Source of the DNA: Polyangiaceae bacterium
GTDB taxonomy: Bacteria > Myxococcota_A > Polyangia > Polyangiales > Polyangiaceae
DNA: 64,000 bases
Reading direction: 5' to 3'
Assembly: GCA_033763455.1 (NCBI GenBank)
Contig: JANRKO010000023.1
Span: 320,001-384,000 of the forward strand
Below the pieces are notes generated by a model. That model did not search any database, was not told the DNA's origin, and saw only the letters and a program-made list of their open reading frames with translations. Shown piece by piece: positions 1 through 64,000 of the stretch (positions are counted from its first letter, which is position 1; each line of letters begins with the position of its first letter). A program made the translations under genes and the position numbers.

Positions 1-52
1 CACCAACCAACCCCAAACCGATCAACGACTGAGCCAATGAGAGCTTCTTCAT
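1..52 (-). CDS. N-terminus of a secreted protein, truncated by the window edge
   Basis: ATG at 52 preceded by GGAG; reads MKKLSLAQSLIGLGLVG, which resembles a signal peptide, and runs off the window. Confidence 0.55.
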   Translation of the reverse strand, partial: MKKLSLAQSLIGLGLVG

Positions 53-532
53 GGTTCTAACCACTCCAAGCAAAGACGAGAAGATGACAGCAATTTTAAG
101 AATAGCTTCACACCTCGTCTCAAACAAGGACAACCAACAGTTTCACAAGCACGGCAAAGCCTGCGCAGAATGTGTGCAAAACCTGGCGCCACTCAGCAGT
201 TGACCTGAGTTTGCACGCCGAGGTCCGTGTTAGCCACCCTGTAGGTAGCAGTGGGTAACGCATCTGAGATGCCCTGCACTGAGTGGGGACAATGGTGGAT
301 ACGCTTCAGAAATACCTGTACTCGCGGCGACTTTTCCCCCTAAAACCCTATGCGCCTACCACATGCAGGCGTGTGCGACACGCCCCCCTGGGGTACCAGA
401 CCCTCCTACCAGATAGCATCGGCCGGCACGCCTGCTATCAACCATGGCGGGATCAGGTGGAGGCTGGCTTCCTGCACGGAGCCGCTGGTTTCCGCCGATG
501 GCAGTGCTCCTCCAGGCGGCGCGGAGCCGACC

Positions 533-1636
533 CTACTGCTGCCGAAGAGTCGTGAGCTCTTGAGTCGTTAATACACGATTGTATATTCGAATATCATCGA
601 TGGCGCCCCCAAAGTCATCCGGGCCGGCCACCCTCCCAACAGTGAATAACTTCGAGCCCGAGAAACCTATCCCGCCAGTGCTAGATGTCTGCTTGGTTCC
701 ATCCACATAGAGTTCGATGTCGCCCCCGGCGGTTGTGATACCCGCAATCTGATGCCAAGACCCAGCGGCCGGCGCTGTCCCAGTGGCGTCGTCCCCGTTG
801 AACCAATTCACGCCCCCAGCATCGTCAGTCAAGAACCTGAAAGTGTCAGCGAACTCAAGCAGGCCCGCACCATAGGTAACAGAGTTTGCACCAATATTAA
901 CCCAAAAGACGACAGTGAATGCGTTAGCTGTGCCGAGGCTGAAGGTGGCGCTAGCCACGCCATCGCAGTCGTTCGGATCGGTGAACGTAAGGGCCTTTCC
1001 GACCTTCCCGGCCATACCCAAGGTTGCGCAACCTGACAGCGTGAGCGTGTGGTTATTACCAGAGGAATCCATAGCGGTATTGCCATTGGCCTCATCAAAC
1101 TTCCAATGCGCGATAAGTCCGTTGGTGACAACCCCTCCGCCTGCGCCTCCGGTTGCGGGAGCGCCTCCGGTTGCCGAAGCTCCCCCCGTCGAAGTGGTGC
1201 CTCCCGCTGAGGGAGCAGACCCACCCATATTGCTCGTTCCACCCGTATTGCTCGTTCCACCTGTACTGCTCGTTCCACCCGTATTGCTCGCACCACCTGT
1301 ATTGCTCGTTCCACCAGTACTGGTAACCCCGCCGCTGTTGCTCACGCCGCCCGATTGACCCAAATTGCCACCACCGCCCGTTCCGCCACCACCGGTTCCC
1401 AGCTTACCGCCGGTGCCGCCCATTCCGCCGGCCGTGCCCACGGGAGTAAAACCCCCGGTGGTTCCGACTCCCACGCCACCCGTCGTTGTACCCTTCCCGC
1501 CCGAAGCAGGCCCGGCCCCGCCGGTAGAATCATCCACGCCGCGTAAGCCTGAGCCCGCAGGGCCCGTGCCCGTGGCGGAGCAAGCGGCAGCGATGCCGAG
1601 GGAGACGAGAAGACTTGCGAGCGCAGATGACTTCAT
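533..1636 (-). CDS. Lipoprotein with Gly/Thr/Ser-rich linker and C-terminal LamG-like (concanavalin A) jelly-roll domain
   Basis: Lipobox IAAAC; LamG-type motifs GLIAHWKFDE, FTVVFWV, WHQIA, LYVDG, FGGAIDDIRIYNRVLT. Confidence 0.85.
   Translation of the reverse strand: MKSSALASLLVSLGIAAACSATGTGPAGSGLRGVDDSTGGAGPASGGKGTTTGGVGVGTTGGFTPVGTAGGMGGTGGKLGTGGGGTGGGGNLGQSGGVSNSGGVTSTGGTSNTGGASNTGGTSSTGGTSNTGGTSNMGGSAPSAGGTTSTGGASATGGAPATGGAGGGVVTNGLIAHWKFDEANGNTAMDSSGNNHTLTLSGCATLGMAGKVGKALTFTDPNDCDGVASATFSLGTANAFTVVFWVNIGANSVTYGAGLLEFADTFRFLTDDAGGVNWFNGDDATGTAPAAGSWHQIAGITTAGGDIELYVDGTKQTSSTGGIGFSGSKLFTVGRVAGPDDFGGAIDDIRIYNRVLTTQELTTLRQQ
1221..1328. repeat. Coding tandem repeat, 18-bp unit (ccaccNgtattgctcgtt), 5 near-identical copies plus 1 degenerate copy
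   Basis: Directly visible; encodes (GGTSNT)n in the LamG lipoprotein linker. Confidence 0.9.
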
Positions 1637-1844
1637 GGGGTACCTATGAACCTATTACGAACACTTACAACTCAAGTGACGACACTCGAGAGTTCCAAGC
1701 AATATCGCGGCGGCGAGCCCCGAACAACCCTGCGCGGAGCGTGAAATTTCGGCCCCAATACCGTCAAAGGAGTAATTTTCCAGTGGAGCCCGCGGCATCC
1801 TTTCGCGGCACTCTCGCGGCGCTCTGGGAAAACGAGAAAGCGCT

Positions 1845-2573
1845 TTAGCCGGGGCCGCCCGAGCTGCCTGCCTGGGCTGCGCCACCAGACGCTGCGCCCG
1901 CTGCGCCACCAGATGCTGCGCCACCAGATGCTGCACCCGCTGCGCCACCAGGTGCTGCACCACCAGCTCCCATCCCGCCCGCTCCGCCGGTGCCAGCCCC
2001 ACAAGCGGTACCACCAGGAAGCGTCGGATCAAAGCCCGAAGGATCTACACAGCCAAAGTTCGGCCCCTGAATGAGTGTCGTATCCACCACGACGCCACAG
2101 GTTCCTTGCTGGGTGCAGCAACCAGGGAGGACAACACCCGGGGGGGCCTGTTGGAATAGAACGGATGCCTCCTGGTCGGCGCAGTTAGGCGACGTTGTGC
2201 CCGGAGCTTCCAGTGGCGCACACAAGCCGCCAAAATCGACACCACACATGGTGTTGTTCACACAACATGGGGCCAAGGCCATACCGAGATCGTACCCCTT
2301 ACACGTCGTGGCCCCGCACTGAATGCTAGCTGGTACGCCAATCGGGGCCATGCCGCCCATCGCAGCGCCGCCGGTTGCTTTACCTCCCGTGCCGCCAGTT
2401 GCTTTACCTCCCGTTGCGACACCCGGTGAACCACCGCTGCCTGTGGTTCCACCTGTTGAGCCTGCTGGCCCGTCCACTTCGCTGCTGCCACAGGCTTGAG
2501 CAGCGATGACAGTGCCAAGAGACGCAACAAGAACGAAGGAGCGAATCAAAGAGCGGGAATTGGATGAACGCAT
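1845..2573 (-). CDS. Gly-rich/Cys-rich lipoprotein of unknown function
   Basis: Lipobox AAQAC; Gly-rich linker, central domain with about 10 Cys, GGAAS-repeat tail. Confidence 0.75.
   Translation of the reverse strand: MRSSNSRSLIRSFVLVASLGTVIAAQACGSSEVDGPAGSTGGTTGSGGSPGVATGGKATGGTGGKATGGAAMGGMAPIGVPASIQCGATTCKGYDLGMALAPCCVNNTMCGVDFGGLCAPLEAPGTTSPNCADQEASVLFQQAPPGVVLPGCCTQQGTCGVVVDTTLIQGPNFGCVDPSGFDPTLPGGTACGAGTGGAGGMGAGGAAPGGAAGAASGGAASGGAAGAASGGAAQAGSSGGPG
1880..1965. repeat. Coding imperfect tandem repeat (~15-bp ccaccagatgctgcg)
   Basis: Encodes GGAAS/GAAS repeats at the C-terminus of the 1845-2573 ORF. Confidence 0.7.
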
Positions 2574-2697
2574 CCTAGGAAGGTACAGGCCACAGCGGCC
2601 ACCGACAAGCGCTCTATGATATGTGCATGTGCCACGGCCTTGTCAGACAGACCAGCAGGTTACCGTCAGCCGCTCGGCCATCAGACCTTTGCCACAA

Positions 2698-3024
2698 TCA
2701 CGCCTCGAACGAGCAGACGTATTCGGCAATGCCGCCGTCGACGCAGATATCAAAACCCGAGTTTGCGGCGACGCGGAAGTTTTCACCAGACGTGTAGGTA
2801 CGGAACTCAGCGTCACCCTTTTGACGCACCCGACAACTGCCTGCAACGATCTGCATGATCTCCGCGGCGCGTGTGTCGAAGTGAAACTCACCGGGGAAGA
2901 TGAGGCCGAGCGTCTTCTTGGAACCATCGTTAAACAGCAACGTGTGGCTTACGACCTTGCCATCGAAGTAGACATTGGCCTTCGCCACTGCCGTGACGCC
3001 TGGGAACTCGAGGGGCTGAGACAT
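2698..3024 (-). CDS. ppnP: Pyrimidine/purine nucleoside phosphorylase (DUF1255, PpnP)
   Basis: KANVYFDGKVVSH, KKTLGLIFPGEFHF, EIMQIVAG and EYVCSF are typical of the family; start reassigned to ATG 3024. Confidence 0.9.
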   Translation of the reverse strand: MSQPLEFPGVTAVAKANVYFDGKVVSHTLLFNDGSKKTLGLIFPGEFHFDTRAAEIMQIVAGSCRVRQKGDAEFRTYTSGENFRVAANSGFDICVDGGIAEYVCSFEA

Positions 3025-3192
3025 GCCGGGAAACTCGCACAGCCATTCGCTTCGCGAAAGGGTGAATGAAGGCACGGGGAAAGGCTGCCTGCGCCAGTCG
3101 ACTTCTTGCCCCGTCATTGAGCACCCCCAAAAACTCTGCTAGGTTCGCCCAGTTTCGAACGCCGTGTCCGACTTCAGACACAGAAAAGAACC

Positions 3193-4326
3193 ATGAAAGT
3201 AAAATCCACCGTCTGGCAATTCGACCCCAAGCGAGTCCAATCTCTGTTTGGTGGGCTTTCCCGCGAGATCCGAGGCCAGAAGCGACCCCCCGGGGGCTAC
3301 GCCGAGCTCGCCGATGAAATCGGGCGCTTGGCGAAGGAGCGGAACCTGGTCGCACTGGATCGCCGAAAGCTGGCCGCACTCGGTGAAGAGGTACTGGATG
3401 CGGATCTTGTGCTCACGTTGGCCGAGCTCACCACGCTCGATGAATTCCTTCGCCACAAGGGCGGACTGGGGTTTTTCTTGGGTGGCAGTGAGCGCAGCGT
3501 GCTCCACTACTTGGCGCAGTCTCGTTTAGGGGCCACGGCTCTGGTGGCGTGCCACGGCTCTTCAGATGGCGGGCAAGATACGCTAGCGCGTTTTGACGCC
3601 GACGCCTTCAGCGTACTGAAAGATCAGTTGCGCATCTACACCGAAGGGCGAGCCGATTTAGCGCTCTCCGATGTGTTTACTGAGATGCCAGAGCTTGGCG
3701 CCACTGAATGGCCCGAGCACAGCTATGAGATGTTCCGCAATGATCCGTGGCTCTCGGGCGTGCAGAAAGACACCACGAATCTGGTCATTATCGGTTCACC
3801 GCGTCGGCACCTGGGAGCATGTTACGCGGTCGCCCACGCTTTTGGGTTTTCTGACACGCCTTTTAAGCAACCAAACGAAGAGCCCTCGCTGGAGCTCCCC
3901 TTTCGCTTCTACTGGCAAGAAGCGTCCTTGCCGTCGAAGGTTTGCTACGCAAGCTCACACCGTCCGAGCCAGCTGCCCGAGGGCGTAACGCAGGCTCTTT
4001 TACCGCGCAACGATGACCCTCTGTGCATCAAGAAACAAACTGGAGAAGATTACGACACGGTGGGTGTTGTAGCTGTGCACCGAAAGGACCGAAAAGTCGC
4101 AGCCATGAACGTGCTGGCCATGGGCCTTGATGGCCCGGGCACCTTGGCCGCTGCCAAATACCTCCCTAAGTTTTTCATCAGCGAGCGCGATTGGAGCTCG
4201 GAAACGCAGGTATTTTACCAATTCCTGCGCGCCCCCGTGCATTTCGATCACAGCAAACGCGGAGATCCACGCCGGCTTTCAGCGGATCCGGATCCGATTG
4301 GCCCAGTACATCAATGGCCACGGTGA
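3193..4326 (+). CDS. Hypothetical protein; possible N-terminal HTH with a C-terminal alpha/beta domain
   Basis: 377-aa ORF filling the gap between ppnP and fbaA; motifs YAELADEI...LDRRKL, NLVIIGSP, GLDGPGTLAAA. Confidence 0.7.
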   Translation: MKVKSTVWQFDPKRVQSLFGGLSREIRGQKRPPGGYAELADEIGRLAKERNLVALDRRKLAALGEEVLDADLVLTLAELTTLDEFLRHKGGLGFFLGGSERSVLHYLAQSRLGATALVACHGSSDGGQDTLARFDADAFSVLKDQLRIYTEGRADLALSDVFTEMPELGATEWPEHSYEMFRNDPWLSGVQKDTTNLVIIGSPRRHLGACYAVAHAFGFSDTPFKQPNEEPSLELPFRFYWQEASLPSKVCYASSHRPSQLPEGVTQALLPRNDDPLCIKKQTGEDYDTVGVVAVHRKDRKVAAMNVLAMGLDGPGTLAAAKYLPKFFISERDWSSETQVFYQFLRAPVHFDHSKRGDPRRLSADPDPIGPVHQWPR

Positions 4327-4435
4327 TTCCGTCCTTTTTTCAGGTGGGAGAAAGTGCTAGGCCACCCTCCCCGCTGCCCATGAGTGGCCGGTCTTTTAGC
4401 TCAAAACACGTTTTTAGCCCAGAATAAGGAACCCC

Positions 4436-5509
4436 ATGTCGAAGTTGAAACTCAAGCCCGGGATTGTGACAGGCGACGCTCTCACGGAGCTTCACGCGTA
4501 CATGAAGAGTGCCGAGTGCGCGCTTCCCGCCGTGAACGTGATCGGCTCGCACAGCACCAACGCTGCGCTCCAAGCCGCCCGCGAGGCCAAGTGCCCGATT
4601 GTGATTCAGTTCTCAAATGGTGGCGCACATTTTTTCGTCGGCAAAGGGCTCGATAACGCGGGTGAAAAAGCTGCGATTGCTGGCGGCATCGCAGGCGCGG
4701 AGTACGTCCACCGGGCGGCTGTTGCGTATGGCGTGCCGGTAGTGCTGCATACTGACCACGCGGCGAAGAAGCTCCTTCCTTGGATCGACGGATTGATTGA
4801 AGCGGGCGAGCGCCACTTTGAAAAACACAAGGCACCGCTTTTCAGCTCGCACATGCTGGATCTTTCCGAGGAGAGCCTGAGCGAGAATCTTGAAATTTGC
4901 GCCAAAACGCTGGCCCGTATGGCGCCCCTTAAGATGACACTCGAAGTTGAGCTCGGCGTTACCGGTGGCGAGGAAGATGGTGTGGATAACACCGGCGTGG
5001 ACAACTCCAAGCTCTACACGCAGCCGGCCGATGTATTGGCCACCTACGACGCACTGCATCCCATTGGCAAGTTCACCATTGCCGCTTCTTTTGGCAATAC
5101 GCACGGCGTGTACAAGCCCGGCAACGTGAAGCTTACTCCGATAATCCTCAAGAACTCGCAGGATCATATTCAAGCTGCGCGGAAGACGGCCGCAAAGCCT
5201 GTCGATTTTGTGTTTCACGGCGGCTCAGGCTCTTCGCAGGAAGAAATCCGCGAAGCGATCTCCTACGGTGTGGTCAAGATGAACATCGACACAGATACGC
5301 AGTGGGCGTTCTGCGATCCGATCAAGAAGTACATGGATGAAAAGGGCGCCTACCTCAAATCTCAGCTAGGCAACCCCGAGGGTGAGGACAAGCCGAACAA
5401 AAAGTACATCGACCCACGCGGCTGGCTGTACCTTGGTGAAAAGGGAATGACCAAGCGCCTGGTGCAGGCCCTTGGTGATCTCAACGCGATTGGCAAGTTC
5501 GATATCTAG
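4436..5509 (+). CDS. fbaA: Fructose-bisphosphate aldolase class II
   Basis: HTDH, SSHMLDLSEE, ELGVTGGEEDG, FGNTHGVYK, VFHGGSG, KMNIDTD; RBS AAGGA. Confidence 0.97.
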   Translation: MSKLKLKPGIVTGDALTELHAYMKSAECALPAVNVIGSHSTNAALQAAREAKCPIVIQFSNGGAHFFVGKGLDNAGEKAAIAGGIAGAEYVHRAAVAYGVPVVLHTDHAAKKLLPWIDGLIEAGERHFEKHKAPLFSSHMLDLSEESLSENLEICAKTLARMAPLKMTLEVELGVTGGEEDGVDNTGVDNSKLYTQPADVLATYDALHPIGKFTIAASFGNTHGVYKPGNVKLTPIILKNSQDHIQAARKTAAKPVDFVFHGGSGSSQEEIREAISYGVVKMNIDTDTQWAFCDPIKKYMDEKGAYLKSQLGNPEGEDKPNKKYIDPRGWLYLGEKGMTKRLVQALGDLNAIGKFDI

Positions 5510-5797
5510 GGTCCCCGGCTTGCCTTGTGGCGAGTTTGACATCTAGGGTTCGCGGGCTCGCCGTGCGTGCACAAGGCACGCACGGCTCCTGCTCGGATTT
5601 TCAGCGCGTCCCCATGAGCTCGCCATGTCGCGACTCGACGGGGCCTGAAGGTCGATAAACGTTCCAGGCCGGATGGCGTGCTTGTAATGCTTGGGCTCCA
5701 TCTTCCGGTTGGCGTTTGCTCGCCATTGAAACAGGAGGGAGAGCCGAGTATTGGGTAGGTGGCGGGGCAACCCCAGGGAACGAGGAGTGGCGTGCAT

Positions 5798-8554
5798 ATG
5801 ACCGATTTGGCAACCGTGGTTCGCAGGCTTGTGGGTGGGGTGCTAGTGGCTGGCGCGATCTTGGGGGTGGAGGCTCCTCTGTTCGCGAGTGAGAACGTCG
5901 CATTGTTCGAGAGCGGGCAGGTGCGGCCGCTCGCACTTTCCCCCAGCGGTAATCTGCTGTTTGCGGTCAACACTCCGGATGCACGGTTGGAAATCTTCCG
6001 CGTACTTCCAACAGGGCTCAGTAAAGTGGATTCCGTGGCGGTCGGCTTGGAACCGGTAGCGGTCGCTGCGCGCAACGAGAATGAGGTTTGGGTCGTTAAC
6101 CACTTGTCGGACAGTGTGAGCATCGTCGATCTGCGTGGTCCAAAAGCGCGCGTGGTTCGTACGTTACAGGTTGGGGATGAACCGCGGGATATTGTATTCG
6201 GCGGCCAGCGCAAAGACCGAGCCTTCATCACCGTGGCGCACCGCGGGCAAAATGCCCCTTTTGACCCGCAATTCAATACGCCTGGCGTGGGGCGCGCGGA
6301 CGTGTGGGTATACGACGCCGATAACTTGGGGAGCGCCCTCACTGGCAACCCTATCAACATTATCAATCTGTTTACAGACACGCCTCGTGCCCTGGAGGTG
6401 AGCCCTGATGGTGGCCTCGTCTATGCCGCAGGCTTCAACACGGGGAACCGCACCACAATTGTCACGGAGTTCATTGGCCCGCCATTGCCGCCTCCCACCA
6501 CGAACTTTGAAGGCCTCCATCAGCCCAAGGTTGGCCTCATTGTCAAGAACAATGGGCAAAACTGGGTAGATGAGTTGGGGCGCCCGTGGGATGCACTCGT
6601 CAACTTCAACTTGCCAGATAAAGATGTGTTTGTGATCGACGCGTTTGCCAACCCTCCGCAGCCTGTGGAAGGCGGCGCGGGTTATTTCCAGGGCGTCGGC
6701 ACTGTTCTTTACAACATGGCGGTGAATCCAGTGTCTGGGAAGGTTTATGTTTCCAACACGGATGCGCGCAACGAGGAACGCTTTGAAGGGCCAGGCGTGT
6801 TCGCTGGGCACAGCGTCCAAGGGCGCCACAACGACAACCGCATCACCGTGCTGGGTGTGGGTGGCGCCGTCCAGCCGCGCCACTTGAACAAGCACTTGGA
6901 CAACATCAGCTGCTGCGCCTCGCTGCCCAACGCCGAAAATGCCAAGAGTGTAGGGCTTCCGACCGGCATGGTGGTGAGCGCCGACGGAAGCGAACTTTAT
7001 GTCGCGTCGCTAGGTTCTTCCGTTGTTGCCACGTACAAGACGAGCGAGCTTGAGCAAGATACGTTCGTTCCAAGTGCCGCCAATAAGATCGCCCTCACGG
7101 GGGGCGGCGCCACAGGGCTCGTATTCGACAAGCAACAGCGTCGCCTTTTCGTAATGACGCGTTTCGATAATTCTATCTCCGTGGTGGACACCCGGTTGCG
7201 CCGAGAGGTCGCCCATACGCCGATGTACACGCCCGAGCCGCCCAGCATCGTGAAGGGCCGTCACATCTTGTACGACACCCGGCTGAGCGCCAAGGGCGAT
7301 TCGGCCTGCGCCACCTGCCACGTTTTCGGCGACAAAGACGACTTGAGTTGGGACCTCGGCGACCCGGATGGCACGATGTTGGTGAACAACAATCCCTTCC
7401 GCTTTGACCTCTTACCGACACCGATAGATGTTTCCTTCCCGCCCATGAAAGGGCCTCTTGCGACGCAGAGCCTGCGCGGAATGGCCAACCACGGGCCGAT
7501 GCATTGGCGCGGAGATCGCACCGGGTCACGCACGGAGCCGAACGCTCAGCCCGATAGTGGCGCTTACAACGAACGCGAAGCGTTCCGGCAGTTCGAAGTG
7601 GCGTTTACGGGGCTCATTGGCCGAGCCGACTTACTCCCACCCGAAGACATGCAGGCGTTTGGTGACTTCGCGTTGCGCCTGATGTACCCACCAAACCCGA
7701 TCCGCAACCTCGACAACTCTCTCACTCCGGACCAGGCCGCCGGCCGTGAGTTCTTCTTCCACCGCAAGAGCGAGAAACGCCCTATTGATGGCCAGAGCGT
7801 GGAGTGCAACCACTGTCACCAAACGGATCCGGATGCGAATCGCGAATTTGGCGTGGCTTTTCCAGGGTTCTTTGGTACCGACGGGCAATCCGCACGAGAA
7901 GTGTTTGATCAGGCGTTCAAGATCCCCCATTTTCGAAATCTATACACGAAGGTCGGAATGTTCGGGATGCCCAATCTTGCGCCGCTCGTAGAACCCGTTG
8001 AAGGGCTTATGACGTTCCAGGGCGATCAAGTACGTGGCTTCGGCTATTCACGCGCCGGAGATTTCGATACCGCGCTACGTTTTCTGCACGTCACCACCTT
8101 TAGTAAGGCCTTTCTATTCGGCCCGAATCCAGACGGTTTTGATCCCGGCCCGGCCGGTTTGGCTGAACGCCTGCAAGTGCAAGCTTTCTTGCTAGCCTTC
8201 GACAGCAATAATAAGCCGATTGTTGGTCAGCAAATCACGCTCACCCGAGATTCAGCAGCCGTAGCTTGGGCCCGCGCCCAATTGCTCGCTGCGCGCGCTG
8301 ACGCGGGCGACTGTGATCTTGTAGCGAAGGTTCAGCGGGGAGGGTCGGAGCGCGGCTACTTGTACCTTGGCGGCAACCAATTCCTGAGCGATCAAGGCTC
8401 CGCAACTGTGCCAGGTACCCAAGTCTTCGGCCAAGCGGCTCTACCTCAAACGAGCGTCACCCTCACCTGTGCTCCGCTTGGCACCGGGTTCCGAAGCGCC
8501 GTCGATCGCGACGACGACGGAATCCTGGATGGTAACGACCCAACCTTGAATTGA
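5798..8554 (+). CDS. Secreted YVTN/YncE beta-propeller protein with a di-heme cytochrome c domain
   Basis: Signal peptide; propeller repeats (VAVGLEPVAV, VGDEPRDIV); two CxxCH motifs (CATCH, CNHCH); C-terminal DRDDDGILDG; RBS GAGGAG before ATG 5798. Confidence 0.85.
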   Translation: MTDLATVVRRLVGGVLVAGAILGVEAPLFASENVALFESGQVRPLALSPSGNLLFAVNTPDARLEIFRVLPTGLSKVDSVAVGLEPVAVAARNENEVWVVNHLSDSVSIVDLRGPKARVVRTLQVGDEPRDIVFGGQRKDRAFITVAHRGQNAPFDPQFNTPGVGRADVWVYDADNLGSALTGNPINIINLFTDTPRALEVSPDGGLVYAAGFNTGNRTTIVTEFIGPPLPPPTTNFEGLHQPKVGLIVKNNGQNWVDELGRPWDALVNFNLPDKDVFVIDAFANPPQPVEGGAGYFQGVGTVLYNMAVNPVSGKVYVSNTDARNEERFEGPGVFAGHSVQGRHNDNRITVLGVGGAVQPRHLNKHLDNISCCASLPNAENAKSVGLPTGMVVSADGSELYVASLGSSVVATYKTSELEQDTFVPSAANKIALTGGGATGLVFDKQQRRLFVMTRFDNSISVVDTRLRREVAHTPMYTPEPPSIVKGRHILYDTRLSAKGDSACATCHVFGDKDDLSWDLGDPDGTMLVNNNPFRFDLLPTPIDVSFPPMKGPLATQSLRGMANHGPMHWRGDRTGSRTEPNAQPDSGAYNEREAFRQFEVAFTGLIGRADLLPPEDMQAFGDFALRLMYPPNPIRNLDNSLTPDQAAGREFFFHRKSEKRPIDGQSVECNHCHQTDPDANREFGVAFPGFFGTDGQSAREVFDQAFKIPHFRNLYTKVGMFGMPNLAPLVEPVEGLMTFQGDQVRGFGYSRAGDFDTALRFLHVTTFSKAFLFGPNPDGFDPGPAGLAERLQVQAFLLAFDSNNKPIVGQQITLTRDSAAVAWARAQLLAARADAGDCDLVAKVQRGGSERGYLYLGGNQFLSDQGSATVPGTQVFGQAALPQTSVTLTCAPLGTGFRSAVDRDDDGILDGNDPTLN

Positions 8555-8556
8555 TC

Positions 8557-9045
8557 ATGAGCATGGAGACCGGGCAGCTCCCGCACAAGAAACCCAAAGC
8601 GGGGGGGCGCACGTGCGTGTACCGCGTATTTGCGGAGTACATTCTGGTGATGCACTCCGGGAACTCGCCAGCCGATGATGAATGGGCTGATCTAGTGAGA
8701 GCCTTTCGCGAATCCGACCTCAAGAACCTGCGCATCTTGGTGTTCACCTACGGTGGCGCCCCGAGTGCCCGACAGCGCGCCGCGATCAATAACGTCCTGC
8801 GCGATCACGAGCCAAGGATCGCAATTATGACACCTTCGGCTTTTGCTCGAGCCGTGGGCACCGCCATGACCTGGTTCAATCCCCACATGGCCCTGTTTGG
8901 CCCGGATCAGCTCAGCGAGGCCATGAAGCACTTGGGTTCGCCCGAACATGATCGGCCGCGGCTTCGCCTCGTATTGAGTGAGTTGGAGCGAGAGCTGGAG
9001 CGCCTATCCGGGGCACCACCGGCGCGTGCCGGTATCCGGATGTAG
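8557..9045 (+). CDS. Small STAS/SEC14-like myxobacterial protein
   Basis: P-D-EW...LVFTYGGAPSARQR...ARAVGTAMTWFNP pattern recalled from an expanded myxobacterial family. Confidence 0.65.
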   Translation: MSMETGQLPHKKPKAGGRTCVYRVFAEYILVMHSGNSPADDEWADLVRAFRESDLKNLRILVFTYGGAPSARQRAAINNVLRDHEPRIAIMTPSAFARAVGTAMTWFNPHMALFGPDQLSEAMKHLGSPEHDRPRLRLVLSELERELERLSGAPPARAGIRM

Positions 9046-9073
9046 GAGGCGATGTGGCGTAGCCTAGCTCCAG

Positions 9074-9682
9074 CTAGGCTGGCGGTGGCTTCGAGACGCT
9101 CGCCGGATCTACCCGAAGCGTCCCCTCGCGATAGCCCGCCTTCAGTTGCTCCACAGCAGCGACCACATCCAGCCCGGAAACTCGACCAGACTTGCCAATG
9201 TGAGGCAACACCCAAACGCTGGCCTCGGCGACGGAGCGATACACCTTGAGGGGGTAAGCGGGCCGAAGCGCGAGCACCAGCATGGAGAGCACGCTGCGGA
9301 ATGTTGCGGCCACAAAACCATCCCCCTCAATCACCATGGCTCCCGCCTTCATGACCTGGCCAAACTCACGAAACACGCGCTTGATGATCAGGCGAGCTTC
9401 TTCGGTAGGAGGCGGAGTGTCCGACTGAAGCACTGCAAGAAATGCGCTTCCATCGGGGCTTACCTCCTTGAGCTTACGGATCCAGCGCCGTTGCTGCTCA
9501 AAAATGCTCGGACGAGGATCCTCCTTAATAATCAAGATGAGAAGCCCGCCCATAGTGGCGGCGCAATGCTCTGGGCACACGTCGATCACCGTGGGGCTCT
9601 GGGTCGGCACAGGCTCGGGAACGGGCAAAGCTGGGCCATGGTGGCTTCCACCCCATCGATCGTCAAGGCACGGAAGACGCAT
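9074..9682 (-). CDS. Small STAS/SEC14-like myxobacterial protein
   Basis: PPPTEEAR...AMVIEGDGFVAATFRSVL...PLKVYRSVAEA; RBS GGGAG before ATG 9682. Confidence 0.65.
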   Translation of the reverse strand: MRLPCLDDRWGGSHHGPALPVPEPVPTQSPTVIDVCPEHCAATMGGLLILIIKEDPRPSIFEQQRRWIRKLKEVSPDGSAFLAVLQSDTPPPTEEARLIIKRVFREFGQVMKAGAMVIEGDGFVAATFRSVLSMLVLALRPAYPLKVYRSVAEASVWVLPHIGKSGRVSGLDVVAAVEQLKAGYREGTLRVDPASVSKPPPA

Positions 9683-9821
9683 TGTTCTCTCCCTTCGCAC
9701 GCTCGCTCTTACAATTGCCGCGGAGGTCCGCACGAGGCTGATACCGCGGTGTTGCAGGTGCCATGCAGCGCCGCTTGCTGGTGCTTGCCTCGGGCCTCAA
9801 GAACTGCGAGGTTCCGCGCAC

Positions 9822-11447
9822 ATGCTGCGACTCGACTCCGTCTCAAAACAGCACGGGAAACAGATCCTTTTTCTCGACGCTTCCATGGGCGCCTTCAAGG
9901 GCGAGCGTGTGGGGCTCGTGGGTCCCAACGGAGCGGGCAAATCCACCATTTTCCGCTTGATCATGCGCGAAGAGCAGGCGGATGGTGGGCAGGTTGTTGT
10001 CGATAAGGGCGTAACGATTGGCTACTTCAGCCAGAGCGTTGGGGAGATGGCGGGGCGAAGTGTCATTCAGGAAACAATGGCCGGCGCCGGCGCCGTGGCT
10101 GAGGTGGGCGCTGAGCTCGCCGAGCTTGAGCTCGCCATGGCGGACCCAGAGCGCATGGATGAGCTCGATGCCTTGATTGAACGTTTCGGAACGGTGCAAG
10201 CCCGTTTCGACGAACTCGGAGGTTACGCGCTGGAAGCACGGGCTCGCGAAATCCTAGCAGGCTTGAGCTTTCGCCCGGAAACCATCGACGACGACGTGGG
10301 CAAGCTTTCAGGTGGTTGGAAAATGCGCGTGGCTCTCGCGCGCATTCTGCTCATGCGCCCCGATGTGCTCTTGCTGGACGAGCCAACCAACCATTTGGAC
10401 ATCGAATCGATCATTTGGCTGGAACGATTTCTGAAGGGCTTCGAAGGCGCCATCATCGTCACCTCGCATGATCGGGAGTTTCTGAATCGCCTGGTTACGA
10501 AAATTGTAGAGATAGACGGTGGAGAGTTAACCACATATACTGGCAACTTCGATTTTTTCGAGCAGCAGCGCGCCATCAACGCCAAGCAAGCGCAAGCGCA
10601 GTACGATCGGCAGCAGGCCATGCTGGCCAAAGAAGAGGCCTTCATCGCTCGTTTTAAGGCCCGGGCTAGCCACGCCGCCCAGGTGCAATCACGCGTCAAG
10701 AAGCTCGATAAGATCGAGCGCTTCGAGCCACCAAAACGCCGACAAATCATCGATTTTGAGTTCCGCCCGCCGCAGCGGTCGGGGGACGACGTAGTCAAGA
10801 TTGAAAAGCTCAATAAGGCGTACGGTAGCCTCAAAATATACGACAACTTTGATCTCCTGATCCGGCGGCGAGAGCGTTGGTGTGTGATGGGGGTTAACGG
10901 CGCCGGCAAATCAACACTGTTAAAGCTAGTGGCTGGTGAAGCGCAGCCAGATTCTGGGCGGGTGGCTGTGGGGGCAAGCGTGAAGCTCGGCTACTTCGCT
11001 CAACATTCGATGGAAGTTCTGGACCCATCGCAGACTGTCATCGAATCATTGCAGTGGTCCTTCCCTATGGCGGGTCTTGGCACCTTGCGCACACTTGCCG
11101 GGGCATTTGGCTTTTCGGGCGATGAAGTCGAAAAATCCTGTCAGGTGCTCTCAGGCGGAGAGAAGGCGCGCTTGGTGTTGGCCAAGATGTTGTTCGATCC
11201 ACCGAACCTTTTGGTGTTGGACGAGCCCACCAACCACCTGGACATGGACACCAAAGAGATGCTGGTGAAGGCCTTAATGAATTTTGAAGGCACACTCCTG
11301 TTCGTGTCCCACGATCGAAAGTTCTTGTCGGCGCTCTCCAATCGCGTCTTGGAGCTCACGCCGGGCAATGTCCATGTTTATCCGGGCGGCTACACCGAAT
11401 ACGTCGAGCAATCAGGGCATGAAGCGCCGGGTGTTGGGCCAAGTTAG
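9822..11447 (+). CDS. ABC-F family ATP-binding protein
   Basis: Two ABC cassettes (GPNGAGKST/LSGGW/LDEPTNH; GVNGAGKST/LSGGE/LDEPTNH), interdomain linker, no TM segments; start at MLRLDSV. Confidence 0.95.
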   Translation: MLRLDSVSKQHGKQILFLDASMGAFKGERVGLVGPNGAGKSTIFRLIMREEQADGGQVVVDKGVTIGYFSQSVGEMAGRSVIQETMAGAGAVAEVGAELAELELAMADPERMDELDALIERFGTVQARFDELGGYALEARAREILAGLSFRPETIDDDVGKLSGGWKMRVALARILLMRPDVLLLDEPTNHLDIESIIWLERFLKGFEGAIIVTSHDREFLNRLVTKIVEIDGGELTTYTGNFDFFEQQRAINAKQAQAQYDRQQAMLAKEEAFIARFKARASHAAQVQSRVKKLDKIERFEPPKRRQIIDFEFRPPQRSGDDVVKIEKLNKAYGSLKIYDNFDLLIRRRERWCVMGVNGAGKSTLLKLVAGEAQPDSGRVAVGASVKLGYFAQHSMEVLDPSQTVIESLQWSFPMAGLGTLRTLAGAFGFSGDEVEKSCQVLSGGEKARLVLAKMLFDPPNLLVLDEPTNHLDMDTKEMLVKALMNFEGTLLFVSHDRKFLSALSNRVLELTPGNVHVYPGGYTEYVEQSGHEAPGVGPS

Positions 11448-11492
11448 GCCGCGCCAATTGCGCCAAAAACGGGGGGGCACTAGGTTTGAGGT

Positions 11493-13625
11493 TTGCCCAA
11501 GGATCCCCGCGTGAGCCCACAACCCATAAAAGACCCAGCCCTGGAACACTACAACACCATTCCGGACTTTAGCGCGTTCGATCCCTCCCGGGTCGAACCG
11601 CTGCTCACTCGCTTGATTGCGAAGCAAGATCAGGCACTCCAGGAGCTTGAGAGCTCATGCACTCCAACCTGGGCCGGGGTTGTCCAGCCTCTCACCGATC
11701 TGGCCGAGCCTTTATCTTACGCCTGGGGAGTGGTGCACCACCTTCTCAGCGTCAAAGATAGCGAGCCGTTGCGTGATGTGGTGCAAAAGCTGCAACCGTT
11801 GGTCGTCGCAGCAAGCCTGCGCTTGGCTCAGAGCGAAGCTCTGTATCGAGCGCACCGAGAAATCCAAAATGGCGCCGAATGGGCCAAGCTCGATGAGGCC
11901 CAACGCCGCGTCGTAGAAGCGGCCATCTTGGGCGCAGAGCATAGCGGTATTGCGCTCGCTGGTGCCGAACGCGCGCGCTTCAATGAAATCGAAGCTGAGC
12001 TGGCACGCTTGGGAACGCACTTTAGCAATCATGTTTTGGACGCCACCAAGGCTTTTTCGCTGATTTTGCGCACACCCGAAGAGGTGCGCGGCCTGCCTGA
12101 AACCGTTCTCGGCATGATGGCCCAGTCGGCGCGAGCCCACGCCGAAGGCGATGCCACCCTCGAAAATGCCACCGCCAGCTCCGGCCCATGGCGCCTCACA
12201 CTAGACGCACCGATCTTGGGGCCATTTCTCAAACATGCCTACGCACGCGATCTGCGTGAGAAGCTATACCGAGCTTACGTAACGCAAGCCTCCAGCGGAG
12301 AGCTCGATAATCAGCCCATCATTTTAGATATTCTTCGGCTTAGAAAAGAAAAGGCGCGCCTGCTCGGCTACGCTACCTACGCCGACCTCAGTCTTTCTCG
12401 AAAGATGGCCAAACAAGTCCCAGCCGTCGAAAAGATGTTGGCAGATTTGCGGCGAACCTCGCGCCCAGTAGCTGAAGCCGAATACACCCAGCTCATCGCT
12501 TTTGTGGCAGCCCAAACAGGAGAAGCCAAGCCGGATGTGAAGTTGTGGGATGTGGGGTTCTGGGCCGAGCGCCAACGCGAAAAGCTGCTGGATTTTACTG
12601 ACGAACAGCTGCGTCCCTTCTTCCCCCTCCCCCGCGTATTGGAGGGCCTATTTGGCGTCGCCGAGCGGCTCTTTGGCGTGAAGATTGTCGCCGCCGACGG
12701 CCAAGCGCCGATCTGGGAGGCAAGCGTTCGCTTCTTCCGCGTGCTGGATGCCACAGGCCAAGCCGTCGCAAGCTTCTTTCTCGATCCTTATACCCGCCCC
12801 GCCGAAAAGCGTGGCGGCGCCTGGATGAATACGTGCCTGGATCGAAAGCTTTTGGCAGACGGCTCCGTACGCCTCCCGGTTGCCTACCTCATCTGCAACC
12901 AAAGCCCACCCGTTGGGCAAACGCCGTCGCTCATGACCTTCGGTGAGGTGGAAACGCTCTTCCACGAATTCGGGCACGGCCTGCAACACATGCTCACGCG
13001 CGTCAATTACGTAGATGCCGCTGGCATCAACAACATCGAGTGGGACGCCGTCGAGCTTCCGAGCCAATTCATGGAAAATTGGTGCTACCACCGCCCCACG
13101 CTCCTCACTTTTGCCCGCCATTTCGAGTCGGGAGAGCCGCTCCCGCAAGATTTGTTCGACAAATTGCTCTCAGCTCGCAACTATCGCGCCGGTAGCCAAT
13201 TCCTGCGCCAAGTGCACCTCGGCTCCCTCGATCTCGCGCTCCACTCAAGCTTCGAGCCCAATGACACCGAGAGCCTGCAAACGTTAGTGCAAAGCGTTGC
13301 GCGCGAGAACACGATCCTCAAGCCTTTGCCCGAAGATCGCTTCCTCTGCTCCTTCGGCCACATTTTCGCGGGTGGCTACGCCGCGGGATACTACAGCTAC
13401 AAGTGGGCCGAGGTGCTCGCCGCCGACGCCTTCACAGCTTTCACAGAAGCTGGCCTAGATAATCCCGAGAAGCTCAGCGAAGTAGGCACCCGCTTTCGCG
13501 ACACCGTCCTCGCCCTCGGTGGCGGCAAAGAACCCGGCGCCGTCTTCAGGCTCTTCCGCGGCCGCGACCCAGATCCCAAAGCCCTGCTCGAAAGCTACGG
13601 CCTTTCGCCAGCAGCAGCGGAATAG
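11493..13625 (+). CDS. prlC: M3 family metallopeptidase (oligopeptidase A)
   Basis: HEFGH zinc motif, WDAVELPSQFMENW, GGYAAGYYSYKWAE; start may be GTG 11511. Confidence 0.93.
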   Translation: MPKDPRVSPQPIKDPALEHYNTIPDFSAFDPSRVEPLLTRLIAKQDQALQELESSCTPTWAGVVQPLTDLAEPLSYAWGVVHHLLSVKDSEPLRDVVQKLQPLVVAASLRLAQSEALYRAHREIQNGAEWAKLDEAQRRVVEAAILGAEHSGIALAGAERARFNEIEAELARLGTHFSNHVLDATKAFSLILRTPEEVRGLPETVLGMMAQSARAHAEGDATLENATASSGPWRLTLDAPILGPFLKHAYARDLREKLYRAYVTQASSGELDNQPIILDILRLRKEKARLLGYATYADLSLSRKMAKQVPAVEKMLADLRRTSRPVAEAEYTQLIAFVAAQTGEAKPDVKLWDVGFWAERQREKLLDFTDEQLRPFFPLPRVLEGLFGVAERLFGVKIVAADGQAPIWEASVRFFRVLDATGQAVASFFLDPYTRPAEKRGGAWMNTCLDRKLLADGSVRLPVAYLICNQSPPVGQTPSLMTFGEVETLFHEFGHGLQHMLTRVNYVDAAGINNIEWDAVELPSQFMENWCYHRPTLLTFARHFESGEPLPQDLFDKLLSARNYRAGSQFLRQVHLGSLDLALHSSFEPNDTESLQTLVQSVARENTILKPLPEDRFLCSFGHIFAGGYAAGYYSYKWAEVLAADAFTAFTEAGLDNPEKLSEVGTRFRDTVLALGGGKEPGAVFRLFRGRDPDPKALLESYGLSPAAAE

Positions 13626-13732
13626 ACCGCAAAAAAGGCCCCCTCACGTCACGGTTGCGCGCGTGGACGCGGCCGTGGCAGAACCCTCAGCGCACTGACG
13701 GCTCGGAACCCAAACGAGCCAGAAGAGCACCC

Positions 13733-13806
13733 GCTTCCGTAGCTCAGTTGGATAGAGCAGGGCTTTCCTAAAGCCAAGGTCGCAAGTTCGATTCTTGCCG
13801 GAGGCG
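13733..13806 (+). tRNA. tRNA-Arg (anticodon CCT)
   Basis: Acceptor stem GCTTCCG/CGGAGGC, D-arm AGCTCAGTTGGATAGAGC, anticodon loop TTCCTAA, T-arm GCAAG-TTCGATT-CTTGC; no encoded CCA. Confidence 0.95.
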
Positions 13807-14114
13807 CTAAACGTCAACGACGGTAAAACAACCAAATACGGCCGTGCCCGTTGCAGTTGCGGCACGACGACGGCACCCGGCGGTAAGGACGCAACGCCAC
13901 GCAGCAGGACGCTCTGGGACGCAGGCCGGGGCAATAGGTGGGCAATGGCGACGCCGTGGCCGGCTCGCGGCGACTCACACGGAAAACAGCGGCCTTGCCT
14001 GCATCCAGCCTATCTAGCTCGACCCTGAGCAAAAACCAGCCCCATGCACCTTTCATTCAGCTGCGAACTTGGTGGATTGCGCTGCTCTCTCGGAGTTTTC
14101 GCGCACGGACATGC

Positions 14115-15758
14115 TTAACGATTTCGCGCGCAACGCATCCCGATATTATTAAAGCGGCTCTCTGGCGAGCCGCTAAGGGCGATGCGTTCAGTCGATGTGA
14201 GGAATGCGGCATCGTAATCATACGCTCCACCCCGCACGGTGCGATTGCCGACGCTCGTAAGATTAGCGCAATTGTTGCAGTTAGCTTGATACTGCTCGCT
14301 GTACTGGTCCTGGGTCCACTCCCAGATGTTCCCCGCCAGGTCAGCCTGACCCCACTTCCCGTTCCCGGCCAATACGGAGCCTACCGGAGCGATGTCCAGC
14401 GCCTCGCACGAATTAGTGCCGTTGTAGTAACATCCATACACGGCGAGGCTCGCGTCCGCCGCGGGCGCTGTAGCTCCCCATGGGTAGACTCGCTGCTCGT
14501 TCCCTCCCGCCGCTGCGTAGTTCCACTCCGCCTCTGTGGGTAGCCTGCCCCCATCCCACGTGCAGAATGCCTGCGCTTCGTACCAATTGACGCAGTTCAT
14601 GGGTCGATCCTCGTTAGCCCCGACTGCGTCGGTCCATGTCTGGAACGTGGTGTCGCACTTTAGTGCACTCGTCATCGTCGATGTGCTCCCTTGCAGGTAC
14701 ACGTTCCACGCGTTGTCCCACCCGGCGTCGGACGCGTTATTCACGTTCTTGCCGGCTCCGGTTGGGATCATGCTGAAGCCAGACGCCACCCAGAACTTCC
14801 GGAACCTTCCGACCGTTACTTCGTAGTAATCTAGTCGGAAATCGCTCACCGTGGCTGGGTAGACTGCGTTGTTGCTTCGATTGAATGTGCCACCCGGGAT
14901 CGTTACCGTCGTGCAGCAGTTCTCGCTTCCGGAAACGCCGCAGCTTGCGGCTAGGCCTGAGCAACTCGGAGGTGAGCCGCATTCCCCCGCACCCGTACAC
15001 GCGGGCGCGCTGTCCGGGCACGCTGTGGCGGTTCCCCAAGATGCTCCTGTGCTGTCACACGTCTGTGCCGAGGATCCATCTGAACACTTCTTGGTTCCAG
15101 GTGTGCAAACGCCTGAACAGAGGCCGTCTCCGGTACACGCTTGATTCACGCACGCGATGGGTGGTGCCCAGGCGCCGTTATCGTCGCACGTTTGAGCCGC
15201 GTTGCCGGAACACTTCTTGGCTCCAGGCGTACATACGCCTGTGCACTCCCCTGCAACGCAGGCTTGGCTCACGCACTCCTCCAACTTGTGAGTGCTTACC
15301 AAATCCGGCCCGCAAGCAACCCGACTCAAGGCATCGCAGAATGTGTTCCCCACCGCATCAACGCACGCGGCAACTATCGGTGCGCATGCACCCACGTCGG
15401 CTCCCGCCCGCGAGTCACAGTACTGTCCGACAGGACAAGTGCCATTGGGTGCCCACACGCCGTTGACACAAGCTATCTGCTGGCGCTGCGCGTGTCCCGC
15501 ACATGCGTACGCTCCGGTCGCGCAAGGCTGCCCGAGTGTCCCAATTTGACTGCCACCGCTTCCCCCGGCCGTCGACAGGCTTCCGCCCAGAGCAGCGGCG
15601 CCACCCGAAATCGTCATGCCCGCTCCTCCCGCGGCGGAAGCGGCCCCGGCCATGGTTGGCGCGCTCCCGCCGCTCGCAACGACATTATGTGGGGGGACGG
15701 AATCACACGCTGCACCCAGCACCAGCACCCCCCCCAAAGGCCATATCCTTTTAAGCAC
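14115..15758 (-). CDS. Lipoprotein with Cys-rich repeats and C-terminal FGE-sulfatase (SUMF1/EgtB/PvdO) domain
   Basis: Lipobox LGAAC; duplicated GVCTPG(A/T)KKCS; PMNCVNWYEA, RLPTEAEW, DLAGNIWEW, RGG, IGMRCAR. Confidence 0.9.
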   Translation of the reverse strand: MLKRIWPLGGVLVLGAACDSVPPHNVVASGGSAPTMAGAASAAGGAGMTISGGAAALGGSLSTAGGSGGSQIGTLGQPCATGAYACAGHAQRQQIACVNGVWAPNGTCPVGQYCDSRAGADVGACAPIVAACVDAVGNTFCDALSRVACGPDLVSTHKLEECVSQACVAGECTGVCTPGAKKCSGNAAQTCDDNGAWAPPIACVNQACTGDGLCSGVCTPGTKKCSDGSSAQTCDSTGASWGTATACPDSAPACTGAGECGSPPSCSGLAASCGVSGSENCCTTVTIPGGTFNRSNNAVYPATVSDFRLDYYEVTVGRFRKFWVASGFSMIPTGAGKNVNNASDAGWDNAWNVYLQGSTSTMTSALKCDTTFQTWTDAVGANEDRPMNCVNWYEAQAFCTWDGGRLPTEAEWNYAAAGGNEQRVYPWGATAPAADASLAVYGCYYNGTNSCEALDIAPVGSVLAGNGKWGQADLAGNIWEWTQDQYSEQYQANCNNCANLTSVGNRTVRGGAYDYDAAFLTSTERIALSGSPESRFNNIGMRCARNR

Positions 15759-16125
15759 CGTGCACTCCGCGTCGACAGAAGACCACGCACGTACATTACA
15801 GGGTCGCAGCAGTTGTGCCTAGCTAGCGTTGTGTACCAACACCTGGCGTTCACTCCCACCAGGCGTCGTCAATACTCTTCGCTCGTTGGCCGAATCCAAA
15901 AGGCGCAGGTGAATGCCGCCCAAAGCAGCAGCAAGGTGGCCGCCGACGTCGATCGTGAGCGACGCTGGCGCCAAATATGCCGATAATATCCTCGTTCTTT
16001 GGCATACATATTCGCACGTAGCACGATGATCACCCTCCCCCGAAGGTCACGCGGAGCACCTGCGTCGGTCGTCGGCGCAGATCTCGGACGACCCGCGGCT
16101 CGGTCGGCTTTCTCCGCCGCGCCCA

Positions 16126-16968
16126 TCAAGGATTGAGCGTTTTGGCGACTTGTCCGATCACGACATCGGCCCAAGCGTCCACTTCGCTGTCAAGAATGAA
16201 CTCAGCGTTGACCTCCTTCGCGGCCTTCCGAGCAATCTCGTGGGCATCATCCTTGTTGCTCGCGGCCGAGACCACCATCGCGAGGAGCAAGTTCGGCAGC
16301 TTCTTCCGAACGTCCTGCATTGCGAAAGCGGATGCGTCCACGTGTTCGAGAACGCGCCACGGGTCCGAAACAGCAAAGTTGAAGCACTGGGCCGCGCAAC
16401 GCGCGACGCCGTTCGAGACCACCACATCAAACAGCCTGGCGCGCATATCGGCGGAAACCGGAGAACGGGTGCTAACGATCACGTGCTGAGATTTGTCGAT
16501 TTTCTCTGCAACGGCGCCCTTCAAAGCGTCCTTCAAGCTCCCAACCAGCCTTCGCTTGTCAGTCGCATGAGGTGCGCTACGCGCAGGCTTTTCCGGTTCG
16601 TCCGGTTCGACCAAGAATGTCGGGGCGACGTCATCGAGCAACGCGTCCGGCTCAAGCAGCGACGCACGCGGCGCGGTCAACTGAATGCTGCCCTGCCAAT
16701 CCACGGCGAGCCGTTTGACTGTCTCCTCATCGATGCGCTTCGTGCGGCGGTCGCTGGGCCCTTCGGGAACCATCGACTGCTGCACCCACTCCTGGAACGC
16801 TCTCGCACTGACCAGGCGTTCGGACTGCGCGAACAGTTCGACGCGACTCCAATCTTCGAGAAACCTGCCGCGGACCGCCCCATCGCCAAACGTGAGCACG
16901 CCGACGTTCACGAACTCCTCGGCAAGCGAGCTCGGAACGAAGCGGACCACTGAGTAGTACGATGTCAT
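16126..16968 (-). CDS. DUF3037 domain protein
   Basis: N-terminal YYSVVRFVPSSLAEEFVNVGVL; ATGA overlap with the upstream kinase. Confidence 0.8.
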   Translation of the reverse strand: MTSYYSVVRFVPSSLAEEFVNVGVLTFGDGAVRGRFLEDWSRVELFAQSERLVSARAFQEWVQQSMVPEGPSDRRTKRIDEETVKRLAVDWQGSIQLTAPRASLLEPDALLDDVAPTFLVEPDEPEKPARSAPHATDKRRLVGSLKDALKGAVAEKIDKSQHVIVSTRSPVSADMRARLFDVVVSNGVARCAAQCFNFAVSDPWRVLEHVDASAFAMQDVRKKLPNLLLAMVVSAASNKDDAHEIARKAAKEVNAEFILDSEVDAWADVVIGQVAKTLNP

Positions 16969-17807
16969 GGAGTTACCTCGCCGCTTCCAGCGGTCGCATT
17001 CTCAGCCCCGGAGGCGAACGCACGCAAGAGGTCGTCGCGTCGACGCCACATATAGGTGGCGAAAGCGATCTTTTCCTCCGCAGAAACGCCCCACACGGCG
17101 GGCGCGGCGGCAATGTCCTCCGCCAGATTCGCCGCGCTAACATCCCCAAGCCGGGCAACCGCTCGAGTGAGTTCCTGTTTGGTCAGCGCCGCGCCGCTCT
17201 CGAGAACACTATCGACGTGGGCGGGGCCTCGCGCTTCAAGGATCGCGATCGTCCAATTCGGTTCGCTCGGCCCAACGAAGTGACCGTGGTCGACCGACCA
17301 AACGTAGGGCGGTGGCTCATTCGGGTAAATTTGCTGATGGTCGCTGGCGTGCGCCCAACCGTAGAGGACGGCAAGGCTCGCGAACCGCGACCGATTCTCG
17401 GTGAGATCGGTGTGGGCCACGCCCAGACGATCCGAGTGTCTATCGAGAAATTCTAGCCCGTGGCAAACGCCCGCCGTCATGTGGGTGAGACGTGCTTCGG
17501 CTTTGACGAGCACGTCTGGGAGCGACACCAGAGCAGGCTTAGGCACTGGGGCACCAATGCGTTGCGCGAGACGAGCGATCACCTGATCGTTGAAGAGCAT
17601 CCTCCCACCCGCCTGCTGACCCTTAAGCACCCGGAATACACCGTCGCTACACTTGAGGCAAACCGGCGCGGAAGCAGAGCCCCACGGGCCAAAATGAAAC
17701 GTGACGGCTTCAAGAATCGGCGGCAGCTGCCCCGCGGCGGCAATGAGGAGCTGAGCCCAATCGGGTCCTCGCGTCGTGACCTGGCTCTTTTCTTCGACCT
17801 CTTCCAT
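16965..17807 (-). CDS. HipA-like (HipA_2-type) kinase
   Basis: GSASAP...VLKG...LFNDQVIARLA...GAPVP; D-H loop (ASDHQ) and DHG motif; paired with DUF3037. Confidence 0.75.
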   Translation of the reverse strand: MEEVEEKSQVTTRGPDWAQLLIAAAGQLPPILEAVTFHFGPWGSASAPVCLKCSDGVFRVLKGQQAGGRMLFNDQVIARLAQRIGAPVPKPALVSLPDVLVKAEARLTHMTAGVCHGLEFLDRHSDRLGVAHTDLTENRSRFASLAVLYGWAHASDHQQIYPNEPPPYVWSVDHGHFVGPSEPNWTIAILEARGPAHVDSVLESGAALTKQELTRAVARLGDVSAANLAEDIAAAPAVWGVSAEEKIAFATYMWRRRDDLLRAFASGAENATAGSGEVTP

Positions 17808-17990
17808 CCTGGTCCTTCTTCTACTGAACCTGGTCGCAACAAGCGCGCGCCGGCCGGCACAACCAGAAAAAATCCTGGGAGAACCTTATGCGAAGCCGAT
17901 CCTATTTGGGCCCTGTCCCAGAGGTCAAGTGAAAGACTCGATGATCTCCACCAGCTCCGGTCCAACTGCCTCGAGTTTGCCTTGCCTCCA

Positions 17991-18026
17991 TTTCGTTTGT
18001 TTCGATTATTGCATTTGTTTCGTTTC
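17991..18026 (+). promoter_or_regulatory. Four 9-bp direct repeats; putative operator for the Xis-like HTH protein
   Basis: tttcgtttg / tttcgatta / ttgcatttg / tttcgtttc, ending 20 bp upstream of ATG 18047. Confidence 0.55.
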
Positions 18027-18046
18027 GCGCTAGCCTGGTCTTTGCC

Positions 18047-18502
18047 ATGCAAACTTCCCCCGTGAAATTGCCTACTTCCAAAGCGTCAGAGGAAGCCAAG
18101 GTGGCGCTTCGCGCACTCTCTTCGCTGCCGCGTCGGAAGGCCTCGCGGACAGTTGAGGTTCGGCCAGAGGGGGAAGGAAAACCAGTGGCGGTGAGTGTGC
18201 CACGTGAGGCATTCGAGCTGTTCCTCGAGATCCTTGGTCAGATGGCGAACGGCAACGCGGTTACAATCGTGCCTGTTCATGCGGAACTAACAACCCAGCA
18301 AGCCGCAGATCTGCTCAACGTGTCCCGGCCATTCCTGGTTCGGTTGCTCGACGAAAAGAAGTTCCCGTTTCGCTTGGTCGGGACCCATCGCCGCGTGCTC
18401 GTCGCGGATCTGCTGGCATTCAAGCAAAAGGAGGATGCGCGCCGGCAGTCCGTCCTCGATGAGCTTACGGCGGAGGCAGAGAAACACGGTCTGGGGTACT
18501 AA
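18047..18502 (+). CDS. Excisionase-like HTH_17 DNA-binding protein (putative antitoxin)
   Basis: [23 protein letters not shown]...[20 protein letters not shown] terminus. Confidence 0.9.
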
Positions 18503-18507
18503 CCCGC

Positions 18508-19083
18508 ATGGCGTTCGTCGTCCTCTACGACGCTTGCGTGCTGTACCCGGCGCCACTGCGCGATCTTCTCATTCGCCTGGCCAACACGGGGATCGTTCGA
18601 GCACGTTGGTCGGAGACGATTCTCGATGAGTGTTTCCGCAATATCCTTAACAATCGCCCCGAGCTTCGTCCCGAGGCCCTCCATCGAACACGAGAACTGA
18701 TGCGCCAAGCGGTGCCGGACTGCATGGTTTGTGGATTCGAGGCCCTCATCGAGGGTATCGAGCTACCGGACCCCAACGATCGGCACGTTCTGGCAGCCGC
18801 TATCCGCGCAGGAGCACAAGCCATCGTGACCTTTAATTTGGCGGACTTTCCGGAGCAAAAGCTCGCATCGTACAACATCGAAGCCAAACACCCGGACGAT
18901 TTTGTGCTCGACACGATCGATCTCGCGCCCGGGCTCGCTACGGCCGTTGTTAGCCGACAGGCAAACGCGCTCAAGAGTCCGCCTCGTTCAGTGGGGGAAT
19001 TGCTCGATACTCTGCGGGATCAGGGGCTGGTGCGCTCGGTCGCCAAGCTACGCGAACTGCTCGGCGCTGGTGACGCAATTTGA
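18508..19083 (+). CDS. PIN domain protein (PIN_3-type putative toxin)
   Basis: VLYDACVLYP, WSETILDE, LPDPNDRHVLAAA, IVTFNLADF, HPDDF. Confidence 0.9.
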   Translation: MAFVVLYDACVLYPAPLRDLLIRLANTGIVRARWSETILDECFRNILNNRPELRPEALHRTRELMRQAVPDCMVCGFEALIEGIELPDPNDRHVLAAAIRAGAQAIVTFNLADFPEQKLASYNIEAKHPDDFVLDTIDLAPGLATAVVSRQANALKSPPRSVGELLDTLRDQGLVRSVAKLRELLGAGDAI

Positions 19084-19176
19084 CCGCTGGCATCGATGAC
19101 TCTTCAGGACCTCGTGATGATCGCGAAGGAGGTACAACCAATGACCGCCCGTTCCATCGTTCCACTGAACGAAACC

Positions 19177-19582
19177 TCAGCGAGCCGCGTGCAGTTCCAG
19201 ACCCAGCACACGCGAAAACCGTTCAAAATCTTGATCCGTAGTAAAAACTGCGAGCTTCCTCCGCAGGCTCACGGCACATATCAGAAAGTCCGTGTTCGAC
19301 CCCTGAACCCCCTTGGCCCGACACCGATTGAAGCAAGCTGCGGCTTCCTCGTAGTCAGCCGCTTCGAGCGGGATATCTTCGAATGCACGTAAGCGTTCAC
19401 GTAGCTTCCGATATTGTTCACCAACTCGAACTCCCGACAGCAATTCTTGTCGAATAGCGCCAATCATTGCCACGCGCCCCTCACGTATCAAATTCGACTA
19501 GCTCCTTAGCGGCTGCGCTATCAGGTGCACCCCTTCTACGTATCGCTTGCGACCACACGCAGGTGTCTACCAGGACGTTCAT
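19177..19582 (-). pseudogene. vapC: VapC PIN toxin with a single-base frameshift
   Basis: ATG 19582 gives MNVLVDTCVWSQAIRRR...KELVEFDT* (stop 19481-19483); the adjacent frame continues LIREGRVAMIGAIRQELLSG...TDFLIC...TTDQDF; one extra T near 19490-19492. Confidence 0.8.
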
Positions 19583-19779
19583 CGACGTTGCCGCTGGACC
19601 TTGTAGTCATACTTGGGCTCAACGTCGATCTTCCCGAACAGTTCCACAACGCGCTGCTGCTTGCGGCGCTGAATGTACTCATTCAGTGCTTCGGTAACAG
19701 TTGCGCGTTTCGTCTTCTGGCCGCCGATCCTGAGGGCCTCCTCGAGCAGGGCATCGTCAATCGCAAGGTTCGTCGCCAT
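19579..19779 (-). CDS. vapB: VapB antitoxin (RHH-type)
   Basis: MATNLAIDDALLEEA...TKRATVTEALNEYIQRRKQ...YDYK; ATGA overlap with vapC. Confidence 0.9.
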   Translation of the reverse strand: MATNLAIDDALLEEALRIGGQKTKRATVTEALNEYIQRRKQQRVVELFGKIDVEPKYDYKVQRQRR

Positions 19780-19791
19780 GTATGAATTCTT

Positions 19792-19807
19792 ACACAACTC
19801 AGTGTGT
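19792..19807. promoter_or_regulatory. Inverted repeat ACACA-N6-TGTGT; putative vapBC operator
   Basis: Palindrome 12 bp upstream of the vapB ATG. Confidence 0.5.
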
Positions 19808-20104
19808 GACGCTAACTCCCAAGCGCACCCCCGGCCACCCCAAGCACCCGGGAAAGTCCAAATTCGCAGCCATTCTCGCACTTCCGTACAAACTCTCGAA
19901 TGGCCCCAATCTGGAACCCGAAAGCACGATCCTACCCTGGACGCAATCAGCCGCTTTGCCATCCTGGGGGCAGATGATGCGGCTTTCGTTTTCTCCCCGG
20001 GACGCGCGATTTTCACCAGTATACAGCCTGCACGTGGCGCCGGAATGCTCACCGCTGTCGCAGGTTCGCTGCTTTCAACCGCTTGCTTCGGATAGGCTCG
20101 CCTC

Positions 20105-21142
20105 GTGACCTGGGAAGAACGTTGGCATCCGTTGCGCAAAGAGTGGGTGGTGGTAGCGGCTCATCGCCAAGATCGACCCTGGATTGGGGAAGAGGTCGCG
20201 CGCAAAGAAGCGAAGGTGCCTGAATACCTCCCGGACTGTTACCTCTGCCCGGGCAATACTCGCGTGAGCGGCGCCAAGAACCTCCCGTATGAGGGGGTGT
20301 TCGTCTTTGATAATGATCACCCCTGCGTAGGGCCAAAAGCTCCAAGTGTTGCACCAGGCGGCGGCGTGTTCCAGGCGCGTTCGGCGCAAGGTCAAGCGCG
20401 CGTGGTGTGTTACACACCGCGCCACGACTTAACGCTCGCAGAGCTTGAACAGCCGCAAATCTTGGCGCTTCTGAAGACCTGGCAAACCGAATATCGAGCT
20501 CTCGGAGCGCTCCCCGAGATAAAGCACGTATTGTGCTTTGAGAACAAGGGAGATGTGGTGGGCGTCTCCAATCCGCACCCCCACGGGCAGATCTACGCAA
20601 CTAACTTCATCTTTAAGACAACTGAGATCGAGTGTGAAGCGAGCGCCGAACATCTCAAATCAACGGGCCGTTCGTTATTCTCAGATATCATTCGTGCCGA
20701 AAAGGAAGACGGCCGGCGTGTGCTCGATGAGAACGAGAGCGCCATCAGCTTTGTGCCCTATTTTGCCCGCTACGCGTACGAAGTGTACGTAGCGCCTAAG
20801 GCCACGCACCCAAGCATTGCGGAGCTTTCGGCGGCGGAGCTGGAAGATTTCGCGAAAATTCTGAAGCTCGCCTTGGTGCGCCTCGATAACCTATGGCGTA
20901 TGCCTCTCCCCTACGTCATGGTGCTTCACCAAGCACCGACAGACGGGCAGAGCTACCCGGGCTATCACTTTCACATTGAATTTCACCCACCGTTGCGGAA
21001 GCCCAACTTGCTCAAATACCTCGCGGGGCCGGAGATTGGCGCCGGCAATTTTGTGAGTGATACTTCGCCGGAGCAAAAAGCGGAGGAGTTACGAAGCCTC
21101 CCCACGCAACACTACAAGCTTCAAGCCGGCGGACTAAAATAG
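20105..21142 (+). CDS. galT: Sugar-1-phosphate uridylyltransferase (GalT family)
   Basis: [23 protein letters not shown] active-site motif. Confidence 0.9.
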
Positions 21143-22158
21143 TGCACATTTCTGAATTTCTACCAGTACTTAGCGAATTACACGCGGCGATCCGCTCTGC
21201 CGTCGTGAAGGCGTGCGAATCCCAAAGCATCGAAGCCGTTTCGGCCATTGCGGATGATTCCGACGTCGCCGATACGATCTTCGCCATCGATAAGGTGAGC
21301 GAAGAGCTTCTTCACGCCATGTTGGAGCCGCACGCGAAGCGGCTGGGAGGCATCCTGCTCATCGCTGAGGGGTTGCCAGAGGCAGGCCTCCGGCTCCCAC
21401 ACGATCAACCGGAAGAAAGCTTGAAGTGGCGGGTCATCGTCGATCCGATCGATGGCACCCGCGGGCTCATGTATCAGAAGCGCAGTGCTTGGGTGCTTAC
21501 AGGCGTCGCCCCCAACCGCGGCAAGGCCACCACACTGCTCGATATTGAGCTGGCGGTGCAAACAGAAATCCCGCTCGTTAAGCAGCACTTGTGCGATGTC
21601 TTTTCTGCCATCCGAGGTCAAGGTGTTACGGCCACTCGCTTGAATCGACTGACGGGTGTTTCGGTACCGCTTTTTGTGCGTCCCTCCAAAGCGCACACGA
21701 TCGAACAGGGCTACAGCGCGCTCACGCGCCTTTTTCCGGGTGCACGCGATGTTCTGGCCGCCATCGATGAGGACTTGGTGGCTCGCGTCTTAGGCCCGGC
21801 GAAAGCTAGCCGAGCTCAGTGCTTCGAAGATCAATATGCGAGCACCGCAGGGCAGTTACACGAGCTCTTGGTTGGCCATGATCGTTTTTTGGCTGATCTA
21901 CGGCCCCTTATGGATTCTGTCCTGGCGAGCCGCGGTCTGCCGAGTGCTATGTATTGCCACCCGTATGATATTTGCACTTCGCTCATCGCGGAGGAAGGCG
22001 ACGTTGTGGTGCGCGCGGCGGATGGTTCACAGCTGGATGTGCCTTTAGATGTGACAACTCCCGTAGCGTGGGCTGGCTATGCTAACGCTACTATCCAAGC
22101 TCAAGTCGAACCGGCTCTTCTGCAGATCTTGCGGGAGCGCCAACTCATAGGAGTGTGA
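21142..22158 (+). CDS. Inositol monophosphatase-family (FIG superfamily) phosphatase
   Basis: AEG, VDPIDGT, HPYD; overlaps the galT stop (TAGTG). Confidence 0.8.
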   Translation: MHISEFLPVLSELHAAIRSAVVKACESQSIEAVSAIADDSDVADTIFAIDKVSEELLHAMLEPHAKRLGGILLIAEGLPEAGLRLPHDQPEESLKWRVIVDPIDGTRGLMYQKRSAWVLTGVAPNRGKATTLLDIELAVQTEIPLVKQHLCDVFSAIRGQGVTATRLNRLTGVSVPLFVRPSKAHTIEQGYSALTRLFPGARDVLAAIDEDLVARVLGPAKASRAQCFEDQYASTAGQLHELLVGHDRFLADLRPLMDSVLASRGLPSAMYCHPYDICTSLIAEEGDVVVRAADGSQLDVPLDVTTPVAWAGYANATIQAQVEPALLQILRERQLIGV

Positions 22159-22164
22159 ATAGCT

Positions 22165-23607
22165 GTGCTCAGTTTTCCTGACGTAGATGCCTGGCCTGGA
22201 GCCCGCGAGTTTCTGGCCGCGCTACACGGGCTCCGCAAACATGAGCAGCTCTGCACCCGATCGCTATTTTTGGATGCGTCCCCCATCACGATTGCGCGAG
22301 CCCCTGGCCGCCTCGATCTTATGGGTGGCATCGCAGATTATTCTGGCTCTTTGGTATTGGAAATGCCCATTCGCGAGGCAGCGTTTGTCGCCGCGAGCCT
22401 TAACGCCACGGGCACGGTGAAAGTCACCACTCAAGATGCAGCAACGGGAGAGCGACGGGACTTCGATTTTCCTATCCAAGATCTCATGAGTGGAGCCTTC
22501 TCCAGCTATGAGCGCGCCCACGGATATTTTGCCGCAGACCGAGCGCATTCATGGGCGGGTTATGTGGTGGGGGTTTTGGTGGCGCTTTTTCAAGATACAG
22601 GCCTTAAGGTTCCCGAAGGCCTCTCAGTCTTCGTGTTTTCCCAAGTTCCGGAGGGCAAAGGCGTGAGCTCCTCTGCCGCCCTGGAAGTAGCCACGCTCAA
22701 TGCCGTTCTAGGCGCTCTGCAGCAAACGCTCCCCAAAGATCGCATTGCGCTGCTCTGTCAAAAAGCAGAGAACCTGGTAGTGGGTGCACCGTGCGGTGTG
22801 ATGGATCAGATGACATCCGCGTTGGGTGAAGAGGGGCAATTGTTGGAGCTGCTCTGCCAGCCCGCCGAAGTGCTCGGAAGCGTGAAGCTGCCCGAAGATC
22901 TGCAAGTGTGGGGTATCGATTCCGGCGTGCGTCATGCCGTTTCTGGGGCGGATTACACGGACGTGCGAGTGGCCGCCTTTATGGGCCAACGGATCCTTTC
23001 GGTGCACGCACAACGCGCTTCTGAAGCTGCGGGGGCTCGGCAGTTTACGGGGCACCCCTACCTGGCGAACCTAACGCCCAGCGAGCTGGTAGCCACTCAC
23101 ACGCGGCATTTGCCCACCACCCTTCGCGGTGCTGACTTCCTGCGTGAATTTGGCCACACGAACGACACCGTGACGCGTGTGGATCCCGAGGTGTCATATC
23201 CGGTAGCTGCAGCCACGGCTCATCCCATTTTCGAACACTTCCGCGTTCGGTGCTTCCGCTCATTGCTCAAGACGGGCACTTTGGACGCGAATGGGGCAGC
23301 TACGCTCGGCGAACTCATGTACCAGTCACACGCCAGCTACGGTGCTTGTGGCCTAGGTTGCCAGCCGACAGATTTATTGGTGGAGCTGGTACGGCGCGAA
23401 GGAATAGATGCGGGTTTGTTGGGTGGAAAGATCACAGGCGGTGGCAGCGGCGGCACGGTGGCTGTGCTCGGGCGCCGTGGCAGTGATGCAGCCATTCAGC
23501 GCATCTTAGAGGCTTATCAAGAGCAAACCGGGATTGCGAGTTATCTGTTCCAGGGCTCTTCGCCGGGCGCGGCAGCGTTTGGTACACGAGTACTGAGCGG
23601 GCACTAG
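22165..23607 (+). CDS. GHMP sugar-1-kinase, galactokinase/L-arabinokinase-like
   Basis: RAPGRLDLMGGIADYSGS, VPEGKGVSSSAA, GAPCGVMDQM, KITGGGSGGTV. Confidence 0.88.
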   Translation: MLSFPDVDAWPGAREFLAALHGLRKHEQLCTRSLFLDASPITIARAPGRLDLMGGIADYSGSLVLEMPIREAAFVAASLNATGTVKVTTQDAATGERRDFDFPIQDLMSGAFSSYERAHGYFAADRAHSWAGYVVGVLVALFQDTGLKVPEGLSVFVFSQVPEGKGVSSSAALEVATLNAVLGALQQTLPKDRIALLCQKAENLVVGAPCGVMDQMTSALGEEGQLLELLCQPAEVLGSVKLPEDLQVWGIDSGVRHAVSGADYTDVRVAAFMGQRILSVHAQRASEAAGARQFTGHPYLANLTPSELVATHTRHLPTTLRGADFLREFGHTNDTVTRVDPEVSYPVAAATAHPIFEHFRVRCFRSLLKTGTLDANGAATLGELMYQSHASYGACGLGCQPTDLLVELVRREGIDAGLLGGKITGGGSGGTVAVLGRRGSDAAIQRILEAYQEQTGIASYLFQGSSPGAAAFGTRVLSGH

Positions 23608-23698
23608 CAGGCTCAGATGGATGCGTTTTTGTTCAGGTGGCGTTTGGGGCCACGAGAAGGCCGCTGCGACCCGTGAGTGCTCGAACAGCAATGCTTGT

Positions 23699-24796
23699 TC
23701 AATCCAGCTCACCAGGCGGTAGCCCAGTTGGAACGGCACTCGGCCTTTCCACACGTGTTTTGAGCTCAACCACGCGCTTCTCAGCTCCAGAGACGTGCGC
23801 GCTCTCCATGATGTCCAATAGGTGGTAAGCAAGCTCCCCACTCGCACGGTGCGCGCGGCCGGATTTTAAAGCCTGCACTAGATCCGCGGCGCCTGCTCCA
23901 CGCATTCCTTCCGCGTGTGTCAACGGTACTTCCTCCCAGTCGGAAGAACCCCGCTTGGCGATCCGAACTGGGCCACCAAAGGTGTTGGGGTCTGGTACAG
24001 ATAGCGCACCCTCCGTGCCGTAGATCTCGATGCGAGGCAGCGAATGTCGCACCACATCGAAGCTCATCATCATGCTCGCCGCAGCGCCGTTTTCGAACTC
24101 AAGGTTGGCAGCTACGTGGGTTGGAACTTCTACCTTCACACGAGTGCCATAAAGTGGCTTGCTCGTGATGGTGCGCTCCGCGAACGCTTGGTTCGTAACG
24201 GCACTCACGCGCCTAACGGGGCCCAGGAGGTTCACGAGAGCTCCCAGATAATACGGGCCCATATCTAAGAGGGGGCCACCGCCCGCCTGGTAGTAGAACG
24301 CCGGGCTTGGGTGCCAGGATTCATGGCCAGCGCAGCCAAAAAAAGCCACTGCCGAAGTTGGCTGGCCGATGGCGCCGTCGTCGATCAGCTTGCGGCAAGT
24401 CTGGATGCCCCCGCCCAAGAATGTGTCCGCGGCGCAAGCCACGCGTAACTTCTTAGCGCGCGCCAACTCCAGCACCGGGGCAGCCTCGCTCAACCTCAAG
24501 GCTAGTGGCTTTTCGCTGTACACGTGCTTGTTCGCCTCCAGAATAGCCATATCCACCGGGGCATGGGCCGCGGGAATCGTCAGGTTGATGATCAATCCAA
24601 TCTCAGGATCCTTCAGCAAGTCCGCGATGCTGACGGCGCGGATGCCATGTTCTTGGGCCTTCTGCTTGGCCCGCTCTTCGTCAAGATCCGCACAGGCAAC
24701 GATAGAAAGAGCGCTGTAGTGCTTTCCGCCCTTGAAGTACGCGTTCGAGATGTTGCCGCAACCGATCACGCCTACGGCCATTTTCGTGTTTGTCAT
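23699..24796 (-). CDS. Gfo/Idh/MocA family oxidoreductase
   Basis: GCGNIS, HVYSEKP, DMGPYY, YGTEG. Confidence 0.92.
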   Translation of the reverse strand: MTNTKMAVGVIGCGNISNAYFKGGKHYSALSIVACADLDEERAKQKAQEHGIRAVSIADLLKDPEIGLIINLTIPAAHAPVDMAILEANKHVYSEKPLALRLSEAAPVLELARAKKLRVACAADTFLGGGIQTCRKLIDDGAIGQPTSAVAFFGCAGHESWHPSPAFYYQAGGGPLLDMGPYYLGALVNLLGPVRRVSAVTNQAFAERTITSKPLYGTRVKVEVPTHVAANLEFENGAAASMMMSFDVVRHSLPRIEIYGTEGALSVPDPNTFGGPVRIAKRGSSDWEEVPLTHAEGMRGAGAADLVQALKSGRAHRASGELAYHLLDIMESAHVSGAEKRVVELKTRVERPSAVPTGLPPGELD

Positions 24797-24831
24797 AGCT
24801 TTTCCTTCAACGCACCAGCTCTGAGGAGAGC

Positions 24832-25491
24832 TCAAGCAAGTGCTCCTGCCGCCCATAGCAGCCCGCGACGCGTGAGCTCGAGTGCCTCAGGCACATCAAA
24901 GTCCGCACGCACATGGCCCAAAGCGGAGTAGAAAACCCGACCTTTGCCGAAGCGCTTCTTCCACACCACTGGCATCGTTACATTCTTGATCCAATCCGCA
25001 TCGCCATGCTCACCACTAAAAACGGTGGTAGCGAGCACTTCGTTGGCTGGGTCAACGTGCATATAATATTGCTCGCTGTGCATCTGAAAATCAGAGATGC
25101 CGCGGGTAATTGGGTCATCCTCACCGATGATTTGCACGCTATAATCAACGATGTTGCCAGGATGCGCGACCCACTGCCCCCCCGTCATGAACTGGTAGTC
25201 CACGTTGTTGCGGAACGCATCGCACATGCCCCCGTGCCAGCCCGCAATCCCCACTCCACCGCGCACGGCGTTTAAGAGGCCGCGTTCGCTCTCCCCCGGA
25301 AGAGTTCCCATGGTCCAAACCGGGACAACTAAGCTCAAGCTTTTCATCAGAGCTTCGTCCTGGAACACCTCAAGGTTGCTCTCGATACGCACCTCAAACC
25401 CTGAGTTGCCCAAAATCTCCCCAAACAAGCGAGCGCAAATCTCCGGCTCATGCCCATTCCATCCGCCGTACACGAACAGTGCTTTTTTCAT
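24832..25491 (-). CDS. ThuA domain protein
   Basis: [34 protein letters not shown]. Confidence 0.88.
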
Positions 25492-25566
25492 AATTGCTCC
25501 GCCTTGCGCGTTTTGACCACCATATATGCTGCATTATCGCCAATCTAGAGGATATATTTCCCACAC

Positions 25567-26397
25567 ATGGATCTTTTTACCATCCCCTTCCGGCACCACC
25601 CACGCCGCCTGCCAGCGCGTTTGCCCCTCGCCCAGCTAGGCTACCTGCCGAAAAAGTTCGACCAGGTTAACCGCGGCTTTGATACTGTTAATTACTCGTT
25701 CATACTGCGTGGCACGGGGCACTATGAGTTGTACGGCGTGCGCCACCTAGTGCAGGCACCCTGTGTGTTCATCGAATTCCCTGGCCTGGAGTTCAACTAT
25801 GGCCCACTCGCCAATACATCTTGGGAAGAGTTGTACCTGATGTACGACGGTGCGCAGCAGCCGGTCCTCGAACAAGCGGGCCTCTTCGACGCAAGCGAGC
25901 CCATCTGGAGCTTGGGGGAGACGCGTCGGCTCGCGGCGCTTTCGCTCGAATTGCGCACACTTTGCACCGCAAGCCTCACCCACAATATGGATCGAATCGA
26001 TCGCGTGGCCGAAGCACTCTTAGTGGAGGCTCACCTTGCTGAGGGCCACGCCGAATCGTCCGCGCCCGCTGCGCGCGTGCGGGAGGTCCTCCAGCTGATC
26101 GAACAGCGCTACCTGGAAGATCACGATTTTCTGGAGCTGGCACGCAGTCACCAGCTCTCACCAACGCATTTTCGTCGCCTTTGGAACCACCTGGTTGGAG
26201 TGCCTCCCGCCCGCTACGTGAGCGAGCTTCGTCTGAAGCAGGCATGCCGGATGCTTGTGGAATCGACGGCCCCCGTCGCCAAGATCGCCAGAGAGATGCG
26301 CTTTCCGGATGCGTTGTATTTCTCCCGCAAGTTTCGGAACTTCACGGGCCAAAATCCAACCAGCTACCGGCGGCGCTATTCGGGAGGCGGAGGCTAA
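25567..26397 (+). CDS. AraC family transcriptional regulator
   Basis: N-terminal cupin-like sensor; LSPTHFRRL...LRLKQA...YFSRKFRNFTGQNPTSYR. Confidence 0.93.
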   Translation: MDLFTIPFRHHPRRLPARLPLAQLGYLPKKFDQVNRGFDTVNYSFILRGTGHYELYGVRHLVQAPCVFIEFPGLEFNYGPLANTSWEELYLMYDGAQQPVLEQAGLFDASEPIWSLGETRRLAALSLELRTLCTASLTHNMDRIDRVAEALLVEAHLAEGHAESSAPAARVREVLQLIEQRYLEDHDFLELARSHQLSPTHFRRLWNHLVGVPPARYVSELRLKQACRMLVESTAPVAKIAREMRFPDALYFSRKFRNFTGQNPTSYRRRYSGGGG

Positions 26398-26588
26398 GCT
26401 CGGGGCCTCGTGGCTAGGTCCCAATCAATCCGCTCAAACCCCAAGCTTCGAGCGTTTCCCGCATGCCCCCAGTACATTGCAAGAATCCACTGTTGGGGCA
26501 AAAAACCAGGCTGGGTGCGAAAAGTTTGGAGCAAATGGGTCGGGCTAAAGCGCCAGATGCGCTATGCTTCGCGAGGCACGAGCACCTT

Positions 26589-27947
26589 ATGAAACACCTT
26601 CCCAGGCGAACGCTCCTTCGAGGCATGGGCCTTTCCGGCATCTGCATTGGGCTTCCTATTCTGGATGCCATGCTGGATGACAACGGGAACTTGATTGGAA
26701 AGGCGCGAGCGGCCACCCCTCAGCCGCTCAACTTCCTCACCTTCTTCATTCCGAATGGCGTCCACGCTCCCGATTTCTGGCCAGCCAGCGAGGGTGATGG
26801 GTACGCCATGAGCAGGTCTCTGGAGCCCTTAGCTCACTTGAAGAGTGAATTTCTGTTGCTCCAACATCTGAACAAGGCCGAAGCGTTTCGTAACGAGCAG
26901 ATCGACAACGACGCTCACCAGCGTGGGCACGCATCGTTCGCAACCGGGGGCGGGCTCGCCGGTGCATCCACTGTAGAATTTGCTTCGGCAGATCAAGTGG
27001 CGGCCCAAGCGCTGGGTGGGGACACGAAGTTTCGTTCACTCCCTGTGGCGCTCACGGGTGTGCGTTCACCCGCGAACCAAGCAGATCATATTTCGTGGAG
27101 CGACGGTAAAACCTTCGTACCTGCGGACAATGACCCATTGGTGCTCTTTAACCGCGTATTCGGCGCCAGCGGCGCAGCCGATACGAGCCGTCCGCTCGCC
27201 AAATACAAGAAGAGTATCTTCGACTACGTGGCGTCGGATGTGCAGGATCTTCGCAACCGAGTAGGTGCCTACGACCAAGCCAAGCTGGATCAATACATGA
27301 CGGCGGTGCGAGGGGTGGAACAACAGCTGGAGCCAACGCGTCTAGCTGTTAACTGCATGGCACCAGAGGGAATCAATCCTCAGCTTGGTGGCCCCACCCC
27401 CTCTTTCGACAACGGGAAAGGAGGCTATTCCAACGAGCGTGCACAGCTGCTCATTTGGCTCCAGGTAACCGCGGTAGCTTGTGGCCTTACGCGCTTTGGT
27501 AGCTTCATGCTCGCAGGAAGAGGCAGCAAGCGCCAATTCAATTGGTTGGGCATCCCCAACGCGGACGACGGCCACCACGGCATTTCTCACGATACCTCTC
27601 CAGAAGGGCTCGAATATCAAACCCGCATTGTGGTCGACGAAATGAAGCAGTTTGCCTACATGCTGGATCTCATGCAGGGCATCCAGCAGGGGGATCGCTC
27701 GCTGCTTTACAACTCGATCGTGTTCTTCGCCAACGAATGCAACGAAGGGGCGGCTCACGATTACAGCAGCACGCCTACCATTTTGGCAGGCCGCGCTGGC
27801 GGGCAGCTCAAGACTGGCTCTCACATCATTTACGAAAACGCGACACCGTACAGCCGCGTCTTCGTGAGCATTCTGCAGATGCTTGGCATGAATGTCACTA
27901 AGTTCGGCGTAAACGGCGATCAGCCACTGGTTCGGTTGCTAGCCTGA
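26589..27947 (+). CDS. DUF1552 domain protein
   Basis: RRTLLRGMG...GLPILDAM, FFIPNG, SADQVAA, HHGISH, ILAGRAGG. Confidence 0.85.
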   Translation: MKHLPRRTLLRGMGLSGICIGLPILDAMLDDNGNLIGKARAATPQPLNFLTFFIPNGVHAPDFWPASEGDGYAMSRSLEPLAHLKSEFLLLQHLNKAEAFRNEQIDNDAHQRGHASFATGGGLAGASTVEFASADQVAAQALGGDTKFRSLPVALTGVRSPANQADHISWSDGKTFVPADNDPLVLFNRVFGASGAADTSRPLAKYKKSIFDYVASDVQDLRNRVGAYDQAKLDQYMTAVRGVEQQLEPTRLAVNCMAPEGINPQLGGPTPSFDNGKGGYSNERAQLLIWLQVTAVACGLTRFGSFMLAGRGSKRQFNWLGIPNADDGHHGISHDTSPEGLEYQTRIVVDEMKQFAYMLDLMQGIQQGDRSLLYNSIVFFANECNEGAAHDYSSTPTILAGRAGGQLKTGSHIIYENATPYSRVFVSILQMLGMNVTKFGVNGDQPLVRLLA

Positions 27948-27999
27948 TTGTGAGGTCGCGTGGGCGGGCTGTTTCGGCCTGCCCCGAGCGCTAAGATCC

Positions 28000-29316
28000 A
28001 TGGGCAACCGAGCCAAACGTGCGCGGCGCTGCGAAAAGTGCCGGCTCCATCTTTCGGCGTGTCTGTGCGCTGAAATACCTAACTTCGATCTAAACACCAA
28101 GCTGGTGCTCGTGATGCACCAACGCGAAGTGCACAAGACGACCGCTACGGCACCCTGGGCACTGCTGGCGCTCAAGCAGAGCGAACTGCACGTGCACGGG
28201 GAACGCGAAAGCACGCTCAACCTCAGTTCCTTACAGACCCCGGAACGCCGGATCCTACTGCTTTTCCCCTCCGAACAGGCCCGCCCGCTCACACCACAAG
28301 TGCTTTCGGAGGATGCGCGACCGGTCACACTAATAGTGCCTGATGGCACCTGGCGTCAGGCCAAGCGAGCTGCAAAGCGCATCCGAAACCTGATCCAGGC
28401 TGAGCCCGTATGCCTTAGCGGGGGCCCAGCGAGCGAATATAAGCTCCGGCGCGAACCACAGGTTGAAGGCCTCGCGACCTTCGAAGCGATTGCGCGCGCC
28501 ATGGGTATCATCGAGGGCCGAGGAGTGCAAGTGGCGCTTGAAGCTGCGTTTGCGCGCTTAGTCCACGCAACGCTCGCATCACGCGGGGTTGTGGCTCCCC
28601 TCGCAAAAAACAACGCCTCCACGATCGCAGCAGACGTTACGGCGCCGCCTCAGGTTTCACTTGAGATCTTGTATCAAGACGATGATCTGATTGCCATCAA
28701 CAAGCCTTCCGGGATGCCCGTGCACCGAGGCTGGGCCAAAGACGGCCTGCCCGCACTTCAAGCCTTAAGAAACCAGATCGGCCGCCACGTTTACCCCGTG
28801 CACCGCTTAGACCGCGCAACCAGCGGAGTGCTGTTGTTTGCCTTGAGTAGCGAAGCGGCGCGGGATATTCAGCGAATTTTTGACGAACGCAGGGCAAAAA
28901 AGACGTACCTAGCGCTCTGCCGTGGCCATTCTGCATCGCTCACGCACGTGGACCATCCACTTGCGAAGGTCAAAGGCGGCACCGCTCGCCCCGCCGTCAC
29001 AGATTTCAGGCTACTTGGGCAGTTCGAACGTTATGGCCTGTATGCAGCTCAGCCGCATACAGGGCGGTTGCACCAGATCCGGCGGCACCTAAAGCACAAA
29101 AGCCACCCGATTATCGGGGACGTGCGCTACGGCAAAGGGGAGCACAACCGCATCTTTCGCGAACGGTTTGGATTTCACCGGCTCGCACTCCACGCAGCAC
29201 TTCTTGAGCTGGAACACCCTCGCACCCAAGAGGCTCTGGTGCTGAGGGCGCCCTTACCCGAAGATCTCAAACTGCTCTTTGCACAGCTAAATCTACCCAT
29301 GGAGGCTGGGATTTAA
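28000..29316 (+). CDS. Fusion protein: DTW-domain tRNA acp3U transferase (TapT-like) + TruC/RluA-family pseudouridine synthase
   Basis: N-half RCEKC..CLC, MHQRE, DGTW, LATFEA; C-half ILYQD..INKPSG, HRLD, TGRLHQIRRH, HPIIGD, RLALHA; single open frame. Confidence 0.88.
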   Translation: MGNRAKRARRCEKCRLHLSACLCAEIPNFDLNTKLVLVMHQREVHKTTATAPWALLALKQSELHVHGERESTLNLSSLQTPERRILLLFPSEQARPLTPQVLSEDARPVTLIVPDGTWRQAKRAAKRIRNLIQAEPVCLSGGPASEYKLRREPQVEGLATFEAIARAMGIIEGRGVQVALEAAFARLVHATLASRGVVAPLAKNNASTIAADVTAPPQVSLEILYQDDDLIAINKPSGMPVHRGWAKDGLPALQALRNQIGRHVYPVHRLDRATSGVLLFALSSEAARDIQRIFDERRAKKTYLALCRGHSASLTHVDHPLAKVKGGTARPAVTDFRLLGQFERYGLYAAQPHTGRLHQIRRHLKHKSHPIIGDVRYGKGEHNRIFRERFGFHRLALHAALLELEHPRTQEALVLRAPLPEDLKLLFAQLNLPMEAGI

Positions 29317-29389
29317 ACGCCGAAGTGGTCTCATTCGACGTGTGGTTCGGTGCGCGTTTCCAGCATTCACCGAGCGACGACCACCCGCG

Positions 29390-30373
29390 TCACCAACGGA
29401 GATGCACGTGAGGCTTAACTTGTTCCTCATAAACGGCGCGGAGCCGCTCCATAAGTTCGGGAGCGAGCGGAGGCAGATCGGAAGCACTGCAATTGGCGTC
29501 CGCTTGGCCCACCGTGCGGGTGCCTGGAATAATGCAACTCACCGCCGGATCCATCAGAGCCCAGCGCGAGGCCAACTGAGCCAAGGTGAACCCTGCCGGC
29601 ACAAGTGGCTTCAAACTTTCAACCGCTTTGAGGCCAAGATCGTAGTCAAAACCGGAGAAGGTTTCCCCGCGATCGAAGGCTTCCCCATTGCGATTAAAGG
29701 CGCGATGGTCGTCAGCAGCAAAGCGAGTATCAGGCTTGAGCTTGCCGGTGAGCATGCCCGAAGATAACGGCAACCTCGCTAAAATGCCTATCCTCTTTGC
29801 TTCGGCCTGTCGAAAGAACAGCTCAGAAGGACGTTGACGAAAGAGATTGTACACGATCTGCACGCTTTTCAGGTTGGGGTATTCGAGCGCCACCAGGCCT
29901 TCTTCCACCTTTTCCACGCTCACGCCGTAGTGCCGAATCTTACCCGCACGCTCTAAATCATCCATCACTCCGAAGACTTCCGGGCGATAATAGACGTCAG
30001 TGGGGGGGCAGTGCAGTTGCACAAGATCGAGCGCCTCGGTGCGCAGATTCTTGAGGCTACGCTCCACGTAAGCCGTAAGGTTGGTTCGATTGTAGCTGTC
30101 CGCCGTGTGAGGAGATGAGCGGCGGCCAACTTTGGTGGCAACAACAAATGGATCTTTTCGTTGATTTCTAACTTCAGCGATCAGCTTCTCGCTATGCCCA
30201 TCACCGTAAACATCGGCGGTATCAATGAAATTCACACCAAGATCGAGAGCGCGGTGGAGCGCCAGCAGGGATTCGGCGTCGTTGGTGCTGCCCCAAGAGC
30301 CCCCAATAGCCCAGGCGCCAAAGCTTACGGTGGACACGTTGAAGCCTGTTCTTCCAAGCGGTCGGTACTGCAC
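29390..30373 (-). CDS. Aldo/keto reductase
   Basis: DTADVYG, ATKVG, DLVQLH, LPLSSGML, IIPG. Confidence 0.93.
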   Translation of the reverse strand: MQYRPLGRTGFNVSTVSFGAWAIGGSWGSTNDAESLLALHRALDLGVNFIDTADVYGDGHSEKLIAEVRNQRKDPFVVATKVGRRSSPHTADSYNRTNLTAYVERSLKNLRTEALDLVQLHCPPTDVYYRPEVFGVMDDLERAGKIRHYGVSVEKVEEGLVALEYPNLKSVQIVYNLFRQRPSELFFRQAEAKRIGILARLPLSSGMLTGKLKPDTRFAADDHRAFNRNGEAFDRGETFSGFDYDLGLKAVESLKPLVPAGFTLAQLASRWALMDPAVSCIIPGTRTVGQADANCSASDLPPLAPELMERLRAVYEEQVKPHVHLRW

Positions 30374-30414
30374 GTTGTTCTCCTCGGTGACGATTTCGCG
30401 TAGCGTGCATCACC

Positions 30415-30963
30415 ATGGCGCTTACCGCAACGATGTACCACATCCAAGTCGACCTCTCGGATGTCGACCGCGGTGTATACGAGTCGCTCGATCTTCGTGT
30501 GGCGCGCCATCCGTCTGAAAGCATGCGCTACCTTCTGACGAGAACGTTGGCCTATTGCCTCGCGTACGAGGAGGGCATCGCGTTCTCCAAGGGAGGGCTC
30601 TCCAATACGGATGACCCACCGCTTAGCATCCACGACCTTCAGGGCAATTTGCGCACGTGGATAGAAATCGGAACACCCTCAGCGGAGCGTTTACACAAGG
30701 CAAGCAAGGCTTCCCCGCGCTTGGTGGTGTTTACCCAGCATGATCCTATGCTCCTTCAGAAAACCGCGACTGAACGCGACATTCACCGGGCCCAAGAGAT
30801 CGAGATTTACGCTCTTGAACCTACATTCTTGGACGAGCTCGATGCCGTTACCGATCGCAATGTTAGATGGGAGCTCGTGCACACCGACGGTCAACTGTAT
30901 GTTACCGTCGGCGGCAAGAGCATTGTGGGTAGTGTAGCCCGGCACAAATTGGTGCAGGCGTAA
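30415..30963 (+). CDS. yaeQ: YaeQ family protein
   Basis: MALTAT..DLSDVDR..ARHPSE..WIEIG.P..RL.KA. Confidence 0.9.
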   Translation: MALTATMYHIQVDLSDVDRGVYESLDLRVARHPSESMRYLLTRTLAYCLAYEEGIAFSKGGLSNTDDPPLSIHDLQGNLRTWIEIGTPSAERLHKASKASPRLVVFTQHDPMLLQKTATERDIHRAQEIEIYALEPTFLDELDAVTDRNVRWELVHTDGQLYVTVGGKSIVGSVARHKLVQA

Positions 30964-30979
30964 TGCGAATGGCGGCACC

Positions 30980-31414
30980 TTAAACTTGAGCTTTCGCCTT
31001 GAACGCTGGCGTCTGCGGCGCAACCGTGGGTGTAGCTATCGCAGCCAGCATAGGGGCGTATGCAGCGCGGAAGCTGTATGCGAGGTACAGGTGAAGCGCC
31101 AATAGCAAAAGGGGCACAGCCAGCCCAGCGGGCGCGAGGAACGCATGGAATGCTACGATGTTGAGCGTTACGGGGGCCAGTAGCGTCAGCGCCAACGGAA
31201 CATAGCGCCCTGACAACAGGAGGAGCCCCACGACAACTTCGGTGCCTTTGATGAAGGGGAACATGTATCCGGTGGCGCCGAGCGCTCCCAGAAATTCGCC
31301 AGCGGCCCCGCTCATAGGGGGCTGCGGCAGGAAGTGTAAGAAGCCATTGAGCCCAAAAACGAAGAAGGCAAAGCCAAGGGCCAAACGTGCGGCGGTGAGT
31401 GCTTTTGTGGTCAT
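30980..31414 (-). CDS. DoxX family membrane protein
   Basis: ARLALG..FVFGLNGFL, TGYMFP, TLNIVAFH; about 4 TM segments. Confidence 0.85.
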   Translation of the reverse strand: MTTKALTAARLALGFAFFVFGLNGFLHFLPQPPMSGAAGEFLGALGATGYMFPFIKGTEVVVGLLLLSGRYVPLALTLLAPVTLNIVAFHAFLAPAGLAVPLLLLALHLYLAYSFRAAYAPMLAAIATPTVAPQTPAFKAKAQV

Positions 31415-31489
31415 CTTGATACGTCGTCCTTTCTTGTTGCGACGTCGTACAGTTTAATTGTTGTCCTTCTGGTAACTAGACGTGGCCAC

Positions 31490-31520
31490 AGCAACACATT
31501 GTTGCTATTAGAACAACAAT
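31490..31520. promoter_or_regulatory. Overlapping palindromes; putative LysR binding site
   Basis: AGCAACA-CAT-TGTTGCT (31490-31506) and ATTGTTG...CAACAAT (31498-31520) between divergent doxX and lysR. Confidence 0.55.
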
Positions 31521-32421
31521 GGACCTGAATCACGTCGCTATTTTCGCTCGGGTTGTTGAAGCCGGCAGTTTCACCAAAGCCGGCGCTGAGCTCGGGTTGC
31601 CGAAGTCCTCCGTGAGCCGCACGGTGGCGAGCCTCGAAGCGTCGCTAGGAGTTCAATTGCTTCAACGCACCACACGTAAGCTCAACCTCACCGAAGCGGG
31701 GCGTGAATACTTTGAGCAAACGCGGCGGATACTCGCGGAGCTCGATGAGGCCACCCTTGCTGTTTCAAAACTGGGGAAGGAACCACGGGGCACCGTACGC
31801 ATGACGGCACCGTTTGATATTGGGGCTCTCATGCTTGCCGATACCATTGCTACCTTTACAGCAAAGTACCCGCGCATTCACATCGATCTCTCTCTAACGG
31901 CTCGGCGGGTAGATCTTGTCGCCGAAGGCTTCGATCTCGCGGTCAGGGCAGCGGCACGCCTGAGTGATTCGTCGCTGATTGCAACGAAGGTGGGTTCCAC
32001 AGAGTTTGGGCTCTTTGCTTCGGGGGCCTATCTGGAGCGGCGGGGCACACCCCGCACCATGGAAGAGCTCAAGCGGCACTGCTGTATTTTGTTTCGCGCT
32101 CAGGGGGGCGCCGCCAATTGGCACCTCACAGGGCCGAGGGGCGAAGAGGTGGTGTCCGTGAAGGGGCCACTCAATGTCGATGAGATGCTGTTTGTGAGTC
32201 AAGCCGTGGAGCGGGGCATGGGCATCGGCCTCTTGCCAACTATAAGGCTCACGGACAAACAACTAGGCGAGCAGCAGTTAGTGCGAGTTCTTCCCGAGTA
32301 TAGGGCAGAAGGGGGATCCTTGTTTATTGTGCTGCCGGCGGCGCGACACCGTCCAGCGCGGGTCACCCTATTCAGTGAGTTTCTGATCCAGAGCCTTCGA
32401 GCTCTTCCGTGGGGTCGGTAA
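31519..32421 (+). CDS. LysR family transcriptional regulator (CrgA-like)
   Basis: FARVVEAGSFTKAG..LGLPKSSVSR..LLQRTTRKLNLTEAG; DLVAEGFDLAVR. Confidence 0.95.
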   Translation: MDLNHVAIFARVVEAGSFTKAGAELGLPKSSVSRTVASLEASLGVQLLQRTTRKLNLTEAGREYFEQTRRILAELDEATLAVSKLGKEPRGTVRMTAPFDIGALMLADTIATFTAKYPRIHIDLSLTARRVDLVAEGFDLAVRAAARLSDSSLIATKVGSTEFGLFASGAYLERRGTPRTMEELKRHCCILFRAQGGAANWHLTGPRGEEVVSVKGPLNVDEMLFVSQAVERGMGIGLLPTIRLTDKQLGEQQLVRVLPEYRAEGGSLFIVLPAARHRPARVTLFSEFLIQSLRALPWGR

Positions 32422-33733
32422 CTGGCGCTTTCCAACCGAGGCGAGCCAATTCACCGGGTTCGCCCTTCACGCGAAATACCACGGCATCCTCTTCATAGCG
32501 TTCTTCCAACACTACGCACGATTCGTAGATATCTCCACGCCGCTGTTGTTGATCGTAAGGAACACGCAGTTCGGCCTCCACCAAGCTTCGCGCAAAAGTA
32601 TCGATGATGGTTTGCCGCAGGCGTGCCACATCTTCAGGGCGACGCGCCGACATCACGATGGCCTCGGGGTACTGCGCCAACAGTCTCCTCTGCACACCCT
32701 CCTCCTCTTCGGCGCCTACTTTGTCGAGCTTGTTGAATACCAAGATCTTCGGCACCGCTCCCGCCCCAATTTCGGCAAGCACTTCCACCGTAACGTCGAG
32801 TTGCCGCGCAAACCCAGGGTCCGAAGCGTCGACCACGTGCAGCAACAACGAAGCCTCAGTGGCTTCATCCAGCGTGGTCTTGAAGGAGGCAACCAGACCG
32901 TGGGGCAAGTGGTTGATGAACCCCACAGTGTCCGAAAGTAAGATTTTTGGCTTGGTTTCTGGGTGGAGCGCCCGAACAGTGGTGTCCAAGGTCGCGAATA
33001 ATTTGTCCGCAACATAGACCTCGCTCCCCGTGAGACTGCGCATTAGTGTGGATTTTCCTGCATTCGTGTAGCCCACCAGCGCCACGCGATTCATTGCTTG
33101 GCGCCGAGCTCGTTGCGTACGGTGTTCTTGCTCAAGCCCTGCCAACTCCTGCGTTAACTCCGCAATGCGATCGCGGATCTTTCGCCGATCCAACTCAACG
33201 CCGGATTCGCCGGCACCCTTGGCACCTATTCCACCCCGTGCGCGATCAGTGCCCTTGCTCAAGGCGCGTAAGCGGGGCGCCATGTATTCAAGCCGCACAA
33301 TTTCCACCTGGGCTTTGGCCGCACGCGATCGGGCGTGTCGGTGAAAGATCTCCAAGATAACGGCCGTTCGATCCATCACGCGAGCTCCCGTGGCCTTTTC
33401 CACGTGATCAGCCTGAGAGGGAGACACCTCGTGATCCAGAAGAACAAGCCCTGCGTGGTGATCCTCAACCGCTTGTTTGAGCTCGGCTAGCTTTCCGCTA
33501 CCGATATAGGTTCCAGGGTGAAAGCCCTCGCGGTTCTGCGTGATGGTCTCAGCTACGCGCAGGCCCAACGTGTGCGCGAGGCGCCCAAGCTCCGACACCG
33601 ATTCTGTGAATTCGCTGTCGCTGACGTCTTGGGTCTTCACCGCTGCGAGCACAGCGATAGTTGGGTCGAGTTCAGGAACGCCTTCGAGCCCATCCGGGAA
33701 ATCAAGCTCGGTTCTGAGGTCATTGGGGGGCAT
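32372..33733 (-). CDS. hflX: GTPase HflX
   Basis: DRTAVILEIF..A, GYTNAGKST, LFATLD, DTVGF, NKLD. Confidence 0.95.
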   Translation of the reverse strand: MPPNDLRTELDFPDGLEGVPELDPTIAVLAAVKTQDVSDSEFTESVSELGRLAHTLGLRVAETITQNREGFHPGTYIGSGKLAELKQAVEDHHAGLVLLDHEVSPSQADHVEKATGARVMDRTAVILEIFHRHARSRAAKAQVEIVRLEYMAPRLRALSKGTDRARGGIGAKGAGESGVELDRRKIRDRIAELTQELAGLEQEHRTQRARRQAMNRVALVGYTNAGKSTLMRSLTGSEVYVADKLFATLDTTVRALHPETKPKILLSDTVGFINHLPHGLVASFKTTLDEATEASLLLHVVDASDPGFARQLDVTVEVLAEIGAGAVPKILVFNKLDKVGAEEEEGVQRRLLAQYPEAIVMSARRPEDVARLRQTIIDTFARSLVEAELRVPYDQQQRRGDIYESCVVLEERYEEDAVVFRVKGEPGELARLGWKAPVTDPTEELEGSGSETH

Positions 33734-33904
33734 GCGGGCTCCATATAGCCCACGTCCGCCGGGGATTGGGGCTATCCGGCGCCCGGCCCCCCAATTGGCT
33801 GTGATTGACACCTCCAGCGCGCCAAAAACCGCTGCTATCCCCCCTCGTGATCGGAGTGTTATGTCTGCGCCGGAACTTCGACTCGAGCTCTCTGCTCGCT
33901 AACG

Positions 33905-34651
33905 TTACGGCAGCGGAGCGTTACCCCCGAGCTCCTTCCAAACCAGATTGGCCCAGGTGTAACTCGCCCCGAAAGTTGGATGCCGGCCGTCCCCCTGGCG
34001 CGCAAGCTTGAGCTTCTCAGAGTGAAAGAAGCCACAAGGTGCTACAGCCTCCGCCAACCCTTCCACGAAGCCGCTGCCTTTGGCCCAAGCCGGGGGCCCG
34101 ATCCAAAGGCACGTGCGGCCTTCGAGCTTCTCAACGATCTTCTTGGCGGCGGCCAAGTGAAGAGCCAGGTCCTCTTTTACAAAAATCTCGTTGGAGCCCA
34201 GGGAGATCAGCACTAAATCCGGCGCCGTGGTGCGAAGAGCTTCGGTCAAGCGCACATCTTCTGCCCAACTCCGCGTAGTTGCGGATGCAATGCTGATTTG
34301 TTCGTAGGTTCCGTGCATAGCCGGCCGCAGGTAATTGGCAACCAGTGGCACCATCGAGTCGCCAAAGTGGAGCACGCGCGTGGCCTTGTAGGCATTCGCG
34401 AGTGAAAGGGTGTCCTTGTTAGCGCTTCTGGCAATGCGCCCTGTTTTCGCGGCGGGCGCTAATGTAGTGCTGGGCGTCACGGAAGGGACCGGAGTCGCGG
34501 CAACCTGCGCGGCGGCCGCAACACCTGCGTCCTCGGCCGCGGTATTCGCCGGTGAAGAGGCGTCAGTCGAGTGGCACGCGACTACCAGTAGATACGATGG
34601 AAAGACACACCAAACAGGCCACATTCGCCAAGCTGAAGAGGAAGGACGCAT
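33905..34651 (-). CDS. SGNH/GDSL-like hydrolase lipoprotein
   Basis: Lipobox LVVAC; FGDS, LGSNE, DGRHP blocks; start uncertain. Confidence 0.75.
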   Translation of the reverse strand: MRPSSSAWRMWPVWCVFPSYLLVVACHSTDASSPANTAAEDAGVAAAAQVAATPVPSVTPSTTLAPAAKTGRIARSANKDTLSLANAYKATRVLHFGDSMVPLVANYLRPAMHGTYEQISIASATTRSWAEDVRLTEALRTTAPDLVLISLGSNEIFVKEDLALHLAAAKKIVEKLEGRTCLWIGPPAWAKGSGFVEGLAEAVAPCGFFHSEKLKLARQGDGRHPTFGASYTWANLVWKELGGNAPLP

Positions 34652-34900
34652 TGGCCCGGCCCAGTACCAGAAAATCCGCGGGAGGTGGCACGTCCTCCGC
34701 CAAACAACGTCACATAGACACCTGTGCAGCAACGTTGGGACACTTCTATGACGCCAGCCTATGAATGCTCAGGTAGTCCACTGTGGCACCTCGTGTGCCT
34801 CGACAGCCGTGGCGGCTACCGGTACAGTTTGGTGCGTTGGCCGAATTTGCTTGGCCCCGTTTTGTGAAGCAGCGCCGTGCCGTTTGGGTAGGGTGATGGA

Positions 34901-36415
34901 ATGAGTTTGGAACTCCGCGAGGGCCTTTTTGTGGCCGACAGATTTCGCCTCGAGCGTGAGCTTGGCCGCGGAGGTATGGGCTCAGTTTGGCTCGCTCGCC
35001 ACACAGGCTTAGACATCTTGTGCGCCATCAAATTCATCGACCAACAGGGGCGCGATAGCGCTGAGCTCCGGGGGCGGTTCGAGCGCGAGGCTAAGTCGGC
35101 CGCGCAATTGAAGAGCCCGAATGTTGTGCAGATCTTAGATTATGGCGTTTGGGAAGAACATCCTTACATCGCCATGGAGTACCTGGAGGGAGAGGACCTC
35201 GCGGCACGGTTGGATAGCGCGTGGGTGCTCGATGCAGAGCAAACGTGCAGGATTATCGCGCAGGTGAGTAAGGCGCTTACGAAGGCCCACGCTGCCGGCA
35301 TCGTGCATCGAGATCTGAAGCCTGAGAACATCTTCCTCGTACCGGATGGAGATGAAGAAATCGCCAAGGTGTTGGATTTTGGCATCGCCAAGAGTTCCGG
35401 TATGGTCATGGCAGACGCTGGCACGAAAACGGGCTCGCTCTTGGGCACACCGTTTTACATGAGCCCCGAACAGGCGCGCGGAGTAAAAGCCATCGATCAT
35501 CGCTCTGATCTTTGGTCCCTGGCCGTAATTGCCTATCAGTGCGTCACGGGGCAACTCCCCTTTGAAAGTGAAGGCTTGGGGGATGTTTTGGCCAAGATCA
35601 TGTACGAGCCCCTTCCGGTGCCGTCGCACGCGAAGCCTGACATTCCCGCAGCCTTCGACGAATGGTGGCGGCGGGGCTCATCACGCAAGCCAGAGGAGCG
35701 GTTTCAAAGCGCCCGCGAGCTTTCAGATGAGCTCGCAATAGCGCTCGGAGTTTCCAAAGGGGGCGCGGTTGCAGCCATAGCGGTCGATCGCAACAGCTTT
35801 TCCGAAATCCGAGGCAGCACTGCGGACTCAGACGCTGCACTCAGCCTGGGCGGCACCGTACGGGTGGAAGCGACTCCTTCGCTGCGCACAGCTAGCTCTG
35901 CCCAGGGGCTCACTCTCGCGGGAGACACCGGGAGCCCCCTCACAACCACAATCAACGCTCCATTGGGTGCGGCTCGCAACAAGCGCCGCGCGTACGTTGC
36001 GGCCGGTCTGGCAGCCATGGGTCTGGTGCTTGGCGTCGTCGCACTCCTGCTTTTCAGCGGCAAGCCAGATACAGAAGCGGCCGAAAACCGCGCCGTTGCC
36101 ACTAGCCCTAAGGCAGCGAATGCCGTGAGTGCCAAGAGCGCCGAGGCTGAGCACACTCAGGCTAACGCCTCGCCTCCCCCCACCTCGGGTGAGGTCGAAA
36201 GCCCACCCCCGAGCGGAGCCCAAAAGCCGACTTGGCCCTCCACCCTCACCCGTTCAACGGGCGCAGGTGGCGTCAAAGCTGGGTTGGTAAGCCCGTCAGA
36301 TAAGCCAAAGCCCACCGTGGCTAAGCCCACCCCAGAGAAGCGTACGCCTACCGCCCCACACCGACCCAAGGCGCCCGGCACCAAGCCCGGCAAGCCTGTC
36401 GACTTCGGAATTTGA
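34901..36415 (+). CDS. Membrane-anchored Hanks-type Ser/Thr protein kinase
   Basis: GRGGMG, AIK, HRDLKPEN, DFG, YMSPEQ; one TM segment, Pro-rich tail ending DFGI. Confidence 0.95.
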   Translation: MSLELREGLFVADRFRLERELGRGGMGSVWLARHTGLDILCAIKFIDQQGRDSAELRGRFEREAKSAAQLKSPNVVQILDYGVWEEHPYIAMEYLEGEDLAARLDSAWVLDAEQTCRIIAQVSKALTKAHAAGIVHRDLKPENIFLVPDGDEEIAKVLDFGIAKSSGMVMADAGTKTGSLLGTPFYMSPEQARGVKAIDHRSDLWSLAVIAYQCVTGQLPFESEGLGDVLAKIMYEPLPVPSHAKPDIPAAFDEWWRRGSSRKPEERFQSARELSDELAIALGVSKGGAVAAIAVDRNSFSEIRGSTADSDAALSLGGTVRVEATPSLRTASSAQGLTLAGDTGSPLTTTINAPLGAARNKRRAYVAAGLAAMGLVLGVVALLLFSGKPDTEAAENRAVATSPKAANAVSAKSAEAEHTQANASPPPTSGEVESPPPSGAQKPTWPSTLTRSTGAGGVKAGLVSPSDKPKPTVAKPTPEKRTPTAPHRPKAPGTKPGKPVDFGI

Positions 36416-36419
36416 TCTC

Positions 36420-37454
36420 ATGCTGCCTCCCTCCATGCTTTGCAAAACCCGTTTCACGTGCGCTGCCGTCGCTCTAAGTTTGATGCTCTCCTGGGAACAT
36501 CCGGCGTACGCGCAGTCCGCCGCAGATAGAACCACGGCTCGCTCCTTGGCGCAGGAAGCGCAAACGGCGTTCGATCAGGGTGACTTTGCTACCGCTGAAG
36601 ATCGCTTTGCACGCGCAGAGGGGTTGGTGCACGCGCCAACGTTGCTTCTTGCACTGGCCCGCTCACAGATGAAGCTCGGTAAACTGGTGCAAGCCTACGA
36701 GAACTACCAACGAGTGATCCGTGAACCTATCCCGGAGGGCGCACCAGACGTTTGGAAAGAAGCGCAGCGGCAAGCTCAGGGCGAATCAGACGCTGTTCAA
36801 CCACGGCTTGGCTGGGTAACGATTATTGTGCGCGGCGCCAGCGATCCACGTGTCACCCTCGAGGACGGTACGATTGTTCCAAAGCCGGCGCTGGGCGTAA
36901 AACGCGCCGTAAATCCAGGTAGCCACCAGATAACGGCAAGCGCACCCGGGTTTCGCAGCGAGAAAACCGAATTTCAGATCGGAGAAGGCCAGGCTATCGC
37001 CGTCACGATAGCGCTTGAAGTTGATCCGAATGCTCCCAGGCCGTCGGGCCCCTCTGGGATTTCCAACACCACGTGGCAGGCCGCAGCGGCCGATCCAGGG
37101 GCAGATGGGCCGAGTGGCTCGCAGAAGACATGGGGTTATGTCGGGCTTGGCGTTGGGGGAGCTGGGCTGATCTTTGGCGGAGTCACCGGAGCCCTCGCAA
37201 TGAGTCGCCACAGTGCGCTCGAAACAAAGTGTCCAGGGGGCACGTGTCCGCCGAGTGAGGAGTCCGCACTCGAAAGCTACCGCAGCATGGGTACGCTCTC
37301 GACGGTCGGCTTCGTTGTGGGTGGGCTCGGGACAGCGGCCGGCCTCACCCTGCTGCTCACAGCTCCGGAAGCCCCGGAACCTGGCGGGGTGGCGCACCTT
37401 TCAATGCGATTGCACGCTGGTTTTGGGAGCATGAGCCTCGAAGGCTCCTTCTAG
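36420..37454 (+). CDS. Secreted TPR + PEGA domain protein with C-terminal hydrophobic segments
   Basis: Signal peptide; TPR-like helices; VNPGSHQITASAPG PEGA-like region; two Gly-rich hydrophobic segments; ends LEGSF. Confidence 0.8.
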   Translation: MLPPSMLCKTRFTCAAVALSLMLSWEHPAYAQSAADRTTARSLAQEAQTAFDQGDFATAEDRFARAEGLVHAPTLLLALARSQMKLGKLVQAYENYQRVIREPIPEGAPDVWKEAQRQAQGESDAVQPRLGWVTIIVRGASDPRVTLEDGTIVPKPALGVKRAVNPGSHQITASAPGFRSEKTEFQIGEGQAIAVTIALEVDPNAPRPSGPSGISNTTWQAAAADPGADGPSGSQKTWGYVGLGVGGAGLIFGGVTGALAMSRHSALETKCPGGTCPPSEESALESYRSMGTLSTVGFVVGGLGTAAGLTLLLTAPEAPEPGGVAHLSMRLHAGFGSMSLEGSF

Positions 37455-37579
37455 ATTTTGCCTCGCGCCAATTCGGGCAAAAGATAGCCTAAAATCTGCC
37501 GTTTTGCGCCCATAGCCTCGGAAATAGGCCACTGTGCCTTAGGGGAACAGGCGCGTGTCCGTAGTCCCTAAAGAGCTGC

Positions 37580-38944
37580 ATGAAGGCGCACTTTATCTGG
37601 GTTCTACCTGCGGCAATGCTGCTGGGTTCGAGCGCGTGCACGAGCCTCTTGGGTGATGATTTTACCGTCACCTCGACCCCCGTCGTAAATTGTGCGGAAG
37701 ATCCTACCGCTTGCATCAACGATCACGGTACCACGCAGTGTGTTGCCGGCGCTTGCACCCCCGTCTGTGCTGCAGGTTATGAAACCTGTGACAACAACCC
37801 GGCCAACGGTTGTGAAACCGAACTCAAGAGCGACGTCAATCATTGCGGCAACTGCAATCAGCGCTGCGTGGGCGCCCACGCCAACATGGTGTGCCAAAGC
37901 TTCAAGTGCGAACTTGTAAGTTGTGAACCTGGCTGGGCAGATTGCAATGCCGATCCGGCCGACGGCTGCGAAGTCAACGTGAGTGCGGACAAGAACAACT
38001 GCGGCGCTTGCGGCAATATCTGTGAAAACACCCACGGGCAAACCAATTGCGTCGCCAATCAATGCGTACCCAGCTGCACCTTCGGGTTTTCGGATTGCGA
38101 CGGAACCCCTTCAAACGGCTGCGAGACAGACACCAACCTGAGCCCCGCTCACTGCGGAAAATGTGGGAACGCCGTTAACCCCGATCAAACATGCAGCGGC
38201 GGCCAGTCAGTATTGGCCAGCCTGTGCCCCAGCACTAACCGTGACTGCAACAAAGACCTCGTATCAGACGGTTGTGAAGTGAATGTGCAGGCTGATGCGC
38301 TCCACTGCGGCGCGTGCGACGTGCAATGCAAGTCCGGCGAGTTCTGCGGGCTCGCAACGTGTAAGAGTTGCGTATTTCTGAGTGAAGATTTTCAGAGCGC
38401 GACGTCGGGGTGGCAAGTAGAGGGCCCTTGGGAAATTGCTGGTGCCAAGGCGGGCGGTGGAGGCCCGTGCACTGCAGCGTCAACTCCCTGTGGCGACCCT
38501 GATCCCGCCATGGATCACTCAACAAGTGCGGACAACGGGGTCGCTGGGGTCGTAATCGGCGGCAACTACACGACGGCGAGCCCTGGCCCCTACTACCTCA
38601 CGAGCCCGAGCATGGATCTGCGTGGCTCAGGCGGGGCTACGTTGAGCTTCTGGCGCTGGCTAAATAGTGATGCCGCGCCATTCATTATCAACTCCGTGGA
38701 GGCTTTCGACGGCGACGCCTGGAAGGTGGTTTGGTCCTCGCCCACCGGAACAACCACGCAGTTTGTCGCCACCGAATGGACCCGTTTTGAGTACGATTTG
38801 ACGCCCTTTCGCAACTCAGACGACGCCAAGAACGCGAGCTTCCGAGTGCGGTTTGGCTTCGCAGTCGGCCGCGCGGGTGCGTACATCAAGAGCGGCTGGA
38901 GCCTCGATGATGTGTTGATCCGGAAGACAGAGTGCGGTCCTTGA
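37580..38944 (+). CDS. Cys-rich repeat (STIG1-like) lipoprotein with C-terminal beta-sandwich domain
   Basis: Lipobox SSAC; four C-x(6-7)-GCE...(H/N)CGxC repeats; EDF..W, YLTSP, LSFWRW, FRVRF, GWSLDDV. Confidence 0.8.
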   Translation: MKAHFIWVLPAAMLLGSSACTSLLGDDFTVTSTPVVNCAEDPTACINDHGTTQCVAGACTPVCAAGYETCDNNPANGCETELKSDVNHCGNCNQRCVGAHANMVCQSFKCELVSCEPGWADCNADPADGCEVNVSADKNNCGACGNICENTHGQTNCVANQCVPSCTFGFSDCDGTPSNGCETDTNLSPAHCGKCGNAVNPDQTCSGGQSVLASLCPSTNRDCNKDLVSDGCEVNVQADALHCGACDVQCKSGEFCGLATCKSCVFLSEDFQSATSGWQVEGPWEIAGAKAGGGGPCTAASTPCGDPDPAMDHSTSADNGVAGVVIGGNYTTASPGPYYLTSPSMDLRGSGGATLSFWRWLNSDAAPFIINSVEAFDGDAWKVVWSSPTGTTTQFVATEWTRFEYDLTPFRNSDDAKNASFRVRFGFAVGRAGAYIKSGWSLDDVLIRKTECGP

Positions 38945-39006
38945 CCGTAAAGCTCAGTGAGTGGCTCGACTTCTCAATCAGTTGGGTCTCCCGTACACTC
39001 GCGTGA

Positions 39007-39825
39007 ATGAGCCTACGCGGAAAGACCTTATTCATCACCGGCGGGACCCGAGGTATCGGCTTGGCAATAGCCGAACGAGCCGCTCGTGACGGCGCCAACG
39101 TTACGATTGCGGCCAAAACTAGTGCTCCCCATCCAAAGCTTGAAGGTACGGTATTTTCTGCAGCCGAACGCATCGAACAGTGCGGCGGACAGGCGCTTGC
39201 ATGCGTGTGCGATATTCGCTTCGAGGACCAAATCGAAGCGGCGGTAAGCGCTACCGTAAAACGCTTTGGCGGCATCGATATTCTCGTCAACAATGCCAGC
39301 GCCATCAGCCTAACTCCAACCGTGCAGACGGATGCCAAACGTTACGACTTGATGCACCAAATCAACGCGCGCGGCACGTTCATGGCTTCTAAGGCCTGCA
39401 TCCCCCACCTGCGCGTTGCGAGCAACCCGCATATCCTCAACCTCTCTCCCCCGCTCACCCTCAAGCCCGAATTCTTCGCGCCTCACGTGGCGTACACGGT
39501 GGCCAAATTCAACATGAGCCTGTTCGCCTTCGGGATGGCAGAAGAGCTACGCCATGACGGCATTGCGGTGAATTGCCTCTGGCCGGCCAGTGTGATCGCG
39601 ACCTCCGCGCTCCAGAATTTGCCCAACGGCCAGAGCCTCGCAGCTCACGCGCGTCGCCCAGAAATCATGGCAGACGCTGCTTACGAGATTTTCAGGTCCC
39701 CCAGCCGCGAGCACACCGGCAATTTCCACATAGATGAGGCCTTGCTCCGGCAACGTGGCGTGACCAACTTCGACGCCTACGCCGTCACACCCGGGAGCTC
39801 GCTAGCGCCCGACCTCTTCATCTGA
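39007..39825 (+). CDS. SDR oxidoreductase (HSDL2-like)
   Basis: TGGTRGIG, NNASAI, YTVAK. Confidence 0.9.
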   Translation: MSLRGKTLFITGGTRGIGLAIAERAARDGANVTIAAKTSAPHPKLEGTVFSAAERIEQCGGQALACVCDIRFEDQIEAAVSATVKRFGGIDILVNNASAISLTPTVQTDAKRYDLMHQINARGTFMASKACIPHLRVASNPHILNLSPPLTLKPEFFAPHVAYTVAKFNMSLFAFGMAEELRHDGIAVNCLWPASVIATSALQNLPNGQSLAAHARRPEIMADAAYEIFRSPSREHTGNFHIDEALLRQRGVTNFDAYAVTPGSSLAPDLFI

Positions 39826-39915
39826 CGGAAACGCGCCAGCACTAACAAGCTAACCCAGGCTTGAGCTACGCTCCCCCGTAGGCCATCCCACCGACAGCTC
39901 CCTCTAAGGTCCGCC

Positions 39916-42267
39916 ATGCCCCACGTCACGATTCCATCCGAAACCTTAAATGTTCTGGACGCCTATTGGCGTGCCGCCAACTACCTTTCCGTTGGGCAGA
40001 TCTATCTTAAAGACAATCCGCTTCTGCGAGAGCCGCTGCGCACGGAACACATCAAGAAGCGCCTGCTGGGCCACTGGGGCACCACTCCCGGGCTCAACTT
40101 CATTTGGGCCCATCTCAATCGCTTGATCGTCGAGCGCGATCTCAACTTGCTCTATGTGTGCGGCCCCGGTCACGGCGGGCCAGGCGCTGTTGCCAACGCG
40201 TACTTGGAAGGTACCTATTCAGAGGTCTACCCCGACATTTCTCTGGATGCGGCCGGCATTGCGCGGCTCTTTAAGCAATTCTCGTTTCCAGGCGGCATTC
40301 CGAGCCACGTCGCACCTGAAACTCCTGGTTCTCTTCACGAAGGTGGCGAGCTCGGCTACGCGCTCTCGCATGCCTTTGGTGCGGCTTTTGATAATCCGAA
40401 CCTTGTAGTGGCGTGTATCATCGGGGACGGCGAGGCTGAAACGGGGCCACTCGCAACCAGTTGGCATTCGAACAAATTCCTGCACCCGGCGCGGGATGGC
40501 GTGGTGTTACCTATCTTGCATCTCAATGGCTACAAGATCGCGGGGCCGACCGTGTTGGCTCGCATTCCGCATGAAGAGCTGCACTCGCTGCTTTCAGGTT
40601 ACGGGTACGAGCCTTTCTTTGTGGAAGGCCATGATCCACAAGCTATGCACCAGCTGATGGCATCTACTCTAGATACCATCTTTGAAAAGCTGCACGCTAT
40701 CCGAGAAAAAGCGCTCGCAGAAGCCGTGCCGACTCGGCCGAAGTGGCCCATGATAGTGCTTCGGAGCCCCAAAGGCTGGACAGGCCCTAAACACGCGGAT
40801 GGCCGGGAGATCGAAGGCACTTCGCATTCCCACCAAGTGCCGTTCTCCGACATGGATAAGCCGGAGCATGTAGCGCTGCTCGAAACGTGGCTAAAGAGTT
40901 ATCGGCCGGAGGAGCTTTTCCTCGAATCCGGGCGACCAAAGCCGGAAATCCTTGGCTTTGCTCCGCGAGGCACCCGGCGCATGAGCGCCAACCCGCATAC
41001 AAATGGCGGCCAACTGCTGGAAGAGCTCACTCTGCCAGATTTCCGCAACTACGGCGTTTCTGTTTCTCACCCTGGCGCCCATGATGCTGAATCCACGCGC
41101 ATTCAAGGAGCCTTCATTCGGGATATCATTTCCGCCAACCCAGCCAACTTTCGGGTATTTAGCCCCGATGAAACAGCCTCGAACCGATGGAACCCGGTGT
41201 TCGAGGTAACGAACCGGGTTTCAATGGCTGCCATCCAATCCAACGATGAAGGGTTAGCCGCCGTTGGGCGGGTGATGGAAATGCTAAGTGAGCACCAGTG
41301 CCAAGGCTGGCTTGAGGGATACTTGCTCACCGGGCGACACGGTTTTTTGTCGTGCTACGAGGCCTTTATCCACATCATTGATTCAATGTTCAATCAGCAC
41401 GCTAAGTGGCTGAAGGTAACGAACCACATTCCTTGGCGAAAGCCCATAGCGTCGCTCAACTACCTGCTCACCTCACACGTGTGGCGCCAAGATCACAACG
41501 GCTTCAGTCATCAAGACCCAGGGTTCCTCGACCATGTAGTTAACAAGAAAGCGGAAGTAATCCGCGTCTACCTACCACCGGACGCAAACACCTTACTATC
41601 AGTTACCGATCATTGCCTGCGCAGCAAGCAATACGTCAATGTTGTTGTCGCCGGCAAACAACCCGCCCCTCAGTGGCTTAACATCGAAGAAGCCACTCGC
41701 CACGCGCAAGCAGGCGTCAGCATTTGGACTTGGGCGAGCAACGATGCTGGGGGTGACCCAGATGTGGTGATAGCCAGCGCAGGCGACGTACCCACCTTAG
41801 AAGCGTTGGCGGCAACGTCGATTCTGCGGGAGCTCGCTCCCGAGCTTCGGATCCGGTTCGTGAATGTTATCGACCTCATGCGCCTTCAGCCCCAAGAAGA
41901 GCACCCGCATGGCCTAAGCTCAGCTGCTTTTGATGCCATTTTCACCAAAGATCGCCCGATAGTATTCGCCTTCCACGGTTACCCAACCCTCATCCACCGG
42001 CTGAGCTACCGGCGCACGAACCACGCGAACCTGCATGTGCGCGGCTACAAAGAAGAGGGCACCACCACAACTCCCTTCGACATGACCGTCTTGAACGATC
42101 TCGATCGCTTCCACCTTGTGATGGACGTTGCCAAGCGAGTCTCCTGCCTCGGCGAAAAACGCGAGACAATTATCCAGGCCATGGAGGCTCGCCTAAGTGC
42201 GCATCATGATTACATCCGGGAGCACGGAGAGGACATGCCGGAAGTCAAGGACTGGCGCTGGCGATGA
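39916..42267 (+). CDS. xfp: Phosphoketolase
   Basis: [36 protein letters not shown]. Confidence 0.96.
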
Positions 42268-42292
42268 GGCCCCACGTGCAGTGAGAATCGGC

Positions 42293-43483
42293 ATGGACGG
42301 AGGCGCACAATCCCACTGTACCCAATTGCTGGTGCTCAATTGTGGCTCCAGCAGCCTAAAGTGGTCAGTAATCAACACCGTTAGCGAAGCGACGCTGGGG
42401 AGCGGCACGCTGGAAACGTCTTCGATTACCGCCGCGGCGCTTCCCCAATTGTTGGAAAATGCGCCAAATTTCGACTCGATAGCGCATCGAATCGTCCACG
42501 GAGGCTCATCCTTCACACATGCGGCCCGCGTAGATCCAAGAGTACGGGCTACGTTGCAGGAGCTCACCTCGCTTGCTCCACTGCACATGAAGCCGGCGCT
42601 CGATGTCTTGGATGCTTGCGCCGCGGCTTTTCCCAACACACCCCAGTATGCGGCATTCGATACGGCGTTTCACCGGAGTATTCCTGAAAGCCGTCGGCAA
42701 TACGCCTTGCCTCTGGAGTGGCGGCAGCGATGGCAACTGCAGCGTTTCGGATTTCACGGTCTGAGCGTTGAGTATTGCGTCTCGCGGCTCCGCGAACTCT
42801 TGGGAGCCTTGCCCGCTCGCCTCTTGGTGTGCCACCTCGGCAGCGGCTGCTCGATCACGGCCGTCAAAGACGGCAAATCTTTCGATACCACGATGGGGTT
42901 CACGCCGCTTGAGGGGCCGCTCATGGCAACACGTTCGGGCTCCATCGATCCCGGGTTGCTGCTCCACCTCTTGCAGCAGGGCCTTTCGGTGGCGGAGTTG
43001 GCGAACGGTCTTCTGCATCGTTCTGGCATCGCGGGGCTCGCGTGCAACGATGGGGATCTGCGCGAAGTTTTGGCCGGTGTGGACTCAGGCTCCACTATTG
43101 CCAGGCTCGCCTACGAAACCTTCACCGTGTCCCTCCAACGCTCCGTTGGCGCAATGCTTGCGAGCATGAACGGTGTGGATGCGCTCGTCTTCACTGGAGG
43201 AATGGGTGAGAACAGCGCGCGACTACGGGCGGATATTGTCGCTGGGTTGGCCTTCGCCGACATTGCGCTCGATGTTGTTGCGAACGCGGAAGCACGCGCG
43301 GCCGTTGCGGCAAGCGCTGAGGCAAACGGGGGCGTGGGAGGAGACATCAGAATTTCGACCCTCACCAGCAGAGTCTCAGTATTTCGCATCCACACACGGG
43401 AAGATCTGGCCATCCTTCGAAATACCGTCGGCTCACCCGAGGTCGCTTGGAAGCAGGCACTCCTCACGGAAGGCGGACCTTAG
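42293..43483 (+). CDS. ackA: Acetate/propionate kinase
   Basis: NCGSSSLK, HRIVHGG, FDTAFH, GFHGLS, HLGSGCS, MGFTPLEG, FTGGMGEN. Confidence 0.93.
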   Translation: MDGGAQSHCTQLLVLNCGSSSLKWSVINTVSEATLGSGTLETSSITAAALPQLLENAPNFDSIAHRIVHGGSSFTHAARVDPRVRATLQELTSLAPLHMKPALDVLDACAAAFPNTPQYAAFDTAFHRSIPESRRQYALPLEWRQRWQLQRFGFHGLSVEYCVSRLRELLGALPARLLVCHLGSGCSITAVKDGKSFDTTMGFTPLEGPLMATRSGSIDPGLLLHLLQQGLSVAELANGLLHRSGIAGLACNDGDLREVLAGVDSGSTIARLAYETFTVSLQRSVGAMLASMNGVDALVFTGGMGENSARLRADIVAGLAFADIALDVVANAEARAAVAASAEANGGVGGDIRISTLTSRVSVFRIHTREDLAILRNTVGSPEVAWKQALLTEGGP

Positions 43484-43497
43484 CTAGCAAGCCAGGT

Positions 43498-44505
43498 TCA
43501 AGGAAGCTTCGCCTCAAGCGCCAGTGCTCCCAAGAAATACGGCTGCCCAAAGCTAGCCTCTGTTTTCGCCAGAGACTGAATCGCCACGCGCTTCGCGGAC
43601 ATTCCAAAACGGAGATCCGAACGTATGCACCAACTCGGGCTCAGATGGTTGAAGAACGAACCCTGACCGAAGCCCACGCCTGTGATGAGCGTTTCGCGCC
43701 TTCCCTCGTAGGAATTCCAAGCTTCGGGTTTGCCATCGAGCTCAACCACGAGCAGTCCACCTCCACCACCTAACGACATTCCCACCAGAGAACGCGTGAT
43801 CGGCACCTCCAAAAACAAAGCTGCCAGGCTGAGTCGCACATCCACCTTTCCTGCTGGTACTTTCAACTCCTGTGGAACAACTGCCGTAGAGCCAAACGCG
43901 CCAACGCGAAACGACTCCGCAGGCTCGATCGCAAGGGAGGCGCTAACTTGCGGCAAGAGCCCGACGCCTCCCGAGCTAAGCCCGATTGCCGGCCCTACTC
44001 CAATCCAAGTCTTGGATGACCAGGGTATGGGTGCTTGACTCTTCTCGTCCCGCGGCACGGACGGCCTCGATTTCGTCAACTCCATTGCCCGCCAACGTGT
44101 CATCTGCGTTCGCAAGATCTCAACAGCACGCAGCCCAGGGATTTCTGGTGCGTCGCCTGCCGCGACTGGGATCTGCTCGTGGTACTGAATGAGCTCGGAC
44201 TGAGGCTCGATCACCCAAATTTCCACCCCTTCGGGAGTGGAAAGCAACGTCGCAACAGCGTGGGCCTGGCGCGTGATTGCCAGGAGCTCAGGTGGCGACG
44301 GTTGAACGTCGCGTATCAATTCGGTCACAACAAACCCCATTGCGGAGAGCTCTGCCCGGACCTTCTGAGCAAGCTCAGGTGTGGTGCCATCATGCGCCAA
44401 CACCACAATACGCTGTGCTGCCGGAATGGCCGAGGCAGCACCACTCGTTGCCGAGGTGATTGCGGCTCCTAAGAGAACAAACGAGACCAATAGGCTGCGA
44501 AGCAA
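43498..44505 (-). CDS. Exported hypothetical protein with possible C-terminal beta-barrel
   Basis: Signal peptide; amphipathic beta-strand pattern in the C-half; third gene of the sigma-FecR cassette. Confidence 0.65.
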   Translation of the reverse strand: MLRSLLVSFVLLGAAITSATSGAASAIPAAQRIVVLAHDGTTPELAQKVRAELSAMGFVVTELIRDVQPSPPELLAITRQAHAVATLLSTPEGVEIWVIEPQSELIQYHEQIPVAAGDAPEIPGLRAVEILRTQMTRWRAMELTKSRPSVPRDEKSQAPIPWSSKTWIGVGPAIGLSSGGVGLLPQVSASLAIEPAESFRVGAFGSTAVVPQELKVPAGKVDVRLSLAALFLEVPITRSLVGMSLGGGGGLLVVELDGKPEAWNSYEGRRETLITGVGFGQGSFFNHLSPSWCIRSDLRFGMSAKRVAIQSLAKTEASFGQPYFLGALALEAKLP

Positions 44506-44534
44506 AGCCGCTCCAACCTATGCGAGCCCATAGC

Positions 44535-45932
44535 TCATGGCGAGATGAGTTGGCGGGCGAGGGGCGCCCCAGGGCCCATTGGATACTCCGCCAAATACCG
44601 TCGCGCAGAGGCCGAGGCCTCACTCTTTCGACCCAAACGGTGCTGCGCCTCCATCAAACGGCCGAGCGCTTCACGAGCGAGGCCGCCCGAGGGATTCTCA
44701 GCGAGATAGGTACGAAACCAACTCACCGCCTGCCCGTAGTTGCCACGTTCATCGAACGCTAGGCGCGCCAAGAAGTAAGCAGCCAAGGTTGACTCCGAGC
44801 TAGCCGCAAATCGGTGGCGGACCGCGCTATATGCATAGTCGGCGCGCGGCACATTACCCGCGTAACGCGCCACGTCCGCCAGGAGCATCAACCCTTTGGG
44901 CTCCAGACGAGCACACTCAGCCTCAAACCCGACCTGCTCTGCGGCCCGCAGCGCGCCCTTATAATCATGCGCCGCCGCCAAAGCCTGCCATGTCGCTGAA
45001 AGCGCAGGAGCAACCGCGGGCTGCTGAACCGGAGGGGAGCTCTCCATGCCTCCACCGGGTTTGACCGCAACGTCTCGACCCTCGCGATGACTGCTATTGG
45101 GAGAGCCCTGACCTACGTCCTCTCTCGGGCTGTCGGAGTGTCGCGAAACGCCCATCGGCGGCGCAGGCAAGGGGGTGCCCGGACTGCCCGACGCGACAAC
45201 CAACGCGGCGCCACTGCCGGACACCGGAGTAGGAGCCGCAGAAGCCGAAGCGCCGCCAGCTCTTGGTCCACCAAGTGTAGTTTCGAGCCGCTCCGCCCTG
45301 CAGAATGCTCGCACTGTCTCGCCGGCAACCACGGCCCTGCCTTCCCCAAATAGGCAACCGGATATCTGCACACGCCCCTTGTAAAGCGTTAGCTCAAATT
45401 TGTCGCTTTCGGGCTGCCACGCGACATCGAAATGAGTACCAAGAACGTTCACCACGTACGGACCCAAATTGAACTTCCAACTCGCGTGCGGCTTCGGAGC
45501 AACGTGCACCTCGGCCTTACCCGATTCTACAATCATCTCTGCGCCAACGGCCGAAACACTCGTCACCCGAGCCCGCGTGCCGCCGACGAGCGTTACGAGT
45601 GATCCATCCGAGAACGAAACAGGTATGGTTTGGTCATTTTCGACCGACCACCAGCCAGCCGTTGGGTCACGAAGCTCCACACCACGCACCAACACCGCTA
45701 GAGGCTGTTCGCCCAATACCTTGGGCAAACCGAACACCAACCCTATCGCGCCCACAAGCGCCGCCGCAGCTAATGCTACCCTCAAAGAGAGCCGGGACGC
45801 TGAAATTCTAGCTTGAGGCACCTTTTCCAGGATTGCGGCGCGCGCCCGCGCTCGCTGTTCTTGCCAGCGCCAAGCATCTTCCTCGTGAGCCAGTTTTTTC
45901 CCCAGCTCGTGAAGTTTTTCGGTCGAAGTCAT
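44535..45932 (-). CDS. FecR-domain anti-sigma protein with C-terminal TPR
   Basis: One TM segment; FSDGSLV..VLGTHFDV..LYKGRV; EALGRL..YLAEYPMGP; ATGA overlap with the sigma gene. Confidence 0.85.
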   Translation of the reverse strand: MTSTEKLHELGKKLAHEEDAWRWQEQRARARAAILEKVPQARISASRLSLRVALAAAALVGAIGLVFGLPKVLGEQPLAVLVRGVELRDPTAGWWSVENDQTIPVSFSDGSLVTLVGGTRARVTSVSAVGAEMIVESGKAEVHVAPKPHASWKFNLGPYVVNVLGTHFDVAWQPESDKFELTLYKGRVQISGCLFGEGRAVVAGETVRAFCRAERLETTLGGPRAGGASASAAPTPVSGSGAALVVASGSPGTPLPAPPMGVSRHSDSPREDVGQGSPNSSHREGRDVAVKPGGGMESSPPVQQPAVAPALSATWQALAAAHDYKGALRAAEQVGFEAECARLEPKGLMLLADVARYAGNVPRADYAYSAVRHRFAASSESTLAAYFLARLAFDERGNYGQAVSWFRTYLAENPSGGLAREALGRLMEAQHRLGRKSEASASARRYLAEYPMGPGAPLARQLISP

Positions 45933-46573
45933 GCCGGCTCTCCCACCCACTCGAGTAGCGAGGGATCTTGCCTTGCCAGCTCTACGAAGCGCGTCTGCGC
46001 GCGGCTTAGCCGGCGCTTGATGGTTGCAAGCGAAGTGCCGCAAGCCTTCGCCACCTCGGTGAGCTCCATGCCGTCAATGAAGCGCAGGGCAAACGGAATG
46101 CGCTCGTCTGGAGGCATCTGATTCAACACCGCGTACGTCTTCTTGAGCGCTTCGCTCACTTCAGCGCTCGGGTGCATAGCCTCCTGCTCGGGCAACTCCT
46201 CTGTGGGAGAGAACAACAAGAATCGCCAGCGCACGCGCTTGCGGATCCGCCCTCGGGCGGTGAAGACGGCGATCTGCGTGAGCCAACCACGCAGCGCGCT
46301 CGGATTTTCGAGACGACGCATCGACCCGAGCGCCGATACGAATACGTCCTGCAGAAGGTCATGAACGTCCGGATCCGGTCCGAGTACCCGCAAGAGCACA
46401 CGATGCACCAGCGGGCTATAGCGATCGAACAGCGCAGCCCCCGCATCGCGCTGACCGGCACACACCCCTGCTACGATAGCCGCGTCGCTCAAGGGAACCG
46501 GAAGCTCGACCACCTTGGGGGTGTGCGGGCGCTCCGGTCGCAGCGGGATGAGGTTCGAAGACAATGCGGCCAC
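45929..46573 (-). CDS. ECF RNA polymerase sigma factor
   Basis: LFDRY..DLLQDVF..GWLTQIA; region 4 ELTEVA..SLATIKRRL; start uncertain. Confidence 0.92.
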   Translation of the reverse strand: MAALSSNLIPLRPERPHTPKVVELPVPLSDAAIVAGVCAGQRDAGAALFDRYSPLVHRVLLRVLGPDPDVHDLLQDVFVSALGSMRRLENPSALRGWLTQIAVFTARGRIRKRVRWRFLLFSPTEELPEQEAMHPSAEVSEALKKTYAVLNQMPPDERIPFALRFIDGMELTEVAKACGTSLATIKRRLSRAQTRFVELARQDPSLLEWVGEPA

Positions 46574-46752
46574 AGACTCCTGACGGTACTCAGCTAGGTT
46601 TCCTGAGTTTAGTGTTTTTCTGAGTGGAAATCGGCTCAAAGGCCCCAATATCTGGGGAACGCGAGCTTTTCGACAAAATGTGGGGCAAACTGCACCTGCA
46701 ATTCCACTTGAGCCGTGCCCCAACGGGCCGGCAACTTGCCCCCTCAGACACC

Positions 46753-47709
46753 ATGCACTCAAGTCACCCAGGATTGAGACGCATTACGGCTCTCGCCGTG
46801 GTTTTCATCGGAGCCGGTCTTGGGGTCGCGAGCTGCGGCGAAGTTCGAGGCCAAGCCATAGTGGAGGGAGCGATCGCGCCCCAGCCGAGTGGGGCCACCA
46901 CGGCGACGAGCAAGCCAACAGGGTCTCTACCTTCTGGGGGCAGTGGCTCTGGGGGCACCCCCAACCAGTTTCCGCCAAGGCGGGAGCAAGGCGGGGCCCA
47001 CAGTGGCTTTCCGCGCGGCTCTGCCGCTGGCAGCGGGTCCGAGCTCACGGCTCCAGATGTTCAGCTCTGTCAGCCGTGCCGAGAGCATCGGGATTGCCCA
47101 AGAAACGACAGCTTCTGTATTCACGCACCGAACACCCCAACTGGGTTCTGCGGCTTCGGGTGTTCCCACGACAAGTGCCCACCGGGCCATGCGTGCGTAT
47201 CCATCGAGCAGGCACCTGTTCCCCAATGCGTGCCCGTACCCGGAGTCTGCCCGCTCATTACGCCAACCCTTTTCGGACCATTGGCTCCGCAGGCTGAAAT
47301 GCGCGCATTTAACCTAATGTTGCTCAATCGTTTCCGGATGGAGCGCGGATTAACTCCTTTGGTAGAGGATGAGTGCTTGGGTGCCGAGGCTGAGATAGCG
47401 ACTTCGGATTGGTTGCGGTCGGGCCGACAACACGGATATTTTTCCAACTCTTGCGAGCCCTTTCGGCCAAACTGTGCTTGCGGCTGGCTTGAGGAAAATC
47501 AGGGATTTTCGCTGGACCTGCAGACAGGTTGGCAAGACGCGCTTCAAGCCATCATCGAAGATGAGGTGCGCCTTCATCCTAACGATCATTTCGCTAACAA
47601 CATCTTTTCCGAGAGCCTCGAAAGAGTTGGGATTGGCATCATCGTGGGCGAGAGAAAGCTTTGGTTTACCAACGCTTTCGGTGGGGCCACTGAACAACCA
47701 CTGCCTTAG
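46753..47709 (+). CDS. Lipoprotein with Cys-rich module and CAP/SCP-like domain
   Basis: Lipobox VASC; LNRFRMERGLTPL, ENQG, HFANNI..VGIGI. Confidence 0.7.
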   Translation: MHSSHPGLRRITALAVVFIGAGLGVASCGEVRGQAIVEGAIAPQPSGATTATSKPTGSLPSGGSGSGGTPNQFPPRREQGGAHSGFPRGSAAGSGSELTAPDVQLCQPCREHRDCPRNDSFCIHAPNTPTGFCGFGCSHDKCPPGHACVSIEQAPVPQCVPVPGVCPLITPTLFGPLAPQAEMRAFNLMLLNRFRMERGLTPLVEDECLGAEAEIATSDWLRSGRQHGYFSNSCEPFRPNCACGWLEENQGFSLDLQTGWQDALQAIIEDEVRLHPNDHFANNIFSESLERVGIGIIVGERKLWFTNAFGGATEQPLP

Positions 47710-48012
47710 GTGGTGGGGGTTGGAAAGGGTGCCCCTTGGGGACCTTGTCTTTCGCAATCTGCGCCGGACCTAACCACCAAGAGAAACCGCGCGCACCCTA
47801 GGGTTTGTCGCCTTACGCCATGTTCGTATGTCAAGTCGGAAGCGGGGCGCCATCGGAAATCAGGTCACGAGGGATGAGTCGCGTGGATCGGTTCTAAAGG
47901 AGCGATTAGCACGCACCTCAAGGTATCTTCGCGTTAAGTTGACGTCCAAAGAGCGTGCTCCAACGCCCACGTGGCAACCACGTCGATTCGCTGGTAAACT
48001 CTCCGCCTCGTC

Positions 48013-48435
48013 ATGAGGTTGTCCACACGGCTCTCTATTGCCTGCCTTCTGATCGGAACGGCCGCTGGCTGCCTCGATTCGGGGCCCGTGTGCTTGAACC
48101 CACAACCGGATCTTCCGGGGTGCGGCCGCGAATCAGACCTCGCTGCGGCTCCGATGGGGACGCAAGGTACGTCGGCGCCAGGGGCGTCGTTGGGAACCGG
48201 TGGTGCTTCGGGCGTAAATGTGGATCCGAATGCTGGCGTCGGTAGTCCTTCGCCAACGGGTGTGCCTGGTGCAACGCCGCCTCCGAATGCTACTGGTGGC
48301 TCTGCGGCGAGCGGAGGTTCTGCAAGTGCAGAGACACCTCCGGGAGCGGCGGGCGCTCAGTCGTCGACCGGCGGCACGGGCGGTGTCAGCAACACGGCGA
48401 TTATGAGTGGTGGAGCGGCAGGAGCCGAGCCCTGA
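48013..48435 (+). CDS. Small Gly/Pro-rich lipoprotein
   Basis: Lipobox AAGC; CLNPQPDLPGC followed by a low-complexity tail. Confidence 0.6.
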   Translation: MRLSTRLSIACLLIGTAAGCLDSGPVCLNPQPDLPGCGRESDLAAAPMGTQGTSAPGASLGTGGASGVNVDPNAGVGSPSPTGVPGATPPPNATGGSAASGGSASAETPPGAAGAQSSTGGTGGVSNTAIMSGGAAGAEP

Positions 48436-48436
48436 G

Positions 48437-49309
48437 CTATTGCGCGCGCCCCGCGGCTATCCAGTGCTCGCTCAGGCTCCACAGGCGATCGGCCGCCAAT
48501 GGATCCCGCGCTGCGCGGGAAGGGGCAACCTCTCGGCACTTCGCGAAGTACGCGCCCGAAATGTCGCGCAACCTTGGCTCGCTCGCGCAATAGATGGTCG
48601 TTTGCGCGCCTTTTTCAACCGAGATAGCGAACGGTTGAGCCAGCCGAATACCCAGGCGAATAAGGCCTCTGGTGTCGCCATCGGCCCCAAACTTTGTGGA
48701 CACAAAGCCAGGATGGAGCGCATTCACTGTAACCCCAGTGCCCTCCAGTTTTCTGGCCAAGCTGCGCGTGAAGTAAATATTCGCCAATTTGGAACGGCAA
48801 TACGCAAACCAACCGTTGTAGCGATGCCTCGACTGGATGTCCTCAAAATCAAGGCCGCCCGGGGCCCGGTGGTGGGCATCGGAAGCCACGTTGATGATGC
48901 GTGCCGGAGCTGAAGCGCGCAGCCGTTCCAAGAGTAGTTGGGTGAGCAGGAAATGCCCCAGGTGGTTAACTCCTAAAGTCATCTCAAAACCTTCACGAGT
49001 TTCACGACGCTCCGTAAGCACAGCTCCCGCGTTGTTAATCAACACATGCAGCGACGGGCAGCGTTCGAGGAATTCGGCCGCCATACTCCGGATAGAGGCG
49101 AATGAAGCTAGATCCAAGACAAACACCCCCACCTTCCCTCCGCACTCCGCTTCAATGGCGCGAGCCACTCGTTCCCCCTCGGCGAATACGCGAGAAGTCA
49201 GATAAACACGAGCGCCGCGGCGCGCCAGCGCTCGAGCTGTTTCCCTGCCGATCCCAGCGTTTCCACCGGTAATCAGTACGCTTTTGCCCGCGATATCCCA
49301 AGCGGACAT
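48437..49309 (-). CDS. SDR oxidoreductase (retinol dehydrogenase-like)
   Basis: TGGNAGIG, NNAG, VNHLGHF, YCRSK, HPG; TAATG overlap with the tyrS stop. Confidence 0.92.
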   Translation of the reverse strand: MSAWDIAGKSVLITGGNAGIGRETARALARRGARVYLTSRVFAEGERVARAIEAECGGKVGVFVLDLASFASIRSMAAEFLERCPSLHVLINNAGAVLTERRETREGFEMTLGVNHLGHFLLTQLLLERLRASAPARIINVASDAHHRAPGGLDFEDIQSRHRYNGWFAYCRSKLANIYFTRSLARKLEGTGVTVNALHPGFVSTKFGADGDTRGLIRLGIRLAQPFAISVEKGAQTTIYCASEPRLRDISGAYFAKCREVAPSRAARDPLAADRLWSLSEHWIAAGRAQ

Positions 49310-50583
49310 TAGCTCCACCGCGTTACGTGCCAGGCCTTCTTACCACGCCGGATCAATAACAGTTTGCCATGTAGTAGATCACTCTGGGTCACAGCAGCCT
49401 CGGCACCGATCTTGTTTCCATTAAATAAGATCGCCCCATTCGATAGGAATTCCCGCGCCTGACGTTTGCTGCTCGCCACTCCAGCTTCTACCAGAAGATC
49501 GACCGCCGGGACGCCGAGGCCGGTGAGCGAACTCAACGTGTGCGCGCTGCTCGGCGCAGATGCCAGCACTTCTTCTAACAGCGCCTCGGGCAACTCGCGA
49601 ACTTCCCCAGAAAAGAGCGCAGCTGAGGCTTGCTCTGCCTGGAGCCTGGCCTCAGGCCCGTGCAGAAGCTCTGTCATGTGGCTGGCTAGTGCGCGTTGCG
49701 CGGGCCGTGCCGCGGGATCGCTCGCTTGTTGCCCCAATAGCTCCGCGATTTCGCCAAGTGAAAAGTGGGTGAACACCTTTAAGTACTTCTCCACCTCATC
49801 ATCTGCAGTGTTCACCCAGAACTGGTAAAATTGGTACGGAGAGGTTCGTTCCGCCGTGAGCCAAATAGCGCCGCTTTCCGTCTTTCCGAACTTGGTGCCG
49901 TCGGACTTGGTGATCAGAGGGGACGTGAAGCCAAACACCTCAGTTTTCCGAAGGCGTCGAATCAAATCCACCCCAGCTACGATGTTGCCCCACTGATCGG
50001 AGCCGGCTACCTGCACCGTTACGGAGTTGTGATCCAGAAGGTACAAGAAATCATACGCCTGGAGCAGCATGTAGGAAAACTCGGTGTAGCTGATCCCCTG
50101 CTCGCGGCCGTGCAAACGCTCGCGCACCGAATCCTTCTGGATCATCATGTTGACCGAGAAGTGTTTGCCTATATCGCGAAGCGCCTCAAGAAAGCCGAGC
50201 TTGGATAACCAATCACCGTTGTTCAGCACGAGGGCTGCATTGGGGCCGTCAAAGTTGAAAAGTCGCCGGAAGATGCGACTCTGGCTCAACACGTTAGCGC
50301 TGATCTCACTGGCATCCAGCGTCGGGCGCTCCGCCGATTTCCCCGACGGATCCCCAATCAACCCTGTACCACCGCCGAGAATGATTACCGGCGTGTGACC
50401 CGCTCGCTGGAACCGGGCAAGCAGCTGAAGCGCCAGCAAATTCCCGACGGTAAGCGAGTCTGATGTTGGATCAAACCCGCAGTACACACGGCGGGGTTGC
50501 GCCAAGTGTTCGGCGAAGGCCTCAGCATGAGTCTGCTGGTATACAAGCCCGCGGGCTGTCAGATCTTCAAGCAGGGTGAGCAT
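49309..50583 (-). CDS. tyrS: Tyrosine--tRNA ligase
   Basis: YCGFDPT, IGDPSGK, YMLLQAYD, GSDQWGN, KFGKT, S4 domain ending RRGKK; alternative start at 50601. Confidence 0.96.
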   Translation of the reverse strand: MLTLLEDLTARGLVYQQTHAEAFAEHLAQPRRVYCGFDPTSDSLTVGNLLALQLLARFQRAGHTPVIILGGGTGLIGDPSGKSAERPTLDASEISANVLSQSRIFRRLFNFDGPNAALVLNNGDWLSKLGFLEALRDIGKHFSVNMMIQKDSVRERLHGREQGISYTEFSYMLLQAYDFLYLLDHNSVTVQVAGSDQWGNIVAGVDLIRRLRKTEVFGFTSPLITKSDGTKFGKTESGAIWLTAERTSPYQFYQFWVNTADDEVEKYLKVFTHFSLGEIAELLGQQASDPAARPAQRALASHMTELLHGPEARLQAEQASAALFSGEVRELPEALLEEVLASAPSSAHTLSSLTGLGVPAVDLLVEAGVASSKRQAREFLSNGAILFNGNKIGAEAAVTQSDLLHGKLLLIRRGKKAWHVTRWS

Positions 50584-50650
50584 GGCCGTGGCTTCTACCA
50601 CGATCTGCCGGTCGTTTACCCATCCCGGAGCGGCGGGTAAGCAAACACTC

Positions 50651-52165
50651 TCACCACCAAAGGCCAGCGAACGCCGTAATCACGTTTTCGTCTTGGTACA
50701 CGCGCTGATCTTGACCCCCGCCTGGGCCATTCGCGATGGTGCCCTTACCGTAGTTGATGCGGCTGTACTGCAAAACCAGCTGGTCATTACTGTTCCAGTC
50801 GGATTTGAAGATCACGCGGGGAGAAATCATCTGATAGGCGAACTCGTTGCCAGCCAGCTGAGCGTTCACTGGCTTTCGAGGATTGTACGAATTCACGACG
50901 TCTGCACGAATCCCAGCAGAAAGCCAGGACATCATGGCGTAAGTGGCCTCTACGCCAAACTTTGATTTCGACTTCCCATCGGTGGTCACGTCGTCGCTAT
51001 CCGTCTTCTCGTAAATTCCAAACACAGAGGCAAACACATCTGGCCCGTAGCCCTCCAGCTCCGGATAGAGGAGATTTGCGATGCTCAAATCGTACTGCGC
51101 ACCGGCTACGAGCATACCCCCATTTCCCTGCGAGCTCGCGCCTACCTTGAAACCCAAATATTCGTCGATGATCCCTTGACCAGAGGTATTAAAGACGCGG
51201 TACCCTCCGCCCAATTTCGGGTAAACGTTAGGGTACTGCACACTCGGGAAGATGTGCTCAAACGTATGTTTACCGCCACCCACATAGAGGTGACCATACT
51301 GCTTCGCGGTAAGCCGGGCTTCAGCCCCAACGAACGTGGCAGTTGGGAAAGCCGGCAAGGTGGTCAGCGCGGCGCTAGCACCTGGCTTCTGGTCGCTGAC
51401 ATTCCTCACATCGATGTAGTGGAGGCCCAGTTGGAGCAAGTGGGCATAGGAAAAACCGCCGTGAAAGTGGGTTGCGATGGTCGGCGCATTCGCATCGAGC
51501 CCCGGGAAACTGAACCCCTGTTCGAGCAAAAAGCCCATGTTGTCGACATTGAAAGCAAGTTGAGTAGTTTCGCCGGGCCCCTTAATGTCCGCGAAGAGTG
51601 GGGTGCCATAGCGCCCTAGATCATTCTCCCCCATGACACCGTACCGGTTGTGGAAATCGCCCACAGTTATCCGAATCATTTGCCCAAGTGCCTCGGTCAG
51701 ATCAACCGTAATGAAGGCGCTCTCAAAGCTCGCCCCCTGCATGAGAAGTGTGCCCTTCACTTCGGGGCTGCCGTAGGTCATTGCCAATTGGACATATCCG
51801 GGCGGAATTGCTCCGGTCCATGCAAATTGGCTGGGATTGCTCCCAGGGTAGAACGCCGGGTAGTGAACGATGGTGTCAGATTGACCTGGGGCCTTGGTAC
51901 GCGCGTCACGAGGCCCCACCGTAAATGTCACGGGTAACTGAAACTGCCCATGAAAGTTAAAAACCCAATCATCGTTACGGGTGGACTCGTAACCATTGTT
52001 AAGGCTGATGTTCCCGCTCGGGTTTGTCGGAGCACCGGGGTCCAACCCGAGGCTCGGCGGAGTGACGCTCATCACCTCTTCGTTGGCTTGTTCCTCCTGC
52101 GCGGCAGCTGGTGCTGAGACAGTGAGACCCGCCAGCACCATCACGCTGATTATGGAGCGTTTCAT
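50651..52165 (-). CDS. Putative outer-membrane beta-barrel protein
   Basis: Signal peptide (MKRSIIS...AAA), amphipathic strands, terminal aromatic residues (GLWW). Confidence 0.65.
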   Translation of the reverse strand: MKRSIISVMVLAGLTVSAPAAAQEEQANEEVMSVTPPSLGLDPGAPTNPSGNISLNNGYESTRNDDWVFNFHGQFQLPVTFTVGPRDARTKAPGQSDTIVHYPAFYPGSNPSQFAWTGAIPPGYVQLAMTYGSPEVKGTLLMQGASFESAFITVDLTEALGQMIRITVGDFHNRYGVMGENDLGRYGTPLFADIKGPGETTQLAFNVDNMGFLLEQGFSFPGLDANAPTIATHFHGGFSYAHLLQLGLHYIDVRNVSDQKPGASAALTTLPAFPTATFVGAEARLTAKQYGHLYVGGGKHTFEHIFPSVQYPNVYPKLGGGYRVFNTSGQGIIDEYLGFKVGASSQGNGGMLVAGAQYDLSIANLLYPELEGYGPDVFASVFGIYEKTDSDDVTTDGKSKSKFGVEATYAMMSWLSAGIRADVVNSYNPRKPVNAQLAGNEFAYQMISPRVIFKSDWNSNDQLVLQYSRINYGKGTIANGPGGGQDQRVYQDENVITAFAGLWW

Positions 52166-52239
52166 TGGCAACCTACCTTCTGAGCCTGGGGTTTTCACAG
52201 AATATCCTCTTCTTCGCTTCAACAGTGTCATGGCCCACC

Positions 52240-54006
52240 TCACCAGTAGATCCCAGCCCGGAACTCGAAGACCTCGGTATCCCCGGGGTTGAGCTTAAGC
52301 ATCTTTTGCCGCTCAGCCGCACCCTTTGACGGAAACGGATGTGTCCACGAAATCTCGAAATATTCAGGGCTCAGCGGGCGAGTCTTGAACTGCACGGTCG
52401 TTTCAAGCTCCGCGTAACGCTGGACATCCGAACTGTCTTCTCTCTTCACGGATGGCTCGGTGTAATTGAGGTCACTCCAAACCACCACACCACCGAATAT
52501 CCGGTAAGAAACGTTCAGGTGGAGCCTGTAGAAGTCCCCCTGCGCAGCAACTTCAGGTAGGGGATCGAACGGCTTCGCATAGGTTCCATCAACCGTAATC
52601 TTCAGATCTCGGCCGTCGGGATCATAATACTCCGGATCTACAAACCTGAACACGCTCACACTGTACCTCGCGGATAGAACGCCCGCGGACTTGCCGCGCC
52701 CCAAGAAGCCGGTGAAAAAACCCTGCCCCTCCTGGCGACCCGGCAAACCTCCGGGGTACCGGCCGACAGGCTCGTAGCTCTTAACGTACTTGGCCTCAAG
52801 CCTTGCCTCCCCCAGCTCATCCCCGAACCATTCAGAAGATGCTGTTACAGCATCCAGCCGCCCGTCCCGGGCCCAGGATTCTGTCAACGCACCGTTGTTT
52901 GCGAACTTGATCGGCGCTGCGTCTTGATTCGTAAAGAGCAGGTAGTCCAACCCAAACCGGTAGCTGCCGTCGTAGTCCGCTGTAACCCGGTAGTTCTGGG
53001 CAACGAGCGCATTTCCAAGGAGAGGGTCGCCTTCGGCGAGCAAGGCAAGGATCTGTCGAAAATCGAGGGTCAAATAAGGGTCCGCCTGCCATTGGGTGAA
53101 GGACTGCACCCCGTAGGAAGTGTTGTTGACGAACCCAATATCCGTGGTTCCGAAGGTCACTTCCGTTTGTAGCTCTGGGAAAAGCGCGGGAAGGTAAACT
53201 ACGCGGAAATCAGACTTGCCCGTGCCGAAATTAACCCGTGTTGACACGGGCCCCTGACTGATTGAGAAACCGAACGAGGCCCTGTCGACTTTAGGGAATA
53301 CGTAGCCGTTGTTATTTTTGCCGGGCAAATGGAAGGTAGTAGCACCAGTACGACCGTTTGTTCCGATTCCCGCCGCGCCGTACCAGATGAACTGCCCGTC
53401 GAAATCCAAGTTCCAAGATTGGGGGCGAATCTTAGACCCAAAAGAAGGGGTCGTGCCTCCGACGGGAGGATTCACACCGGGTGCGTAGGGTGAAAGGCCC
53501 GTAAACGCTGAACCTCGATACCCTGGCACGTACCCAGGGTATTCAAGCTCTGGCGCTCCGGACGGTGTCGCCTGCGAAGGAGGAGTAAGGGAAGGTGCCG
53601 TTGCGGTTACTGCAACTGCAGGCGCCGCGGCTGGGGCTTCGGGTGCTGCCGCGGGTGATCCTGGCGCTACAGCCGGGGCTTCGGGTGCTGCGCCTGGGGC
53701 TTCGGGTGCTGCCGCGGGTGATTCTGGCGCTACGGCTGGAGCTTCGGGTGCCGCCGCTGGAGCTTCGGGTGCCGCTGCTGGAGCTTCGGGCGCCGCTGCT
53801 GGAGCTTCGGGCGCTGCTGGAGCTTCGGGCGCGGCGGGGGCTGCTGGAGCGTCTGGTGCTGCCTGCAAAGGCTCAGGAGCGGGCACGTTTTGAACGGCAC
53901 CAGCGGTGGCGCCTACTTGCGGTGCCGCCATTGCTGGACGAGCCACGGCTGATAGGCCCACACAGGTTCCCACAAGGAGGGCTGGGATTTGAAAGCCGCG
54001 AATCAT
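52240..54006 (-). CDS. Putative outer-membrane beta-barrel protein with N-terminal APEAPAA repeats
   Basis: Signal peptide, Pro/Ala repeats, WNLDFDG, terminal GIYW. Confidence 0.65.
   Translation of the reverse strand: MIRGFQIPALLVGTCVGLSAVARPAMAAPQVGATAGAVQNVPAPEPLQAAPDAPAAPAAPEAPAAPEAPAAAPEAPAAAPEAPAAAPEAPAVAPESPAAAPEAPGAAPEAPAVAPGSPAAAPEAPAAAPAVAVTATAPSLTPPSQATPSGAPELEYPGYVPGYRGSAFTGLSPYAPGVNPPVGGTTPSFGSKIRPQSWNLDFDGQFIWYGAAGIGTNGRTGATTFHLPGKNNNGYVFPKVDRASFGFSISQGPVSTRVNFGTGKSDFRVVYLPALFPELQTEVTFGTTDIGFVNNTSYGVQSFTQWQADPYLTLDFRQILALLAEGDPLLGNALVAQNYRVTADYDGSYRFGLDYLLFTNQDAAPIKFANNGALTESWARDGRLDAVTASSEWFGDELGEARLEAKYVKSYEPVGRYPGGLPGRQEGQGFFTGFLGRGKSAGVLSARYSVSVFRFVDPEYYDPDGRDLKITVDGTYAKPFDPLPEVAAQGDFYRLHLNVSYRIFGGVVVWSDLNYTEPSVKREDSSDVQRYAELETTVQFKTRPLSPEYFEISWTHPFPSKGAAERQKMLKLNPGDTEVFEFRAGIYW
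53621..53863. repeat. Coding tandem repeat, ~21-bp unit encoding APEAPAA (about 11 imperfect copies)
   Basis: Recurrent ggagcttcgggtgc/ggggcttcgggtgc units. Confidence 0.85.
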
Positions 54007-54245
54007 TCGTTCCTTCCTTCTCCAGTCACAGAGTGATCAGGAGTTAACCTGGCACCCACGAACGCCGGAACCTCACTCGGCTCCACAAGCATGCAAGGCG
54101 CTTCTTTTCTCTCACAAATGGAAGCGAAATACGAGCGTAAAATTCAAACCCTCGGACGCCACGACACCGCCTTGCACCTACCCTCGGTAAGTCGGACCTG
54201 ACGTGAAGCACGCCCGCGGCATGGACGCCGCCAAGGCGCACTGCA

Positions 54246-54800
54246 TCAATTGGAGTTAGCGACAGATTCGGCATTCTTCTCGTTAAGACCGCCAGGCGGG
54301 ATCTTGGTTCCGTGCGCGTCCAGAACGAACGTGAGCACCGCCCAATACTGCTCGGGTTCAAGCGAGGCACTCATGGGCGGGTGCTTCTCAGTTAAGAAGG
54401 TGAAGATGTCCTTGGCATTGCGAAAGCGCATCCGCTGCTCACGCTCACCGGAGCCAGGCACCAGGCTCTCTTCGTAAGCTTTGCGCTCGGGGCTGTTCGG
54501 ATCCTGGTTCTGAATGCGGCTTACTGCGGACCGTTTCGCTCGCAACCGCACAGGAAGAGCCGAGCCTCCCATAATTGCCGGGGCACCGGGACCGCCCTGC
54601 CCAATATCGCCGTGGCAGATCTGACAGTTGTCAACGTATACCTTTGCGCCCTCTGCCTCATTGGCCCTAGCGCGAGCAAGTGCTTGCTGGGTTGCACCAC
54701 GCGGACCGGAGCAACCAACCGAGACGACAGCAACCATTATGCCGGCAAGCGGCAGGGTAAGGCGGACCGCGCTTGAGATTCGCTTCATCGGATTCCTCAT
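54246..54800 (-). CDS. Monoheme cytochrome c lipoprotein
   Basis: Lipobox SVGC; CQICH; EQYWAVL helix. Confidence 0.85.
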   Translation of the reverse strand: MRNPMKRISSAVRLTLPLAGIMVAVVSVGCSGPRGATQQALARARANEAEGAKVYVDNCQICHGDIGQGGPGAPAIMGGSALPVRLRAKRSAVSRIQNQDPNSPERKAYEESLVPGSGEREQRMRFRNAKDIFTFLTEKHPPMSASLEPEQYWAVLTFVLDAHGTKIPPGGLNEKNAESVANSN

Positions 54801-55151
54801 GTAACCTTTTTGGCTCTGGGATAGCCCCGTATGTGGGATGCGGGCGCACTCTCGTTCCAGCCCCAGCCGATGTCAACCGTGCAGACTCTGGTTCCCCGAT
54901 GCGCATCCCATGGACGCGATTCCCGGGGATTTGAGGCCACCGATTGCAGGCAACTTCTGCGGGAAAGGGGCCACCGGGCGTAGTGGGTGCCTGTGGCCAG
55001 CCTGGGATGTTTGCCGAGCCCACCACCCGCCACCACAAGCCGCGCGTGGGCACGCAGCCTAGTCGTGTGTAACGTACCGCTTTGAGAACCTCACGTCGAT
55101 CGCTTGGGAAGCGCTTAATTGATTCGATCTCACGGCCGATTCTAACCTCAC

Positions 55152-55592
55152 GTGAGCACGCACTCCTTGATCCATGGTCGACGCATTCTGCTCGTGGATG
55201 ACGACCCACTGATACTTGAGCTCTCAGAAGATCGTCTCCTTAGGGCCGGAGCCATAGTGTTCAGCGCAATAGGGATCCAGTTGGCCCTCGAGCTCGCTCG
55301 CGCGGAGCAACCGGAGTTCATCCTCCTTGACCTCACGATTGGCGACAGCGTCGTCACGCCAGATCTGGTTGGAGAGTTGCAGGCCTGTCTTCATGTAGAA
55401 GGGCGACGCACCATCCTGCACTCTGCTGTCTCGGCCACAGAGCTCTACCGCCAAGCGCACGCCCTTTGCGCACTCGGAGCCATCCAGAAAACTGGGGATG
55501 AACGAATCTTCCTGCACCGCATGCAGCGCCTACTGGAGCTGTCCCAAGCCATCACCCACGGCGCAACGGACAGACCATCCGTTCCCTATTGA
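55152..55592 (+). CDS. Single-domain response regulator
   Basis: ILLVDDD, ILLDL phospho-acceptor, ILHS, IQK. Confidence 0.8.
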   Translation: MSTHSLIHGRRILLVDDDPLILELSEDRLLRAGAIVFSAIGIQLALELARAEQPEFILLDLTIGDSVVTPDLVGELQACLHVEGRRTILHSAVSATELYRQAHALCALGAIQKTGDERIFLHRMQRLLELSQAITHGATDRPSVPY

Positions 55593-55690
55593 GCCATACG
55601 CTGGGGGCAGATTATGTGAAAAACCAGCGCGGCCATTGCCTCCACGCGGCACGGACTGCGATAGTTCGACGCACTTTTGGAGTCTCAAAG

Positions 55691-56566
55691 ATGAGCGCAA
55701 GTATTGTCGCCCAATTCAACTGCGCCACAGGCGAATGCCCACGTTGGCACACTGACGAACGACGCCTGTATTGGACCGACATACCCAGCGGGCGGCTTTA
55801 CTACTTCGATCACAGAACCGGTGAGAGCTGCTGCTGCTACGAAGGGCGGCCGGTAGGAGGCTTCACTATTCAAGCAGATGGTTCCCTGCTTCTCTTTCGC
55901 GATCAAGGTAACGTCGTCGTTTTCAAACATGGTGAGAAAGAACGCACGATCGTGTCGCACATCCCCGGGCTCGAAACCACTCGCTTCAACGACGTAACGG
56001 CGGACCCCGAAGGCCGAGTTTTCGCGGGTACGATGTCTTTCGGTGGGCAGAACAACGGGAAGCTTCTTCGCATTGATTGTGATGGCAAACACGCGCTCAT
56101 CTCCGACGGGCACGCCACCCCCAATGGGATGGGCTTTACTCCAGATCTTTCGCAGCTCTATTTTACTGATTCGCGCTTGCGCCGCATCTACCTGTTGGAG
56201 TTCAACCGCAGCACGGGAGAGCTTTCTAACCCGAAAATTTGGCAGGAAATTGCCGCCACTGACGTCCCTTTAGTGGGTCGCTCCGACGGCATGGCAGTGG
56301 CTTCGGACGGTTCGGTTTGGTCTGCACGCATGGAAGCTGGCGTCGTGATTCGCTACTCACCTGCCGGGGTAGCGTTGGAACGGCATGAGATTGGCACACC
56401 AATGGTAACGAGCGTTACCTTCGGTGGCCCAGAGCTCGACGAAGTGTACGTCACCTCCGCGGGCGGCAAGGCTTCACAACCAATATCCGAGACGGCCGGG
56501 GCCCTCTTCAAGATCCGAGCGGACGCGCGCGGACGTGCGGAGTTTCGCTCCCGCGTTGGACTTTGA
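55691..56566 (+). CDS. SMP-30/gluconolactonase family protein
   Basis: GECPRW, RFND, PNGMGF, DGMAV, VTFGG. Confidence 0.9.
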   Translation: MSASIVAQFNCATGECPRWHTDERRLYWTDIPSGRLYYFDHRTGESCCCYEGRPVGGFTIQADGSLLLFRDQGNVVVFKHGEKERTIVSHIPGLETTRFNDVTADPEGRVFAGTMSFGGQNNGKLLRIDCDGKHALISDGHATPNGMGFTPDLSQLYFTDSRLRRIYLLEFNRSTGELSNPKIWQEIAATDVPLVGRSDGMAVASDGSVWSARMEAGVVIRYSPAGVALERHEIGTPMVTSVTFGGPELDEVYVTSAGGKASQPISETAGALFKIRADARGRAEFRSRVGL

Positions 56567-56593
56567 ACCTGCGAGCAACTAAAAGGAGTGGTG

Positions 56594-57172
56594 ATGAAGA
56601 ACTTATGGCTGATTACTTTGGTGAGCGCGGCAGTTTCAAGTGTGTGCACGCAAGGCCAATGTGAAGAACTGGGCCAGCAGGGCGTCACAAGTCTTGGTGC
56701 CGATCGCTTGAGTGGGCTCTACATGGTCAACACAGGCAACCGCGCCATGCAGCTCGGGGTCGGCGCCGCGCCCGTGTTCGCGCCGCAACCGTATACCTCC
56801 ACTCGCTTTGCTATCGACCACTTCATCAGCCCTTCCCTGAGCCTTGGCGGAACCCTGGCATTTTGGCTAAAAAACGGCCCCGATATCGAGGGTCGCCGTA
56901 ACCGCGCTAATGGTTATTTGGTGGCGCCACGCGTGGGCTACGTCTTGCCAATCACCGATGGCTTTGGCTTCTGGCCGCGCGGCGGTTTCAATTTCTGGGA
57001 CCTAGAAGTGGATGACGAATTCGGCATTACAGCCGAAGCTACGTTCTACGGAGCACTCACCAATAGCTTCGGCCTCACCTTTGGGCCTACCGCGGATCTT
57101 GGGATCGTGGGGGAAGGCAATGAAGGCGTCGCGTGGGGCTTAATCTCATTTGGCTTGTTGGGCTGGCTTTAG
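56594..57172 (+). CDS. Small outer-membrane beta-barrel protein
   Basis: RBS AAGGAG, signal peptide, APRVGY/FWPRGG strands, terminal GWL. Confidence 0.65.
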   Translation: MKNLWLITLVSAAVSSVCTQGQCEELGQQGVTSLGADRLSGLYMVNTGNRAMQLGVGAAPVFAPQPYTSTRFAIDHFISPSLSLGGTLAFWLKNGPDIEGRRNRANGYLVAPRVGYVLPITDGFGFWPRGGFNFWDLEVDDEFGITAEATFYGALTNSFGLTFGPTADLGIVGEGNEGVAWGLISFGLLGWL

Positions 57173-57174
57173 GG

Positions 57175-58497
57175 TTAACCTGGGGCCAGGCTGAGCGGAT
57201 ACAATACCAACACTGGCCCGTCTTTCGGGATGGGCATGCGCAGAGGTTCAAACGTGCGACGCACACACGCGGTAAGCTCTTCGTGCGTAATAATGTCCGG
57301 CCCGGGTGAACTTGCCGCTAGATAGCGAGCACCCTCTGAGTCGAAGCTTACGTCCGCATGGCCCAACGTGGCCGATGGCGGTAACGCACCAACTCGCGCG
57401 TCCATCACGTCACTCACTGAACCGTCCGATTCAATCAGGAAACGAACAACAATGCGCCCACGGAGCCCGCTATCTCGGCTCAGTGCCTTTTGGTAACATG
57501 CAGTTACCTTGGGCGTTTGGCTCTGGATCTGGCGAAGCACGCCCGACTGCTCAACCGTGCCACTCTCCACTTCTAGGCCCAGAAGCTCCGCGGCCTTCAT
57601 GCGGCCCGTAATAGCCTGATCCAGAAATGCGAACTCTACGAGGGGCAATTTGGATCGCGCCGGCAACGCCTTGAGGAGGGTGGCTAAAGTCCGCAATGGA
57701 GTGCTCGGAACCGCCTCAATGACTACCCGGTTACAGGTGACCTCACTTGCCGAACACTCTTTGGCTAGGCGGGCTCTGAGCTCCTCGGGCGGCGCCTTCT
57801 GAGGCAAGAGCACCCGTTTTCTGGTGATGCCTTCAACGACCTGATCTGCCCAGACGAACTCAAAGTTACTGCCTTCGATCCGCACCAAGAGCAAGCGCTT
57901 AGGGCGACGCACGTTAAAAGGCGATTCTTGAGGAAGCGCGCGTGCTGGGGCCTCTGCGCGACCCGCTGGCACCGGCACGGACGCTCCTGCCCCAACTTTC
58001 TCAGGGAGCACCGAAAGACGCATCAACAAGTTATCGTCCCCGCTCTGAACCTTGAGGTTCTGGTAGCCAGCGTGAACCAGAGTGGCAAACACCCCCATGA
58101 ACTGCCCAAGGTGAGCACCTTTGGGGACAACCACCTCATGTGCCTCCGTACCCACCTGCTGGAACACATGCAAAAAGCAGGGCCCCACTCGTTCCCAGAG
58201 CCCTTGCGCGACGCTCGGAGGCCCATTCAGTTCCGCAGTGCCAGAGGCCTCGCCATCCACTCGCACGAGCCCTGCGGCATCCACCTGCACGCTCCGAAAC
58301 CCGCACCTTGCTGGAAGCGGCCCTTGCGGCACGAAGACCTCTTCAGGCCGGTCAGCCCCGGTCGCCCTTTCGTCGTAGGCCATCTTGGACGTATCGAGTT
58401 CCGGATCCCCAAAGGTGGCCCGGTGTGTCACACAGCCGGTAGCAGTCAGCAATACCGACTGAAACCCAAAAAACATCGAGATAAAGCGTCCGCACAT
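57175..58497 (-). CDS. AgmX/PglI C-terminal (TonB_C-like) domain protein
   Basis: VTACYQKAL...LRGRIVVRFLI..DG.V and ACV..F...P..G.V.VLYP; possible lipobox TATGC; start uncertain. Confidence 0.72.
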   Translation of the reverse strand: MCGRFISMFFGFQSVLLTATGCVTHRATFGDPELDTSKMAYDERATGADRPEEVFVPQGPLPARCGFRSVQVDAAGLVRVDGEASGTAELNGPPSVAQGLWERVGPCFLHVFQQVGTEAHEVVVPKGAHLGQFMGVFATLVHAGYQNLKVQSGDDNLLMRLSVLPEKVGAGASVPVPAGRAEAPARALPQESPFNVRRPKRLLLVRIEGSNFEFVWADQVVEGITRKRVLLPQKAPPEELRARLAKECSASEVTCNRVVIEAVPSTPLRTLATLLKALPARSKLPLVEFAFLDQAITGRMKAAELLGLEVESGTVEQSGVLRQIQSQTPKVTACYQKALSRDSGLRGRIVVRFLIESDGSVSDVMDARVGALPPSATLGHADVSFDSEGARYLAASSPGPDIITHEELTACVRRTFEPLRMPIPKDGPVLVLYPLSLAPG

Positions 58498-58558
58498 GGT
58501 TTGCTGCGCATAGCACAAGCCCGTCAAGAATAACTACCCTAGGGCAAACCCTACGTCT

Positions 58559-59623
58559 TCAGTGCGTGCGGGCTTCGAATCCACTGAACAGCTCCACGCC
58601 AACCCTTTCGTCGGTACGCCTGAGCGCTACCACGGCCGACGTATCAACCGAAGCTGCGATTTCCGGGGAGGCCGTTGCGAGCAACCACTGCACGCACGGC
58701 AGGGCACTTTCCAACGCCTCGACGAGGCCTGCTCGAGTAGCCGCGTCTTGATGGAGTTCGGGCTCATCGACGCTTACGACGGCTTCGGCCAATCTTGGAT
58801 CGCGCCCCGGGTACGCTCCCCACAGGGTTCGCACTGGAAGCGCAGCAAATGCCACGAGATGTCGAACCGCGGTCGGCAACGCGTCAAAAGAAATCAATTC
58901 CCGGTAGGGCCCGGCAAAATGGGGCTCGAAAGACTGCGGGTCAAGCCCCTCGTACCGATACCCCAGGAGCCTAACCACACTGTTCACCGCGTGCCGCATT
59001 CCCCCGTCAAGCAGCTTAAAGTCAACGCCTGATGGCCTGCCCGAGCTCTGCAGCGCCGAGGCAATCCCCGCGTATGCCAATGCTTGCTTAGTTTCTCGCC
59101 CGAGATCGTGGCGTTCCTCGAAAGAGAGCGAACCTCGCACATCGTAGCGCGCCAGGGTGCGAAGCGGCGCGTTGAGAGCCAGTGGCTGAGCAGAGAACCA
59201 TCGACTGCTGGGTATCGCGAGATACGCAAATCCCCCCTCCTTCGCGACGCGATCGAAAACCGTTTGCTCACGACGCCGCGCTACTTCCTGTACATCATCC
59301 GCGCAAACGCGGGTGCTTGGGCTTGCCAAGCAAAGGGGGTGCTGCCGCTCGCGGTCATCTTGCCCCAGCGACCAATAGGTCACCGCGGAGGGAAGCCGCT
59401 CAGCTTCAGTCGGGAACTGGGACCTTCGATCGACAAGAGCTGGCGATAGGATCGCACTTACGGCACCGGGCCTGGTGTTGCCAATCGCCAAGAGCAGACT
59501 CGTCTTGCCCACGCCTCCCGCCCCATGAATCACGGTCGATGCGCGTGCCGCACCCTCTCCTAGTGACAGGCTCACTGCCTCAAAAGGCCCCACTTGGGTG
59601 AGCTCGACTCGCAAAAGACGCAC
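58559..59623 (-). CDS. AAA_21/ABC-type ATPase-like protein with degenerate motifs
   Basis: GAGGVGKT Walker A, VSVDEPELH Walker B; GTG start at 59623. Confidence 0.7.
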   Translation of the reverse strand: MRLLRVELTQVGPFEAVSLSLGEGAARASTVIHGAGGVGKTSLLLAIGNTRPGAVSAILSPALVDRRSQFPTEAERLPSAVTYWSLGQDDRERQHPLCLASPSTRVCADDVQEVARRREQTVFDRVAKEGGFAYLAIPSSRWFSAQPLALNAPLRTLARYDVRGSLSFEERHDLGRETKQALAYAGIASALQSSGRPSGVDFKLLDGGMRHAVNSVVRLLGYRYEGLDPQSFEPHFAGPYRELISFDALPTAVRHLVAFAALPVRTLWGAYPGRDPRLAEAVVSVDEPELHQDAATRAGLVEALESALPCVQWLLATASPEIAASVDTSAVVALRRTDERVGVELFSGFEARTH

Positions 59624-59696
59624 GGCGGACCAAGCATACCCCAAGCCGCCTTTCAGAAGTCGGCAATTGCCAGAAAACGGGCTACAAGGGCCGCCC

Positions 59697-60125
59697 ATGC
59701 AACTTCGCACAGAGCTAGAAATCCTGGCCGCTCCAGAGAAGATCTGGGAAATTCTTCTAGATTTTGGGCGTTACCAGGAATGGAATCCTTTTATCGTTTC
59801 CCTCAAAGGTGAGGCACAAATGGACCAGCGCCTTGAGGTCTGCGTGGCACTTCCAGAAAATGGGGGCACCCGCACCTTTCGCCCCATCGTCACCAGTTGC
59901 GAGGCACCGCTCACACTGGCCTGGCGCGGGGAGTTGGGGTTTCCGTGGCTGTTCGCCGGCCATCACGTCTTCGAGCTGCATCCGCTTTCGGAGGGTCGAA
60001 CGCGGTTCGTGCACAGCGAGAGCTTCACAGGGCTCTTGACGCGGTTTATGGGTCGCACATTAACGCTTACTGGACGCGGATTTGTGTACATGAACCAGGC
60101 GCTCAAGAAGCGCGCCGAGAGCTGA
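59697..60125 (+). CDS. SRPBCC (polyketide cyclase/dehydrase) domain protein
   Basis: A.PEKIWEIL.DF..Y.EWNPF, F.G.H.F, MNQALK.RAE. Confidence 0.88.
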   Translation: MQLRTELEILAAPEKIWEILLDFGRYQEWNPFIVSLKGEAQMDQRLEVCVALPENGGTRTFRPIVTSCEAPLTLAWRGELGFPWLFAGHHVFELHPLSEGRTRFVHSESFTGLLTRFMGRTLTLTGRGFVYMNQALKKRAES

Positions 60126-60131
60126 CATTGG

Positions 60132-61250
60132 CTATAATTCTGGGCTCCGTCGCCCACGTACCGCCTTCAGTGCATCGCTGAGCTCGCTCCCCACACGAAG
60201 GCACGGGTAGCAATCATCCTTGCGCTTTGGCCCGCAACCAAACTTGCGCTGGAGTAGAGCCAACAGATGAAGACTTCTACGATCACCCACCTCGATGGCG
60301 CGTGGCAGGATCGCGTGATTTTCTTCACAACTTTCAGCGGCTCGGAGATCGAGAGCAACCCGCAGTGCTGGCGAGGCCTTGGGTAGCACCTCCTTCCCGT
60401 ATAGGAGCAGCTGAGCCAGCGTAGTTGCCGAATTCTTCTCCGCGCTGCTCGTCCAAACCTCGTAAAGGAGGTCTGCGGCAACTTGACCAGGAAGTTTGGC
60501 CATCGCGAGCTGTGCAACGCTAGCGGTGGGCTCAGCAGAGGCAAATTGCTTGAAGCGCTTGAGCGGCTGCGCCACGTTCACAAGCTCGGGATTGCGGAGA
60601 AAATCACGCGCCAACGCCTGAGCGGCCGACACTTCTTTAGCTCGGCTCGCCTCCACCAGGGACACTGCTTCGTCGATAGAGAGCTCACGCTTCGGTTTTG
60701 ACAGAAGCGCGGCGAGCGATGCTGTGGGAGCCTGCGTAGACGCCGGGGCCAGCGCTGAGGCAATTGCGGGTTCTCCGGAAACCTCAGGCAGAGCCTGTAG
60801 GGCGTTATTAGCCGGCGCGGACGGAGTACGGACGATGGCTCTCCCCACGCCAAGAGTTCCGAGCACCGCAAATACGACCGCCCCAAGGAGCAGGACCCCA
60901 AGCCGAAGAGTGACCCCGAAGCACGTAACCTCTTGCCCGAACGCCTCACCCAACGGGACTACACGAGGACTCAAGGCAGCGCCCGCCGACTCGGCTTGCC
61001 CCATTCGTCGGGGAGCACCGGGAAGCGGCGCTGCTACAACTAGCGGGCGCGAACTAAACTTGCTTTCCGGAAGCTGGCTAGATGCGGGCTCCTCTACCGC
61101 TACAGATTCACTCTTCGGGCTGGAGGCGACAGCATTCGGAGCTTGAGGCAGCGGGAGATCGGGCTCGAGCGTTACTCCAGGGGGGCTCGACCAACCGTCG
61201 TCCACTATAGTGGCGCGAACGGGTGGGTATTTCCTCGGATCCTCAGCCAT
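60132..61250 (-). CDS. Single-pass membrane protein with Cys-containing C-terminal domain
   Basis: Pro-rich N-terminus, one TM segment, helical C-domain ending GCG...DDCYPCLR. Confidence 0.7.
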   Translation of the reverse strand: MAEDPRKYPPVRATIVDDGWSSPPGVTLEPDLPLPQAPNAVASSPKSESVAVEEPASSQLPESKFSSRPLVVAAPLPGAPRRMGQAESAGAALSPRVVPLGEAFGQEVTCFGVTLRLGVLLLGAVVFAVLGTLGVGRAIVRTPSAPANNALQALPEVSGEPAIASALAPASTQAPTASLAALLSKPKRELSIDEAVSLVEASRAKEVSAAQALARDFLRNPELVNVAQPLKRFKQFASAEPTASVAQLAMAKLPGQVAADLLYEVWTSSAEKNSATTLAQLLLYGKEVLPKASPALRVALDLRAAESCEENHAILPRAIEVGDRRSLHLLALLQRKFGCGPKRKDDCYPCLRVGSELSDALKAVRGRRSPEL

Positions 61251-61301
61251 TCTTCGCCTAAGGGTACCAGGTTATAGGTCCATTGCTGAAGATTTCCGCG
61301 C

Positions 61302-61751
61302 CTAGCCCAGCAGCTCGGGCGTTACGGATTCAGGGCTCGTCAGAATCGCAAGGGCCTCGGGCGGAATACGGCGGAGCTTCTGGCCTGAATCCACGCACGC
61401 AAGGCGCGTCTCGGCGTCGGCAAGAAGCTCCCTCCCCGTTGAACGTTCGGCGAAGAGCCGGTAGCTGAAGCGCGCCTGCACCTTTCCGAGCTCGGCAAGC
61501 TTGGTTTCCACCGTGATTACATCATCAAAACGTGCCGGGCTGCGGTGCCTAATACGTGTTTCAACGACGGCCAGGTGGATCCCCACATCCGTCCAACTAA
61601 GATAGGTGATTCCGCGCCGGCGCAGATACTCGACCCGCGCTGACTCAAGGTAATAGACGTACGACCCGTGGTGAACCACACCCATAAGATCGGTTTCGGC
61701 AAAACGCACGCGCACCCGGTAGACGGTGATGCAATGTTCAGGCAGGTCCAT
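61302..61751 (-). CDS. YbgC/FadM acyl-CoA thioesterase
   Basis: VRFAETDLMGVVHHG.Y..YLE.AR; PARFDD. Confidence 0.92.
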   Translation of the reverse strand: MDLPEHCITVYRVRVRFAETDLMGVVHHGSYVYYLESARVEYLRRRGITYLSWTDVGIHLAVVETRIRHRSPARFDDVITVETKLAELGKVQARFSYRLFAERSTGRELLADAETRLACVDSGQKLRRIPPEALAILTSPESVTPELLG

Positions 61752-61895
61752 GCGGGGATCACCATAAGGAATAGCCGAGAACGCGCCAACCCCCAGCTTT
61801 TGCAGCAGAACGGGAGCACTCCGGCACCCATAAGTGGAGCATTGAGCCGGAGCTAGTTGCCAAGGCGACGGTTCCCGAGCTTGAATACTTGGGCG

Positions 61896-62387
61896 ATGAC
61901 CAGCAAAGAGCCCAAGCGTCTACCGAGCGTAAAAGTCTACGAAGTCGTCGTGGGGGTGGATTATTCGAGCCCCTCAGAGCAAGCGCTCCAAACGGCACTC
62001 GACATGGCGCGTCGACGCAGCGGCTCGCACATCCATGTTGTAGCTATTGCCGAGGGCTACGCTCCTAACATGTCCGAAGATCTTACGGCTGATGCCAAGG
62101 CCGCATTCTTGGCAGAGGCGAAGGCGACGCTTGAGGCTTATGTCGATCAGGAGCTGGCACGACGGCAGAACTTGTTCAATCGCCGAAGCATTTTCACTAT
62201 TGTAGATTTTGGTGACCCCGCAGATCGGCTCGTTGAGATCGCCAAAGAGGTGGGTGCAAACTTGATCGTTGTGGGCACACACGGAAAGGGCGCTGTCGAG
62301 CAGATGCTGCTCGGGTCCGTGAGCCAGAAAGTGCTGCGGCACGCTCCGTGCTCCGTGCTCGTGGTTCGCGCCGAGCCTGAAGCCTAA
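61896..62387 (+). CDS. Universal stress protein
   Basis: VVGVDYS, GDP, LIVVGTHG...LGSVSQKVLRHAPCSVLVV. Confidence 0.93.
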   Translation: MTSKEPKRLPSVKVYEVVVGVDYSSPSEQALQTALDMARRRSGSHIHVVAIAEGYAPNMSEDLTADAKAAFLAEAKATLEAYVDQELARRQNLFNRRSIFTIVDFGDPADRLVEIAKEVGANLIVVGTHGKGAVEQMLLGSVSQKVLRHAPCSVLVVRAEPEA

Positions 62388-62495
62388 AGGCCTGCCCGGC
62401 CGGGGTAACGCCCGCCCCAGGGCCAGGATCGGGACATTTTAGCCTTTTTCGAGAGCGTTCCCCGCGGCGCGACTTAGGTGTTATCGTGGAGTGCT

Positions 62496-62879
62496 TTGAC
62501 TGAGTCACCCACCAAACGCCCGGTGCGCGACGAAACGACCAACATGTTTGGTGTGCGCATCCGGGATCCGCTCGACAGAGCGACCAAGCCGAGCTGGTTG
62601 GAGCAACGGCAGGGCCCAGGTGCTCCGGCGCAGTATTTCTTGGAAAAGCCAGAGCTGGTGGTTGGGCGTTCGAGCGAAGCCCAACTCACGATTGAAAGCG
62701 CGCTGATTTCACGGCGGCACCTGCTCATCCAGAAAAATGGACCAGAAGTCACGTGCACGGATCTGGATAGTTCCAATGGCGTGTACTTAAACGGCGTAAA
62801 GATCCACTCTGCCCTTCTGCACGAAGGGGACACCTTGCAAATTGGGGATGTTGTCTTTCTGTTTCATGAGGGCAAGTAA
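62496..62879 (+). CDS. FHA domain protein
   Basis: VGR, ISRRH, DLDSSNG, LHEGD; start uncertain. Confidence 0.9.
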   Translation: MTESPTKRPVRDETTNMFGVRIRDPLDRATKPSWLEQRQGPGAPAQYFLEKPELVVGRSSEAQLTIESALISRRHLLIQKNGPEVTCTDLDSSNGVYLNGVKIHSALLHEGDTLQIGDVVFLFHEGK

Positions 62880-63757
62880 TGTCACTCTTTGTGCGTTTCT
62901 GGGGCACCCGCGGCTCGATCCCTACGCCGGGCTTCAAAACCAAACGCTACGGGGGCAACACCTCCTGCGTTGAAATCCGCAACGACACTTCGGTGTTTAT
63001 CTGTGATGGCGGAACTGGGATCCGCGAACTTGGGCTTGATCTATTGCGACGCACCACCCCTCCCCCATTGCACCTATTTTTCAGCCACATGCACTGGGAT
63101 CATATTCAGGGGTTTCCGTTCTTCGTGCCTGCCTATGGGGAACAGAATGTACTGTCGGTGTATGAAATCGCGCCCGGACAAACGCGTATTCGTGAGCTTC
63201 TAACAGGACAGATGCGCTCCGAGTACTTTCCAGTCACGTTCTCGGACCTAGGCGCCAGGATCCAGTCCGGCTTTCTCGAACATGCGGGGAAGCTGATCGA
63301 TGGAGTCAGCGTGCGCTGCATGGCCCAACACCATCCGGGAACATCCTACGCATACAGTTTCGAGGCGGAAGGAAAGAAAGTCGTGTATTCGACAGACAAC
63401 GAGCTCGACCTGTTGCTTGCCGACCCGGTGCTGGCTCTCGACCAACTCGAACCCTTGCGCTTGCTACCGATCGATTTTGTTAACTTCGTGCGTGGTGCAG
63501 ATCTGCTCATCGCCGACGGCCAATATACGGACGATGAATATCCGAAGCGCATTGGTTGGGGCCACGCGCGCACGAACACCGTTGTCGATCTCGCCGTGCA
63601 GGCTGAGGTGAAGCAGTGCGCAATATTTCACCACGACCCGATGCAGACGGACGACGACGTGGATAGAAAACTGGATCGCGCTCAAGAGCGCGCTCGGCGC
63701 CACGGCAGCAACGTATTGCTCTTCGGTGCCCGAGAAGGCATGGAGCTTCGGATTTAA
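62879..63757 (+). CDS. MBL-fold metallo-hydrolase (RNase Z/phosphodiesterase-like)
   Basis: GTRGSIP, GGNTSC, SHMHWDHIQG, TDNE, GWGH, FHHDP. Confidence 0.9.
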   Translation: MSLFVRFWGTRGSIPTPGFKTKRYGGNTSCVEIRNDTSVFICDGGTGIRELGLDLLRRTTPPPLHLFFSHMHWDHIQGFPFFVPAYGEQNVLSVYEIAPGQTRIRELLTGQMRSEYFPVTFSDLGARIQSGFLEHAGKLIDGVSVRCMAQHHPGTSYAYSFEAEGKKVVYSTDNELDLLLADPVLALDQLEPLRLLPIDFVNFVRGADLLIADGQYTDDEYPKRIGWGHARTNTVVDLAVQAEVKQCAIFHHDPMQTDDDVDRKLDRAQERARRHGSNVLLFGAREGMELRI

Positions 63758-63776
63758 GAAACTCGCGAAGCTTTGA

Positions 63777-64000
63777 CTACTTGAGGCCAAGCAACTCACT
63801 CACACGTTGGATAGCCGCGGCATCCTGCCCCCCCGATGCCACTACATCCGGTGAGCTTGGAGGCTCGTATTCCAAGTCAGCTCCCGGCATTGCCCTCACC
63901 TTGCCTGCTCGCACTCCGCCATAAAGGCCTTTCGCATCGCGTTCTTGCGCGACAGCCTGCGGCACATCAATGTGCACTTCAACGTAACGCTTAGCCAAAG
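63777..64000 (-). CDS. C-terminal part of a hypothetical protein, truncated by the window edge
   Basis: Open frame running in from the window end to the stop at 63777. Confidence 0.45.
   Translation of the reverse strand, partial: LAKRYVEVHIDVPQAVAQERDAKGLYGGVRAGKVRAMPGADLEYEPPSSPDVVASGGQDAAAIQRVSELLGLK

Follow-up and report, generated by a model that had tools for sequence, protein, structure and literature searches.

The locus described here raises the question of which sugar is handled by three genes that lie end to end in the window, the whole 64,000-nucleotide stretch of DNA analysed, and that combine a GalT-type uridylyltransferase with a phosphatase and with a kinase resembling the L-arabinokinase (ARA1) of plants. 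Few pentoses of plant origin are as abundant in soil as L-arabinose, and the textbook bacterial routes for its use are AraBAD and the oxidative pathways.

The gene triad and its kinase

The first gene (20105..21142, + strand) encodes a GalT-type UDP-sugar:sugar-1-phosphate uridylyltransferase (class I, HIT family; 345 aa) of a subfamily linked to the ARA1-like kinase. The second (21142..22158, + strand) encodes a 338-aa phosphatase that has the FBPase/IMPase fold, forms a subfamily of its own and is proposed to act on a sugar-1-phosphate (xylose-1-P). The third (22165..23607, + strand) encodes a stand-alone, 480-aa GHMP sugar-1-kinase of the plant L-arabinokinase (ARA1) type. Each of the three open reading frames starts with GTG. 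The GalT/phosphatase junction reads ...AAATAGTGC..., with the stop codon TAG and the start codon GTG overlapping by one base, and the phosphatase/kinase junction is GTGTGA-ATAGCT-GTG with a gap of 6 bp. The tight coupling claimed in an earlier note on this DNA was thereby confirmed in its coordinates, TAGTG overlap and 6-bp gap. A simple scan for a promoter and a terminator around the triad gave no signal exceeding that of shuffled sequences. The window had also been described as free of galE and galM, in accord with which tblastn with E. coli GalE gave matches on contigs C63, C47, C78, C76 and C39 and none on C23, the contig carrying the window.

The six ARA1-like motifs previously reported for the kinase were all located, the first at residues 48-65, followed by PEGKGVSSSA (162-171), GAPCGVMDQM (207-216), GIDSGVRH (250-257), HPIFEHFRV (353-361) and LGELMYQSH.SY.ACGLG (381-398). 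The GalK signature GRVNLIGEHTDY is absent as had been stated, with GRLDLMGGIADY at that position; the Glu-His of its GEH, which presumably hold the C6 hydroxyl in GalK, are replaced by Gly-Ile. PEGKGVSSSA and TGGGSGG, both phosphate-binding motifs, are present, and R49, D58, Y59, D214 and G425-G430 are invariant in 30/30 aligned rows. The kinase scored below the cut-offs of all five GalK equivalog models: TIGR00131 (137.9 vs 226.65), PRK05101 (161.1 vs 499), PRK03817 (146.7 vs 443), PRK05322 (113.2 vs 385) and PRK00555 (97.8 vs 509). Pfam models PF00288 and PF08544 match, and PF10509 matches weakly.

Identity with plant L-arabinokinases was 41-47% over 79-99% of the kinase length. The plant matches are 843-1099 aa long; the 480-aa protein carries the kinase domains only and is devoid of the N-terminal glycosyltransferase-like half (PF13528). 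In a careful IQ-TREE phylogeny of 42 rows, with GalAK and GlcAK left out, the kinase grouped with 28 bacterial relatives and 10 plant ARA1 C-terminal domains in a clade with support of 100/100; E. coli GalK and the GalK encoded in the same genome are on the far side of a branch of 7.35. The suggested match to the kinase domain of ARA1 was upheld by both comparisons. By sequence, the kinase belongs with plant ARA1 rather than with GalK, and it is predicted to phosphorylate L-arabinopyranose at C1.

A structure model of the kinase (pLDDT 89.3) has the GalK fold and is matched by galactokinases at Z 39-40, and the solved structure 9ulx ('AbGHMP') matches the sequence with E 4.7e-142. This structure (PDB 9ulx/9uly) belongs to the same family as the kinase, and its title names no function. 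The automatic annotation 'galactokinase' is common in this family, for which the homologue search returned at least 8000 scored matches. A canonical GalK (381.7 bits, above cut-off) is encoded elsewhere in the same genome, and one above cut-off was likewise present in 5/5 other kinase carriers tested.

The uridylyltransferase and the phosphatase

The GalT scored 277.3 bits against TIGR00209 (cut-off 102.1) and 311.7 against PRK11720, under the narrower cut-off of 448. Both PF01087 and PF02744 match, as does the E. coli GalT structure 1hxq with E 8.3e-67. In the GalT family, 39/39 rows retain the residues corresponding to E. coli C52, C55, H115, H164, H166 and Q168, taken here to comprise four Zn ligands, the HPH nucleophile motif and the Gln. 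The 11-residue active-site flank, which begins at residue 150, had been noted to differ from that of E. coli, and the annotated K-12 record indeed has AAMGCSNPHPH at the aligned place. Relative to E. coli residues 311-323 the aligned loop has been rebuilt: Y316 is replaced by P, V314 by A, L319 by G, E321 by G and Q323 by L, I or V, each in 39/39 rows. This loop position is presumably a hexose contact in E. coli GalT, and its rebuilt and invariant state suggests a different or wider sugar specificity. No GalT other than the window protein was found in the genome, and a single GalT was likewise found in genomes G001, G003 and G041. Since it is the sole GalT alongside a canonical GalK, it probably serves that GalK as well and is hence not dedicated to arabinose.

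The PF00459 match of the phosphatase, at 22.5 bits, misses the cut-off of 27 and is confined to the N-terminal part (residues 19-123); a search by sequence found no solved relative. Its AlphaFold model (pLDDT 86.0, pTM 0.88) matched class I fructose-1,6-bisphosphatases in Foldseek, the best being 7c9q_D (E 2.4e-13, TM 0.65, 15% identity, ~340 columns); identity to the fructose-1,6-bisphosphatases is only 13-16%. Residues E76, D101-P-I-D104-G-T106 and D276 are invariant in 33/33 aligned homologues, P102, I103 and G105 included; by motif, the Glu, the DPxDGT and the late Asp are presumably the metal ligands. With an FBPase/IMPase fold and an intact metal-site motif, the assignment of the middle gene to the IMPase family stands, the PF00459 score being under its cut-off. 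The homologue search returned at least 8000 scored matches, among which a more remote subfamily (42-47% identity) often lacks linkage to the kinase. The possibility that the protein is the fructose-1,6-bisphosphatase of the genome was rejected on the basis of the 13-16% identity and the co-occurrence with the kinase described below.

Gene company in other bacteria and in the genus

The genes for GalT, phosphatase and kinase are contiguous and in the same order in 51/80 loci from several phyla and in 3/3 genomes of the same genus, the outcome of a synteny survey proposed with the original claim. This conservation across phyla and within the genus indicates that the arrangement exceeds chance. 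Of the outcomes named beforehand as refuting the claim, neither a grouping of the kinase with GalK nor a lack of conservation of the triad was seen. GalT and kinase genes occur in a further 8/80 loci with the phosphatase absent from the stretch examined, and 11/80 loci have neither partner nearby, three of these 11 having less than 2 kb of upstream flank. Fusions were found of GalT with kinase (protein P0142) and of phosphatase with kinase (P0143 and P0151). Recurrent neighbours over the 80 loci were GalE (31), GH51 alpha-L-arabinofuranosidase (20), class I XylA (18), a sugar-binding protein (16), XylB (9), GH127 beta-L-arabinofuranosidase (8) and GalM (6), and a sugar ABC importer is among the neighbours of the module in other bacteria. 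AraA, AraB and AraD were neighbours in 0/80 loci. Cluster 12 of the neighbour survey proved to be an antisense open reading frame over GalT and was excluded.

In 121 genomes of one class, which are kin and not independent observations, the kinase was found in 41. The phosphatase was present in 41/41 kinase holders vs 5/80 genomes without the kinase, and xylose isomerase in 39/41 vs 18/80, an association that may reflect only a shared plant-polymer lifestyle. AraA_N was found in 0/121 genomes of this class and in 0/3 further carriers; with AraA missing class-wide, no complementary pattern of AraA and kinase is observable in the sampled class.

In the window genome only the triad itself is clustered. 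A GalE-type epimerase (C63:23290-24270), XylA (C6:626818-628116, 684 bits) and the canonical GalK are unlinked to it, and in the window the triad has neither GalE nor xyl genes, glycosidases or sugar transporters as neighbours. Two XylB-like FGGY kinases (225 and 205 bits) are both under the XylB cut-off of 380. A GH43 is present; searches of this genome for GH51 and GH127 gave none, and two GalM mutarotase queries gave no match at E <= 1e-8 across the whole of it. E. coli AraA, AraB and AraD likewise gave no tblastn match in the genome at E <= 1e-5, nor was AraA_N found, results in agreement with the earlier proposal of a route distinct from AraBAD.

The three genus relatives (G001-G003) have the triad flanked on both sides by genes for GT2 glycosyltransferases, a Polysacc_synt (Wzx-type) flippase, a GNAT protein and three hexapeptide transferases, with TauD and an AMP-binding enzyme also among the flanks. 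The setting in these relatives is anabolic, that of polysaccharide synthesis. The flanking proteins are >85% identical among these close kin, which count as one observation. None of the flanking genes was found in the window genome, and none of the 18 flanking open reading frames of the window adjoins the triad in G001-G003.

A proposed route from L-arabinose to D-xylose

The family placement of the three proteins, the conserved coupling of their genes and their genomic company elsewhere are established here. The triad is proposed, with confidence slightly above even, to form the centre of a Leloir-type pathway adapted to L-arabinose, which would proceed through L-Ara-1-P, UDP-L-Ara, UDP-Xyl and Xyl-1-P to yield free D-xylose. 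Judged by homology, L-arabinopyranose would be phosphorylated at C1 by the ARA1-type kinase, after which GalT would move UMP from UDP-Xyl onto L-Ara-1-P, giving UDP-L-Ara and xylose-1-P; the cycle could be primed with UDP-Glc as UMP donor and release of Glc-1-P. UDP-L-Ara would be converted to UDP-Xyl by a GalE-type 4-epimerase, encoded elsewhere in this genome and adjacent to the triad in many relatives. The FBPase/IMPase-fold phosphatase would then release free D-xylose from xylose-1-P, a step that would be needed because a pentopyranose-1-phosphate has no C6 for phosphate transfer by a mutase, and D-xylose would enter the ordinary XylA/XylB route. The net reaction would be L-Ara + ATP -> D-Xyl + ADP + Pi, in which the UDP-sugar would have a catalytic role. 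The proposal is supported by the ARA1 type of the kinase, the separate canonical GalK, the gene linkage and fusions, the arabinofuranosidase and xylose genes near related loci, the co-occurring xylose isomerase, the lack of AraBAD genes, the XylA, GalE, XylB-like and GH43 genes of the window genome and the rebuilt GalT loop. Against it weigh the isolated position of the triad in the window genome, the failure to find GH51, GH127 or a mutarotase there, the low scores of both XylB-like kinases, the anabolic setting in the genus relatives, the probable service of the sole GalT to the canonical GalK, and the loci in which partner genes are missing nearby.

The conversion of a sugar-1-phosphate to an NDP-sugar had been anticipated in the earlier note, and a path from sugar-1-P to UDP-sugar would be the natural reading since the kinase is coupled to a specialised GalT. 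The sugar-1-phosphatase role anticipated for the middle gene is compatible with its fold. Its substrate is proposed to be, most sensibly, xylose-1-P, with which the UDP-sugar cycle would end, since hydrolysis of the kinase product would create a futile cycle. Catabolism of L-arabinose to D-xylose is favoured over the salvage originally envisaged because the neighbours elsewhere include arabinofuranosidases, an ABC importer, GalE, XylA and XylB; the part of the salvage reading that endures is the glycan-synthesis setting in the genus relatives.

Such a salvage, in which free L-arabinose would be converted to UDP-L-Ara and via GalE to UDP-Xyl for a cell-surface or secreted polysaccharide, with the phosphatase as a safety valve for excess sugar-1-phosphate, is considered unlikely. 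Besides the polysaccharide-synthesis genes around the triad in the three relatives, it is consistent with the lack of any catabolic gene adjoining the triad in the window and with the operation of plant ARA1 in salvage, as described in PMC5897480. However, the relatives provide a single observation with flanks that are not in the window genome, whereas the recurrent neighbours over 80 loci are catabolic. GalT would spend one UDP-sugar for each UDP-sugar made, so that, in contrast to the plant pyrophosphorylase, it would not raise the amount of nucleotide sugar, and the phosphatase would drive a futile cycle on the kinase product, yet it co-occurs in all 41 kinase genomes. It is quite improbable that the triad serves D-galactose, or another sugar of galacto configuration such as D-fucose or a modified hexose, through a variant of the Leloir pathway in which the kinase would be a divergent galactokinase and the phosphatase would detoxify galactose-1-P. 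The score of the GalT, sole in its genome, above the galT equivalog cut-off agrees with this explanation, as do the GalK fold of the kinase (Z ~40), its weak PF10509 match and the frequent annotation as galactokinase. Against it are the canonical GalK in this genome and in all five other carriers tested, the low scores of the kinase in the five GalK models together with its 100/100 grouping with ARA1, the loss of Glu-His from GEH, and recurrent neighbours that are arabinofuranosidases and xylose genes rather than galactosidases.

It is very improbable that the phosphatase is a housekeeping FBPase/IMPase or other phosphate-ester enzyme that is merely co-transcribed, with only kinase and GalT functionally linked. 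The location of its gene between those of GalT and kinase in 51/80 loci, the two fusions to the kinase, and its presence in every kinase holder vs 5/80 other genomes argue for a functional link, as do the low identity to fructose-1,6-bisphosphatases and the score under the IMPase Pfam cut-off. The observations in favour of mere co-transcription are that fructose-1,6-bisphosphatases are the closest structural matches, that the phosphatase is absent from the stretch examined in 8/80 loci with GalT and kinase, and that the distant subfamily is often unlinked to the kinase.

For the conversion of L-arabinose to D-xylose, the chances are judged about even that it represents a widespread, undescribed bacterial route via UDP-sugars that stands in for AraBAD in AraA-less soil phyla (Acidobacteriota, Chloroflexota, Gemmatimonadota). 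A search of the literature outside subscription journals yielded neither an account of a bacterial ARA1-type kinase nor one of a Leloir-like pathway from arabinose to xylose. If true, the route would explain arabinose use by large, abundant and poorly cultured soil phyla without AraA, and would give a function to two unannotated protein families of very large size, with at least 8000 scored matches each. Enzymology would also gain a dedicated pentose-1-phosphate phosphatase. The triad would also offer a compact enzyme set for production of L-Ara-1-P, UDP-L-Ara and UDP-Xyl, and in biotechnology could allow xylose-using strains to grow on arabinose.

The triad shares its logic and enzyme families with the Leloir pathway of E. 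coli (galETKM, encoding GalM, GalK, GalT and GalE), in that the product of a GHMP anomeric kinase would be passed to a class I GalT; the gene for a GalE-type epimerase adjoins the other genes in 31/80 related loci and is unlinked (C63) in the window genome. It differs in the ARA1 type of its kinase, in the rebuilt sugar-contacting loop of its GalT, in the phosphatase between the two, which is without Leloir counterpart, and in its company of arabinofuranosidases and xylose genes, with GalE unlinked and GalM not found in the window genome. The logic of kinase, transferase and epimerase is re-used for another sugar in the bifidobacterial GNB/LNB pathway (NahK, GalT2, GalE2), and in plants VTC2, a HIT-family GDP-L-galactose phosphorylase, is followed by VTC4, an IMPase-family L-galactose-1-P phosphatase. 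Both systems involve other sugars and other subfamilies, and to our knowledge neither unites all four activities to convert a free pentose to a different one.

Plant L-arabinose salvage (ARA1, EC 2.7.1.46; UDP-sugar pyrophosphorylase; the 4-epimerases UGE1/UGE3/MUR4) has the kinase-domain family in common with the triad. According to PMC5897480, ARA1 produces L-Arap-1-P and the GalE-type UGE1/UGE3 interconvert UDP-Xyl and UDP-L-Arap, so that L-Arap-1-P, UDP-L-Arap and UDP-Xyl would be shared intermediates. Many plant ARA1 matches contain PF13528, whereas the 480-aa bacterial kinase is without the plant N-terminal half, and the triad uses GalT instead of a pyrophosphorylase and adds a phosphatase. 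Unlike plant salvage, the direction of the triad is probably catabolic. The presumed task is that of AraBAD (L-arabinose isomerase, ribulokinase and L-ribulose-5-P 4-epimerase), which is the conversion of L-arabinose to xylulose-5-P for the pentose phosphate pathway. The two have no enzyme family in common, and the 4-epimerization that AraBAD performs on ribulose-5-P would in the triad route take place on a UDP-sugar.

Operon layout and the ARA1-type kinase

The three genes of the triad are encoded on the + strand and specify GalT (345 aa, 20105-21142), a phosphatase (338 aa, 21142-22158) and a kinase (480 aa, 22165-23607). The stop TAG of the first gene and the start GTG of the second have one base in common in the junction TAGTG, and a 6-bp gap separates the second gene from the third. 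An earlier note had reported these coordinates and junctions together with several kinase motifs, a kinase devoid of the GalK signature GRVNLIGEHTDY, an unusual GalT active-site flank and the absence of galE and galM from the window. All of these observations check out. Each quoted motif was found in the kinase protein sequence, the signature is missing, the 11-residue flank departs from AAMGCSNPHPH at the same place in the annotated record of E. coli K-12 GalT, and the GalE-like matches of the genome are on other contigs. Two queries detected no GalM anywhere in the genome.

By sequence and structure modeling the kinase is a GHMP sugar kinase of GalK fold; its model (pLDDT 89.3) matched galactokinases at Z 39-40. 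None of the five GalK equivalog models scored it above the cut-off; with TIGR00131, for instance, it reached 137.9 vs 226.65. The family is large, with at least 8000 members scored, and JGI member names are either 'L-arabinokinase' or 'galactokinase'. The longer proteins among the matches listed were plant L-arabinokinases (ARA1) of 843-1099 aa, with 41-47% identity and 79-99% of the query covered. A phylogeny of 42 rows, which sampled one in three of the 76 locus kinases and left out GalAK and GlcAK, united 10 plant ARA1 C-terminal domains with 28 bacterial relatives and the window kinase in one clade with 100/100 support; a branch of 7.35 divides this clade from both the GalK of E. coli and that of the genome itself. 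The plant matches and the common clade confirm the resemblance to ARA1 that the earlier note had proposed. The plant proteins were monophyletic (100/99) with no supported placement among the bacterial lineages. The solved structure 9ulx/9uly, named 'AbGHMP', matched the kinase with an E value of 4.7e-142, an entry showing that the family has been worked on before; a literature search found no paper describing it.

A canonical GalK (381.7 bits) is encoded elsewhere in the window's genome and is also present in all five of the carriers G001, G003, G041, G042 and G043, the result indicating that the ARA1-type kinase is not a stand-in for GalK. A third GalK-like GHMP kinase of the window's genome (contig C92, 5168-6283; locus L002) scored 143.1 bits with TIGR00131, below the cut-off, and has GNHTDH where the GalK signature is expected and a very long tree branch of about 10.

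The partner enzymes and the surrounding genes

The first gene is assigned by sequence to class I GalT, scoring 277.3 bits with TIGR00209 (cut-off 102.1) and matching E. coli GalT structures with an E value of 8e-67. When 39 subfamily members, the window protein and those of 38 loci, were aligned with E. coli GalT, the HPH motif, the next Gln and four Zn-ligand positions were conserved in 39/39 subfamily rows, residues for which we assume the catalytic and Zn-ligand roles. The segment aligned to E. coli 311-323, presumably the stretch contacting the hexose in that enzyme, is remodelled and near-invariant across the subfamily. Y316 is replaced by P, V314 by A, L319 by G, E321 by G and Q323 by L, I or V in all 39 rows, T322 by N in 38, and E. 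coli H298 by E in 30. No second GalT was found in the window's genome or in those of G001, G003 and G041, and extra matches occur in G042 and G043. Since this sole GalT coexists with a canonical GalK, it is probably common to that enzyme and the ARA1-type kinase.

The product of the second gene was matched weakly by the IMPase Pfam model, in its first third only (22.5 bits vs a required 27), and a sequence search gave no solved relative. A structure model built with 33 homologues (pLDDT 86.0, pTM 0.88) matched class I fructose-1,6-bisphosphatases with an E value of 2.4e-13 and TM of 0.65 at 13-16% identity, and a pattern of Glu, DPIDGT and a late Asp was invariant in 33/33 rows. By its fold and invariant pattern the protein is an apparently catalytically competent member of a separate subfamily within the FBPase/IMPase fold. 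The subfamily is large (at least 8000 candidates at E ≤ 1e-5) with generic annotation only. A second, remoter subfamily with 42-47% identity to the window's phosphatase was present in genomes G056, G061, G071, G090, G094, G098, G102, G106, G110, G137, G143, G155 and others, often on another contig or distant from the kinase; it adjoins the kinase in G158 and G152.

The triad stands bare in the window. Immediately upstream of GalT is a run of toxin-antitoxin-like genes encoding DUF3037 and HipA_2-like kinase proteins (16126-17807, - strand), HTH_17 and PIN_3 proteins (18047-19083, + strand) and a protein with a VapB domain (19579-20139, - strand). The long frame listed for the last shares 35 bases with the start of GalT; the domain comprises its residues 121-163 only and the true gene is therefore probably much shorter. 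Downstream (23699-26397), genes for a GFO/IDH/MocA oxidoreductase and a ThuA-family protein on the - strand converge on the kinase and are followed by a divergent AraC-family regulator, a group which may be a distinct sugar-oxidation unit and whose adjacency to the triad is not conserved elsewhere. Farther on, a 438-aa frame (28000-29316) combines a DTW domain (residues 9-190) with an RluA-type pseudouridine synthase domain (229-366), and judged by its domains would unite two distinct RNA-modification activities in a single protein.

Conservation and genomic company

A kinase relative was encoded in 576 of 600 candidate stretches from a collection of species-representative genomes, and the best 80 were surveyed with tblastn (E ≤ 1e-15, query coverage ≥ 30%, per-family identity floors of 25-40%). 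The record titles place these loci in Acidobacteriota, Chloroflexota, Gemmatimonadota, Myxococcota, Planctomycetota, Latescibacterota and KSB1, and the carriers include the culturable strains Dictyobacter aurantiacus S27 and Ktedonospora formicarum SOSP1-1. The triad proved to be conserved, with GalT, phosphatase and kinase genes contiguous in that order in 51 of the 80 loci. Both partners were present in another arrangement in 4 loci, GalT adjoined the kinase with the phosphatase absent from the stretch surveyed in 8, GalT was farther off in 2, the phosphatase alone was present in 4, and neither partner was found in 11, of which 3 have less than 2 kb of upstream flank. Three loci from Planctomycetota (L038, L077 and L095) have no GalT or phosphatase near the kinase and a GalE-type epimerase directly after it, the same parts packaged differently. 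Metagenome proteins include a fusion of GalT with the ARA1-type kinase (P0142, 850 aa) and two of phosphatase with kinase (P0143 and P0151, 847 and 844 aa), some of which could be gene-calling artefacts or read-throughs. Closer to the window, the triad was found in 3/3 genomes of the same genus; full-length high-scoring matches among 40 relatives were confined to these three and one other genus (G014), and the module is thus patchy in the lineage.

Recurrent neighbours encoded in the 80 loci are GalE (31 loci; TIGR01179, 435.6 vs 262.3), GH51 alpha-L-arabinofuranosidase (20), class I xylose isomerase (18; TIGR02631, 526.8 vs 447), the sugar-binding component of an ABC importer (16), xylulokinase (9; TIGR01312, 569.6 vs 380.25), GH127 beta-L-arabinofuranosidase (8) and GalM-type mutarotase (6). 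No locus of the 80 matched E. coli AraA, AraB or AraD. Among 121 genomes from the class of the carrier G041, the kinase was present in 41, the phosphatase in 46, class I XylA in 46, class II XylA in 11 and AraA_N in none. Xylose isomerase was found in 39/41 kinase holders vs 18/80 genomes without the kinase, and the phosphatase in 41/41 vs 5/80. Fisher values on this sample overstate the association because the genomes are kin, although its direction is clear. The window's genome (completeness 93.67%) contains a class II XylA (684.4 bits), two XylB-like kinases both under the XylB cut-off, one GH43 and, on contig C63, one GalE adjoining an FGGY kinase and an ABC ATPase. Searches of this genome for AraA, AraB, AraD, GH51 and GH127 found none.

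A candidate route from L-arabinose to D-xylose

The earlier note had proposed that the triad serves sugar-1-phosphate salvage. A setting of the polysaccharide-synthesis type does come from the window's own lineage, in that the triads of the genus relatives G001-G003 (L108, at positions 3000-22999 of G001 contig C1, L109 and L110) lie inside a block encoding two GT2 glycosyltransferases, a Polysacc_synt flippase, a GNAT protein, three hexapeptide transferases, TauD and an AMP-binding enzyme, surroundings in keeping with salvage. However, these three genomes are closely related, sharing 82-96% identity in their flanking proteins, and none of the flanking genes was found in the window's genome, so the setting counts as one observation. 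Genes flanking the window's triad were likewise not found in these blocks. We consider salvage unlikely. The best reading, which we hold to be somewhat better than an even prospect, is that L-arabinose is catabolised to D-xylose by a Leloir-like route; of the first interpretation the ARA1-type kinase is retained and the direction of the route is changed.

We infer the substrates and all steps of this pathway, a Leloir cycle for a pentose being the simplest scheme that employs all of the conserved parts. The kinase would produce L-Ara-1-P, which GalT would exchange against UDP-Xyl to yield UDP-L-Ara and Xyl-1-P, and GalE would regenerate UDP-Xyl from UDP-L-Ara. Plant GalE-type enzymes UGE1 and UGE3 interconvert the two nucleotide sugars, according to PMC5897480. 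The phosphatase would then cleave Xyl-1-P to free D-xylose, feeding XylA and XylB, a step that would be needed since a pyranose pentose-1-phosphate would not be passable by a mutase. With Xyl-1-P as the substrate, a phosphatase could reside in the operon of the kinase without a futile cycle, and it would have to discriminate Xyl-1-P from the C4 epimer L-Ara-1-P.

A literature search, the scope of which lay outside subscription journals, found no description of such a module or pathway. The module would work in the manner of the Leloir pathway but its kinase falls outside GalK; it has the type of kinase used in plant salvage but without the plant N-terminal half; and neither system includes an equivalent of its phosphatase. 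For these reasons the module is regarded as neither the Leloir pathway nor plant salvage.
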